A stretch of 64,000 nt of DNA from Balanoglossus misakiensis. Its lineage: Eukaryota > Animalia > Hemichordata. The notes under the pieces were generated by a model. The model saw nothing but the letters and a program-made list of their open reading frames with translations, was not told the origin of the DNA and did not search any database. A program made the position numbers and the translations under genes. The stretch covers positions 2,899,943 through 2,963,942 of the forward strand of contig CM082595.2 in the NCBI GenBank assembly GCA_040954595.2. The letters are read 5' to 3'. Shown here piece after piece: positions 1 through 64,000 of the stretch; the stretch's first letter is position 1; each line of letters begins with the position of its first letter.

Positions 1-242
1 CGCGATCAACGTCGTTTCTTAGTACTCGGCTACTATACGAAGTTACCAAGCACCGCGGTGCAACCGTTATCACGGCCAGACGATCGGGGACCGGCTGACT
101 GATTCATCGTCTACTCTCACAATCAGATCGTGTTTGGCAACAAACACCAGGATTGATTCTAAAGTATCGCGGCTGCGTGAATCACCTTCACTCTGTCGTG
201 AATTTCTTGCAGCATGACATAACCACAAAGGGCAAAACTTAC

Positions 243-321
243 CATTTTGAAGTCACCTCTGTAATTCGATAAAATTACGATACTCTGAAACTGAACTGAA
301 ACCCGAAGCAGGAAGAGGATG
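243..321 (-). other. Possible first exon (TOP-like 5' UTR plus ATG) of a divergently transcribed gene leaving the window
   Basis: The minus strand reads CATCCTCTTCCTG at about 321-309, then AAAATG|GTAAGT (ATG at 245-243 directly followed by a consensus donor). This layout is common in ribosomal-protein-type genes. No further coding exon is visible in the window. Confidence 0.35.
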
Positions 322-633
322 TGCTCAAAATGGCGGACGTAACATACGGGTATTGTTACTCCCTAGCTTACTGTAAAAGTTCGATCATTGCGGAAGTATG
401 GGCAGTCATAATATCACCTGCATAAAAAGTGTGTTACAGTTAGTTTTGTTTGCTCAATGTCCCACCCAAATAAATAAATAAATAAATAAATAGTGCTAGT
501 AAATGTTGTTGTTCTTTTGGGCCCTCATTGTGCTTCATTTGAGATTAGAAGTCTTGTTCAGTATAGTTCAAAGTAATTTTTTATCAGATTATAGATACAT
601 GTATTGAACTTTTGGAAACCACCACGCACCCAT

Positions 634-731
<98 letters not shown>
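634..731. repeat. (CAT)n microsatellite
   Basis: Pure ATC/CAT run of about 32 units; it explains the poly-His ORF 612..797. Confidence 0.97.
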
Positions 732-732
<1 letters not shown>

Positions 733-1598
733 TAATGCATTTCAATTTTGAGTTTGGCACCAGATGTTTGGTTTCATGTTGGCACAAGATGTTATAACAG
801 GAATAAAAAAAACTTCCTTGCAAAAAAGGAGAAAACGCCCACCTATTGTTACACTACGCTATTACAATTCGTTTAACAAAAGCAATGTTCAAAAAGCGGA
901 TCTGGGATTTTTGAGCATGCTTTGGGGAATTGAACAAGAAGTGCAGAACAAAAATACTGACATAATAGCCAAAAGTTGCATCTAATTTTCATGTGCGTCA
1001 AAATGTAGCCCGTATTATATTATAGAAATCAATGTATGTGGAGTCACTTCTGAAATTAAACATTCAAAAAATTATTTTGTTCACTCACATATTATTATTT
1101 TAATATTTTGGGATACGTTTTCCCTTTTTTTTCTCTCCGTCTCCGGTCTGAGATACACTTCTCAGTTCAGACTATCAATCTTTTCATAACTTATTTCAAT
1201 TTCAAAAAATATTATTTTATATTCTTTATTATTTCGTTCATTTTTTATAAAAATGGAAAAATAAGCACTCCGTACGTGTGTCATAAAATAAATCCCCGCA
1301 AATAAATTTATGTAAATGATCCGATATCGGTTTCCGGAAATTGCCGAACAAGCTTCGGCACTTTGTCTCCTTGCGGATATACGCAAGAAGGTATAGAAAC
1401 ATACTGATATGGCTAGAAAAATCGCCGTCATCCTCCAATTTTGTTGAATTTAAGGGACCCCCTCCCGAACCATATGAAAGATGGATATTTATCCTTTATA
1501 AATCAGGTCTTATTTGTTAATTTATAGGAGATTCCGCTTGGAAACAAGCCTACGAACCGGTGGGTCTACGGCCCTACCACCCTTTCCTTCACGTTGCA

Positions 1599-4500
1599 AT
1601 GAGTGGTACAGGACAGAAGAAATCTTCACAGCAGCAGCAGCAGCACCAGGGACAATTACGGCCACAAGCCAGGTATCCTTACAATTTACTTCGTTTTAAA
1701 AAACTGTTTGTAAGACGGGAAGACATGGATCGCGAACGAATGTCGTAGAACTACAAGACGAGAGGTGGGGTAAACGCTACGTGCACTAGATGTATGTTGC
1801 ATATGTATATTGGCATTGGTCATGTCTATTGCGACACGGCCCATTTCATTGGCGGCAAGGCCATACCCGGCGAATGTCGATTTCACTGACACTCTACGCG
1901 ATCCCCCAACCCTTTCCACAAAAATAAGTTTCTGTGAGATGTACACGGACATATGTTCATGTTTTGAAGTTGTAGAAGCTCCCGTCTGGGAGATCGCTAA
2001 GTATGACGTGGCCCACATGGTCAAATAAGCTTTCCGCCGGTACATGTGACGACGATTGACATCACTGGGCAACTATGGCGTAGCCAGAAAAACATTGCTG
2101 GAATAAACGATCGTTATGTCCAGTTCATTATCTGTAGAAAATCAAAAGCAGTCAGTGTTGTGTCACATCAAAAACCGACATATGTGATCATCAAGGCACA
2201 TTTCAAAAGCAATTTTAGGAGATTTATATCGTTTCCAACACTCATAAATATGCATACATCATGTGTGTTTCGATGTCACGTTTCATTCAATGACAAATGT
2301 ATTTACAACGACTGAGTCATTTATTCTATTGGACATACCCGTTTTATTTGACGCGAGCCAAAAAATTAAATGTTCTGTTGTTTAAAAGTAAACAGTTTTG
2401 GTTTCGCAAGTACAAAATCTAAGTTTATTCTCAATTTATTCAGTCTGAAATTAAACATATTTGAATTAATAGCTGGTTATAGAACAAATCAGAAGCGTGG
2501 TGTGTACAAGACTTGTTTACAACCTTGACAAGAAATATGATTAGTCATTCTAGTGCGGTAACCAGTCTCATCACTAACTCATAATTGCCGACTTGAATTT
2601 GGCTTCATTTGCTAACGTGGTTATGCAGACATTTCGGCTGGGTGTACACAAAGGTCATTGTGCATGCGTATGTGGTGTTGCACGTACTGCTTTTGTTGAA
2701 ATACCTTTCATTCAAATATGCTTGAAATGTATTTCAAAAATGTCTGAACATAATCTGTAAAAAGTTGGCAGTGATCAGATAAAAACTTGTACAAGGGAAA
2801 AAATAAGCATGTTGTCATTATTATGGTTTCACTGGAAATCCAATCATGTGATTTGGTGAGTCATTATGAAGTCACATGTATTGCTAAACACCAAGATTTT
2901 TTTTTAAAAACTTGGTGAGCTTAGTAAACTAACTGGTTTACAATTCTAAGAAATCAACCTGTCTGAGTTCTTCACATTCTGGTATCAGATTTGGCATTTT
3001 CATTTTAACATACCAAGTCTATATTGTTTAGTTGATTTGAGTGTCCAGAGATATAAACTGCCTTTGTGACAGCTGTTGTTAGTTCAACTTCCTGGTGTTA
3101 AGACTATCTGTGATTCACAGTGTGAAAATCAGACATGAAAATTTCCCTTCAATGATGGGCGGTGATAAGTTTCGTATATGTTATTGAATCCTGTGCTATT
3201 AAAAATGAAATTTGCCAAAAATATGGCAACCTTGACTGGTCAAGTGGTATTAGTGGCTGTGTGGCCTGCAGGACAAAAGAATTTGAAACAAAGCCTTTGT
3301 GTGTTGTTGTCTCTGACCACAAAGGAATAAGAGTTCAAATTGGGGTCCAGCTTGGTACTGATTTTCTATGGGGTTAATTGCATAGTGTTCATTTCACAAT
3401 GAATAATACACATGTTTATAGAGAGGATGATTTTCTGTTTGTACATGATTTGGAGATGTCTCGTTCTGGTTGTCCTTTTTGTGTTTTTTTTGTATGATAA
3501 AATTTCAGTGTATGTACATGTAAATTCCTTGCTGGTTGTGGATCATTCCTTTGAGTTAGTTTGTGAATCGTCAACATTTCCCTGTTATTCTTGTAACATG
3601 ACGTGTTTGTCTAAGCGCAATGTGGTCTAGTCTGCTAAGATCGGGCGCCCATTTTGTCTGAACTTGGAACCAAGTACAATTGCTGTGACCACAAGCCATT
3701 TAGGTTGATATGGATTTCAAATATCGGTTCTTGTTTCTCATAAGTAAAGATTGAAGAAATAATGGATTTTGGAGACCACGTGGCTTGTCTGAAGGTTTCT
3801 TGTGGTGTTTCTTACACATACAATGTACGAATAATGGCCTTGAGATGCCATATAAAAATTTGACTGCCAGACCATAACGTTATCTGAGTAATGGGCTTTG
3901 TTTGAAATCCTACATGTGCGAGTTAGAGAACTCTTAATTATTATTGTCGGTAGTGCTCTTAGAATAATAGGGAAATGTCTCAATAAATTGTCTCAAGGTT
4001 GTTTTGGCTGATGTTAAACCAGTCAGAAGTATATAGCCTAAAAAGGTGCTGTCATACAGAAAATATTTGAGTTTGATAATTTTCTTTTGGATATAGATAA
4101 TGCCTATCCATACCACGTGTGATATGGGAAATTTCTGTTTTTGTTACGGAAAGCCAACAAAAATTAATAACTACTATTCATGATGACATTGTTTTCTATG
4201 GCCAAGTTGGACGTGGACGTGGGAATTGAGGGCGATGGGGTCAATAGCTGTGTTTTTGTTGTGACAGTCTGTTTCTCGTTGAAGTTGTTGACCTTTCCCC
4301 AGTGAATGATGCAACCTTCTAAAAATAGGGTTAGGGGTTTCCAAGGTTTCCTTACAGTGTATAACTGTGATTCCTTGTGTCCAGCTTCTTTATCTGGTAG
4401 ACAGTTGAATTCATGAAAGTGGTCCGATTGACAAAGCCACAAATACACCATTCTGAACAAAACCCTATGCTGGTTGTGAGACAGCCAGCTTGTACATTGT

Positions 4501-7500
4501 AGTTTGGAAGAAATGGCAAGTGGGAATTTTTGATCTCGTACTCGAAGTAACATTGACATTGCTCCTACAATGTAAACATGGCGCTGTTCAACATGAGATG
4601 ACCTTGCATTCTTTGGTATTGAATTATCACGATGTATAGAATTTAAGAGACCCATATTGTCAAACTCGTATGGTTGCTGAAAACCGACAATTGGCCAAAT
4701 CTTTTGTGCCATTAGAAAAAGTGTTAGAAAAATAATATGCAACTGATATGTGGACTGAGCTGGCCTCGAAGGTGCCTACCTTTCCTTCTTTGGAAAGGTC
4801 AGTCTTGGATAGAAACTTGACCAATCCTTAACCCTTTCACCACCATGGTTCAGTCTGAACCCATTGTTTTCTATGGTAATGTTGGACCTCAAAAGAGGGA
4901 CCTGGGGGGTGAAAGGGTTAAATGACCAATATGATAGCATGCTTGACTAACTGCTTCTTGTGTGACTAATACATCTTTTCACAAGCCTGACTGACCATCA
5001 AGTGAGTCCGCATGCCACATCGTTGTTACCTGTAGCCAAGATGTTTGCTAGTTGGCCTAATGAGGGCGTACTACAAAGGACAAACGAGGCCGCGGTTGTA
5101 CATTTCATGTGTCCACTTTTACAGTGTATAAATTGTTGATCAGTGTGTTCTGGGACAGCTGGTAATTTCTAGGACTTCATGCCTGGAGTGCAGCTTCACA
5201 GTGTGGATTTCAATCAGTTTGATGGTTTGATTGATGAGGTCAGTTTTCGACCTCGATTGAGAGGGTGTGGCAAGTGTGACATATCGGTCATGTACGTGGA
5301 ACTGGCAAGATGGAATATATTTCTGGAAATACATGTTATTCTTGTACAGCATTGTCTACAGAATCAGCACTTCAATATTGTGCAATTTCTAAAAATCTGG
5401 GTTTGAAATTCTGATGTCCCAGACTAGGCTGTGGCTGTAGTTTTCAGTCGTAGATTCCGGTGACAGTCATTCTGATGATTTCCAGAGAAAAAGCTGGAAT
5501 TGTTTTATATTCAGGATTGGACAACTCACGATCACAGTTTCTACCATATTGGGTGGATTGTTTCAATCCTGATTTGTTGTTTGCGTGTCAGACTTCTCAA
5601 CCTCATTCAGGAGTGATGACGAAATTGACATAAAAGAGGTCAAAACACCACAAAAGGCAATTCCATTGAATCGACCACTGCGACTCAGATTGCTACCAGT
5701 TAATGGTCATTAGCCCGCTTTGTGCCATGGATAATAAAAAGCGTTCACTTCAAGCATCGCAAAATTGTATACCATGCATTTTAACACTTGTGCACTCAAG
5801 CATACTGTCCCTGTACTTTAAATATGTTAATCACAGCATATGCTTGCATTACAAATGTCGTCAGCCAGTTTTTGATAGAGTCTAAGGTGTTGAAAATCCC
5901 AATATTCAGCTGGGCAATGCAATCTATAATAATACAATATTTTTTTAATTTTAAATTATAAATTAAAGGGAATAAAATGCATCTCGTCTTTTCTCACAAT
6001 TTGATTAAATGAAGCTCAGTTTTAGTTTTCAAGAGTGAAAATATCCTGTTTTCAAAAAACCACTTCCGGTATTTCATCAGCAGTGTACATGTTACATACA
6101 ATCCCCTGGGAATTTAATTGTAGCTTGATGTCAGATATCATATGTATAATTATGCATTTGCTGCAAATTGTACATGTAAATTAATTACATAAATTAATGC
6201 AATTAATTATGGGAGAAATTGGATAACTTTTAATCAAGCTGGTCATGCTGATCTGGGCAAAATCGGGAATTAATCATGTAAAGATGTCAAAGGTCGAATG
6301 TAATTTTAAAAAGGGGGAAAAAATGGCAGTTGTGAAATATTGGTTTTGATAAATGTTGGGGTGTAATGGAATGAATTGTTTATGGAATATTCATTGTATG
6401 TAATATGCACCTGAATAGTGACCTCAGATTGTGTATGCGTTGAATTCTCAATGAAAGTAGGCTATGCGAGGCTTAGGGGGCCTACTGTGGGGCGTTTCCA
6501 TTATGGGTTGTTCTCGTCGGTCTGGAATGCCGGTTGGCCCTTGTCGTTTGCTTGTCCTGATACCGGGCTGTTTCTCTGATACCTTTCTGGGTAAGTTCAC
6601 CCCAGTTTCTGTCAGATTGTGTTTAGTTTGTAGTGTTGTATGTCATGGAGCGTTTATCAGCACTCATTAAGTTTGAAAGCTTGTCGGAACAAGCGTGTTG
6701 AGTCAAGCTTGGTTCTACTATACACGCCCCAGACCTCTCCATCCTGTTGCATTCCTGATACTCTGTCCGTAATTTAAACCTGATTTCTCTCCTCTATGTC
6801 TTTTGTCGTTCAGAGCATAATGCACAGAGCAATTTACGGGCCATTGTACCTTTTCACCGAGCACTGAATTGTGAAATGTGCGTGGTGGTTTCACGGAACA
6901 TGTGCGTGAATGCCGACAGCAAAGGACTTTGCCCCATATGTCTGGCATATTTAGAAAATGCAAAGAAAAGGGGGCTCTGTCACACGATTTGCTGCAATGC
7001 GGTTGTAGCTCATGTGCTGCATTTAACAGATTCACCCCAGTGGTTTGGTCCAAATCAATTGTTTTCTGTGGTCAAGTTTGACCTATTTGAAGGCGTGTTT
7101 TATTGTGTTAGACAAATATTGTGTGAACAAAGAAATAGATCTGAACCAGTTCATTCTGATGTAATATGCTGTGCCGGTTCCAGTTCAATTAGGAACATAC
7201 TGTACCAGCTGTGGGCATAAACGTTATCAGATGTTAGCAAACCATTCATTGAGGCATATTGTCATTCTCACAACACTCTACTGTCAAAATTTGTGAGGCA
7301 GTCTGTGTGTACATCTGTCTCGTACCGTTTCTGTTAAACTTTCGCAAGCAATTCCTGCAAAATAGAGACAATACGTGTTTCTCACTGAATTTTAATTAAT
7401 CTGTACACTAGGTTTTTGTCATGTTGATTTTAGTTTAGTGAACATGCAAGGTACAGAACAGTTGAACTTTGTTGATTTCATCTGACAGAAATGCTTCCGG

Positions 7501-10500
7501 GAAATGCAATTTTACACAATTTTCAATGTGACATTTACAACAATATTTTCCCCAACACGTGATATTATAGTTATTGCCTGTATGGTGGTATCCAATTTAG
7601 GGTTAGGGATTTCCGTGGAGTTTTGTCGATGCCGGTAACACTTCTCATCAATTTTGATCTTGTCAGCATTTGAATTAAACATGACACGACTTGTTTCTAA
7701 TGCGATGACGGTCTCGCACATCAGGAGACAATGTTATTAACACAGTTCCTAAGGAAATGCGGCTATTACTCTGAATTCGCTATCGGAAATACATCCACAT
7801 TGGAATTGTTTATCTCACTCACTCTCAGGAATATAAATTCTTTTTCTTTCTGAATATTTAATGTACATTTATGAAATATTAACATCAGGGTATGCAATTT
7901 CTTTCACTATTAATTTTAAGAAATTCCCGAGGACAATAAATCATGAGAGAAAAAGATATGTTGCAGTGCTTTTACAGAATGATGCATCAGTTCAGATAAA
8001 TGCACCAAGACTATTTAACTTTGATATGATAGATAGCGTGCTGTGACCTTGACCGTTGGAGGTCAAAGGTCAGATTGTCTGGGGCTCGGAGACATGCCGA
8101 TTAGTATTCGTTGCGACACGCGAGTTATGTACAAGTTGTCCACGTGAAAATATTTGATAAGTGAATTCCATTAGCTGAAGGATATTGCTAGTGTTCAGTT
8201 GTGTGTTTTTAATCAGCTTTTTGTAAAAAGGAATATGAACTTCTTTCAAAATAAAGATGTGGAAATGTACCTTTGAGGTCATTGCCAGTCTAGTTTTTTG
8301 GTCCACATCGCAGTTTCAATGGATAAAGTCTCTTGCGGGCTTTACTAGTTCATTGCCTTTTTTGCTAGGTCATAGCTGTCAGTTTTCTGTCGTGACAAGT
8401 CCAAAGCTTTGTTCCATGTTTAATTGAAGGTGTAGGCAATTATAATATGCTTTGACGTGATGAATGTAAAGTGAGTCAGTGGGGGGAATTTGTAGGTGTG
8501 GCAGGCAGGCCTTGTCAATAGACAATGGAATTATTTAGCAGAGCAGTGTTGATAACGGCTTTGGTTGGGAATGTGCTTTTGCATTAACTATTCATTCCTC
8601 ATGTCTATTGGCACACGTTCTACCAAGAAAAAAATCTGTTTGGAATCCATTTTAAGGTTCATGGCTTGTACTTCAGTTTCTGACCGTGAACTCTTTCATT
8701 TAGAAAAAAATAATAATTGTGGTGATGTTTTGTGAATTACATTCCTGTGTACCATTGCGTGTATCCGTGGTTACGCTCAGTTTTCATCTTGATTGGCAGT
8801 GATAATGATAACTTGTCGTACAGTCATACGTCATCAAATACTTGACTGAGTTTTTTTTTTTTTGTCTCCCCAGAAGTTATTCAGCAGCTGCTGGTGGCCC
8901 ACAAGACGGCCACTACCGAATTCAATATCAGGTTGGTGATATTTTTTTTACTATATCATTGACCTGGTTTATCCTTATTCTGCCAAATTGGTTTGTGCTG
9001 AAGCAGGTAGTAAAAGTGACTCTTGGTCCAAACTTGAAGGATTTCTTACACATTTTTCTCTCCTACTCCAACTGCAGCAACAATTACCACCAAGACAACA
9101 TTCCCCAGCTCCTCATGATATAAGCAAGGGGCAACAACAGCCACAGTTGGCGCACACCCCACCACAAACAGTGTCAGCACCACAGCCGCCACAAGCAGCT
9201 GGAGTGGTGCCTGGGGCACAGCAGCCAATGATGCACGCTCACCACTATCAACCCAGGGCGCAGGTAAGATGACATTGCCTTAGCTTCAGACAGCGCATGA
9301 AACGGTAGTTCTGAGAAAATTCTGGAGTCATGATTTTCTGCACAGTGATGGGCACTTGTACTTGACTGCATAATACAAGGATGATAATTTGCTAGCAATA
9401 CTTAGCGTTTCTATTTTACTTCCTTCTGTAGCCATATTACCATCAACAACAACAGCAGCATCATCGCCAACACAGACCAACTGGGATGAGTATGCAAAGA
9501 CAAGTTGCACCACAATCTCAGCCAATGTACTCGACAAGTCCCGCTACACAAGTTATGCAACAGCAACCTCATCCACAGTATCAACAACAGGCGATATATA
9601 TACCACAGCAAACCATGAATGTAAGTAAAAATGCAGTTGTACATTTGCTCTGGGTTTGTGTCTAAAATTTCAGTCCTTGCTATGTGTAATTTTTCTCTGT
9701 TTACATTTGTACTTGTGATTGTCTTGAATGTGTATCTTAAGAATACATTGAAGTTAAAGGACCTTATGAAGAATGTTGTAAGTTTAGACTTGACCAATCA
9801 GTGTGCCTGTCAAAAAACTAGCCAATCACGTGTCGGGTTAGATATATGCAAATTTATTGTGTGAAAACAGCCAAGGATTGAGAGTCTGTCCTGAATAGTA
9901 CGGAATGAAAGAATGTATGTCTGTCTGGTTGAAAGGAATGCTGCAAAGCAAGGCACTACTTATACAGCCCCTCCATTTTAGCTCTCTAACCTTTGAACCT
10001 GACTAACCACCATGAAATTGATATCTTTGGAAGCTTAACATTCACTTCTCACAAGTTGGCAGACATTTTGTAGTCAGGGAGTCGAATACTGTCAAACCTC
10101 AGGCTTCTGATCATAGGAGAGTGAAAGCTATGGATATATTGTAATGAAATGCTATCGTTCTGTATCAACTTTGAGGGATAAATGTGAAGGGTAAAGTCCA
10201 GTGTGGCTGTCTTCAGTCTGTCAATAGAGGAAGCTGTCTGGCTAAAACATCGAGGGTTGGCTGCAAGCAAAATTTGTTCCATGGTTGAAGGCAGTAGTTG
10301 AGGTTTAACACTTGAGAAAATGATAAATAGGCCACCCTAATGTACAACAGAATGTTCTAGTTTCCAAGTGAATAATAAACTGTAATCGGGAAATTTCTCT
10401 GCATGAATTGTATTGTTCCAGTTCTGTGTCTGTGCACGAGCTTCATACTAAGCCCTCATTGCATCTTCTGAAAGCAAAAAAGAACCAGATTCCTTTTGTT

Positions 10501-13500
10501 ATCCAAAAAAACCACTAACTCTCAAGTTTCAAGTCTCCTTTTTTCCTCTGTATCTACTGTTAATATTCCTAGAATCCTGGTCTCTACAATGTCTCTGCTG
10601 AAGAGGGTTACAGTTTGTATATGACTAGCAACACTGCCAACAGCGGTCCAACTCATACAGTCTGGACATCGTCAAATGTACGTCTTTTGACTTGCCTATG
10701 TAATCGATTGATTTGGTGTCGTTGTGTGTCGAGTCTTGTCAAGCCGGTAGTATGTGACTTCTAGATGTCTTTCGCAGATGTTAATCCCCTTGGCGGGGAG
10801 TGCGTCTTAATGTTGCTTTAGTTGTAATTGCATCCTAGAGATCCCATCCCGTAAATGTCATGATCTGCTAATACCCAACCCTGGTCCCTCACACTTTGCG
10901 TTCATTTTAATACGTCAGTTTTGTCGGGAGCTTCTTGTAGGGCAAAGTTGGAGTGGGGATATCTCAGAACAGTTTTATTTCTGACCTGCAGGATCTTAAA
11001 ACTCGTTCAAAATATTTAAAATCAGTTTAGTGAAGTAGTCAACTTTCTGCAGGTCAGAGGTCAGGTCAGAGGTCACAAGCTTGTGCATGAGTTGGAGACT
11101 CGTAGATTTTAACGCTGCATGATTGCCTGATTTGGATATTGCATGCTTTGTATCTTGACCCTTGCTGTATTTGCCTAGATGACGCTGCTTCTTAGAAATG
11201 CTGCTTTCATATTAAAAATGAGTGATTAATCACCCCTTTCCGCGTAATGAGTGATTTTTATTGTTTTTTGTTGATTGTGAATTGTCCTGTCAAATTCAGT
11301 GTTTTCATGCGACGACAGTTCTCTGGACCATTTGAGGGGAGGGGTGGAAGGGTTGAACATGAAGATATCTTGGTGCTGATAAATTTCCTCCCGCGTAGAA
11401 TCCTTTATCATAACCTTTTCACCCCCTTCTGTGAATTGGTCCATCCACACAGTATGAAACATCAAAACTGGGCTCGACTATGGTGGTGAGAGGGGGGTTA
11501 CATTGTGAATCTAGCATGACAGCTGTGTGCCTACTCTTGCATGTAAAAAAATTGCATGGGCTCTATAACCATAAATGTGCAATGCCTTGATCAACTTTTC
11601 TATTTGACTCAAACCAGTGTGTAAATGCAAGTTAAGAACGGTTATACATGTGTCAAGTTTGAATGGAATGTTTTAAGAACTTGCCCTATTCAGCTGTGGA
11701 ATTCTGGATATGTAAGGGAGAGTCCATGAAATAAGCCACAAGAGTATGACAGGCTTTTATAGGAACAATCCTATGATGATATCAGTTTAGTTTTGTGTCA
11801 TGGTGCTTTTTTGTTCTTGGTTGTTCTCATGTGTAATGCAGCCACACCAGAAATGAAACTTGAACAAAATAGAGGTCAAGCATGTTTTTGTGGTTCATTT
11901 GTGTGGTCTTGTAAAAATTGAGTAGTTGCTATCAGTGACAAACAAATTTTATTTCTATTTTCGTAGTATCCACAAAGTGTACGACAAACCTATCAACAGC
12001 AGGTGCCTCAACAAGCCAGTGGGCAGTACATCGCTCCAAGTACGCCACCATATTACACCCAGTCCCCACCCGGCCCTAATCCTGGTAAGTAAACTGTTAA
12101 AATCACAAACTCTTGGATACATGTCCGCTGTGTGGTAATGGTTGGTAAGTCTAGTGCTACCATCGTCATAGTGATAACTGAAAATGGCCATGATTACACT
12201 CAAACAACGGCAATCTTGATGGTCTCAATATGCAACAAATATCCATCATGATAAAGCTTGCATGTGAACTTTTGATATAGGTGCAAATTTGCTTTTCAGT
12301 TGGAAGTACAGACAAAATACTTTCAATTTTACTGATCGTACATCCTTGTGTGAGAGGAACCCTTTGGTGTGCTTTGTGAAGCCTAGTGTTTAGATGTGTA
12401 GAGTGTTTTCCTTTCATGGTTTTTGTTATTTGTTTATTGTTGGTTTTGTTTGTTTATAGTTGGCCAACAAGCTGCACAGTCAGTCTCTGGCCAGGGTAAG
12501 TTGTGGCGTGTGTGTGCTGTGACTGGTGATGTGGTCATGGCTGATGTGTCTATGTTGTGCTGATGATGTATCACTCATCCTGGCCATGTATCTTGGTATC
12601 CATACAGTTGGCTATATCGTGTAATCCCAAAAGAGTTAATCCTTTGAATATAAATTGTTCGTAGGGAGTTGCGAAGGGGTGGTAGGCCTGGCCAGAAGTG
12701 TTAGAACACATGCACTGGTTTTGTCAAGGGTGGCATCCAAGTAAATGTTACCAGTGAGTCATTTTTCCAAGGTTCCTCTTAGTGTATCATGTTACTCTTA
12801 GCAGAAGTGTTTCTGGGATTCCCAAATTATTTACCAATGTGCCCCAACCTTAGCAAAACCACTGACAAGCCACATTTTCCGTCATGAACATTGGAAGGGA
12901 TTATACTCCGTGGTTCAGCCAAGATCATTCAGTATGAGCAAATACATCAGCATTAACATATCCTCTCTGTATGTGTGTGTGTGTGTATGAACATGCTAGT
13001 TAGCTGATACAGGTGTCTCGCTCTGTCCTGTGAACTAACAATGCTGATTCAGCAAAAAAGGGGAAACTGAGGCCACAGGATAATGTTTACATGTTTGTGT
13101 TCTAACAGGGTAATAGCTATGTATATGTTAACAGATTTTCTCCTAAGCAGCTGCTAAATCTGTATAGTTTCCCTATGCACACCCCTATTGCCTGTGTAGT
13201 GGTTTGATCCCATTGATGAGGGAATAATAGGATCAGTCTATTGCACAGGAAACGAAGGGGGTGTGCAAATAAAAATGAAAGTTGCAATAATGTATGTTAA
13301 GCTCTGATAACCACAGAACTGGAACGGGCTTCAATGGTGCTTCTAAGTACACATAACTTTCTTCTCTTTCTGTAATGCTTGTCACAGAGACTTGCATCAA
13401 ATATTTCAGTCGCAGATCAGTAGGATTTGCCGTATTGGCAACCTGTGGACATTTTTTTTACTAGAACTTGAGACATGCATTGCACCAGTGGTGTGTAGCA

Positions 13501-16500
13501 GTTGTACTTATCACTCAATAACAAACTTTCTTCTGCAAATTATTAACACTCTATACCTGCTCTCTCTCCCTCCCTCTTTTTTTTCCAATCTCATTCTCTC
13601 TCTCCTCATCCAGAATTTTTGTACTCGGCCGCAACAGGCTACTACGCGCCACCACAACAACAGCAGCCCATGCCCCAGCAGGTGCAATACAGACAACAGC
13701 AACAGACGTACGCGACGCAGCCCGTTCAACAGAGGACGTACGAGAAACCACCACAGCGGGAGAAAAAGCTGATCAGAATCACAGACCCCACCAAAGGTGT
13801 CGATATTACGGACGAGATCATGAAAAGCAGTGGGGGTAGTAACGTCACTACCGGTAACACTGCTACAGTCACACCGCCATTGTCTGGTCGGTCCAGCGCC
13901 TCTGGGACTCCACCCCAGGTAAGTGAAGAAAAGCATCACTGGTCTGTCACATACACACACACAAAACAAGGAACTTGCCATAAATTTAAACTCCAATAGG
14001 ACTTCAGTATTTCCCCAGAACAAGTGTTGAGGGTCTGGTTGACTGATGCTCTCTGTAGGCTGCACAAACAAAAGTAGCAATTTGCTATTGAAAGAAAACT
14101 TGCTACTAATTCTTTCTTCTTTTTTTTGTCATTTTTGATACAACGTTAGATTGGACAAGCATCAACTCCACCCCCACCATTACAGCAATCACAGAGTAAT
14201 TCCATCGCAGCGCAGTTCGCAGCTCAGGTTGCAGCAACTCTGGGAACGGCGACAGAGTCAGAAAATAGGACTACTACTGTTAAACAGCCGGCTGCAGTTC
14301 CGGAAACTGCGCCGGCCGAAGTGGAACAGCCACAGAGTGTCTCACCTCCAGTGGAGACAACAACGGAAGAGGAGCCGGAGAAGCCAGTGGAGGAACCCAG
14401 CAGTGTGCCGGAAATCACAGTGGTGCCGGAAAAGGAACCGGAAACTGTGGAGAGCGAGGATGTGCCTGCCGGGAAAGAGGAGGCAGAGGAGGAGGTGGTG
14501 GCTGCCACGGAAACGGACAGTAGTGCGAAACCGGATTTACAGGAAACAGTGCAAAATGTCGAGGAGAGTAAAACGGAGGAGGTTGTTGACCAGGAATCTG
14601 TGCAGCAACCTGTTGTGCCGCCTGCAGAGGACGCGAAAAGCGCCGCGGAGGAAACTGTGACTGAAATTCCCAAGGAAGTGACAGAGCCTGCGGTCGTAGA
14701 GGATACGAAAGAAACTGTGGTGGAGTCTGCTGCTGAAATAACCCTACGTGTCAGTGACAATGGGCCAAAGGTGGAAGAACCGTCTGAGGAAACCCCAAAA
14801 GAAGTGAAAGAGGAGAAAAAGGAGGAGGCGGAAATCAAGCCGACAGAAAACCAACCCGAAATAACAGTAACTGACACAACAGGTAAGAGATGTTCTTCAG
14901 TGCTGCACTTATGTACTGCTGTCTCAGGTTCACTGGTCACACCAGACAACAACAACAACATGCGGTACAGAAGCTAGCAAACAAAAGCTGTCAGCAGACA
15001 GTACTGTGTGTTCAATCTGGTCTTATTGTCTCATTTTAAAGAGTGTGTGGAGAGGGTGATATTAGGGAGAGAAGTATTTCTTCAAAGTGTCAGTCTGTCT
15101 CTTTTCAGTTAAAGAAAACAAGAAGATGTCAACAAAACAAAGAATGAAGGAATTGAACAAGAAAGGAACGGAGGACACAGACCTCATGGATGCATTCAAA
15201 GACAAAGAAGAGGTAAAAATTTATTCAATTATTTTGAAGCCACAAACTTCTGCCAACATTTATTGCTTGTTTTATATGCATTAAAACCTGTCTAATCTGG
15301 TAAACTGTTTATACCAAAACCATTTCCTGTCCCTTTGATATAGAACCACATGTTAAAAGTATATAAACCAGACACCTCTGCAATCTGTACTAAGACAATG
15401 ATATTCAATGTTTTTTTTTACCTCAATTTGGATATTTTCTTTCAAAACAGTCAACGAAAGAGGAACCAAGCAATGAGGATGCCACAAAGAATGAAGAAGA
15501 AAAAGAAAATGTCAAAGAAACTGAAGAAGTGGAAGAGATTCCTAAAGAAACAAACAAAACTGAAAAGACAGAGGAAGAAAAGCGAAATGAAGAAAATGAA
15601 AAGAAATCCAAGGAAGAGGAGAGTATAGACAATGGAGAAGTTCGACGTGATCCTAAGGACAATAAAATTGAACTCAAGTATAAATACAGGGAAGGTAGGG
15701 AAACGTCATGATTTCTGAAACAGCGATTTTTCAAATAATTCAAAATGAAAAAAATGTCACAAAAGTCGACAGGAATAAATATGATATGGGTCGTCAAAAT
15801 TGTTGATGGGTTTGTTAGAAAATATTTCTGTTTTTATTTCAGACCAATGGAGTCCGATCAACACAGAAGGAAAGAGACAATACGACAGGGATTTTTTGTT
15901 ACAGTTTCAATTTGAAGCTAATTGCATTGAAAAACCTGAAGGGCTTCCAAAAATAGCTGATGTTATATTAGACACGGTAAGTTGGTGTCCACCCTATATC
16001 TTTTGACATTTTGCCAATTTTAGCGATTAGCAAAGATGAAGGTGTAAAGTTCTAAGCGGGAGGCAGAATTAGAATCAGTTCCTTCTGTAGAGGTCCAATA
16101 CTACCATAGAAAATAATCAATTTGGACCAAACCATGATGGTGAAAGGGTTAAATGTGGGTATGCCGATTAATTCGTTTTCATTCATGATGGATATGTCTC
16201 ATTTATTCAGGTCCATGCTAAACAGCCCATGCGGGGAGGGCCACCAATGATTCCCGGCGGCATGATGGGTAACAAGACCACGGACTTCATGCCTGCGTAC
16301 ATGGGAGGAGGGAACCAGAAAGGCAAACAGGGTTATGTTCAAAGTAACAGGGGAGCTCCACAGAGACGATCCCAAAGGGGGGAACCACGGAAAATCATCT
16401 CCAGCGCCTCGCACGGAACAGAGATCAAGCTCAGAACTACGGACAATGCATGGAAACCTCCGACCAAGAAAACAGAAGCGAAGAGTGACGCTCCAGATAA

Positions 16501-19500
16501 GGCTGTCACAGAGGTCAGTCTTCTCCCAAGGAATTTCTTATTAAGTATTGGCTTATTCACATAACAATGTAAGCAATTGTTATGATAATGAAATTCTTTT
16601 GTATTCCCCCGATCATGAAAAGAGTGACAGAGGTCAGTCTTCGCCCAAGGAATTTCTTAAGAAGTATTGGCTAATTCACATTATACACATGATGACTGAC
16701 AATGAGGGGAACAGTGAATTTTGATGTCCGAGGGCGCTGCTAGTCACAACTAAAACAGTCTTGTTTTCCCGAGGGCATAGCCCGAGGGAAAACAGACTGT
16801 TTTGGTGTGACTGACAGTCCCGAGGTCATCTAAAATACACTGTTGCCCGAATATGTCAGTTATCATGTGTTTTATAACACACCAAACCGATCGAACTGAT
16901 GCCCTAGGGAACAGTTCGAAACATGGTGTGTTATAAAACAATATGATCAGTTATGATAATGAAATTCTTTTGTATTCCCCCAAACGTTAAAAGAACATTG
17001 GTTTTCTGGAGGGAACACTGGAGGTGAATATGCTGTTGCTAATTTTTGATATTTCATCAATTACGTATCACACACTCCTGTTAGCTTATAAAAGCTTATT
17101 AGCTTGTTAGCTTATGGAGTTCTTTACCCAACTGTTTTTCATGTCAATGCCTTCACACTGTTTCTGCATTCTGTAGGACCTTTACAAGAAAGTGACTGGT
17201 ATTCTGAACAAGCTTACACCACAGAAATTCCAGACACTCACGCAGCAAGTTTTAGATCTTCCCATCGACACAGAAGAAAGGCTCAAGGGTGTGATTGATC
17301 TGGTCTTTGAGAAAGCCATCGGTGAACCAGGGTTTAGTGTAGCCTATGCAAACATGTGCAGATGTCTCATGTCGGTAAGTCCTCTGTCTGTATCTTTTGG
17401 TTGCATTATCTCAGCAAAATATAGACCAGAGATGTGATAAGTCAATCTTAAACATCTCTTAGCTCGATCATGTCATGTAACCGTAAGTGACTGGATCAAT
17501 ACTTTTCTTCTTGCAGATGAAGGTTCCCACAAATGATGGCAAAGGCAATGTCAACTTCCGTAAGCTGCTGCTCAATAAGTGTCAGAAAGAATTTGAGAAA
17601 GATAAAGATGAAGATAATGAGATGGAAGCAAAGAGAAAGGCACTTGAACAAGCTGAAACGGTTAGTAAAGATTTTTGAGATTTTCCCGTTGCAATTCGAA
17701 GTATTAACCCAAGCAAAACACAGCAGGGTTAAGTTGACTTGTGCTGATGGGAAAATCTTGCTGATTTACAGGAAGAAGAACGAAAAGAGAAGAAAGAAGA
17801 ACTCGAAATGTATGACACCAAGATGAGGAGGCGGTCTCTTGGTAACATCAGATTCATCGGAGAGTTGTTTAAGCTGAAGATGTTGACAGAACCAATTATG
17901 CATGATTGTGTTGTCAAACTTTTGAAAGCTCATGACGTAGAGTCTCTGGAATGTCTCTGTAGACTTCTTGCAACAATAGGAAAGGACTTGGACCACGAAA
18001 AAGCTAAGGTAATTTGGGCAGAAGTTTCCCATGTCAGTTTTCCTAAACCATAATTTTTAAAAAGTGGTTGAAATAATTTTTGTGCAACCAGCAGTGACAA
18101 GTATATTGAGCAACATTTTTGAGTATTACAGGGAACGTGTGCATTGAAATCTTCGAGTGAGTAATGTCAGTCTCATTTCTACAAACCTATTGGTTTATTT
18201 TCTCTTTGCAGCCAAGAGTTGATCAATACTTTGCCCAGATGGACAGAATTTCCAAGTCTAAGAAGTACTCTTCCAGGGTTCGGTTTATGCTGCAAGATGT
18301 GATTGAACTACGAGAGGTAGGTTGAGACAATTTTCGCCGTTGAAAAATCAGTTTTTGTCACTAATGGCTAAATTCACGGCCAGATATTTCATCGTACATG
18401 TACATCCTTCGGCTGACAAATTGTGTGATTTCCTGTGTCCCTTCAGAGTAACTGGGTCCCAAGACGAGATGAGAACAACCCCAAGACTATCGAACAGATC
18501 CATAAAGAGGCCAAACTTGAGCAGGAACAGTCACTCTTACTTGCACATCAACAACCTCAGCAAAACAAGAGAAGTCGAGGTAGGGGAGATAGGCAGGGAC
18601 AAGGGCAAGGGCAAGGACAAGCAGACGACGGTTGGAGTATGGTTTCCAGTACGAAGAGCAGGCCTTCTTTTGATCCCAACAAATTTAAAGTAACAAAGGT
18701 AAGATACTAAAAATGTGTACTGAAGTGATTATTTACCTCTGATCACATTGTGGTTTCCAAGGTGTTAATGGAATAGAACTGGACAAATTTAATTAACCTT
18801 TTCAACATCAGATCCCCCCTCTATAGAGGTCCAAGTTTACCATAGAAAACTATGACTTTGAGAGGGGTATGGTGGTGAACATATGCCCATATGTGAAAGG
18901 GTGTGTCTGCCTTCAAATGGTCGTGTGGTGGAGCTTTATCATGTGGCCACCCTCTGAAAATATCACAGGCTAGATCTCGACTAGCAAGCAGTCATCTTGG
19001 TGACTGTGGCATTAGGTGACAGTATACCTTTAACGGAAATGCATTATTTTGTACACACAGCAAACTGTGGATGAAAACATTCAACTTGGTCCAGGTGGTA
19101 GACCAGGTGGTGTTTTCGGTGGCTGGGGCCGCGGAAGTAGTGGAGGCACTGGAGGCAAATCGCAGCAAGAGCAACAAGAATCCCGACCTGCACCGGCAAA
19201 CAGATTCCAGGCTCTGGCATCCGGTGAAACGCAGCCGTATGACTCGTCAAGGAGAGGATCAAGGTATGGACAAATGTCCGGAATTAAAGGGACAAAGTCT
19301 CTCTCTCGCTGCCCTTTTTCCATTATGTTTGATACAAGACACTGTTTATGTATAAATGTACATGTGTATATGCAGTGAATGAACATTCAACCACACACAA
19401 CTTCCATCCCGCTTGTATGATATGAGAGTAAACTTGCCCATAATGAATAAATGGCAGAGACTGGACATGTATTGTCCATTTTAAATGAACGTACAGTAGT

Positions 19501-22500
19501 ATATTATGTGCAGACAGCCAAGTGTGTTAAACCATTGAAAGCCACATATGTGACAATGTGTGTAAATGTTGCCATGCAGGGAGATTGGTCGAGGGCGTGA
19601 TAATAAGGGTGGCAGACAGCTGAGTGGTCCAAGAAGATCCACATCCAGGGAAAGCGGCAGAGATGGGAGAAACCGGGAAAGAGAAGAAGCTATCGCAATT
19701 GCCAAGAATTTATCGTCCTCCCAAGCCCTGGCTGACAGGAACAGAGAAAGAGGTGAGGGTCATGTTTTGTATTATTTTTGAGGAGAGGTTTTTGTTGTGT
19801 ATTTTGGGTTTGTAGGAGAATGTTTTGGGGCAGGATCTTTACAGTTTGTCTTTTTCGAACTTCAGCCAAGACACCAGAGCCAAGAGCAGCGACCCCACAA
19901 CCGGCAGAACCCAAAGCTGTGCCCAGTGACATATCGGAAGAAGCCATGGAGAAGAAATCCAAGGCAATCTTAGAAGAATTCATGCATCTCAAAGACTCGA
20001 GGGTAAGGACAGAACTCCTTCCATTGTTTCAGACATCCAAATTTTTTATATCAAACCGTTGTGCGTGATCGTGCTGTAAATCCCAGTCAGTGAGAATTTA
20101 ACGGAGGAGCCAGCAGTAACTGTTGCCAAAGCAAACATTACAGTTCCAGGAACACTCCATCCTTATTTGGATATTTGATCTCGTTTCTTTACAGGAAGTT
20201 CACGCTTGTGTTTCTGACCTCAATGCACCACGGATGATGTACATCTTTGTGAGGATAAGCTTGGAGCAGACCTTGGAGAGAAACGAGTCGACAAGACAGT
20301 CGTGTGGTGCACTCATGTATGATCTAATCAGAGATGGCAAGCTTGAAATACAACAGTACAACAAAGGGTAAGTTACAGATATTATCCAGTGCCTGCACTT
20401 TCCAGTTTGTGTTTTAACCCTTTCATCCCCAGTTCCCACTTTAGAGGTCCAACATAACCCATAGAAAACAACGGATTTGGACCAAACAGTGATGGTAAAA
20501 AGGTTAACTCACTGAAACACGCTAAATGTCTAGTTGTTACAACTTGATTCTCGCTCTGTACATGGGTAAAATATTACAATTATACTTCTTACAGGATAAT
20601 TATTGTTATTGACCAAAAACTGAATCGTACAAGGTGTTAATATTATTGTCATGTTCATTAAATTCCAGGCTTGCTGAAATCCTTGAGTATGCTGAAGACA
20701 TGGCTATTGATATCCCCAAATTCTGGACATACGTTGGGGAATATATTGCTCCTCTGGTCCAGAGTGGTAAAATCCCGATGACCGTTCTTAAAGACGTCAC
20801 GAAGCCGTTGCTTGAAATTGGAAAAGCGGGACATCTCATTGCAGAGGTGCTACTAGTGGCTACCAAAATAATAGTAAGTCTCGTGATCTTTGTAAATCAT
20901 TGTAAGTGTGGTCTGATATTGCTGTGGTTCTGCTTTTGTGGCCGTGATGTTTGTCATGCAAAAAAAGATAAAAGGATCTTGTTCTTGTGGGAATTCCTGG
21001 AAAGTCCTTTTATGATCAGGAAAACTTCCCTCTGATCCAAGGGAAGAGAATTCATTTTTTCTCACTTGTTTGAGTTGTGTTATGGCTTTTTGTGGTGTAT
21101 CAGTGATGGGTTAGTTCAATTTTATCCTCCATTTTTTCAGGGCGAGGCTAGAATTGCTGAACTCTGGCAAAGTTCCGGAATGGACTGGAGTAGTCTCTTG
21201 CCTGCCGGAGAAAATGTAAATGAGTTCCTGGAAAGGAAGGTGAGGAATCCTACACAGTTATTATCCATGTGTGAAGCAAATGTCTAAGTATATCTGTAAC
21301 TACACTCACGGCGAGGCTCCAGATGGGTGTAGCGCCCTCGTTCAATGGCCGACTTGCATCTCTAAACAATGGCGACCGTCGATGACCTTAGCAACCTGTA
21401 CTTCTGAGGACAACAATGCATTGCGGCTATGATGTCATCGCCACCTTTATGCAAGTCGGCCATTGTAGGGAGACAACTTCCTCTTATTACCAACTCTTAC
21501 GAGAACCTTTGATTTTTCTTCCTTCCCAGGGTTTGTCATTTACAGCCCCAAGTTCAAGTGGCAGTAGAAGTAGTCAAACTACAAATGTAGGAATGTCAAT
21601 CGAGCAGATTCAGAATCACTTGGAACATTTACTACTCAGAGAGAGATCCCCAAATGACAAGATTTTTGACTGGATTGAGGTGAGTGTACAGATGTGTACA
21701 GTACTCATTGGGCATGTTTGCGTATAATACCACTGAGATCAACGTAGTAGGAATGATATCATAAGTGTAATCAGATGTAGATTCAGTTAACGAATATTTG
21801 TGGTTTTTGTTTTTAGGCCAATGTTGTTGCAGAGAGAAGAAAAGATGCTGATTTTATTCGTGCCTTGATGACAGCTGTGTGCCAAAGTGCAGTGTCAGGT
21901 AAGGATTTGGGTTTCACAAAAGAAATAATAGTATATCGGAATTTGAAATTTGATTTTCATGGCGCGCACTACCTTTGTGTAATTTTGCTGAAATCTTTTT
22001 TTCGTCTGTAGGGGAAGGAAGTGCCTGTCGCTGTGAAATCAACGAAGTCAAGAACAGAGCGACTGTCCTGCAGAAATATCTTGATAATGATGACAAACTA
22101 GAATTACAAGCTTTGTATGCATTACAGGCCTTAAATTATAAATTAGATAGTCCACCAAGTAAGTACTTAGCTGATTTATGTATTGTGTGATAATTAATAA
22201 CTTAAGTGAATTAAAAGATTTTTGCTGATACTTTCGTCAACCATATAAACTGGATTTTTTTATGGTTTTTCGTTATTGTTTAAATTCTTTTGATATGTTT
22301 GTATGTGACTCTAATTGCTTTAAGACTCTGGGCTGGAATAGACTCAAACTGATTCCTAATTTCCCTTCATTTCAGGTTTACTGCGTATATTTTTTGATAA
22401 GCTTTATGACGAAGACGTGATCTCGGAAGAAGCTTTCTATGCATGGGAGAAAAGTGACGATCCGAATGAACAACAAGGAAAAGGTGTTGCACTCAAGTCT

Positions 22501-22554
22501 GTCACTGCGTTCTTCACATGGCTACGGGAAGCTGACGACGATTCTGCAGAATAG
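1599..22554 (+). CDS. EIF4G: Eukaryotic translation initiation factor 4 gamma (eIF4G1/3 type), full length
   Basis: Hand-spliced GT-AG exons keep frame: 1599-1672, 8874-8931, 9078-9263, 9432-9620, 11967-12084, (12460-12495 cassette), 13614-13918, 14150-14882, 15109-15212, 15451-15694, 15843-15976, 16211-16513, 17177-17374, 17517-17660, 17772-18008, 18212-18316, 18447-18698, 19061-19263, 19580-19752, 19866-20002, 20195-20367, 20669-20873, 21141-21239, 21530-21679, 21817-21898, 22012-22158, 22376-22554 (TAG). Motifs: PABP-binding [22 protein letters not shown]; eIF4E-binding YDRDFLL (15881-15901); MIF4G ([26 protein letters not shown]); MA3 ([15 protein letters not shown]); W2 ([18 protein letters not shown]...FFTWLREA). 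The N-terminal exons are less certain than the core. Confidence 0.96.
4828..4921. mobile_element. About 90-bp piggyBac-like MITE (TTAA|CCC...GGG|TTAA), representative copy of an abundant family
   Basis: Terminal inverted repeats TTAACCCTTTCACC / GGTGAAAGGGTTAA. Further full or partial copies lie near 16075-16152, 18792-18901, 20414-20506, 31169-31260, 40014-40050, 42438-42528, 48781-48873, 49601-49665, 51321-51390, 55225-55314, 59343-59440 and 61977-62067. Confidence 0.85.
16684..16942. mobile_element. Palindromic MITE-like insertion in an eIF4G intron, inside a local duplication
   Basis: Nested inverted repeats (AAAACAGTC...GACTGTTTT; TTATAACACACCA...TGGTGTGTTATAA). Flanking sequence TATGATAATGAAATTCTTTTGTATTCCCC occurs at 16581 and 16952. 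A related inverted copy lies at about 62601-62678. Confidence 0.6.
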
Positions 22555-24728
22555 GACATTTAAAAAAACTTACGACAAAAAAAAATGTGAAAAAACGAGG
22601 AAAAAAAATATGAAGAGGAATATATAGTTAAGATACCAGGATGCCAAAGTATATAAATTAAATTTGGCACTCACTGGATATTTTTATGATGCAAGGATTT
22701 ATTCCTCATCGATAACCTGCATGACCTTTGACCTTTGTGAACTTTGCTGCGACATGGACTACTAGAGTAATTTTTAAAAACACTCGAGACACTAGTTTTT
22801 CGAGTGGTGAAACCAGTAATAAACAATTACACAAAGATGTGGGTGGAAAGCTTAGCAGACTCTGCTCTTAAAAATCGAAGGAATGTAAAATTCTGTAAAA
22901 AAAGTTAGATAAATTATGAGGAATTTAGTCAAACCAAAACTGATAGCTCAAACTCTTTACTCCAATCGACTTATTTTTTCACTTTTCAAAATTGTGTTGA
23001 TGCATGTTACGAATCTGTGTATGTACGTAAAGATGTACTTTTTTGTATTTTCTTTTTTTTTTCTGTTCGAGGTGACATTGGGACTTCTGGGCTGCTTGAC
23101 ACTAGGAGTTCACGAAGCAGCTCAAATAAATTTTATTCAGTGTCACCCTGTATTGAAACATGCAGTCTGATTTTTTCATTTTAAAGAGTAAGTGAAAAAA
23201 AAAAACAGACAGATTGTGTGTTGAGCTATGAGAATCACGTCTTGAGGAAGATGAAAGCTTTGAAAATAAACTAACAAGTGCGCAAATGTAAGAATATTTC
23301 AAGTTCAAACTTGTGTAACAAAAACAGAATCTTGCCTGCTTCGGGAAATTAAAATAAAGACGAAGAATTGATCAATTTACAAGATGACTTGTGCTTGTCT
23401 TGTTGACTATACATGTACTTGGATGATGATTGTAGTTGGTACATGGAGCCCCAATATATTTTAGGGCTCAGTCACTTCCAGAGAGTGTGTGTTGTGTCCA
23501 TCGTTTTCCAAACCTTAAAAAAACTGCTGTAGGGTGTTGCCTTTGGTCTGAACAGTTTTCTGAGCAACCTAATGTCTGTTTTATCCCAAAATCACAGATT
23601 ACTTTAAAATGGCTATTGACAGCGCCCTCCGGTGATGGCTGTGTCAATCGTATGAGACGTGCTTGACAACAGGTACCATGGATACGCATTTCTTGTATGC
23701 GGATGTAAGCTAAATTGTAACAACTAGTCTACGATCGAGACCACTGCCTGCCCGTTTAGCCAGACGATCGTTGGCGGATTCGTTCATTTCTGATCGGGCT
23801 GGCGTAGGTCTACGTCCACTTCGCAGGATCGAGAAGTAGGAGCTCTCACGTGGGAAAGGGTGGGGGGGGGGGGGGGGTCAGACACACGTATCGTCCGCTG
23901 CAAGGGTTATTTGCTCGGCCACAGTCTCCCGAGGAGAGCAAGATGCTAGACAATACTTTACATGTAGGCTGCGTAAAAAATACCGCTTACCCTTTCTTCT
24001 GTGATCGCCGAGAAACTTGGTGAAGCAATCTGTAGGTCTCCAAATGAAACTTCGTATCACACGATGAAATAAGACCAGTCACCACGTCGAATCCGGGGTA
24101 TCCCTTTCGATGTTTTCACTTGCGAACACAGTATGCCCTTTTATCACATTCCCGGGCAGTAAACAACGGGTGTTTGCGACTATAAACGGCCATGACTTCT
24201 TCGTTTTAGAAACTATGTTGCCGCTCACAACGAACGGTAACTGATGCATATGTCGGCGACGTGCAGACGACGGAAGTGGTAAAAAAAATTGACAAGCAAA
24301 TTCGCGCCATAGATTTTTTTCTTATTTAAAAAAGGATCAGTGAATTTTGGTAATTTTTCACGAAACTACGTTTGAGAATTATGAATGACAAACTTCAGCG
24401 TGAAAAAAAACGCTCTATTTTGGACATCGCGTTTTACGTCCAGACATTTATGCTAATGAGCAACTCCAAATATGGTTGACGTACATAGTTCTCAGTTTGC
24501 AATGAACTGAATAAGAGCAAAACTTGGAAAATTACTATGAATAACTTCATACAAATCACAGATGAAACTAAGACAAAACAATGTACATTTATTGTCGTTT
24601 TTTCTAAAATTCACACACAACAATATGATTACAGGTGTGTGAGCAATCTGGTGGTACAATTTGATACACTGTTTGTTGTGAGTAGATCTATATCATGTAG
24701 ATGTACATGGTGTGTCTATTCTAGATTT

Positions 24729-25499
24729 TCATTCTCCCTGAAATAAAAGTCGCATAACTTTCTCTACAAGCTCCGTCTTTTCAATGCAACCCTTAAAATC
24801 AACACCGTGTTTAGCAAGTATAGCTTTCATTTCCGCTATTGTCATTTTCTTAATTTCATCAAGCGTTGGAAGATCACTACTGGATGACTGTCTTGTGTCT
24901 GGGGGAATCTGAGAAAAACAAGTTCTCAGTTTCTCTGCCTCACTCCCAGTGAATACTGGTACAAAGGTACTTTTGGTCAGATTACTGCTAGAAGATACAC
25001 TACTAGTGGTCGGTACAAGACCAGTGGGTAGATGTACATTGAACCCAAAGCGAAAATTAGCGTTGGTTTTAGGTAGTAAATTACTATTAGCAGATACACT
25101 GGTACCTGTGATCGGAATACTGCTAGAGGATACATTACTTGTGGTAGGTACAGGACCAGTGGCTAAATGTACATTGAACCCAGAAAGAAGTTTACTACTG
25201 GTATAATCTGGTACTTTACTACAACCAGATACATTACTAATTGGAGCTGCATTATCTCCAGTAGGAACATTAAAAAAGACAGATGCGGTACTGCTAGTAC
25301 TAGTGCTACTAGTAGTTGCACTACCAATGGTAGGGCTAGAATATGGGGAACTACTAATAGATATATTATTGGTGACGTCACCACTTGTGTTACTATTTAT
25401 ATCTTGATTAGTTTTTCTTTTGCGCTTCTTCTTTTTATGTTTTTCTGGAGTGCTTTTTGCCTCCTGTTGCAGTGTGAATAGTTGATCCCGTTGATTGTT

Positions 25500-25561
<62 letters not shown>

Positions 25562-27157
25562 GAGCTTGCAATGTACTTGGGTGTACTGCAGACTGCATCT
25601 GAGTGCAACGAGAACTTGAGTAAGACTGCAATACAGATTAATTGACACCTGAACAATAGCAGTGTCTATAGTTTGATAATAATCCAGTATTGTTTGCTTG
25701 ATATGTATTGTATTGACAATTCCTAACTTGAAACTTGCTATTTCAAAGTACACTCATATCTCTTCAACAGATTGTAGAAATACACTTTAATATGTAGAAT
25801 GTGTTGACCAACTTGTCAAAAAAACTATAGCTGGTTGAATAATTGGTCATATAACAATATCTCACCTCGTATATTCTTGACATGTTCAACAAATGACTCA
25901 ATTTGCTTGTACTAAACTTACATCTTTCTTTTTCTTTCGTTTTTGTCCACCTTCATCTCCTGTTGCCTTTTCTCTTTTCTTACGTTTTGGTTTTTGTTGT
26001 TGCAGTTCATCATCTGTCCTTTTCTTCTTTTTGGCTGAGGTCCCAGGGACTGCACCGAGACTGTCAATAAAGTCTGGAGAAAAGACACGACCTTCTTGTT
26101 CTTTTGTTGTTGCACAACTCCCTTCGTCATCTTCAAGAATGCTGTCATCCAAACTGGCGCTCGGGCACCCGGGGAATGTTGCTGTTCGGACCTTCCCGAA
26201 CTCCCCCACTTCAGAGCTGACGGTTACATCGAAATACAAGAATCGCGTTTCTTCTGGATTCGTGTTGATTTCTTCCGATAGAAGATTTTCAATCGGGCCT
26301 TTCGCTTTGTCTGCAAACGTCAAAAATGGCACAGGATTTGAAAAGTTCATTTTCATTTCTGCCCGTAGCTTGTACTCAGATAACCGATCCTTGTGATTCA
26401 CGACACTGTCTAGCTGCCTTTTTATAATTTTCTTTTTCCCCAAAAAAGCTCGTTCAAAATCATCTAAAGCTTTCTTCTCCATGAGCCGCACGTTTTGGGA
26501 CATTGCCTTTGCATGATTCCTAATGGTGGTTCTTCCATTCTTATGATTCTTTGTGAGCTCTTGGAGCTCTTTCTTCAAACCAGCCTTCACGCCAGGAACC
26601 TTTTTGATCTTCTCCGTAATCTGTAGCAACACATTTTTGAAATCCTCCTTTGCTTCCTTCGCCACACCCTCAATGTCTGTATATTGGTGTGCTGGGTTTG
26701 GGTGTTCGCTAAAGGCACACTTCAAACAAACACATTTCTTACAACTCTTGCAGTACACGTCCAGCGTTTTGTCTGGGTGTTTTTCGCAGTACGAGGGCTG
26801 GTCTGCGATCGGATTTGTGCTTGTCACATCCTGGAATTTACCTGGAACTCGAACGTCTGGGTTCACAGTTGTGGGGAGCGAGGCCGGGATCTCTCTGGTT
26901 TCCATTAAGTCAAACAACCTGTTGACGTTGCGTAGCATTCTGTTTGTCGGCAGTTCTTTCACGCCTCCCGGAGGCAAAATGAAAGGTTTCCGGCAATTTG
27001 GACAAGTCAAGTCGCCCTTGTTGCTCTCTACCCATTCTTCAAGGCAATGCTCACAGAAGCTGTGCTGACAGTTCAGAAGCTTTGGTACCAGATATTCCTC
27101 GAAACAAATGTCGCATATCGTTGTTTCGTCTCGAAGCCAGTCAATTTCAGACGCCAT
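24729..27157 (-). CDS. TRIM-A: RING / B-box2 / coiled-coil protein with a spliced polyQ, S/T-rich and SAP-like C-terminus
   Basis: Exon 1 is 27157-25922: C3HC4 RING CDICFEEY...CQHSFCEHC...CPNCR, B-box CEKH...YCKSCKKCVCLKCAFSEH, coiled coil. It ends GAT|GTAAGT. Acceptor TATTGCAG|TCT at 25625 is phase 0 and in frame with ORF 24729..25631, which ends in MTIAEMKAILAKHGVDFKGCIEKTELVEKVMRL. Confidence 0.8.
25500..25562 (-). repeat. (CAA)n microsatellite encoding polyQ in TRIM-A exon 2
   Basis: Pure TTG run on the + strand, about 21 units. Confidence 0.95.
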
Positions 27158-27784
27158 TTTGTGTTCTCTGGCCAGCTTGCCACGACGCGTCTACGTCTGT
27201 ATTGACAGAGTTGAATAAAACTGTCAGATAGAAATGCGATATAGCTATATATTGTCAACGCTTATAAGTTCACGCCCCTTGTGGTCATGTATTAGTTATA
27301 TTGATAGAAGACTGTGGGGGGGGGGTAACTCCGAAAGAGAAAGAGGAACGTTTTCACTCCTTTGGAAAACATTTTCAGTTTTTTTTACTCGCATAAATTT
27401 CAGCAATTACAAATAGCTTTTGGTCATGCTGATTAGATTAATAAAATTGGTTCTGGATTCTCCACCAAGTTGTAACATCGTAAGAAAAACCTCGCAATAT
27501 ATAAATAGAAAGTTGCAAAACTTTGCAACTACAAGCAACAAGATTGATAAAACATATTGGACCCGTCACCGTTATACATGAATACAAACATATCTTCTAT
27601 GTATTTGTTCATTTTTCATGTTTTGTGATCGGGTTGAGAGACACAATACCACATTAATTGTATGAGTTGGGAGATGCCGTTCGCCCGTTATTCACGTGAT
27701 CGATAACAGTTCATACAAAGAATGCAGGTATACTGGTTAATGTATTACCAGGAAATTTATGTGGCACTAATAATAGATTCCAAA

Positions 27785-30700
27785 ATGGCGTCTGCAGGTG
27801 AATCGGACGACGATGGCGATAAGTCGCTGAAAGAAGAACTACTAACATGTCAACTTTGCTTCGAAATATACAAGCTGCCGAAATTGTTGCCATGTCAACA
27901 CACGTTCTGCGAACATTGTCTCGAGCGATGGGTGGACACTAATCAGGGAAGACTGATTTGTCCGTGCTGTCGTCAACTTGTTACAATGTCGCCCGAAGAT
28001 GTTAGGGGACTACCAGCGAATCGAGTGATTGGAAGTTTTTTGGACTTTCTTGTTAATCGCTCGAAGGCTAAACGTGATACTGAAACAGGTTTGCGATGTG
28101 AAACGTGTCCCAAGAATGCTGACAATCGCTGTGTAGAGTGCGCGCAATATCTCTGTACCCGCTGTCGTGATGTTCATAGCAAGGGGAAACTGACTAAAAT
28201 GCACAGGGTGTTGAGCGTCGAAGAATTTGACGAAGAGAGACTGACGAATCCAACTATCGAGCAACCGTCTACATACTGCGAAAGGCACGTAGACTCACCC
28301 ATTGAAGTTTATTGCAAAACGTGCGAAGTGTGTGCCTGCGTCAAATGTGCATTTTCGGATCACCCAAACCCAGAACATCACCACATCTCTGTTGACGATG
28401 CTGCTGTCGAATTAAAAGGTGAATTCGAGAACTTCGTTCAGCGACTTGAAAACTGCCGAAAGCAAACGCAAGCCGGTCGGTCTGTTGTGACGAAAGAACT
28501 TATTGAACTGGAGAAGCACTTCAAGAAAGGAATAGAAAACATAGATAAACACGTTGAAGAAATTATCAGAAATGCGCAGACGATGCAACGAAAAGCGAAA
28601 GAGGACTTCCGACATGCTTTCGAAGCGAAAGAAAAGGTTCTGAAAACTCAAATACGGAATTTAGAAACTAGAGAAAATTCCTTGGCGAACACGAGGGAGT
28701 TTGCAGAAATGCAAATAAACTCTGCTCAGTTTTTGTCGTTAGAAAGTGAAATGAAACAGCAAATTGAAAGCATTATCTCGACAGAGGTGAACATGGAACC
28801 CGAAGAAAACAATTTCTTGGATTTTGAAGTACAAGGCAGTCCTGATGTCGATAATTTCGGAGAAGTTCGCACAAACTCGGCCGTTTATTTCAGTTTATAT
28901 GAGAGAGTGAGTATTTAGGCTAATTTATGTAAAAATAAATAGTCCTCAATATTAAGCAAGCTGTGTTCTTGAGTTCGTCTTCCAAAACGATTTGTAGAAT
29001 TCATATATTTATTTTAGATACAACTTTACCATGCAGTAAAATTCCTTTTTGAACAAGACTGCATGTTCTTTGACTTGTCTACACCAAAAAATACAAATGA
29101 AAACACTCTTTAAAGTTCGGCTTTTTGAATTTTCTGCATTTTGTTCTGGTAACTTCTTTGCTTCTGTCAAATGCAGTCACACACAGAGACGGGAAAGACG
29201 TCAGGAGTGGCTGACCAAGATAAAGCTCGATGTGAACCTGAGGTCAACAAAGTACAGTTAAAGTACAAATACAAGGAAGGTGAGCGACACTGTTCAACCT
29301 TAGTAAAAGGATAGGCCAGGGATTAAGTAATGAGAAAAAAACACGAAGTCTGTCAAAACTGAACACCACTTCTCTGTTTATAAACACACCACTGAAGCAA
29401 TCAACTCAACAGAAACATTTTCCATTCCAGGTCAATGGAGTCCGATTATTACATGTGTGAAGTTGGTTACTAGTTACTAGTTCCTGGTTCCTTATTGGGT
29501 TTCCTACGGCCTGGCTAAGCTGATGCCCCGGCACTCTAGGGACCGTTCAGTTTTTACGGCCTTGGGGGGGGGGGGGGGTGGCAAGTTTGAGTCATCGGTT
29601 TTCAAAATCAGGCGGACCCCCCCCCTTCACCCAGGACCAAAACATGATGATCCCCCCCCCCACCTTTGAACAAATTGAAATGACAAGTCAATACAATAGT
29701 TGCTAGAATTGGTAAAACAAGAAAAGTGGCGGGGGGTGGGCGGCAAAATCCAGGGGGGGGGGGTCACTTAAATTTTGAAGTCCAAAAGGGGGGGGGGTCA
29801 TCTGGGGTTTTTAAACGTTTAGGGGGGGGGCACATACTTTTGCCACCGAACTTTTGCTTTTGAGTCCACAAAATTGAGTTGCAGTTTCGCGCCTTTTATT
29901 TTACAAACTTTTCTAATGTGGGAGGGGGAGGGGACACCCCCTCCCACACCCACCCCCTTCATTCTCCACCACATTTCATTTTTTTGCTGGTTTGTCCAGT
30001 GTACCAGAGCAGAGTGCTTGCCACCCCAACCCCACCGATGATAATATTTAACAAAGTAAATACATAAAGGGGAATAATCGTTTAAACCATTTCGCATAAC
30101 TAATAGTTTCGCGATGCTTCTTGTATATACTAGAAGTTTTATAAATGATGTCATGACTAACATGACGCCAAATCTGCTAACTTTGAGTGGATAGGCAAAA
30201 AGTAAAATTGGTCCTCCCAAACATTGAGATAATTTGCTTTTGAGTTCATTAAAATGCAACTTTGAGCTACATATTTTACAAAATTTTCCACCCCGCCACT
30301 TTTCTTGTTTTACCAATTCTAGCAACTATTGTATTGACTTGTCATTTCAATTTGTTCATAGATTTCTTTATTGCAACGAAGTACTATTATATACTATAAT
30401 ACTTCAATAATACTTTAAGAAATTTATAATTGAGGTGTGAGGAGCCTCATTCCCTTTATTGCATACAGTGTACATAGGATCAGGACGGCGAATGTTTTCG
30501 GCGTGGGGGGGGGTCATCATATTTTTGGGTCTGTCAGAGGGGGGGGTCATCATTTTTTGGTCCTGGGTGAGGGGGGGGGGGGCGGCCTGATTTTGAAAAC
30601 CAATGACACAAACTTGCCCCCCCCCCCCCCCGGCCGTAAAAATTGAACGGTCCCTTAGAATGGGTGAAATGTGTTATTTTGAATACGGAACAAAATCAGG

Positions 30701-32926
30701 AACTGGGAACTACCTGCATATTCAGATTGAATCGAATAAGGAACGAGGAACTAGTAACCAACTTCACACACCTTTAATACAGAGGGAGAAAAGAAATACG
30801 ACAGAGATTTTTTGCTGCAATTTCAGTTTGATCCCCTGTGTATACAAAAACCTGAAGGGCTTCCAAAAATAGCTAATGTCATATTAGACTCGGTAAGTTT
30901 TTTGATATATTGCCAATTGTAGTGATAGTAGCCTGGCCCCAGACCAGTGTGTAGAATTTCTATATATCTAAAACACACTGGTCTGGGGCCGGGCTATAGT
31001 GATAGCAAAGATGTAGCAAAATTTAGAAATTCGCGGAAAGTTCCAAATGGGAGGTAGAATTAATACATTAGATTGTCACTGATTTTTTTAAACTGTAGTT
31101 AGTTAACAAAGCGGGAACATTGATTTGTGTTGAATTGTTTTACCTCTGGTAGGATATATGCTGTTGTCTTAACCCTTACAGCTTCAGTTCCCTTTGTAGA
31201 GGTCCAATACTACCATAGAAAAAATCAATTTGGACCAAACCATGATGGTGAAAGGGTTAAATGTGAGTTTTCATTCATGACGGATATGTCTCATTTATTC
31301 AGGTCCATGCTAAACAGCCCATGCGGGGAGGGCCACCAATGATTCCCGGCGGCATGATGGGTAACAAGACCACGGACTTCATGCCTGCGTACATGGGAGG
31401 AGGGAACCAGAAAGGCAAACAGGGTTATGTTCCAAATAACAGGGGACCTCCGCAGAGACAATCCCAAAGGGAACCACAGAAAATCATCTATAGCACCTCG
31501 CAGGGAACAGAGATCAAGCTCACGGAAAGTGTAGCAAAACCTCTGACCGAGAAAACAGAAGCGAAGAGTGCCTCTCCAGATAAGCCTGTGACAGAGGTCA
31601 GTCTTCTCCCAAGGAATTTCACCACCAGTTTGTTCTATGGAAGTCCAAATTTTTACCATAGAAAACAATAACTTTGACGGGGGCATGGTGGTGAAGATGT
31701 GTCCATAATGGTTGAAAGGGCGTGTTTAATCTTCAAATGAACATGTGTTGGTGCTTTTTTTCAATACTTAGCGTTTCTATTTTACTTCCTTCTGTAGCCA
31801 TATTACCATCAACAACAACAGCAGCATCATCGCCAACACAGACCAACTGGGATGAGTATGCAAAGACAAGTTGCACCACAATCTCAGCCAATGTACTCGA
31901 CAAGTCCCGCTACACATGCAGTTTATAATGCAGTTATGCAACCGCAACCTATACCACAAAAAACCATGAATGTAAGTAAAAATGCATAACCTCCAAAGCC
32001 CACCATTCACCTCTTACAAGTTGGTAGCTGTAATACCCACATATTTGAGGAGTCAACATGGATAAATTCTTCAATTCGATATTTTCTTTGCAAAGCATAG
32101 AAAGAGATGGGATGGGTTGATCAGCTGCAGGTAAATAAAAGAAATTGCATGGAAATTATTGTAAAATTTAACATTTTAAAATTTATTAGGCTAGCTCAAA
32201 ATAGCTACATACTAACAATAGCTTGTAGTGTCAATCTGCACAACGCAGCCATGTCAAGTCTGTCAATAGATGGTGTTGTCTGGTGGCTAAAACATCAAGG
32301 GTTGGCTGCAAGCAAAACTTGTTTCATGGTTGAAGGCAGTAGTTGTGGTTTAACACGAGTAACATTTACTATCTTTGACAAATTTTGTTTCTATTTTCAT
32401 AGTATCCTCAAAGTGTGCGACAAACCTATCAACAGCAGGTGCCTCAACAAGCCAGTGGGAAGTACATCGCTCCAAGTACGCCACCATATTACACCCAGTC
32501 CCCATCCGGCCATGGTAAGTAAACTCTTGGATACATGTCCACTGTGTGGTAATGGTTGGTAAGTCTAGTGCTACCATCATCATCATGATAAACACAATTA
32601 GAAGTGATTGTACTGCATGGTTCAGCCATGATTATTCTGAGTATGAGCATTTTCATTGGCATTAACATATCCTCTCTCCTCATCCAGAATGTTTGTACCC
32701 GGCCCCAACAGGCTACTACGCGCCACCACATCAACTAACATACGCGACGCAGCCCGTTCAACAGAGGACGTACGGGCAACCACCACAGCGGGAGAAAAAG
32801 CTGATCAGAGTCACAGACCCCACCAAAGGCGTCGATATTACGAACGAGATCATGAAAAGCAGTGGGGGTAGTAATGTCACTACCAGTAACACTGCTTATG
32901 TCACACCACCGCTTATCTTACTCTAA
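27785..32926 (+). CDS. TRIM-B: chimeric RING / B-box1 / B-box2 / coiled-coil protein fused to duplicated eIF4G exons (eIF4E- and PABP-binding motifs)
   Basis: Exon 1 is 27785-28906 (MASAGESD..., RING CQLCFEIY...CPCCR, two B-boxes, coiled coil; donor AGA|GTGAGT). It is followed by 29177-29279, 30783-30892 (cryptic acceptor; the native acceptor at 29431 runs into a transposon), 31303-31596, 31798-31971, 32403-32514 and 32688-32926 (TAA). All phases match: 2154 nt, 717 aa. The TRIM exon is certain; the full splice model is a prediction. Confidence 0.72.
29454..30770. mobile_element. Non-autonomous DNA transposon inserted inside the duplicated eIF4E-motif exon
   Basis: TIRs TGTGTGAAGTTGGTTACTAGTT (from 29454) and AACTAGTAACCAACTTCACACA (to 30770), with extended subterminal similarity (TTCCTTATT / AATAAGGAA). 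It splits QWSPI..T from TEGEKKYDRDFLL. Target duplication is imperfect (ATTATTACA / TTTAATACA). Confidence 0.88.
29539..30654. mobile_element. Nested Harbinger-like non-autonomous element with long G/C-run-rich inverted repeats
   Basis: CTA|GGGACCGTTCAGTTTTTACGGCC ... GGCCGTAAAAATTGAACGGTCCC|TTA. It also contains an internal inverted repeat of about 68 bp (29669-29736 vs 30291-30358). The superfamily call rests only on GGG termini and 3-bp flanks. Confidence 0.75.
30929..30996. mobile_element. 68-bp palindromic MITE with a perfect 9-bp TSD (TAG...CTA termini, AcademH-like)
   Basis: TAGTGATAG|TAGCCTGGCCCCAGACCAGTGTGT...ACACACTGGTCTGGGGCCGGGCTA|TAGTGATAG. It is absent from the matching eIF4G intron (about 16010-16040). 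A related end lies at about 63524-63568. Confidence 0.8.
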
Positions 32927-33524
32927 GTTCTAGTTCTGAGAGTGAAGAAGATTGGTAACCCATCTTTCACATTCAATATGTTCAGAGTTTCACAGTGTTG
33001 TAGGGAGTCGATGAAAATTTAATTGAAGTTGGCAAATTGAGTTATAATCAGTGCTGAAAAATGCCTTGCTGCTATCATACATGTACATGTGGAATATTTG
33101 TACCTATATTGACATCCAATTTGGTAAAGTCTTCCGGATACCAACAAATGTTCATGAAATGTGCAAATTACCATTAATTAGCAAGAGACTTCAAAACATC
33201 TCTTCTTATTGATGTACAGTAATGTCCTCAAGGTTATCGTGTCAAAAACTTATATTTATTCCAGAGACAAAATACACTCGGCCAAGATACATATGTTTTC
33301 ATGAATTTTTTTATTGGGATTTCTTACTGGTGATGGTTAATTTTCAACTGAAATTTTTTTATCTATCAAAGAATTGTCACATTACTCCACACTTGACTTG
33401 AAAATAGACGGCAACGAGAGACGAACAGACAACTCAAGGAGTCTCTCTGTAATCGACAGAGATCAGAAACGTTCTCTCTCAGCCTCAAAGAAGACATTTT
33501 CACAGGCGCTACTTTTGCAGTCTT

Positions 33525-36500
33525 TTAGAGGAATGGTTCCAGGTTAAATTCCAGAGCAGAGCACGGCATGCTCAGTTCGAACTTTGTGACGACATCGGGA
33601 TGAAGCACACCGAATTTGCCGATCGCTTTGCCGTAGACCACGATTTCTGCACAACGGCCCGGAAAGAATGTGGCATCTGCAAAGACAACGGAAAACCGGA
33701 TAATCAGGAATGACATGCTTTGTTTAGACATCTGTCGCTGTGCAGGACTTTGCATTGAAGTTTAACTGAAAATTTGAAATCTATAATCATAGGTTAAATC
33801 ATTTTTTTTGAGGCCAAGTTGAGTTGCAAGGAGAGTTGGGATATCCTACCTTCTGCAGCTCTGATGTGATATCCTTTGTCGTCCTTCTGTAAGGGTACTT
33901 CCAGCAAAAGCATGATTCTATCCAGCAAGCCATGAATGATCTGGGTGGTTGAGGGGGGAAGGAGGGAGGGTGGGAGGGGGAAGGAGGGGGGTGGGGGGAA
34001 GGAGGGATTGGTGGGGAAGCAGGAGAGAGAGAATATGTCAGAAGAAACCTGGAAGAATCTCCTGAGGGAAATTCCTCTTGCGTAAAATATCTTCCTTTTG
34101 TATGTATACGGCCTTACTAGTAGACACACGTTATTAACAGAGATAGACAGGTCAGTGAAACCAAAATATACGAAAAAATAACTGAATGTTTTATGAATGA
34201 ATTTTCTTTGCAGAAGACACAATCCTTGTAATTTTGCATAATAGCAAACTTGATCAATCTTTAGCTATCGGGATATTCGCCATGTGAACAATACAGTTCA
34301 GATGACATCCAGATTGAGTCATGAAATTTGGCCATTTTTTCTACTCCCATGGTTAGTCTGTAGTAACAGTCAATGTACAATATGGCCGCCTACCTCAAAA
34401 CCAGGATGTTTGTTGTAGTACAGTGCTGCCAAATTGCGGTAGTTTCGAGCGCCGACATCTTTGTCAGGGTCTTGAACTACGATGTCAGAAATCTCAAACA
34501 ACTTCATCGGTAATGGCATGTTTTTATTTGAAGCGATGGTTTTCAGTAATCCTGGTAACAGCGTTGTCCTGGCAACCTGTCAAAGTAGATTTTAAAATAA
34601 ATTTATATACATCACATCTTACTTTTTTTCCTTTTGCTGCTGTATTTACTATATTGAATTTGTATGAATAGATGTTCAAAAGCATGCACGGTGATATAGA
34701 ATTACCTGGAATTCTGCAGTTTTGGGATTGGAAATATGAACAGCCTTCGTGGTAGCCAGATCTTTGTTCAACTTGTCCGCAATATCTTCTCTTGAACACT
34801 GAAATACAACCAGAAAAAGAAGTGAATTTTAAGTATCGATATTTAAAATATGGATGTTAATCTTTATTGAAGTCAGTAAATAAGATCTGTTAAATAGTCA
34901 ATTTCTTTGCAAAGTGGAAAATAAACTTCAAATTACATGTAATTGCAAGCAATGTAATGTATTTCTGTAGGTTGTGTGTGTTCCGGCACAAGACCAAACA
35001 GTTGGCAGATTTTGTTACATTTCACTATATCTGTACAGCATACTGGGTGACTGCTTGAAGGAAAGAGGAGAATTTTTCAGAAATACTGACCAGAGCAAAG
35101 GTCAAGGCCTCGGTGAAGCCTGCCGATGCAATCTCGTGCCGGAGCAGGTCGGTCAGTTTGTTCACCGGAAACTGTTCTCCTATGGTGGCACACTGTGGCA
35201 TTGTCTCCACAATCTTGTTGAAGCCGTAGGCAACAGCAACGTCTTCATAGATATCGCAGGCATGGATCACATGTAAAGCAGTGTTAAGGAAATATGGATA
35301 TTTGTCTTTAAAAGAGGAATTACAGGAAATATTTTTTTCCAGATCAGATTGCAAACTTGTGTCAAAAATCATCTACACAACAGTGTGGGCCATGTTCTCT
35401 GTATGTTTCATTGTGTGTCTGACCTGTGTGTACAAATAGGAATTTGAACACACCAAAGTACAAACAAAGCACATGTGAAAAATGGCCATAGAATTAAGCG
35501 TATTCCCACAAACGCACTCATCCACCACATGTATCTGTGACATATATCAACATCTGGCAGAAGATGTCATCTTTATTCTGATAAGGATATCATGTCTGGT
35601 TGGCGGAATTTCCACTTTCACCTGCTCCTCATCAACGACTTCTGATTTCAGACACATTCTTGTCAACAGAGAAGCAATCGATTTAGCATCCTCACTGGAA
35701 AAAATAAGAATATTCCATTGTTTCACAAATTAGCCAAGGTGTAGCTTGTTCACCACAGTTTAGGTCATAGGTCATCAGCAAATCATGCACCGTTACAATC
35801 AGGTCCATTGGACCCTCAAAGCCTTCCATTTGCCTGTCACAATTTTTATTACAGCAAACAGAGTCTGCCATTAGACCAAGTCTCACCTTATTCCCACAAA
35901 CCCATTCACTTTCTTCACAGACACAACTTCCTCCCGATATGGAAGTTCAGGGTAAATGACCTTTGACCCGTCAGGGTTGATCACCTCTGCAGCTTCAACT
36001 CTGTAGGAGGAAAAGACAAGAGAGTTAGAGGGTGCACATGTAGTATTGAGAAGAAGAGAGATTTTGAGATACCAACAGACCCTGGAAGTACATCTACCAG
36101 TAATCAATCACACTTTACTGCAAAACTCAGAAGTTCTCTGACAACCACGCCTATCCCACAGATGATGATACTTACACGAATGGTTCAGCACAGTATTGAG
36201 TGAACATTGTGACTAGCGTATCCAAGACAACCTTGGCTTTGGTGAGGTCAGTGGCTGTACTCTCTATGAAGACATTCTTTGTCTTCAGTGTAATTTTCGT
36301 GTGGTCACCTGCAAACAAGGAAGTAAATTATGATTGTACATAGAACGTCATGGCACTCTTTTGAGTAATCTTCTGTCTGATATTCAGAAAAATGAAGAGG
36401 GCTTCTACACTTACCGTTGATAATTGGCGGCATTGATAAAACAACTCCATTTTTATCGTAAATTATGGGATAAACTGGTTTGTCCTTGATAATGTGTAGA

Positions 36501-38427
36501 TAATGTTTGAGATGGCTGTCTGTGCGGAATAGTTCCATCTGTTCTTCGGCTGTGTATGCCTTGGACTGAAAGAGGGAGAAAATTACATTGGAGACATTGT
36601 CATCTTTGCTGATGTCTTCTGTATTCATTGAAATCCCCATAGAAGTTTGAATACCGGTACTCCAATCATGTTCCCTGAAATTATTTCTCAAGTACCCACC
36701 AAGATCTCTCTACTTGTTCAGTAAAGACCCTTACCTGATTTAACGGTGTAAATTTGATATCTTTTGGTGGTTTGGCATCATAGATAAAAGGTCCCTGGAT
36801 GGTGTCTAAATCATGTGTTCCTATGGCAACCAATGAGCGCTTCCTGGAGAGTCAGAGAGTGGACAGGTTCAGTTTACCACAGATAACTTGGTTAACGAGC
36901 ACAATGAAAGGATCTTGAAAAGAAGTTTTTTGTTTTGTTACCTGCAAATGTTGTGGTGAAGCTTATCTTGTAAATCGATGAAACTGTTGTAACTTTCCGA
37001 CGTGAAAGTGATGTTGCGTAAAACGGCTGCAACTGCAAAGGGTCGTACTTGACTTGTCTGCAAAAATGGAAAAAAATATCAAGGTGAAAGACAGAGTAAA
37101 ATGGAACTGAGCCCAACACATGTGTTTAGTTAGATTGTATGTTAGAGACTTGGTAAACCCACTTACTGCTTGCTTGATGATCAGTTGTTGCATATCGCCC
37201 TCCTTTGGTGGAACAGCTTTGTATCTCGGAGCATCAATTCTATTCTTGAAAACTTGCAATCCTCTCACCAGACCCTCCATGCATAGAAGATCATATCTGA
37301 ACATCCAGAGAGACAAAATAATACATGTTTCAAGTTCTAACTTGACAGTGATCAATGGATCTGTGAGTTTCACAAAGCAGAAATGTCACTATCAAATTTC
37401 ACACAAATCTGTAAATACCTGTTAGCAGGAACTTCAATTCTATAGATAATTGCATCAGATGCATCTCCTGCTTTGTCTTCACCTTGTTCTCGTATCAACA
37501 TATTCAATTCTGATGTCTATAGGAAGAAAAATAATATATATAGTCTGGGTAACATCACTTGGGGAGTTTTATCAACTCTAAAATCTTGAAAATACTAGAT
37601 TCTCCATACAATGATTTAATATAACTATAGAGGGATGTATTAAAGGGGTACAGGTGTATGATGGAAATTTTAGCTTTGTGTTATACTTTTCTGTAGTAAA
37701 GGGATACAACCATCCCTAATTTACATATTCTTATATGCCTAAGGGTGTGTCAAATTATCATAAAAAGTATGATGATTGCCTCCATTGAAAGACTTACCAC
37801 TTCATCGAGTTCAAGACCATATTGGAAACAAAGCTCATCAAATTCATCATCGGCTGAAAAATTTAAATGAGACAATATCAGAGTGATCGACTTGTGTATA
37901 ATTTATCCACAAAGAATTATATAATAAACATATCTGATTATTATTTTTTGTTTGTTAAATTAATGTAATAAAAGCCTTTAGTCAGAAATTGGCAAATAAT
38001 TTAATTCAAAACACCTTGGAATATTAAGTAACATACACTCATAATAAGTACATATTTATAATTATGTGAATACCATTCAAATGTGTGTACATACAGTACA
38101 TACAGCATATGATGATATGGAGATGTATATTAATTATTTATTCGTCATTTGATTCGTACACCAAGGGGATCAAAACACGATCGGTCGCAGGTTAGACCTA
38201 ATGATAAAAGGATAAATGAAGAAGAACGACCACAACACTTTTTCGGGGGTGAGATCGTAACAGCATTCACATCACCCTAGGACCCTCCCACCTAAATACA
38301 CGTGTGTGATCTATCCAGTGTTAGCGACACAGCTGTGTATGACAACGGGAGAACCAGTGTCTTACTCACTCATTTTCTGACCAAGGGCTTCAAAAAGCTG
38401 ATCCCTGTTAACTCCGATGGTCGGCAT
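33525..38427 (-). CDS. FARSB: Phenylalanine--tRNA ligase beta subunit
   Basis: Starts [36 protein letters not shown]. Contains [51 protein letters not shown] and [11 protein letters not shown]; ends [28 protein letters not shown]. Multi-exon, GT-AG. Confidence 0.97.
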
Positions 38428-38520
38428 GGTTGGCCTTTTCTGCGATCCTTCCTGTATCCACGCAAAATGCACCAAATTGTCTGCGATCACTTTCTGATGA
38501 AACTGCCGGTAGGTCGGCAA

Positions 38521-38530
38521 ACCGGAAGTG
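38521..38530. promoter_or_regulatory. ETS/GABP-type site (ACCGGAAGTG) upstream of FARSB
   Basis: Consensus CCGGAAGTG about 95 bp upstream of the FARSB ATG; typical of housekeeping promoters. Confidence 0.5.
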
Positions 38531-39502
38531 TTTTCTGTGCGTTCCTACCGTGTCGTTGGCGGCGCTAAACATGCCAAGAGAAGAACCAATATGTTTCGTG
38601 AATTTTACACTTAATTTTTTCATTAATAGGTCTTTTTTTCAGCCTAAAAATGTTCAGCCACTACTGACTTTTGTAATATATTTTGTCAGGAATCGGTCAT
38701 TTGCATCGATGTTTGATTTACACTGAAACAAACACATTTTGCGGGTGTTTCTGGGACCGCTGAATGTGAACCCAGCAAAAAAATCTCTCTGACAAAGATA
38801 TATCTTCACCATATATCGTTTATTGTTTAACCAATGAAAGTACATCACATGATTGTAATATATTTATGAAAATGTGTCATCAGTTATCTTCATATTCAAA
38901 GTCAAAAGAACAAACTTTCAGAAACAAAAATATCTTGTACAATATAAAATGAAAATTCTTAAATCTTGTAAATCAGACTCATTTTGTACTTTATTCAAAT
39001 TGACAGAGAGAGACAGAGACTACTTGCCAATGCATTAAAATAGCAAAGCGTTGCAACTGTACAAAATAGACATCACATACAAAATTTGAAAAAAAAAATG
39101 CCCGAAACACTTAACCTCTGTTATGTTAATATCACCTAGTTACACTATATTTGACTTCGCTTTGTGAAAGACTGAATAAGAACATCATTTTCACATAAAA
39201 ATGATGTTAAATACCCTGTTTACATTTCAGCTTTGAATAAAACTTCAAGGCTACATTATAAAAATATAGCAAGCATTATAAATTTTATATCTGTTATGAA
39301 AAAAAATAATGAGTTTTTTTATTTGCCTCTGAAAAAAGGTGGGAAACCTGACAATACAAATACACATTATCAATATGCAAGTCTTCTGCTCATTGGGTCA
39401 TGACATTAAAATTAGCTAATATTACATATATTCATCCAATCGAATTCGTCATTGCAAAGAGTTGAATATGTCAGCCACATTGTATACACCACGTCATTGA
39501 CA

Positions 39503-41543
39503 TTAATGAGTATATTTCCGGACCAGTTTGAATTTTCCAGTCGGATCTGGAACATAGTACTTCTCCCACATATGACTATACTGTGCCTTTCCTTTCCATG
39601 GCTTGAAGCTGCCATTCCAGTGAAGAAGTTTGGCAGATCTTAAGAAGTCCTCGGAGTATCTACTACCACTTGACCATCCTGGAAAAAATTACAAGTTTAA
39701 AATCTTAAATAACGAACTTGAACTATTGCATTAAACACTATTAATTGCAATGTCCAAACCACATTTTTTCACTGTCATAATCAGAAACACTTCTCGGGGC
39801 TATGACATTTAAATAGGACTCCACCACTAGAAATGGGGGTGATGGCTTACCTAAGTGCTGCACATGCCAGAATGGATCAATGCTTGAATGCTTTCCATAG
39901 AAGGCTATTAACATCGGTGGCTGGGACGCACCACCACCTCTCTGGTTTCCGTAGACATCCGCCCTGAAAGGAAATAGTTCAGTTTGAATGAGAAGTGTGG
40001 TCATAGAACTAGCTCAACCCTTTCACCACCATAGTTCAGTCCAAACCTAACATACGACGAGCCTTACCAAGAACACTGGCCAAGATAGACTTTGCATTGT
40101 GAATAAGTACTTACTCTGTATTCAAACTCATCCAAAATTCCAACTTCTCTGAAATCTTCTCCTCTTTCCACGCCTTCATGTCAGCAACAAACACACCGGC
40201 ATTGAAGGAACATGTTCCCGGATTCATTCCAAGAGCTTTCACTTTATCATTTTGAAAGTTGATATAGTTGGCGTAATTATTCTGTGGACAAAAAATGAAC
40301 ATGCTTATTTTCAAACATCATTGCTTGTGAATATGATTATGCTCTCTGAACTTTGACCTTTATGGTTAAGGGCACAGACCAAACCATTGTGGAATTATTC
40401 ACAAAGACCTACCTGAAACAGGTTGAACCTTTTGGAGAGGGAGCTGCAATCTCTAGAAAATGCAGCGATGTGATTGTCGCTTATTTTTGTGTTATTCAGC
40501 TCTATGATGTCACCTTGCACGATGACATCAGAGTCGAGATACACCAGTCGGCCATTGATGGTGGGAAACAACTTTGGAATATAAAACTTGGCAAAGTTTA
40601 ACTGCAGAAGAAACAAGGAAAGATTAGCAAATTATTTGGTGATAATAATAACAGTAAGTTAAGTACATTAATAATTTTTTGCAATTTATCTAACCTAGTA
40701 TATGCAATAAGCTCCCCTAACTTAAAAGAAAAGTGTGCACATACAGGGCTGGCCAATTCTGGTCTGCCTCCTTTGACCGCAATTTTTCCTTTGACCCAAT
40801 CTTCACTGAAGACAACAACTGTATGATTGATATTCTTGAGATCACTGTGGGTCATCCACGTCTTGAGATGATCTTCGTTGTCTTTATCCACAACCAGAAG
40901 AAATCTGACAGGTCCCTTGGCATTTCTGTATACACTGTTCATAGCAGCTATCATTCCACCTAGCGTGTTGCCGTCAGATGTCAGCATCACGTAGACTGGT
41001 TCGCGTGGGTTTTCTGACCACAGACGAGGTGGCTCTTCTGCAATGGAAATCATGAGTTAATTTGCAAATAGTTCATTTGTTCAGAAAATGAGCCCTGATT
41101 ACTCCTCACACACTATTCCATTACTTGTAAGCCATTGGTACCTGCATCAGAATCGGGTAAGTTTGGGTCAACCGGGATCCAGGGATCAGATTGTATATTT
41201 CATCTACACACTTACCTGGAATCTTTTCATCTTTTTTCACTTGAGTTTGGAAAGCCCCAAAATGATATATGACAAAGTACAGTGTGATGAGTATTACCAC
41301 TGCAGAGGCAACTGCAAAAGGGGGAAATAGTATATGTCAACCAGTGTGTTGAATCAGAATCTGACAGTGCAGTGGTTTGTAAGTGTAAACACAATATTTA
41401 CGCGCTTTTGACCTGGTCCATTGCAACTGTACGTCAGTCTCGGAGAAAATCAATCACTGCAAGGGGCCAGTTAGTCAATTCTAACACAACTGCAACGCAA
41501 TAAAACTTGATCGCTTACCCGTTGTGGGATAAACTCGAACCAT
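39503..41543 (-). CDS. GLT8D1: Glycosyltransferase 8 domain-containing protein 1
   Basis: GT8 motifs LNFAKFYIPKLFP, VYLDSDVIVQGDI (DxD), CSFNAGVFVADM, SQPPMLIAFY, IDPFWHVQHLG and AKLLHWNGSFKPW..WEKYYVPDPTGKF; stop TAA at 39505-39503. Putative start exon ATG at 41543, then a TM-encoding exon near 41215-41333; the start is less sure. Confidence 0.9.
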
Positions 41544-41963
41544 TTCGCAGACCACATCGCACCCAACGCTTTGTTTGGCTGGAATTTCTGTCCACGTCGA
41601 CTGCTGAATATTCCGAGGGTTACCCCAGGTCGTAGGTCACACTAGGTCATCAAAACTTGACTCCTTAACCAACATGACAAAATACAAATTAGCCAAAGTC
41701 TCATGCTCAACGCGTATATCGCAATTTTGATAGATTAAACGTTTCCTTTCTCTTCTTCTCTTTATCCAGAAGTTACCATAATTCATAATTTATTGTCATT
41801 CTTTCAAACTTGTTGATTTTTTATTGTATAGTTAGTTAGGTGGTCTTTTTATTTGCTTTACTTCCGGGTCAAGCACATCCTTACAGGAAAACACGGTGCC
41901 TTCGTTTCACAAAACATATTGTAGTAATTTTCTTTGCTTGGAAGGTCTACCCACCCGTTCATC
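41544..41963. promoter_or_regulatory. Bidirectional promoter region of GLT8D1 and SPCS1
   Basis: The two ATGs diverge about 420 bp apart; ETS-type ACTTCCGG at 41860-41867. Confidence 0.65.
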
Positions 41964-42770
41964 ATGTTCGAGGCGTTCAAATCATTACCGACACACATGG
42001 TGAGTATAGATGATTGCGACTTTTTTGGACCAGAGACGATGGAAACTGTGATGTAACCCGGCCTCCTGTTATTTTAGCATGCTTCAGTTTACTAGAGTGA
42101 CGTGTCTTTACAGTTTACAGTTACATGTATGTTTTCTTTCTACGTTTCAGGACTACAAAGGACAGAAACTGGCAGAACAGTTGTTCCAAGCAATCATACT
42201 AGTTTTTGGTGTAAGTGTCCTTTCTCCAAGTCGAAATTCGCTGGACTTTGCCAGTAATAAAAACTACAGCCTCACACGTTTATATTGTATTGAGAAAGTA
42301 ATGAGTTTGAGCCAGTTGACAACAAACCTTTTTATCATTTTCAGGTTGTAGGTTTTCTATGGGGATATATATGCGAACAGTTTGTCCAGACGATGTATGT
42401 CCTAGGAGCAGGTTTTGTTTTGTCATGTTTGGTAAGTCAACCCTTTCACCACCATGGTTTGCTCCAGTTCTGTTGTTTCGTATGGTAAAGTTGGACCTCT
42501 GCAGAGGGAACTGGGGTGAGAAGGTTAAACTTTGAGTGTGTGTAATCGCATATGTTACTGTAGGTTGTAGGATGGTGCTTGCGATGAATAATGTGATGTA
42601 GTTTGATTTCAACTGGCATGTCTTGTTCATTCCAGTTGACCTTACCTCCATGGCCAATGTACAGAAGAAATCCACTGAGTTGGCAGAAACCGCGTCCGGA
42701 AGAAAGTACAGATGAAGACGGAAAAGATAAAGACAAAAAACAACAGAAAAAGAAGAGTAAAACAAAATAA
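41964..42770 (+). CDS. SPCS1: Signal peptidase complex subunit 1 (SPC12)
   Basis: Exons 41964-41999, 42151-42210, 42345-42431 and 42636-42770 give [45 protein letters not shown]...LTLPPWPMYRRNPLSWQKP...*. Confidence 0.96.
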
Positions 42771-43509
42771 ATATTTTAATTTCCCAGCAAGTATTGTGCC
42801 TGCCTAATGCAATGCCATTGATTGGGGTTCTAGAAATCCAAATGGAAGAATGGAGTTTAACTTCATGTTGTAATAATACAATGAAACAGCAGTATCATAC
42901 CCAGTGCACTCAATGTTGATGCATAGTGTTTGACTATTAATGCTGTGTATCAGAAAAAAACTTGGCCTAACTGTTTTTACACAGGATTTGCATTATTTGA
43001 CTTATAAGATTGTAAATGTCCTGCTTTTTTCCTTCTTATGCCATCAAATAAAAAAGTTAAAAATTAAATTCTTATTGTGTGTCTCTTCTGTTGGTATCTG
43101 AGTGGTAATTGTGCATGAAATATTTTAATTGCATTTCAAATGTCTGGGAGTGAAGGTCAGCGTATTGGCTTGTAGGAAATGAACCATCATTGCTAAAAAA
43201 ATGTTCAAGCCAAGAAAACAATGATAATACGGACAGTTTTAACCACATTATCTGCATAATGACCAAATTAACCGATCGGAAATTGGTCAGCGAATTCACG
43301 TGGAAATGACAATTATCGACCATATTATCACCAATTATTGAACAGTGTATTGGCGTTTAAAAACAAGCCCCGGCAGAATTAGCAGTGATATAAAACGGTG
43401 GCGATTGAGGGTAGGGTCGATTTTTTTCATGCGGCTGTTTAGAGAAGTTTCGTTAAATATTGTGCATGCACTATAAACTGGCCAACTTTACTTTACAAAG
43501 CCCGCAACC

Positions 43510-45593
43510 ATGACAACGTATGGCATGTTTCTTCCCCTGCTTCTAATGTCAAGCCTGCTGTCTCCCAACATCCACGCCACCTCCGATTTTGAGGTTGATG
43601 GTGACATCATGTTACTGGGCGTATTCGAACTGCACACAAGCAGTATCCATGGTTATTGTGACTTGTTGGACATCGATGAGATGTGGAAGGTGGAGAGAAT
43701 GCTCCACAGTATCGACTTGGTCAACCAGAATACAGCCCAACTACCTAACGTGAAATTGGGTATGTATAATGAATAAGATCCAAACATCTGGCATTTGATA
43801 AAAACCACATCTTTGGTCTAATACCACACAGATAAGTTCATAATCGTATATATCAACTTTTCAAATTTATAATCTACATTCTGTGACTTACAGGAGCCAA
43901 GATAATTGATTTGTGTGGGGGTGAGAATTTTACAGCGATTGTAAGCGAAGCTAATCGTCCTAGTAATGAAGATCCTTTGGCGTTTTGTACCAAAAACGAC
44001 ATATTAGGAATTGTTACGTCACTCTCCAGAGATCCTGGCGCTGTATACGACAAGCTGTCTCCCAATGTTCCTTTGGTAAGTAACAGAGGTAGAAAGAGAG
44101 TGGCGGTGGTGGTGGGGGATTATCTTCATGTGGTTTTTGTATCGAAATATCGTTTTCACAGCAACTTTATATAGAAAACTGATGACATGAAACGGGTGCA
44201 TAGTATATACTGTAACGGATCTTCAAAAAAACAATTTTATTCGTTCTACAGATAGGATCTAGTGACGATTGTTATGGCTCACTTGGCACAGACGTAGACT
44301 GTTCGGCGTCAGGGCACGTCCATCATTCGAACTTGGCTGAAGCCATGGTGGCCTTCATGGTTACCTACGGTTGGAATTACGTTTCCATCGTGTCCGAGGA
44401 TAGTTATGAAAGTGTTTCACTGTTACAAGATGTGATGGCAGAGGCTCGGGCGAGAGGAATATGCATTGCAACCATGTTGACAGTACCTCCAAGCAATGCT
44501 GAAGATAATTCACATTATTTTGATCGAGTAGTTGACGACCTGTTGCACAATCCAAACGCGAAAGGTATGTTTTAAGATTTACAAGGTCACGTATGTAATG
44601 CAAGTATGTATGTATCATATCCCTCCTTTAGGACAGGTAATATAGTAAGGAGACAAATTATGGTGTCATTGTAGATAACATTGAAAACTTTAAGTGATTG
44701 CGTTCTCATCTGATATTGCAGGCGTAATAGTAATTCTCGAGGAGGATAACATGATACATTTGATGCAGGCTGCAACAAGGGCTAATGTCAAAGGCAAGTT
44801 TGTCTGGATGGGGGACGAGATGTCTATTGGTAGAATTCAGAACTTTCCTGTAGCCGAGGGTGCTATTGCGTTCCGATCTCGCAGTAAATCCGGGGATGCG
44901 GATTTCAAAGAATACTTGAATGATGCTACGATTTTGAATAACTCGAAAAATCCATGGTTGGCTGAGTTCTTGGGGGACATCACGGGATGTGAAATGGATC
45001 CGGATGATACAGGACTGGCGAAACTTGACATAATATGCACTGGTATGCTTATGCAGCTCTTAGAAAATCACTTCGACCGCACGCACATGATGGAGGATGC
45101 CGTGTTTGATCTCGCGCACGAACTTGATGGCATACTGAAACAACAACACGAGGATGATGTTTTTTCATGTGCAGAAGTGAAGACAAAGATGATGGAACAC
45201 TTTTCTGGTAAGTTTGTGATTGGTTTTGTTTCCCCAATTGCTCGCATCACTAAGTTTTGCAGCATCCGAAAAAATCTGTACTGATAATTTATTTTACACA
45301 CAGGTACGCACCGTCGTGGCGGCCACTTCTTCGTCGGAACGTACCCGACTGATTTCGACATCATGAATTTGCAACGAGTGCAAGGGAATCCGAGTGATTA
45401 TGCATGGACAATAACCGGGGAGTATACACACGGAGAAATTCACCTGTTTGAAAACCACGAAGTGAAGTTCACCGCTGAAGAGCCAGAATTCCCTACGTCA
45501 GTTTGTAGCTTGCCTTGTGAGAAGGGTTTTCGTACTGTCAAAGTACACGAAAACTCCTGCTGTTGGCTGTGTGTGCAGGAACCAAGTAATTGA
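43510..45593 (+). CDS. Secreted metabotropic-glutamate-receptor-like protein (signal peptide, Venus-flytrap domain, partial Cys-rich domain, no 7TM)
   Basis: Exons 43510-43759, 43894-44075, 44252-44564, 44722-45207 and 45304-45593 splice in frame (506 aa). Motifs DGDIMLLGVFELH, INQN-like VNQNTAQLPNVKLG, YGWNYVSIV, GICIA, NSKNPWLAEF and PTSVCSLPCEKG..SCCWLC, then TGA. AATAAA at 45787. Confidence 0.82.
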
Positions 45594-46676
45594 AATACTA
45601 TTCAATTTGGACATATTACATTCATGTTCATTTGGTTTTACATTTCCGCGTGGTATTTATATAGGCCTATGTGGGCAGAGCTTGCTCACTCTTTTCCGAA
45701 CACGTTAAGTCACTTCTTGTGCACAAAGAAGCCTGTAACTGTTTTTAGCATGCAATATTATTTCCAAAGACAGGCTACATTCACTGAATAAATGAAACTC
45801 AATATGCACTATCATTGTTGTTTCTGCTATAACTTGCAGATGATATTTTCTGGTACATTATTAGCGTCATGGATATCAAGTGATTGCTGATCTAAAGAGT
45901 GCTATTAGCCCTTTTCAAAAGTTTGTTTAGTCACTTTTCTGCCCCCCCCCCCTCTATTGACTATGGTGTTTATGCGTATGTAGGCCTTTCTCGGCTAAAG
46001 AAAAATGTAAGCTTTTCTGCTAGAGTATGCGTCAATGCGACATGATGACGAAAACCCTGGAAAACGATCGATGAAAAGTGAAAACAAAACTACATGCATT
46101 ACGACACAACGTGCAATGTATTTCCCTATGACATCATCCCAAAATACGACAGATTGCATTGGGTGAGATACTGTGGTCCCACGCGGCAGGTTTAAGATTT
46201 TTCTACTTAAATGTTCCGAAATCGTCAACTTTATACCAGTATCATTTTACCTCAATACACATGGTATTAAATATGTTTTGTAGATGTCAATTTGGAGAAT
46301 GACTTACACATAATAACTCTTTTTACTTAAAAAATTACGTTCACATTGACCAATGACAACAGTTGTTACTGCTTGAATTCAGAACTAGCGCGCCATCAGC
46401 GGTACTATTTGTGCCACAATGCTTTGCAAACAGTGGGAAATGGCTCTATGTAGAGCAATCCTATTGGTGTATGCTATGTGGTCTCATGTGGCATGAAGCT
46501 AAATATTATGATGTTGTCAACGTTTACTCAAATATAGAAACATTTAGTGTATTATTTGGTCCAAAAGAACCTCTTCTTCCCAATTTCCCCATTATTGGTT
46601 GCAGAGAACGCGACCTTTTTCGCCCGATTTCTTCTCAGTGTGTCAGTCACACTACCCAATCAAAACGACTATGACC

Positions 46677-46780
46677 AAATGGCGGATTTCGTAACCTTTG
46701 ACCCACTTCCGGGTTGAGTTAGCATTCTGCGAAAAGTGGCAGCCGTCTGTTTTCTATAGTTGATTGCTTTACTTCCCGGT
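46677..46780 (+). promoter_or_regulatory. XRN1 proximal promoter motifs (YY1-like AAATGGCGG; ETS-like CACTTCCGG)
   Basis: Motifs at 46677-46685 and 46704-46712, about 170-200 bp before the XRN1 ATG. Confidence 0.45.
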
Positions 46781-46877
46781 ATATGGTAAAACGCGTGTGT
46801 GTAAGATCACATCTAGTCCAGTATATGATTATAACACTTATTGAGAACGGCATTTGAAGTAAATTCCAGCGCTTGCG

Positions 46878-49800
46878 ATGGGTGTCCCGAAGTTCTATCG
46901 ATGGGTGAGCGAAAGGTACCCTTGCCTCAGCGAAGTTGTCCGTGAAAACCAGGTACGTAGCGGTCGTATTGTAACTTTAGCTGCAAGGTCGCTGTATGCG
47001 AGCTGTGTGTCGAAATTTGGTTTAAAAAAAGAGCGGTTTCTACGCCGATTTGATTTCCCCTGTAGACAATATGGTAATTTTTGTCGTATGTTGATGCTTT
47101 GTCATGGCAACGCGTCCAGCACACCTCCATGTAAATGGTACAGCCTGCTGCAGCTTGCAGTCAGGGGAATAGAAATCACAGAAATCAATTTTGAATCTTA
47201 TAGTAGTGGTACTGAAAGTTGCTGTTGCTACTTTCGTTTCGACTGATGTTTATTTTAGGGTCCCAATTTCATTTTTGTTAACTTTTGAAAAGATAAAACT
47301 TTCAAATAGTAAAATAAACATAAAATAACAATATCATGTTCAATGTTATTCATGTATAATGTGCCTTGCAAACAATGTTCAGCCATGGTTTAATGGTAAT
47401 TTCACTCCGGATAACCTGGATGTACAATATTTCCCCCTAACCTAGATCCCGGAATTCGACAACTTATACCTGGACATGAATGGAATCATCCATATCTGTT
47501 CCCATCCAAATGATGACGATCCCCACTTCCGGATCTCAGAAGAGAAAATATTCCAAGATATATTTCATTACATTGAGGTAAGCCATGATTCTCATTTATT
47601 GACCTTTGACATTTCACGTATAGGGGATGCTTGAAATAGATCCTAAAGAAACTTAATTAAAAAAAAATTAAATTAAAGTGAAACTACACTATTTACATCG
47701 TCTGTTGAATAGTTGGAATACAATATAGGCATTCTGAGAATTTCATCATGTTGCTTACCAGTATAGTCCTCAATGAAATGTCACTCACTACTAACTGGTG
47801 AGAATTCTCTGGACACCAGATGCTCAAGAGGTAATATGGTAATGATACAAACAAAACTGTTTTGTCTTTCTACTTTAGGTGCTCTTCCGAATCATCAAAC
47901 CATGTAAAGTTTTCTTCATGGCCGTTGATGGCGTCGCACCCCGTGCCAAGATGAACCAGCAGAGAGGCAGGAGATTCAGGTAGGAATGTATATCATTACA
48001 GAATTTGGTGACTACTATGCATGGCATACTGGTTGGTACCAAAGCATATGTTCCATCAGGTGCTACTTTACCATCAACAACGAAAACTGTACAGTACTGA
48101 CTATATTTTTGAGATCATCAATTTTTTTCTCTCTCCAAAAGATCTGCCCGTTGCGCGGAAGAGCAGGAGAAGAAAGCACTCCAGAAAGGAGAAAAGCTGC
48201 CAACAGAAAAGAGATTTGATTCCAATTGCATCACGCCAGGCACAGAGTTCATGGTCAAGTTGCAAGAACAACTCAAATATTTTGTCAACAAGAAAGTGAC
48301 AGAGGATAAGATGTGGCATGGAGTTCGAGTCTATCTTTCAGGACATGAGGTTAGTTGGTCAGATCTAAATGGAAATGAGCGTGAGAGTGTTAAACGTAAA
48401 AGTTTCTTCTGAAAGTTATGGTCATGTATGCAGACTTAGCTGCAGTATATGAGCAAAAATAACTTTCTAACGTTACATGATCCTCCAAGGCCAACCCTGG
48501 TGGGAAATCTACCTTACTTCCTATCACCAGGAAAATCTTAACTCTATAACAGGTGAAACGAATTTCAAGATTAGCTTTGATAAATTTTACTCTGTTGCAA
48601 TGTCGGTCATTAAACATGTCTTGTGCCATTCCGGTTGGCACTGCATTTCCTTTACAGACGCCGGGCGAGGGCGAACATAAAATCATGGATTTCATCAGAA
48701 CGGAAAAATCTCACCCGGATTACGATCCGAACACCAGGCACTGTCTGTATGGCCTGGATGCTGATTTGGTAAGTCCTTGCTTAACCCTCTCACCCCCAGT
48801 TCCCTCTTTAGAGGTCCAACTTTACCATTGAAAACAATGGGTTTGGACTGAACCATGGTGGTGAAAGGGTTAATATTGTATATCAAATCTTGTGACACTG
48901 TATTTTAGTACTCTCTCTAAGAAATGCCTGGGTTCTGAAGAAAGCTGAATGGATATTTTTAGGGCACATCACTTGACTTTTCAGACAACTTGCTTCCTAA
49001 TTTATCATTTCATACATCTGAGTAACAGGTTGGACAGTCATTTTTCTGTATAATTTTCTCGATAGATGATGCTTGGGTTGACCTCACACGAGCCACACTT
49101 CTCCCTTCTGAGAGAAGAAGTCAGATTTGGTGGAAAGAAATCACAGAAGAGGATTCCCACGCCGGAAGAAACTACTTTTCATTTACTTCATCTTTCACTG
49201 TTCAGAGAATACCTGGATTTTGAATTTCAGGATCTGAAGGTAAGTATGCATAGCGAGGTGTAGTCACCTGGACCAGTATGTGTAGTGTTGTAATGTGTCA
49301 TTTTGCAGCCATTGTAGATTTTACATCGATTTTTTTACCACCGATATTAATTTAAAATGTACTTTGCAAAACTGATATTTTCCTCTTTTTTCACAGAATG
49401 GTAAACTGTCGTTTGAATATGACCTGGAGAGTATCATCGATGACTGGGTTATGATGGGGTTTCTTGTTGGCAATGACTTCATACCTCATCTTCCTGATTT
49501 GCATATTGCCCAGGATGCATTGCCACTTCTGTACAAGACATACATCGAGGTGATGCCAACTCTAGATGGTGAGTCATAGTTTTGAATTTTGTCCTTTTTT
49601 TTAACCCTTTCACCACCATGGTTCAGTCCAGACTGGTTGTTTTCTATGGTAAGATTAGGCCCCCAAAAGTCACTTTAAATAAATCAAATAATTGGCACAT
49701 TCTAGTATACACACAAGATGCAGACTATAATTTCCAGTGGCACATAATAAAGATAGCCATATGTACATATGAAATGCTTGTAATTTTTGGTAAAAATGGT

Positions 49801-52800
49801 TCTCACTCTGATTTTTACTCCGTTGTCGTATCAGGGTACATCAACGAAGGAGGAACTTTAAACTTGAGGAGATTTGAAAAATATTTACAGCAGCTCTCAC
49901 AGGTGAGTGAATGAAAAGAAGATCATACATGTATGGCACCTACCATATCCCAATTTGAAGTCATAATAAGAAGCAGACACATTTGTTATTAGGGAGATAT
50001 ATTTACATGATGATATATAAGTAAACAATCATAAATATGTACTACTGTGAGCATTGTTATTTTCATAATATTGTGAATGATTAGTGATGATTGTTGACAT
50101 TTTATTTCATTGTTTGTTCATTTTTAGTTTGACAGAAACAAGTTCAGCCAGACAAATGTGGATCTCAAGTATTTTGAAGGCAAGAAGAATGGCGGTGAAA
50201 GAGGCGCTTGGAAAGGAAAGAGATTGAAGAAAAAACAGGAAGAAGCTTCTTTGCAATCAAATGGTGGAATGAATTATTCTGTAAGAATATTCAATATTTG
50301 GTTTCCTAATTTCCATTGACTGATTCATCCAGTCTTTTCTTGTGATAGAAACTGTCAGTCATCTGTACAGCAGACGTGACCCTGGACGTTTTTGATGGAT
50401 GCAACGAAAATCATTCATGTTTGAAAATTTTTGCTCTCAGGACATGATGATGCTTGACACCTTTGGTTTAAAAGATGACGACAGTGAAGAAACTAGTGGA
50501 GACACGACAGATGATGATGCTATTAGCAAAACTAGTAAGTACTAAAAATTTTGATTAAAATGCGCCCCTTCATTCTTATTGTGTTCATTTGAGATCTTTC
50601 ACAAGTAGATAGATAGCATTCCTGATATTCAATATTCCTTTTTTTTCAGATCCACTTGTGTCTGGTGAGGACGATGAAGAAATATTCGAAATTGAATTCA
50701 GACAACATAAGAGAGATTACTACCGCACAAAATTAGGATTTGACAATGTCACAGAGTGAGTAGAAATGTTAATTAATTAATTTCTTTAATATTAATTATT
50801 ATAATGTCTGTGTAACTTTACACAATCTTGTTTCTTTTTTTATTTAGAATTTCAAGCATGAACGCTTGATAAATAACGTTTGTATTCCCTTCTGGTTTCA
50901 GGGCAGTTTTGAAGGACCAGGCCAAATGTTATGTCACAGCAATACAGTGGATTTTACATTATTACTACAATGGAGTGCAATCTTGGAGTTGGTGAGTCTA
51001 ACATCGATAATTTGGCATCTCTCAAATAACATGGCAGTTGTAAATCTCAGACATAGAGTGCAGTTATGTATATATCCGAAAGTTGGCAAAATAACTTGTT
51101 CCTGATTTAAGTCTGGTTGTTGTTTCAGGTTTTATCCGTATCACTATGCACCTTTCATGTCGGACATCAAAGGCTTCAGTGACGTGGAAATCAGGATAGA
51201 CCGTGGAAGACCATTTCTACCATTCCAACAGTTACTTGGAGTACTACCAGCTGCCAGCAAAGAGCTCTTGCCAGAGGCATACCAGGTCAGTCATTCCAGA
51301 TACTTTATGCACCGTACGACTTAACCCTTTCACTGCCATGGTTTGGTCCAAATCCATTGTTTCCTTCGGTAATGTTGAACCCCTCCAAGGTCCAGTGGGA
51401 TTTTATTACAAGCAAAACAGCATGAATTGTTTTCATCCCATAGCATTATCATCATCTTAATTAATGTGTTTAATTTCAGAACTTAATGATCATGGACAAC
51501 TCTCCCATCATAGAGTACTATCCGATCGACTTCAAAACAGATCTCAATGGTAAACAGCAAGATTGGGAGGCTGTGGTGCTTATACCTTTTATAGATGAGG
51601 TAATTATTATAATTATCTGACGATGCATAAGTTATCATTCATGAGACCCTGCAAGGATCTTGCGTGGCTAGGCAATTTGTATGAGAGGACATTCTCATGA
51701 GACACAGGACCAACAGCCTATGGCCCATCATGTTTCATACAAAGTTTGACTTGTATTACATTGTACTTGGTTCAACCCATTGCTGCAGTAATAAATCAAG
51801 TCTTGCGAGATCACATAATGAACAGAAAGTTATCTACTATGCTGCACTTTCATTTCAGGGTCGACTTTTGGCAGCCATGGAACCGCTGAATCGAACACTA
51901 ACTGAGGCAGAAAAGAGAAGGAACAGTCACGGTCCACATTTACTGTACACTTACGACGAAGATTTCTCTGTGACTTATCCATCCTCACTTCCTGGTCACT
52001 TTCCAGATATTGTCTCCTGTCATGCCAGGTGAGATGTGGGGTGTTTAAACCCCTTTACATTAGTGGTTTGGTTGTATATGAGAATGGGGTGAATTTCTGA
52101 TAGATTGGAGTTACACTGAGACAGTTCGGAAGTGTCTTATGGTGCTTCATCGCGATTATCTTCTTTCGGTCATGTTATGCTTCATTGTCATTGAAATAAG
52201 CCACATGTACCGTTAACTGAACTGAACTGTGATTTCTGTGTTCAAACAAGATGAAAAGCCATTTAAAATTCTAATTTCTTTGCTAAAATAAAACAATCAG
52301 GCAATCCGCCATTTGTTAATTTTTACCAGATGTAAATTAGTACCTGCTGAGGAGTTTCAAATTGATCCCGAGAAGATGAGGAAGGGTTTATTACGAGGAA
52401 CCAAGGAGGGTGTCTATTACCCAGGATTCCCGACTATGAAACATATACCTCATTCTGTAAGTACTCTTGACTCCCATCTTGCACCTTGAGAATCAGGGTA
52501 AAGTTGGAATTAATGTTTCATCTGCCCTCAAGGTACATGAATGACCAATGTAAAGCAGCCTGTTACTTTGTTGAAAAGTTGATACCAAATAAGAGACTGA
52601 ATATTTTCCATTCCTTCATTCACTGCAGGCGAAACTCAAGAGATTGGGGGTGAAAGTCTTTCAGATGAACAGTAGAAATGAAAACATGATACTAACCATA
52701 GAAGATCAACCAGAATCGGTAAGTTTAGATAGAAAAGTGTTCGTGAAATACTTTCATTTAATGAAGGAAGCTATTCCCACCTTATGATACCAGTGTGAAC

Positions 52801-54036
52801 TGTTCCAAACATTTCTTATAATTTTCACACATTGTATATGCTTTTGATTCACTGAAACTCTCTGTACGTCTTTGCTGCTAGGATATTGAGAAAACTGCCA
52901 ACAGTTTGCTTGGGAAGACAGTCTTTGCTAGCTGGCCACATTTACAGGAGGTTCGTGTGGTGTCTGTTTCTGATGATGAAGTCAGGTAAGTAACTTCAGA
53001 AAAAATTCAGCAATCTCATGTACATGGACAGACTTACCAGTGTTGCTTATTCTGTTATGAATCAAGTATAAAGTACACATACATTGCACAAGACTAACTT
53101 TGTGTGTTTAATATGCATTCCTTCCAATCCTTGGCAGGTATGATTTGAAAGAAAACAAGGTTAAGAATCCAGCACGTCCTGTTACAAGTGAGATTGTCAA
53201 CACAACACAGTCTGATCATGATATAGGCAGATGGGTACGAGAAGTTCAAAGTATTACAGAAAGGTAAGGTCCTTCATACATCATTAAGCTCAGTTCTAGG
53301 ACATGTTACCCTTGGACCTTTATAGACTGGAGTAATTTTTATTAGCTGTTGTTTATAGCTCCACTATATGTAACTTTTGACTATTCAGTATTTTTGTTCT
53401 CTGTATCATCATTTAAATGTTTGTTTATTTTTCCAGCTATCAGTCGAGGAAAGGTGTTGATATTGGCCAGACTACAGTACTGATACATGCCGCCCCATTG
53501 GTAGGAAGAAAGTAAGTTGTATTCACAGCACTGGTTGTTGTCAAAAAAGCGAACGTCTGTGCTCTGCAGGAATGTTAAACTCAAACCAACTCAAATCGAA
53601 AGCCCTGTTTTTGTCTGCTGAGGTCCAAGTTAACTGATATTTACATCCAAGATGAAAGAAGTCTTCAATTCAATGGACATTATAGGCAGTCTCAGTTCAT
53701 TTTCCTTGTCGTCACACAGACATGCACGCAGGCATACACAAGCACACACACATAATTTATCCATGAAAGTTGATATAAACACAGGTTTTATTGTTCGCTG
53801 TAGGTACATATGTGGTGCTAGCGGAGTTATAACACTCGAAAAGCAATGGGCAATGAACCCTATCGCATATGCACTGCAAACAACTGTCAAAGTAAGTGCA
53901 GTTTTACCAATGATTGATCAATGGTTGTGGTGTTGTTGATGATGATGATGATGATGGTGATGATGATGGTGATGGTGATGGTGATGGTGATGATGATGAT
54001 GATGATGACGATGGTAGTAATAGTGAAGATGATGAC

Positions 54037-54112
<76 letters not shown>

Positions 54113-57100
54113 GTAGTAATAGTGATGATGATGATGATGATGATGAGTGTGTTTCAGTAACCAGAATGGTATGAAAGACGTTTTTACTTCTAGTCAGCAA
54201 ATCAATATCATCTTCTTTGTTTCAGGATATTGCTGCATATGATCCAACCTACACTCAGTTCAAATCGTTAGAGGAACTCTTTCCTGAGAAGTCGGTCTGT
54301 TTCATGCTTGGATCGCCCCATTATGGCTGTATGGGGGAAGTAAGTCACCTTTGACAGTGTTTTTGCTAAGGTTGGGGAACATTAGTAATGGATTTGGGAA
54401 CCCCGGTAACATTTCTACAACCCCCTAATATAACTACTTTGATACATTCAGGGGAACCCCGGTAAAATGACTGGGGAACTCCGGTAGATTTTACCTAGGT
54501 ACCACCCTTAACAAAAACACTGTTTGATGATGGGGTTTGACTGATGCACAATAATGTCTCAATTCTTCTGGAGTGTTTTCGCTTTGATGCAGAATTTCCA
54601 TAATCTGTCCCCAAGACTTAAAAACGAATGGATTTGCAAAATATTGGTGTCGTAGGAAACGTACTTACACATGACGTGAATGTTATGATCTGATGCTTTC
54701 AGGTGATAGAAATTGACAGAAAAGACGAGGCGAGAGTACGAGTGGCGTTCATTACGCCGATGGAACCAAGATTGTATCAGATCATGTCACAGCAAGGCGT
54801 AAGTAGAACTAGTCTGATCTATGTACATGATACCCTGTCACACGTCAAATGCTTACCCCAACTCAGTATGTGAATAAGGCTATGATGTTTGTAAACTGCC
54901 TTAAATATATATATGTGCCATGACCAGCTGTTTAGACTTAAAATCAGTGACATAACAATCATATGCATATAGACTCTAAGACTGTGCTTTTACCTCTACT
55001 GTCCTGTAAAGATGACAATGAGAGAGCAACAATATTTCATTCCTGTTAAAAAAGAACTCATCTTGATTTTTATCCTTGCAGAAATATGAAGTGAAATATT
55101 TCCCTGGGTATGTGTTAGCGAAGAGACTCGGAATCAGTAGCCACTTGGTGTCAAGAATCACTGGATCATTCTTTGTTTTCAAAGGAAGCAGGTAAGATGG
55201 CGTTATATTGAAATAGGAGGAAGTTTAACCCATTCACCATTATGGTTCAGTCCAAACCCACAGTTTTCTGTGGTGGTTGGACCTCTAATGAGGGAACTGG
55301 GGGTGAACAGGTTAAGGACGAAGTATATGCAGACAGGCACAGATGTAATGTAACATACATGCTGGTATTCTGTCAGCATCTACCAGTATATCATCCATAC
55401 AATGTAGGAATCACGCACGCTTTTAACCAATCTTGTATTGTGCTGTCATTTTCTCTTTGAACAAATACCATTTCTTCATCTATGTCTTATTCCAGCGCTC
55501 TCAGCAGTACGAACAAAGTGAACATCGGCTTGAATCTGAAATTCAACAAGAAGAACAAGGAAGTGCCGGGATACACCCGGAAGAATGAGGAAGACAGCCA
55601 GTGGCTCTATTCCGTACAGACACAAGGCATCATCGGAGACTATATCTCAAGGTAAGGGAGAACACAGCACCTGGCCCTCTAGTGTTTGAAATATGCACAT
55701 CATCTGAGGTGTATGTAGTAATCAAGGTTTTGCTAAGGTTTGGAACACACTGAGTAAAACCTGTCTAATCCGAATACAGTAGGGACTGAAGAAACTGTTC
55801 TGATTGTAGAGGTGTCCGGTTTGTCAAGGTTCTTTTAACATGTACTTCTATGCCAAAGGGACGAGATAGGAACCTCAGAAAAAAAAGCAAGCCTTGTTCT
55901 GCGTTCTCGCTAGAAATAGATCAGTGAATATCCATCTGCAGATGCTTATATATGAAAACTATTTCCATTTCAGATATCCAGAACTGTTTGACTACATTGC
56001 AAAGAATGCCCAAAATGAAGATTTCCACGAGGAGGACGCGTTTGGGAGAGATTCGAACACGCTGTCAGATATCAGTGAATGGTTGAAGACGTTGCCTTGT
56101 CATGGCATAGAACAGGTTACGTGTGGACAGAAGACATTGGATGAGAATGTTGTCAGTGCTATTGTGGAGGAGATTGACAAGCAGACGGTAAGGCTAGAAC
56201 TGGATTGAACTAGTTTGAACCAGTCATCTGCAGAATTGAATGAGTATAGATTGTTTTAACCAGAAAAATATGAAAACACATTTACTGGGAGAATTGCCAA
56301 CATACAATAGAAATGATTCGCAATAGTTCAATCCTGTGCCATTGTTTCTAAGGTAAAATTGGATCTCTGCATTGGGAAACAGGGGTGAAAGGGTTTTTCA
56401 ATAGATGTTATATTTATTGTTGTCCCCAGGAAACCAAACAGAAGAGAAAATTGATTATCAGGGTGAAACCATATCTTCTGTTCAGGGTGAGTTCAGCTAT
56501 TTGTTTTCAACATTGCCACACGTACACAGATCATATTTCTTTATTTGTTTCTTATACTAATGCCAAAGATACATACACCTATCCTAATTAAGGCACAGTT
56601 AACATTCAACTATGCTTGTTTCTCCATTTCAGCCATTTGACTACCAAGGAAATATGATTCCTGATCCAGAAGTGGATTATGAATTATTCGACCGAGTTAT
56701 CAATATTCGAGAAGGTTACACAGTTCCTCTCGGACTGCGGGGTGTGGTCGTTGGAATCATAACAGGTTTGGTGAAAAGTTTATTTTTTTCTGAATTATTG
56801 TCAGAGGTTTTTGTACACACAGTGATAGTGTACATCAGATTTTCGCATTTGATAGCAGTACTCATACAGTTTCCATGGTTATTTGCAGTTGAAAATACGA
56901 AAGATGTCCTGTACGACGTGATCTTCGACAAAGAGTTTGAGGGTGCTCTGGTGCGTAGCTGCGGCCAGCGAGGCTATCACATGCCGCCGTCGGCGCTCAT
57001 CAACATCAGCTACGGAATCCGGAAGGAGCACTACAAGGAGAACGGAATCCAGCGACCGACGGCCGTTGTCAAGACGCAGCATTCGGACAGATTCCAGGGC

Positions 57101-60100
57101 AACAGGCCCGAGAGGACGAAGAGTCGCGAGTGGTACGCCGATGTCGTGAAATCCGCTGGGTCGTCGGCACCCGACATGCGAAGAGGGTACAACAGTCCCA
57201 GGATCAACCATTCTCCAAATTCACCGTTTGTACCAAGTCAAGTAAGCAGAAATTATATACAGTCAAACTTGTCTATAGTGGCCAGTCAAGGGGCTTTCCT
57301 AAACTGGCCTTTATAAACAGGTCAATAAATGCACATAAAGATTGCATAGGGACTGTAACAAAGTGGCCACTATATAGAGGTAACCATATAGGTTTGCTTG
57401 TGTTGGTATGTGAGAATCTGCAAATAGAAGCTTTTCATATAGGCTGGAAACATGTAGATGATGAACCTGTTTCTAACTATGCTGTCTGTTTGACATGGCA
57501 AGGTCAACACTGACCACTGTGCTGTATCATTTAACTTGTGCATACATGTACTTCACATTCTAATCCAGACCCATCTTTCTGACCAACAGACCTACAGTAA
57601 AGGCAGAAGCAGTGACCTTTCACCCCATCCGGCCTCTGTCAAACCCTTCTCGTCATCTTCCCCCTACGGTCAAACTAAACCACACTACACACCCCCAAAC
57701 GCTGCCAAGAACCAACCTCTGCTTCAGACTCCGCAGACATCATCATCACACCAGCAAAAGAACTACCAACCGTCTCCAAGGCAACAGGGTCAAGGGTCGA
57801 CGTCTAGGCAACAGCCCCAGAAGAAGGATACCCCTCAAAGAGTGATGATAATGAAACGAGAACAGATACCTCAAGCACAGAACAAGGTAACACTCCCAGT
57901 TGCATTTAGAGTCAGGGTACTATGCACATTTTCACTGTCCATCATGCTGTCAACCAAACTGCTATTACTACTAGAGTATTTAGTAAATCATACAATAAAT
58001 TTCACAATAAAGTTACTACATGTATAACTGTGACGATCAGCTAGTAACACTTAGTGTGAGATTAATGTATTCATATATGTGCCTCAAAATTCAGTCTTAA
58101 ACTTTTTCTCATATTTTTGAACCCCTGTGCCACCACATTTTGATCCAACCCCATGCATTTCGATGACATAGGTCGTTCCATGTACATGGGATTAGGGGTG
58201 TAAGGGTTTAATATCTGCATTTGTCGCATCACAGGGACAGGGACAAAGGAGTACTGGGAATGCAGACGGAAGCGAATTTGCCAATATGTGGAAACAACTG
58301 CAGGATTCTCCATCGACAGCCAAGGACGACAGGACCACTTCCAAGGCACCCGCACAGCCGAGTCTGGCAATGGCTGCGGAATCCCTCCCGATGAAGTCGG
58401 CGCAGGAGGAAAGAGAGAAGATGAGGAAGAGCACGGAATTCCCGGACGACGGCACCGGAATCCAGCAGAGCTGGACGCCGCATAAAAAAGTACAGATTGA
58501 AAAGGACGGTCAAAATGCTGCTGACGTGAGCGAGGACTTCAATAAGATTCTGAGCACATTGAATGTGGCAACGGACGAAGGGACGGAGTCTACAGTGACC
58601 ATTGTCAATAGCAGTGAAAGACCGAAGGGTCATGGTGACCATGGCGATGGGCTGACCGATGAAGACAGGCAGTCTCCAAGCACCAGAGCTAGAGTAAATA
58701 TTTGTTATACAAATTCGATTTGTGTTATCAGAAGCTCTGATTATGTATCAGCATTGTCTGTTACCTCTCGCTTTCTCCATTTGCTTTTCTCAGTGTATTC
58801 CTGATCTAACCTAGCATTAAACTTTGATTTTGTATTATGTTCGTGTGTGATACAGCTAGAGGAAGACTCGGTCAATATACGCAAGCTATTGCACATAGGC
58901 GGTTCCCAGCAGAGCCCACAGACAGATGCAAGTTCCGCACAACAGGCCCCAGCCACACCACCAGCAGCAACAACAGTAGTCCCTCCAAGTAGTCCCTATG
59001 GTAAGCCCATACAGCTGTCTGCTTTATTCCAAGGTAAATACATCTATTCTATGCACGGTGGTCGATATTCGGCGTGACCCTTGTGTCCTGCATGGTTGAT
59101 GTTTACCTGTGTTTTCTGTGAAGTTTTGTACTTTGACAGTCAGTCAGTTGGTGTGAATGTATGACTGCTTGTGAACAAAATATTGGCTCCAAGTTGAATC
59201 CCTCGTTCGATGTTCCAGTATGGTAACGTAGATGTTTGTTTTGACATTTGTATATGTGTTACTGTCACTCATATGTTTTCAAGTAATGTTTGACTTCATT
59301 AATTGTCTTGTTTTCATCATTGAATAAATGTTGCATGGACCTTTAACCCTTTCACCACCATGGTTTGGTCCAACTCCATTGATCTCAATTACAGTGCGGG
59401 ACCTCTATATAGGAAAATGGGGGTGCAGTGAAAGGGTTAAGGTTGTTACTGTATTAATTCATATCATCAAATACTAAAGATGTAATTGTCTCTTTTAAGG
59501 AATCTTGGTTGGAGTTTGGATAATGATCACTAACCTTTCATTTTCACAGACTCACTCATTCACAAATAATACTCATTCCTCTAATCATGTTCTCAGTTTA
59601 TCAGCAATTTTCTCTCCCATTATAAATCGTAGAAGATATGCTCATTTTCGTTGAATGTAAGATCTAAAGTTTAAATGGTATAAGTGATGAGTTATGTTGT
59701 GATATTTTTATTTGAATAATGGATAATTTTGTTGGCATTTGTTTAATACAGCAGCTAGTTCGCAACCTGCTGCAGCAGTGTCGCAGCCAACTGCCGCAGT
59801 CCAGAGCAGACCTGGTCCTGCCGTGACAGCCAGCACTGGTGCACCGATCGTACAACAGGCAAACTGGGTAGTGGAACTTCTCAACTGGTGCCAGGGCCAA
59901 AGGATGCACCCGCCGAGGTTTCAATACGAACAAAATCCAAACGTAGGTCTCCATCTTTACACATATTCACCTAGCAATGATACTTAGTTAGCTGTAGCAT
60001 CATAGTCTTGTTCCTACCACAAGAGGACGCTGTTTATATTCCTTGTCTGATCTTGTTCTCACAGGGATCTGTTGTCAGCACATGTAGCCTGAATAATGGT

Positions 60101-61612
60101 ATGAGGTTTCAGGGCGTTCCTTGTCCGAGTAAAGAACTGGCCGGTCAAAGTGCAGCATTTGTAGCTCTTTCACAGTTGGTAGGTATTGGGTAAATGGTTG
60201 TGGATAAATTTACATTTTACTAACAATACGCAGTAGTTGACTTGGAATTGGTTTCCCACTCATTCAAATCATCTCTCAGCAGGTCTATGGCAGCCAAGCA
60301 CAGCAGCAACATTATCCTCCGTCACCGAGGCAACCGCAAATGATGCACTCGCCACGTCACCCGTCTCCATTGATGTCGCCACAGACGAGGTCGGTCCCAG
60401 TGAGGATGCCCAACGATGGCGGAGTTGCCATCAGAAGCCGGCATCTCTCACACCAACACATGCCCGCAAATATGCAACCTACTATGGGTGAGTGTTGACA
60501 GGTTTTTAGGTCCCAGTCAAGGGACTTTCCTAAACTGGCCTTCATAGACAAGTGGCCTTTATAGACAGGTCAATTAATGCATATGTAAACTGCACAGGGA
60601 CTGTAACAAAGTGGCCACTATAGAGAGGTGGACACTAACACAGGTTTGACTGTATTTACATGTATATATACCATTGGAACTTTATGAGATCAGCGACATC
60701 TATATGTATGTATGTCTGTGTGTATGTTTGTCTCTTGACATGGCCATTCTTTGCATCTGTATTGGGACCACTGGATATTACTGATGTTTGTGTGTATTGT
60801 TTGCTCTTCTAGGTCAAACAGGAATGTCTCCCAGACAAGCGTTTCCTCATCCTCAGTACCACCACCACCACCAACAGCAAAGGCCCTTCCCATCACCACA
60901 GCAACAGTACCAACAACACTATAATCATCAACATTATCAACATCAACAACATTATAACGCACAGCCCTACGGCTATGGCAGTCCACAGAATGCTTATCCC
61001 CAACAGATGTACAATAATCCACAGTCCAACCTCTTTGTGCCACTACAGGTGGGTGTCTTGCATATGTGATATCACCTATCTCTAACTGTGTATGTGTGTG
61101 TATGTCCATGTAAGTGTGTATATGTATGTATGGGTGGATGTGTATGTCTATATGTGTATGTGTGTGTGCATGTATGTGTACATGTATGTGTTTGTGTATG
61201 TATGCTCACTCTGTCTGTGTATGTGTTGAAGTTCATTGCGTAGGTGATAGTCTGTGTCACCTGTTCCCAAGTACCCTCACATTTCAATAATGACTTGGTT
61301 TCACAACGTGTCTCCCAACAGGTTACTAGGCAACAGAAGATACCAAACAAGGCCAAAGATCAAGGTCAGGGTCACACACTATCAGGAGAGGTCGTGGACA
61401 CCACCCAAGTGACCTCCAATCAAGGAGAGATAGTGTCACAAACCAACACAACAGAAAGCGATGGACCGTTGAACGCAGCACACCACGCCCCAGGAGAATC
61501 AGAGAGACAAGACATCGAGCAGAGACGGAGTTCGAAACCTGCGACGAAACATTCTACAAGAGGACGGCCTAAGGCCAAGCTGGCCATAAACTTCCAGAGT
61601 TCAACGTCATAG
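46878..61612 (+). CDS. XRN1: 5'-3' exoribonuclease 1
   Basis: [118 protein letters not shown] and [22 protein letters not shown]; C-terminal KAKLAINF*. More than 35 GT-AG exons. Confidence 0.97.
53938..54144. repeat. (GAT)n imperfect microsatellite in an XRN1 intron
   Basis: Long GAT/GGT run; it explains the poly-D, poly-M and poly-S ORFs. Confidence 0.97.
57258..57397. mobile_element. Tc1/mariner-pogo-like MITE (TA|CAGTCAAAC...); second copy at about 60513-60654
   Basis: Shared sequence CCAGTCAAGGG.CTTTCCTAAACTGGCCTT...GGGACTGTAACAAAGTGGCCACTATA. The second copy ends GTTTGACTG|TA, the inverse of the first copy's start. Confidence 0.7.
61087..61225. repeat. (TG/TA)n low-complexity repeat in the last XRN1 intron
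   Basis: Degenerate TGTATG/TGTGTG tract. Confidence 0.85.
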
Positions 61613-64000
61613 TTTTGAGGGATTCAGGGAGATGCGCGATGCTTGGTGGCGCTCTCCGAGTCAGTCACAGTACAGCAGCAATGGAAAGTCATTTTACCGT
61701 ACAGAGAAGCGTGATTTCTTTGGCTGATCATGTTCCGATTCTACAAAGTTGAATTTTTGTGCTGCAGTTTTCCCCCAACTGTTTATTACACTTTGATCGT
61801 GTCATGTTAAGCACTATGTACCCGTTGCTGTCTGCTTTCAGGAGAGAAAAAAAAATCATGAGAATTTAACTGTTAACTGATTTTTAAAATTTACTGAAAT
61901 TTGACAATATGTCCACCACTAGAACTATAATACTATTAATAGTCAAGTCGTTCTACTGTTTAAAAAGAAAGTGATGTTACCCTTTCACCGCCATGGTTTG
62001 GTCCAACTCAATTGATTTCCATGGCAGTGCTGGGCCTCTATACAGAGAAATGGGGGTGAAAGAGTTAATGGTTGCTGCCTGCCAGTAATTTCTTATCTAT
62101 TTCAAATCAACTTGAAAGTTATGACTTGCTGTTTTAGCCAAAAATGTTTCAATCAAGTTATTTGAAATTTTGTCAGTCCTTTTTAACAAAAAAATTGTAT
62201 GATATATTTGAAAAATAATTTAATTTAATTTTTCATTTATTTGTTGTGAAATTTCTTTTCATCTTCCAACTATTATTGGTATCATTTTTTCCTGGGAGAA
62301 TGTCTCATTTGGTTTTACTTGCATTCCTACAGATGTCACAAAATATCTCTGTGCTCTTTGGCAAATCCCCCTCACCCCCACCCACCCCCCAACCCCTGGT
62401 CAAATGCAACAATGACAGTATATGTAGAGTCAGTGAGACTGATCAAATACTTGCATGTGCGTGTTGAGTCTGCTTTGACAGCCTTTGAAACCAGTATTTG
62501 GCATTAATTTTTTCTGACAAAATAAAGTTTTAATTATCACTGTGGACATGAAGTCAGTCACAACGAGTCATATGTTATCCACCTTTCTAGGGTACAGTAT
62601 ACACATGTTGACTGGCCATGAGGGCAACAGCATACGTCTGTAACCCGAGGGACTGTGAGTCACCCCCCAGACTGTTTCACGAGGCTGAAGTCGCTATGGT
62701 GACCAGTTTACACAGGATTTGCTGTATTTGACAGCAATGAGGTTCAACTGATGTGTGAAATTTCATGGAAATGAGTCCCAAACGAAACATACATGCGTTT
62801 TGCTAAATCAGGTCACGAAATCAGGTCACCTGTAGAGTTTATTCATATGGGGACTCTGGTACTGTTCTCAGCACCGCTCGATCAAAGATATATAAAAGCT
62901 AAACACTATCGTCAACAGTCCCTCCATTTATACGATTACTAAATGCGTCAACCTGGCAGCACTTTATATGATCATTACAGCTATGCTGAGGCATGCGTGA
63001 GGTGGGTGGTATATTTATTGCGTGTGTAAAAAGGTCGTTGACACCACCGTTCCCCATACACGTACGGTCAGTGCCATGGGTCTGTGCCTGGTTACCTCAT
63101 GTGGGGTGATCGTGGCTTGACCATACATCGTCTCAACCACAGTCCCTCTAAGGTGCTCGTGATAATGACGTAGTTTTGTTTATCTTTGATCGACGCATAC
63201 GCGCATGTCACCTGGGACTTACGTAATATACACACCCGAGGAAAGCTATATATTGCATGTCCTTTTTAAGTTGGCCCGTTATAGTAATATATCTGGCGTG
63301 TCAGATACATCTGGTAGGACTTCTTAAGGTGAGCATTTCATTTTATTATATAGGTCGTTCACTTGTGCTATAGGCCTATAAAACCATAACGTTTGGGCGG
63401 GTGGCGCAAGGTACCAACCAGGGAATAAGAGCCTCCCGCCCTTATTTAGCTCTGCGTGGCAGGGCTGTGTTATTACGGCGAGCCCTGCCACTCAGAGCTA
63501 GCCATTATTCTGCCTTAGATATATAGAATTTCTATATATCTAAAACACACAGGTATGGGGCCAGGCTACAGTATTGTACAACGCTCGATGTTCTGTCTGA
63601 AATTCAGGGGACAGTGTGACCATGGCAACCACACGCACACTCTCTCCACAGCAGTGTGTGTTGTGTTGTGTTCCAGCGTTCCTCGTAGTGGGGTCTGGTG
63701 TTTTATGTCAGATACTGAAACAAATCTTGATCTTATTCACAAAAGGAAGACTGTTTGGTGAAACGTGTTTATTCAAGACTTCATTCAGATGACTCAGCAG
63801 TATTGACGATTACGCACAGTCAGCTGATACGACTGTTGAATATATTAGACTTGCACCCTCAACAAAAGTCTTGCTTCATGCGTAATACTAGTAGCTCACC
63901 TGGTAATCCACGGGAACTTATGTTGTACCGCTTTGAGTGTCCTTTATGTTTTGGAGATAAATTTATTGTCTTTTGGACAATAGTGATGCCTCACACTGGT

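Follow-up and report, generated by a model that had tools for sequence, protein, structure and literature searches.

TRIMCyp proteins are the classic example of how a ligase can acquire a host factor on which viruses depend. Published accounts describe TRIMs whose C-terminal domain gave way, repeatedly and independently, to a host protein used by viruses (PMC3137616, PMC6677749); the class takes in TRIM5-cyclophilin A of owl monkey and macaques, rodent TrimCyp and zebrafish ftr52 RanBD/CypA. In plant NLRs with integrated domains, an immune scaffold recurrently gains host proteins targeted by pathogens (PMC5819176, PMC9528084). In the window, the whole 64,000-nt stretch of Balanoglossus misakiensis DNA analysed here, the TRIM has acquired parts of eIF4G, a hub bound or cleaved by many unrelated viruses. 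Norovirus VPg binds HEAT-1 of eIF4G and FMDV L-protease cleaves eIF4G (PMC4848598), and influenza NS1 and PB2 bind it (PMC8117317).

Like zebrafish ftr52, the TRIM-eIF4G copy in the window arose at the DNA level with several exons. Unlike TRIMCyp, its captured partner is a translation scaffold, of which paralogues carry different parts, permuted in the window copy, and the donor eIF4G gene adjoins the copy and appears to convert it. Whereas primate TRIMCyp took cyclophilin A by retrotransposition, eIF4G was captured with intron remnants. The window chimera is not a TRIMCyp but, by analogy, may work like one. This analogy, drawn in a sequence-only reading of the locus, was strengthened by the recurrence of annotated TRIM-eIF4G fusions in acorn worms, amphioxus and fishes, which also gives firmer backing to the chimeric architecture itself. 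The likeness to plant NLRs lies in an immune-type scaffold recurrently acquiring pathogen-targeted host proteins; the difference is that here a TRIM ligase of animals, with a putative decoy role, provides the scaffold.

The chimera also resembles competitors of the 4E-BP1 type, further examples of which are 4E-T, Cup and Mextli, in having a canonical YxxxxL-phi motif with its adjoining segment and no ribosome-recruiting core. It differs from them in having taken its motif over from eIF4G and in combining it with a RING ligase and a PABP site. The eIF4E-motif exon matched 4E-BP1 chains weakly (E 0.7-0.9).

Architecture and origin of the copy

When the seven predicted exons (Table 1) were joined, they translated as a single 717-aa frame with one stop. 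AG/GT was present at 12/12 internal splice sites and the end phases (0,1,0,0,0,1) were compatible, bearing out the in-frame seven-exon model of the sequence-only reading. Against background, eleven of the twelve sites ranked beyond the 94th percentile. The phase-0 donor of exon 1 reached 6.3 bits (97th percentile of all GT) and exon 2 has a strong acceptor of its own (8.7 bits). Matches of relatives to exon 1 in tblastn ended at 28885-28891.

Table 1. Features of the TRIM-eIF4G copy and its parent gene in the window
Feature	Position	Strand	Basis or remark
Parent eIF4G gene, source of the copied exons	8874..22554	+	24 exons from 9432 on = 1549 aa, one frame
Exon 1: TRIM RBCC; RING 22-62, B-box1-like 105-142, B-box2 162-201, helical region	27785..28906	+	Pfam, translation
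Read-through stop (28916-28918) and AATAAA at 28934	28907..28939	+	possible RBCC-only isoform, 377 aa
Exon 2: diverged, shortened copy of eIF4G exon 15451-15694; ends LKYKYKE	29177..29279	+	76% over 59 nt
5' part of the eIF4E-motif exon, left stranded together with the natural acceptor	29431..29449	+	stop after 16 codons, reading into the transposon
Transposon, non-autonomous DNA type with terminal inverted repeats, at TTAA within the eIF4E-motif exon	29450..30773	.	sequence
Exon 3: eIF4E-binding YDRDFLL and downstream PEGLP segment	30783..30892	+	5t46_B, E 4.9e-9
Exon 4: hinge rich in G/R, copied from 16211-16513	31303..31596	+	comparison with parent; no difference in the first 128 nt
Permutation junction, where remnants of two eIF4G introns (18820-18937, then 9396-9431) meet	31634..31797	+	
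Exon 5: copied from 9432-9620, an N-terminal eIF4G exon rich in Q/H	31798..31971	+	comparison with parent
Exon 6: Q/P/Y-rich, copy of 11967-12084	32403..32514	+	comparison with parent
Exon 7: PABP-binding motif, copy of 13614-13878	32688..32926	+	1lj2_C, E 0.0036

The predicted product begins with the RING, B-boxes and helical region, and its eIF4G-derived part occupies the position at which TRIMs normally have their C-terminal domain. The RING (PF00097, 32.4 bits against a cut-off of 21) has all eight C3HC4 ligands, from which ubiquitin-ligase activity can be predicted. B-box2 was recognised as PF00643 (34.2 bits, cut-off 24.1) and B-box1 only by a sub-threshold match to PF22586. The region after the B-boxes had no TRIM_CC Pfam match and aligned unbroken to TRIMs of Ptychodera flava and Glandiceps.

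In the eIF4G-derived part, the eIF4E- and PABP-binding motifs are both intact. Searched by itself, the 36-aa eIF4E-motif exon gave no Pfam match; in the PDB comparison it matched human eIF4G1, and the last exon matched the eIF4G peptide 4f02_C (E 1.4) as well as 1lj2_C. In 28900-33500, nothing was found that copies the parent exons at 17177-18698 or any later exon. The chimera is thus not an eIF4G, as the MIF4G (HEAT-1) core, MA3 and W2 are missing. Also missing is a filamin domain, which the P. flava and Glandiceps relatives have, a point absent from the sequence-only reading. That reading also lacked the permuted order of the copied exons relative to eIF4G. Exon 7 is cut off ahead of the parent's donor and a new stop closes the frame.

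The copy was made by an intron-bearing duplication at the DNA level. Retained intron remnants rule out a retrocopy, and an assembly artefact is ruled out by the mean divergence from the parent (7-8%), the permuted order and the copy's own insertions. Exonic length changes relative to the parent (-3, -6, +15, -30, -6 and -42, the last being two adjacent gaps of 26 and 16) preserved the frame in 6/6 cases, as the sequence-only reading had claimed, whereas only 1/9 intron gaps was divisible by 3. A +1/-1 compensating pair at 30788/30795, 7 nt apart, was taken as an alignment artefact and left uncounted. The claim of heavily deleted introns likewise stood: the N-terminal segment retained 572/648 exon nt but only 361/3875 intron nt.

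Fusions in acorn worms, amphioxus and fishes

The TRIMs closest to exon 1 were RefSeq TRIM-eIF4G models, comprising five P. flava genes (XP_070561622.1, XP_070561578.1/579.1, XP_070561580.1, XP_070561582.1, XP_070560292.1) and one of Glandiceps talaboti (XP_077990018.1). Among long or near matches to exon 1, such models made up 5/5 at E<=1e-20 and 1/1 at E<=1e-30. Like the copy, they join eIF4G exons to a TRIM, their TRIMs belonging to its subfamily (51-60% identity), and XP_070561622.1 shares the permuted order, with the eIF4E region first and the N-terminal exons and PABP site last. Unlike the copy, they retain the filamin-type domain, and MIF4G, MA3 or W2 persists in some of them. Their automatic names are uncharacterized, TRIM2-like or eIF4G3-like. 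XP_070561620.1, two accession numbers from XP_070561622.1, grouped with the window's second TRIM (99/97).

Jointly, the five P. flava genes span approximately 84% of eIF4G, with parts corresponding to aa 4-247, 495-959, 951-1164, 1033-1549 and 1364-1479 of the 1549-aa parent model. Four of the five parts begin at phase-0 exon boundaries. The eIF4E motif is missing from 3/5 genes; as a 4E-BP-like function would need it, this counts for a role as bait.

Gene models of amphioxus and several fishes also contained unrelated TRIMs with eIF4G domains, the acorn-worm and amphioxus members all being gene models. RBCC and eIF4G parts occurred together in 13/150 representatives. The TRIM halves belong to different TRIM subfamilies, the fish fusions lying among finTRIM-type B30.2 TRIMs or labelled TRIM39-like. 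An Atlas cluster held 71 chordate MIF4G/TRIM-CC proteins; the match scored 0.91 for the carp protein and 0.82 for P0003, which we treat as a lead only. The smelt-type P0044 is an 843-aa ORF on a 2888-nt assembled contig and so probably a spliced transcript.

Fusion MIF4Gs mostly grouped with the eIF4G of their own lineage (SH-aLRT 99 for P. flava/window, 99 for amphioxus, 91 for milkfish, 90 for icefish and 98 for Coilia, with eIF4G3). The carp fusion was unpaired with carp eIF4G1 in a quick tree but paired with it at 90/96 in a careful one. A single clade of fusion MIF4Gs was rejected (AU test, p-AU 9e-85) on 7 fusion MIF4Gs and 11 other rows, 18 of 32 rows being kept. P0002 and P0005, whose degenerate MIF4Gs were too long-branched to place, were left out, as were P0044, P0011, P0033 and several eIF4G rows. 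Recurrent independent origin is therefore shown between lineages only, because of conversion within acorn worms. Capture of eIF4G by TRIMs thus appears to have occurred several times across deuterostomes. We found no description of TRIM-eIF4G fusions in the searchable literature, and database names of the kind 'eIF4G-like' or 'TRIM39-like' conceal them.

Bait, regulator or decaying copy

We give an even chance to recurrent, TRIMCyp-like capture in which the eIF4G-derived tail acts as a bait, drawing in viral proteins by which eIF4G is bound or cleaved. A segmental duplication would have brought exons of eIF4G to a position 3' of a TRIM exon with a phase-0 donor. As eIF4G is rich in phase-0 exon boundaries, different parts would have been available to different paralogues. 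Later deletion would have removed most of the copy's intron DNA, and gene conversion from the neighbouring eIF4G may keep refreshing it. Dimerisation through the coiled coil is established for TRIMs, and a putative coiled coil would here dimerise the tail. Binding of a multivalent ligand or a translation complex of viral origin could then cluster the RINGs, and ubiquitination would destroy the viral target or signal, as with TRIM5/TRIMCyp. The window copy would expose the hinge together with the sites for eIF4E and PABP; having no eIF4A/eIF3-binding core, it could not itself drive translation.

The sequence-only reading had offered bait and translational repressor as options, and family composition favours bait, since most fusions carry MIF4G or other parts. 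Branches of fusion MIF4Gs were longer than those of their parents (0.23 against 0.03, 0.18 against 0.03 and 0.16 against 0.04), which relaxed constraint would explain no less well than an arms race. We put forward more tentatively that at least five deuterostome captures (acorn worms, amphioxus, carp-type, finTRIM-type eIF4G1, finTRIM-type eIF4G3, smelt-type) gave rise to undescribed restriction factors with eIF4G decoys. The acorn-worm panel beside eIF4G would tile nearly the whole scaffold and be kept host-like by conversion, so that a virus could not evade it without losing its grip on eIF4G; the window gene would be the member with PABP site, eIF4E site and hinge, rescued after the transposon by a new acceptor. 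If bait is the right reading, TRIM-eIF4G genes are animal integrated decoys against viral translation, and the eIF4G part of each fusion would map surfaces attacked by past viruses. The fish members (carp, milkfish, smelt) allow tests in existing cell lines.

We think it rather unlikely, though the best of the alternatives, that the fusions are host-directed translational regulators. A dimeric ligase would compete with eIF4G for eIF4E and PABP and ubiquitinate them or their mRNPs, and other paralogues would act on eIF4A, eIF3 or Mnk. The canonical motif and its downstream segment do match the eIF4G1 peptide of 5t46, and the eIF4E exon is the sole part of the copy clearly short of replacement changes (pS 0.51, pN 0.125 over 36 codons; pN/pS 0.25). 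A tail kept host-like by conversion would also bind host eIF4E and PABP, which fits such a role. Both motifs occur, in the order eIF4E site then PABP site, in the window copy, P0002 and milkfish P0022, the last of which has the PABP site six times. The cap-plus-tail bridging ligase of the sequence-only reading fits these three but not the family: among the 150 representatives, a canonical eIF4E motif was present in 4/13 fusions and the PABP motif in 1/13. Rapid birth, divergence and lineage-specific tiling would also be unusual for a housekeeping or developmental regulator. Such a regulator could be an induced antiviral shut-off, and so is compatible with bait; if true, the fusions would be natural eIF4E/PABP/eIF4A-directed degraders.

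It is improbable that the family is real but the window copy is decaying. The locus would then make only the RBCC protein, or splice to the 29431 acceptor with nonsense-mediated decay, or skip exons 2-3, giving 646 aa and no eIF4E motif. The transposon, which we take to be Kolobok-like, is approximately 1.3 kb long, with an inverted-repeat element nested inside it at about 29538-30655. As the transposon splits the eIF4E-motif exon, the chimera depends on a cryptic acceptor at 30783, whose upstream tract lies in the transposon end; the caveat to this effect in the sequence-only reading was upheld. What that reading missed is that the natural acceptor at 29431 survives upstream, scores higher (5.4 against 3.9 bits) and leads to a stop. 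However, the cryptic acceptor (88th percentile) outscores 3/24 acceptors of the parent, and no donor above 3.1 bits lies near the natural one.

Decay is made possible by the AATAAA after exon 1 together with neutral-looking divergence. The hexamer occurs at 0.75 per kb on the copy's strand; neither AATAAA nor ATTAAA occurs between 32927 and 34596, so the caveat of an absent poly(A) signal also held. Most copied exons diverge as if neutral. Aligned exons and introns differ similarly from the parent (7.2% and 8.2%), and this comparison does not separate selection from neutrality. Pooled dN/dS was 0.54 (302 codons), about as expected for a neutral copy and uninformative because the parent is constrained; in the hinge exon pN (0.079) exceeded pS (0.060). 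Five of nine in-frame exon-skipping forms lack the eIF4E motif. The nested transposon in a coding exon and the loss of filamin and MIF4G point the same way and, with the AATAAA after the read-through stop and the neutral-looking divergence, also count against bait for the window copy. On the other side stand the intact, mostly high-scoring splice sites, the in-frame indels and the sparing of exons whilst introns were deleted. The exact exon-1 read-through protein was absent from the protein collection searched. The sequence-only reading did not have the AATAAA at 28934, just 3' of exon 1.

It is very improbable that all fusions are gene-prediction joins of TRIM genes with nearby dead eIF4G fragments: most members are automatic models and long fish TRIM models joining several genes were common in the P0022 search, but P0044 is uninterrupted and sister to the RefSeq smelt model in both halves (96/99 and 100/100), several RefSeq isoforms exist in amphioxus (X3, X5, X7) and P. 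flava (X1, X2), TRIM-CC is present in 97% of the 71-member cluster, and the MIF4G copies of P0002 and P0005, diverged as far as 24-28% identity, keep open frames. By precomputed domains, RING and MIF4G occurred together only in the query itself among the 120 matches listed in the P0022 protein search. That search was dominated by ordinary eIF4G and multi-copy finTRIM models.

Structure and setting of the chimeric gene

The seven-exon TRIM-eIF4G model of the sequence-only reading held on recomputation, with AG/GT at all 12 internal splice sites, phases 0,1,0,0,0,1 and one 717-aa frame ending in a single stop. Exon 1 encodes a RING and a B-box2 above Pfam cut-offs. For the third exon (eIF4E motif) the match is to human eIF4G1 in PDB 5t46 (peptide chain, E 4.9e-9), and for the last exon (PABP motif) to the eIF4G peptides of 1lj2 (E 0.0036) and 4f02 (E 1.4); the partners bound in these structures are eIF4E, rotavirus NSP3 and PABP, respectively. 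The nearest proteins to the TRIM exon are from Ptychodera flava (58-60% identity) and Glandiceps talaboti (51%), levels that point to an acorn worm, though probably to neither species. Gene order is eIF4G (+), minus-strand TRIM, chimeric TRIM, phenylalanyl-tRNA synthetase beta (-) and, farther on, XRN1.

Features of the window and their positions
Feature	Position	Strand	Remarks
eIF4G parent gene	~8874-22554	+	complete; 24 exons from 9432 on give 1549 aa in a single frame
Second TRIM	27157-24729	-	between eIF4G and chimeric TRIM; exons 27157-25922 and 25598-24729
Predicted chimera	27785-32926	+	includes exon 1 (27785-28906), exon 2 (29177-29279), eIF4E-motif exon (30783-30892), hinge exon (31303-31596), PABP-motif exon (32688-32926)
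Ordinary neighbour genes	33400-38300, 40600-41050, 43480-45600, 46900-61600	-, -, +, +	downstream phenylalanyl-tRNA synthetase beta and XRN1 (Pfam); glycosyltransferase-8-like and class C GPCR-like (labelled by eye; single exons tried gave no Pfam match)
~90-nt repeat	4828-4921, 16076-16152, 20414-20507, 31168-31260, 42439-42529, 48781-48873; also at 49600, 51320, 55224, 59343, 61979	both	at least 11 copies; dispersed, likely a MITE

The minus-strand TRIM, head-to-head with the chimera, is itself a second predicted chimera of ~701 aa. Its RING/B-box2 exon ends in a GTAAGT donor and is predicted to splice in frame to an exon that encodes poly-Q and S/T-rich repeats, with an RNF34/ARMET-type SAP-like domain at the C-terminus (PF22968, E 4e-9).

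Exonic length changes relative to the parent had been described as frame-preserving, and 6/6 keep frame versus 1/9 intron gaps that are a multiple of 3, a count somewhat weakened by triplet slippage in Q-rich tracts. The introns are indeed heavily deleted: the N-terminal segment keeps 572/648 exon nt versus 361/3875 intron nt of the parent. The middle segment represents 493/1617 exon nt and 292/1870 intron nt, its low exon retention reflecting loss of the MIF4G exons.

The copied exons are permuted, parent 15451-16513 coming first and 9432-13878 second, and at the junction what is left of intron 18820-18937 runs directly into intron 9396. A 1.3-kb transposon with terminal inverted repeats interrupts the eIF4E-motif exon at a TTAA site, and a second inverted-repeat element is nested within that transposon. 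With a scoring matrix derived from the 24 acceptors of the parent (themselves scored leave-one-out), the natural acceptor, still present at 29431, scored 5.4 bits and the cryptic acceptor at 30783 scored 3.9 bits, above 3/24 parent acceptors. Reading in from 29431 ends at a stop 16 codons on, and none of the donors near that acceptor exceeds 3.1 bits. Use of the cryptic acceptor in splicing is plausible. The exon-1 read-through stop (28916-28918) is followed 16 nt later, at 28934, by an AATAAA; as previously cautioned, none closely follows the chimera stop, the next being at 34596.

TRIM-eIF4G genes in acorn worms

The longer matches of exon 1 (5/5) and the near-length match (1/1) are all TRIM-eIF4G models. 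In P. flava, five of these genes share one 47,284,028-nt contig and carry eIF4G aa 495-959, 951-1164, 1033-1549, 1364-1479 and, for XP_070561622.1, 4-247 preceded by a degenerate 707-948 (parent model numbering). Together they span ~1300/1549 aa of the parent (84%, hand-summed), and four start at eIF4G phase-0 exon boundaries (aa 496, 951, 1035 and 1365). The permuted order of the window copy recurs in XP_070561622.1. The window's minus-strand TRIM groups with P. flava XP_070561620.1 (support 99/97), suggesting the same locus, for which the positional evidence is the closeness of accession numbers; the tail of that model differs. The one Glandiceps fusion carries a degenerate MIF4G together with a W2 domain.

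By Pfam and comparison with its relatives, the window copy lacks the filamin-type domain present in them. The residues VYFSLYER, which close exon 1 (28880-28906), resemble RVYFAESSTE, with which the filamin-bearing part of P. flava protein P0001 ends. From this likeness, one may speculate that the domain was lost in frame with the donor kept.

Fusions in other animals

With protein P0003 as query, a phmmer search of 1.84 billion representatives listed 150 proteins; Pfam was run on 33 of them and names were obtained for 18. RBCC parts occur in 14 of the listed matches, and eIF4G parts accompany them in 13, including the query and four acorn-worm relatives. The others are from amphioxus (LOC144883967, three isoforms in its cluster), carp (a 9-member cluster), milkfish, Coilia and icefish, together with two MIF4G/coiled-coil proteins and P0044, an ORF on a short contig. 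A smelt fusion model belongs to a listed cluster. Milkfish P0022 (XP_030632685.1) joins a finTRIM-type RBCC, an eIF4E motif and MIF4G to six tandem PABP-binding motifs; the longest contig for it equals in length the one for milkfish eIF4G1 (P0199). In the ESM Atlas, 71 chordate proteins form a cluster in which 100% have MIF4G and 97% a TRIM coiled coil, possibly the carp protein's own cluster (score 0.91 with the carp query).

In MIF4G trees the P. flava, amphioxus, milkfish, icefish and Coilia fusions pair with eIF4G1 or eIF4G3 of their own lineage, for Coilia only in the quick tree; carp shows such a pairing only in the careful tree. Forcing seven fusion rows together cost 262 log-likelihood units (p-AU 9e-85), the group being set by domain content and the test run after the first tree was known. 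Different subfamilies are represented by the TRIM halves, the amphioxus branch being long and unsurely placed. We infer from these trees several independent captures of eIF4G by TRIMs.

Seven further proteins (P0008, P0010, P0017, P0019, P0039, P0059 and P0063) carry two to five tandem MIF4G domains without a TRIM part, examples being eel XP_035254761.1 and pitcher plant KAL6981371.1. These may be further decoys derived from eIF4G, or else errors in the gene models.

Fusion models are already present in RefSeq/UniRef under automatic names, and the Atlas cluster likewise bears an automatic name. A literature search brought up no account of TRIM-eIF4G or TRIM-MIF4G fusions; supplements of repertoire papers and subscription journals, outside its scope, might list the architecture. 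The main text of the zebrafish/pufferfish TRIM repertoire paper contains no MIF4G, eIF4G or 'initiation factor', and the paper describes CypA capture by ftr52 (PMC3137616). TRIMs are known to capture domains; what appears new is eIF4G as the partner, together with the tiling and the recurrence. Interest rests mostly on this recurrent family and less on the window's own copy, whose splicing is predicted.

Possible roles and the state of the window copy

TRIMs dimerise via the coiled coil and select targets through their C-terminal region, and their RINGs become active when clustered. The fusions could form a panel of baits for viral proteins, each displaying a different eIF4G part. Viruses engage eIF4G at many sites by binding or cleavage: norovirus VPg binds its HEAT-1 and FMDV L-protease cuts it (PMC4848598), and influenza NS1 and PB2 bind it (PMC8117317). 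We give the bait role about an even chance. A host-directed repressor or degrader, compatible with baiting, seems rather unlikely: the parts differ, evolution is fast and only 4/13 fusions among the listed matches have a canonical eIF4E motif, features that a bait panel fits better than one conserved repressor. The chimeric gene model of the sequence-only reading stands, with its repressor option now ranked below its bait option.

It is also doubtful that the window copy is simply decaying inside a genuine family. It differs from the parent in a patchy way, with 128 nt of the hinge exon identical and the exon-2 and eIF4E pieces 76-82% identical, a mosaic that we interpret as an old copy repeatedly overwritten by gene conversion. 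Versus the parent, pS is 0.51 and pN 0.125 in the eIF4E exon (36 codons), and in the hinge exon pN exceeds pS. Pooled dN/dS is 0.54 (302 codons versus parent; Fisher p 0.009), no better than expected from a neutral copy of a constrained parent. The eIF4E exon ends ANVILDS, as in P. flava fusion P0006, and its own parent has ADVILDT; this may be a small sign of common ancestry, with the window's own eIF4G as the reference. Within the family the copy is reduced and perhaps weakened, its splicing predicted. Since both motifs are intact, the full form, if made, would likely bind host eIF4E and PABP.

A pure annotation artefact is highly improbable; P0044, whose 843-aa ORF lies on a contig of 2888 nt, probably represents a spliced transcript.

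Follow-up and report, generated by a model that had tools for sequence, protein, structure and literature searches.

Why does a second copy of the eIF4E-binding motif of eIF4G lie downstream of the eIF4G gene in the acorn worm Balanoglossus misakiensis, and has selection kept it? The window (the whole stretch of 64,000 nucleotides that was analyzed) contains both the copied motif and the parent gene, which is 79% identical to Ptychodera eIF4G and has further 5' exons upstream of position 9078.

9078 to 22556, plus strand: parent eIF4G gene, 24 exons modeled from 9078, 1600 amino acids open.
30797 to 30829, plus strand: the 11 motif codons of the copy, with the canonical YXXXXL-phi at 30797-30817, R at position 3 and Q at position 10.

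The 33 nucleotides at 15881-15913 in the parent and at 30797-30829 in the copy encode the same 11 residues. Codons 3, 7, 8 and 10 differ, by five bases in all and always synonymously, and the initial annotation, which had described four silently differing codons at these positions, was exact in both coordinates and codons. The amino acid replacements that it reported on either side, KRQ>EKK and EAN>DPL, are indeed present next to the motif. An alternative alignment of KRQ>EKK, with a 1-nt insertion and a compensating deletion, would alter the substitution counts there.

Comparison of the window with itself revealed eIF4G-derived blocks in scrambled order at 30776-32910, and upstream of 30776 we found two further eIF4G pieces and then a TRIM reading frame with a GTGAGT donor. 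From these parts we predict a gene in which a TRIM ubiquitin-ligase module is followed by six exons from the adjacent eIF4G, in scrambled order:

27785 to 28906, plus strand: exon T, with ATG, RING (C3HC4), B-box1, B-box2 and coiled coil, 374 amino acids, and a phase-0 GTGAGT donor.
29177 to 29279, plus strand: exon A, a shrunken copy of eIF4G exon 15451-15694 (103 versus 244 nt, net -141).
30783 to 30892, plus strand: exon B, the eIF4E-binding exon, with a predicted new phase-1 acceptor AG at 30781-30782.
31303 to 31596, plus strand: exon C, a copy of eIF4G exon 16211-16513 (linker before MIF4G), belonging to the young stratum described below.
31798 to 31971, plus strand: exon D, a copy of the N-terminal eIF4G exon 9432-9620, out of parental order.
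32403 to 32514, plus strand: exon E, a copy of eIF4G exon 11967-12084.
32688 to 32926, plus strand: exon F, a copy of eIF4G exon 13614-13918, with a new stop codon at its end.

Joined in the order T-A-B-C-D-E-F, the seven exons give an open frame of 717 amino acids with the motif in exon 3. All six introns of the model are GT-AG, their phases match those of the parent exons, and neither a stop nor a frameshift interrupts the 717 codons. Since every exon retains its intron flanks, an origin as a retrocopy was rejected. In exon T, the Pfam domains zf-C3HC4 (22-62) and zf-B_box scored above the curated cut-offs, and the Cys/His zinc ligands are intact and invariant among 11 sequences. The predicted structure of the TRIM module contains a continuous helix at 203-311 (pLDDT about 80-89), in a model whose overall mean pLDDT is 71.8 and pTM 0.34. 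Exon T does not contain the filamin domain present in its relatives, and the sequence suggests that this domain was removed by a clean in-frame excision. The end of exon T (28880-28906), with a VYF stretch and the phase-0 donor, resembles the exon end of the relatives.

Exon A keeps the parental phases 0/1. Exon B contains a canonical motif, a linker and a non-canonical motif and matches the eIF4G chain of PDB 5T46 (E 4.9e-9); its canonical motif has the form YX(R/K)XXL-phi-XX(R/K/Q), following the definition given, together with the non-canonical contact residues of human eIF4G, in PMC8558276. The first 130 nt of exon C are identical to the parent. Exon F carries a predicted PABP-binding site at about 32783-32860; short eIF4G peptides in two PDB entries match it, 1LJ2 (E 0.0036) and 4F02 (E 1.4), which we take to be the rotavirus NSP3 and PABP complexes. 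The MIF4G, MA3 and W2 exons have no copy in 27785-32926, their tblastn matches falling only in the parent gene. An AATAAA is located at 28934, after the read-through stop of exon T, and a TRIM-only mRNA with this polyadenylation signal is possible; downstream of the chimera's final stop, neither AATAAA nor ATTAAA occurs in 32927-33520.

A second TRIM gene is present in the window:

24729 to 27157, minus strand: TRIM-b, a head-to-head paralogous TRIM of the same clade, without an eIF4G piece.

TRIM-b can be spliced (27157-25922, 25625-24729) into a 710-amino-acid frame that ends in poly-Gln and two repeats of ~45 residues (24960-25233), and with an RNF34-like/SAP domain in its tail (Pfam E 4e-9) it is a second TRIM with a captured-looking C terminus. 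The 3' end of a minus-strand phenylalanyl-tRNA synthetase beta gene lies about 600 bp past the chimera's stop, and the further neighbors in 33500-64000 include SPC12 and XRN1 (Pfam). Glycosyltransferase-like and class C GPCR-like genes were read by eye from the ORFs, with no Pfam match on the fragments tested. An interspersed repeat family of ~90 nt has more than 10 copies in the window (4828-4921, 16076-16152, 18793-18937, 20410-20512, 31168-31261, 31619-31757 and others); one copy is common to the B-C introns of the parent and the copy, and another lies at the C-D rearrangement junction.

The motif exon itself is split by an insertion:

29431 to 29453, plus strand: B0, the 5' end of the eIF4E-binding exon (QWSPI), cut off from the rest but still with its original acceptor.
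29454 to 30770, no strand assigned: a 1.3-kb insertion whose terminal inverted repeats match perfectly for 22 bp and whose target-site duplication is degenerate.

The eIF4G-derived sequence falls into two age strata. The old stratum consists of exon A, the stranded B0 and the 5' part of exon B and has a dS of 0.5-1.0; the introns flanking exon A align to the parent no better than shuffled sequences (417/500 and 348/500 shuffles scored as high). The young stratum runs from KPEG onward and is about 7% diverged in exons and in most intron blocks (one block 15%), and exon B from KPEG has 3 differences in 45 nt, with a dN/dS of 0.6-0.7 (P about 0.6). Within the young stratum there are identical runs of 130 and 155 bases, which are improbable at this level of divergence (P about 4e-5 and 3e-5, respectively) and suggest gene conversion from the parent eIF4G. 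The presence of two divergence strata and the scrambled order led us to reject an uncollapsed haplotype as the source of the copy.

Over the 36-codon motif exon, the pairwise comparison of copy and parent, which pools the two branches, gave an Sd of 11.3, an Nd of 10.7 and a dN/dS of 0.16-0.26 (binomial P 0.0005-0.004). We polarized the changes at the protein level, using the eIF4G proteins of Ptychodera flava and Glandiceps talaboti as outgroups. There were nine residue differences over 39 codons, and at eight of them the parent agreed with both outgroups, hence these changes occurred on the copy branch. None of the eight lies inside the motif. With the protein changes placed in this way, the question whether all the silent changes arose on the parent branch becomes moot. 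The hypergeometric test, with 7 changes in 21 old-stratum codons as input, returned a P of 0.030 for the a priori 7-residue motif, 0.003 for the extended 10-residue motif and 0.001 for the 11 codons, the last being a post hoc choice. Because the copy branch is long, yet its changes avoid the motif, these results bear out purifying selection on the copied motif, as the initial annotation had proposed. Its further suggestion that the motif was translated over a long period is supported by the length of the copy branch and by flanking introns that have diverged past alignment around an unchanged motif. A third proposal, concerning the 13-residue non-canonical stretch downstream, held only in part. 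The stretch is kept, and the copy residues L, I, V and I align with L633, I636, V639 and V640 of human eIF4G. However, this tract is a young duplicate of the parent and only about 7% diverged, so that retention of KPEG..VILD is no evidence of selection; judged by its divergence, the non-canonical element was copied from the parent recently and is not independently conserved. Parallel changes shared with the Ptychodera fusion XP_070561578.1 at three linker or non-canonical sites were too few to count.

Selection on the motif in the past is also what would be seen if the transposon had recently disabled a once-functional fusion, or reduced it to TRIM and exon A, leaving the motif as a fossil. 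The ancestral acceptor at 29430 is intact, and B0 read from it without a new donor runs into a TAG stop near 29478, inside the insertion. The chimera model requires 29430 to be skipped in favor of the new acceptor, whose pyrimidine tract is moderate (60%) and whose AG pre-existed as coding sequence. Furthermore, QWSPI and NTE, which are untranslated in the model, show only silent changes, indicating that they were selected until the insertion occurred. The outer inverted repeats show no mismatch in 22 bp, and at 0.5-1% neutral divergence an intact frame would survive with a probability of 0.07-0.38. Against such a recent loss, the degenerate target-site copies, together with a second inverted-repeat element nested in the insertion (about 29538-30655) whose inner arms differ, suggest that the insertion has some age. 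At 2-3.5% divergence, the probability that the whole frame survives neutrally falls to 0.024-0.0001 (both ranges rest on assumed indel rates), and the 717 codons are free of stops and frameshifts. We consider a recently disabled or truncated fusion unlikely, and likewise doubt that this copy is disabled today. Removal of the insertion as a new intron was not favored, since the best-scoring donor gives a stop once it is joined to the acceptor; in-frame donors in the insertion are weak, with 3-5 of 9 consensus matches versus 7-8 for the donors of the model.

Outside the motif, the exons look constrained in a different way. All six indels in exons C-F are multiples of three, five of them polarized to the copy [(1/3)^5 = 0.004], versus two of nine indels in alignable introns. 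Relative to the parent span 9396-13878, the copy retains 494 of 572 exon bases and every splice site but about 361 of 3911 intron bases (~9%). Pooled dN/dS for exons C-F was 0.86-1.05, indistinguishable from neutral, and in combination with the frame-keeping indels this suggests that these low-complexity exons are constrained in frame and not in sequence. All 22 substitutions in exon C fall within its last 164 nt (31433-31596) and are mostly non-synonymous (Nd 18, Sd 4); positive selection on this exon (dN/dS 1.3-1.6) was not significant. A Trp-containing stretch that is conserved in all three eIF4Gs has been lost from exon C. The probable alternative eIF4G exons 10573-10677, which matches Ptychodera eIF4G 172-203, and 12461-12496 are absent from the copy, while the flanking constitutive exons are kept.

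These data bear on the simplest reading of the locus, namely that a neutral partial duplication, or else an assembly artifact, has by chance placed the eIF4G pieces behind a single-exon TRIM gene. A dN/dS near 1 in exons C-F is compatible with it, as is the AATAAA just past the unspliced TRIM stop. It is contradicted by the selection on the motif, the frame-keeping indels, intron deletions that spare the exons and the matching splice phases, as well as by fusions of the same clade in three other species, one of them joined at the same exon. We regard neutral duplication as largely refuted and an origin of this kind as very improbable.

The fusions in other species came from database searches. 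A search with exon T for longer proteins yielded 5 of 3033 candidates, all of them Ptychodera or Glandiceps RefSeq models fused to eIF4G segments; one more Ptychodera gene, the fifth, and a gene of Saccoglossus kowalevskii came from an exhaustive search. In total, eIF4G segments (E <= 1e-11) were present in 8 of the 152 TRIM proteins examined (150 best representatives plus two), corresponding to seven genes, five from Ptychodera and one each from Glandiceps and Saccoglossus:

Ptychodera flava, RefSeq models: XP_070561578.1/579.1, XP_070561622.1, XP_070560292.1, XP_070561580.1 and XP_070561582.1.
Glandiceps talaboti, RefSeq model: XP_077990018.1.
Saccoglossus kowalevskii, RefSeq model: XP_077864397.1.

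These relatives are automated models that are named uncharacterized, TRIM2-like or eIF4G3-like. One BLAST row, P0048 (E 0.003, 60 amino acids in the coiled-coil region), was discarded as noise. The tree was built from 38 RBCC rows with a midpoint root only, leaving out P0006 (an isoform), P0018 and P0041-P0155 except P0116. The relatives fell into one clade with the chimera's TRIM (100/98); this clade holds all eight fusion rows, the window's second TRIM and two unfused Ptychodera neighbors, which is consistent with, although not proof of, a single fusion origin with later loss. The Saccoglossus row, in which only 34% of columns are filled, branches deepest at a fork that is not firmly supported (91/79), and the five fusions of Ptychodera group together as specific to that species (100/99).

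The Ptychodera fusions tile their own eIF4G at 67-93% identity, covering residues 115-376, 621-1085, 1077-1287, 1156-1671 and 1487-1601, and all four young ones join at phase-0 eIF4G exon starts. XP_070561578.1 joins at the same exon A as the window gene, and the C terminus of XP_070561622.1 carries the same scrambled N-terminal exons and PABP site. In contrast, the window gene has the motif exons A-C and the N-terminal exons D-F without MIF4G, whereas the relatives carry other sets of eIF4G exons; the filamin region, absent here, is kept in six Ptychodera and Glandiceps genes. Five fusion genes have the motif segment, and in all five R3, L6, L7 and Q10 are kept; the Tyr is kept in four, with Phe replacing this key residue in the Glandiceps fusion. 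Three of the five Ptychodera fusions lack the eIF4E motif. In the three genes with an older capture, MIF4G has decayed to 22-34% identity while the adjacent eIF4E motif persists. The divergence of the three acorn-worm families represented dates back several hundred million years.

When the old, degenerate part of the Glandiceps fusion served as query in a word search, a weak test given the method, the only hit among 3548 candidates was the query itself. An ESM Atlas match for P0116 and P0006 is a 71-member, mostly chordate cluster (808 amino acids, score 0.82) with MIF4G in 100% and the TRIM coiled coil PF25600 in 97% of its members; as a lead only, this cluster is possibly an independent TRIM-eIF4G fusion. 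We found no description of TRIM-eIF4G fusions in the literature as judged by titles and the starts of abstracts; the supplements of the hemichordate genome papers could mention these genes.

Several known systems combine some of these features. In TRIMCyp, TRIM5 is joined to cyclophilin A in owl monkey and macaques, and zebrafish ftr52 carries a RanBD-CypA, with splicing creating the chimera (PMC2279257, PMC3137616). As in TRIMCyp, the RBCC module here would have its C-terminal domain replaced by captured exons of a virus-engaged host gene; the GT-AG model and the annotated homologous fusions predict these exons to be in frame with it. Unlike in TRIMCyp, the donor is eIF4G and not cyclophilin A, it was captured as genomic exons with intron flanks and not as a retrocopy, and the host TRIM belongs to the filamin type (TRIM2/3/45-like), not to the B30.2 type. 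The eIF4G bait is, moreover, recopied repeatedly and tiles the donor protein, and an antiviral role would follow here by analogy only. A second parallel is the plant integrated-decoy NLRs, in which an immune module carries a duplicate of a host protein that pathogens target; the chimera differs in being an animal E3 ligase scaffold, and its decoy role is putative.

The chimera also resembles the 4E-BPs (4E-BP1-3, Thor, CUP, 4E-T and Mextli), which are described as having a canonical motif, a linker and a non-canonical motif but no eIF4G scaffolding domains (PMC8558276). It differs from them in deriving directly from eIF4G exons and in adding a RING, B-boxes, a coiled coil and a PABP site, and it has Asp-Pro at the position of the Ser-Pro phosphosite of 4E-BP1. 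PML/TRIM19 and the arenavirus Z protein are likewise TRIM/RING proteins reported to act on eIF4E and repress translation (PMC8558276), but they bind by the RING itself, whereas the chimera would use the captured eIF4G motif.

From the gene model and its motif we consider it fairly probable that this is a seven-exon TRIM-eIF4G gene whose protein is an eIF4G mimic that docks on eIF4E. The coiled coil would dimerize the protein and so display two eIF4G-like tails; in each, the canonical and non-canonical motifs could bind eIF4E, and exon F could bind PABP. Because MIF4G, MA3 and W2 are absent, the cap complex formed by the chimera would be silent, recruiting neither eIF4A nor eIF3 nor the ribosome, and the RING would ubiquitinate whatever engages the tail.

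What such a protein is for can be read in two ways that differ in purpose and not in gene model. On the first, the tail would lure viral proteins or RNAs that seize or cleave eIF4G, as an antiviral bait whose likeness to the target is maintained by recopying from the genuine gene. eIF4G is reported to be cut or bound by many viruses (PMC10078398, PMC5524322). On the second, the protein is made as a developmentally or stress-regulated repressor, a 4E-BP with its own E3 ligase and no viral link, which would block eIF4F assembly or degrade eIF4E or PABP. Across four species no other part persists as well as the eIF4E motif, the window protein keeps exactly the eIF4E and PABP sites while dropping the ribosome-recruiting domains, and the new Pro that follows the motif in the copy corresponds in alignment to the one behind the canonical helix in 4E-BP1 and is found again in the fusions of Glandiceps and Saccoglossus, all of which would suit a repressor. 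The Ptychodera expansion, however, tiles eIF4G and includes pieces without an eIF4E site, and tiling with repeated recopying from the parent suits baits better than a stable regulator. We therefore hold a purely regulatory role to be somewhat unlikely. Since tiling and recopying of the donor eIF4G are what a decoy needs, antiviral bait is the favored purpose, on present evidence the likeliest single one, even if we would put it at somewhat less than an even chance. The two roles can coexist.

We tentatively propose that acorn worms have an ancient integrated-decoy TRIM family that guards the translation-initiation hub with pieces of eIF4G, is resupplied by exon capture and gene conversion, and is anchored on eIF4E by a motif kept since the three families diverged; the chordate TRIM-MIF4G cluster may be an independent origin. 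The specificity of TRIM proteins comes from the C-terminal domain, and TRIMCyp is the best-known example in which a captured host protein baits a virus. A C terminus derived from eIF4G would put an E3 ligase directly on the cap-binding complex, a frequent viral target. Some annotated invertebrate "eIF4G expansions" may be TRIM-eIF4G fusions. In a hadal sea cucumber, 17 "eIF4G1" copies, counted via MIF4G and W2, have been read as a deep-sea adaptation (PMC9700323); some of these copies could be partial or fused to a TRIM. The family described here spans three acorn-worm families, has expanded in one of them to tile most of eIF4G and has been recopied from its donor, and it would provide either an animal case in which the integrated-decoy strategy can be tested or a new way of arriving at a 4E-BP.
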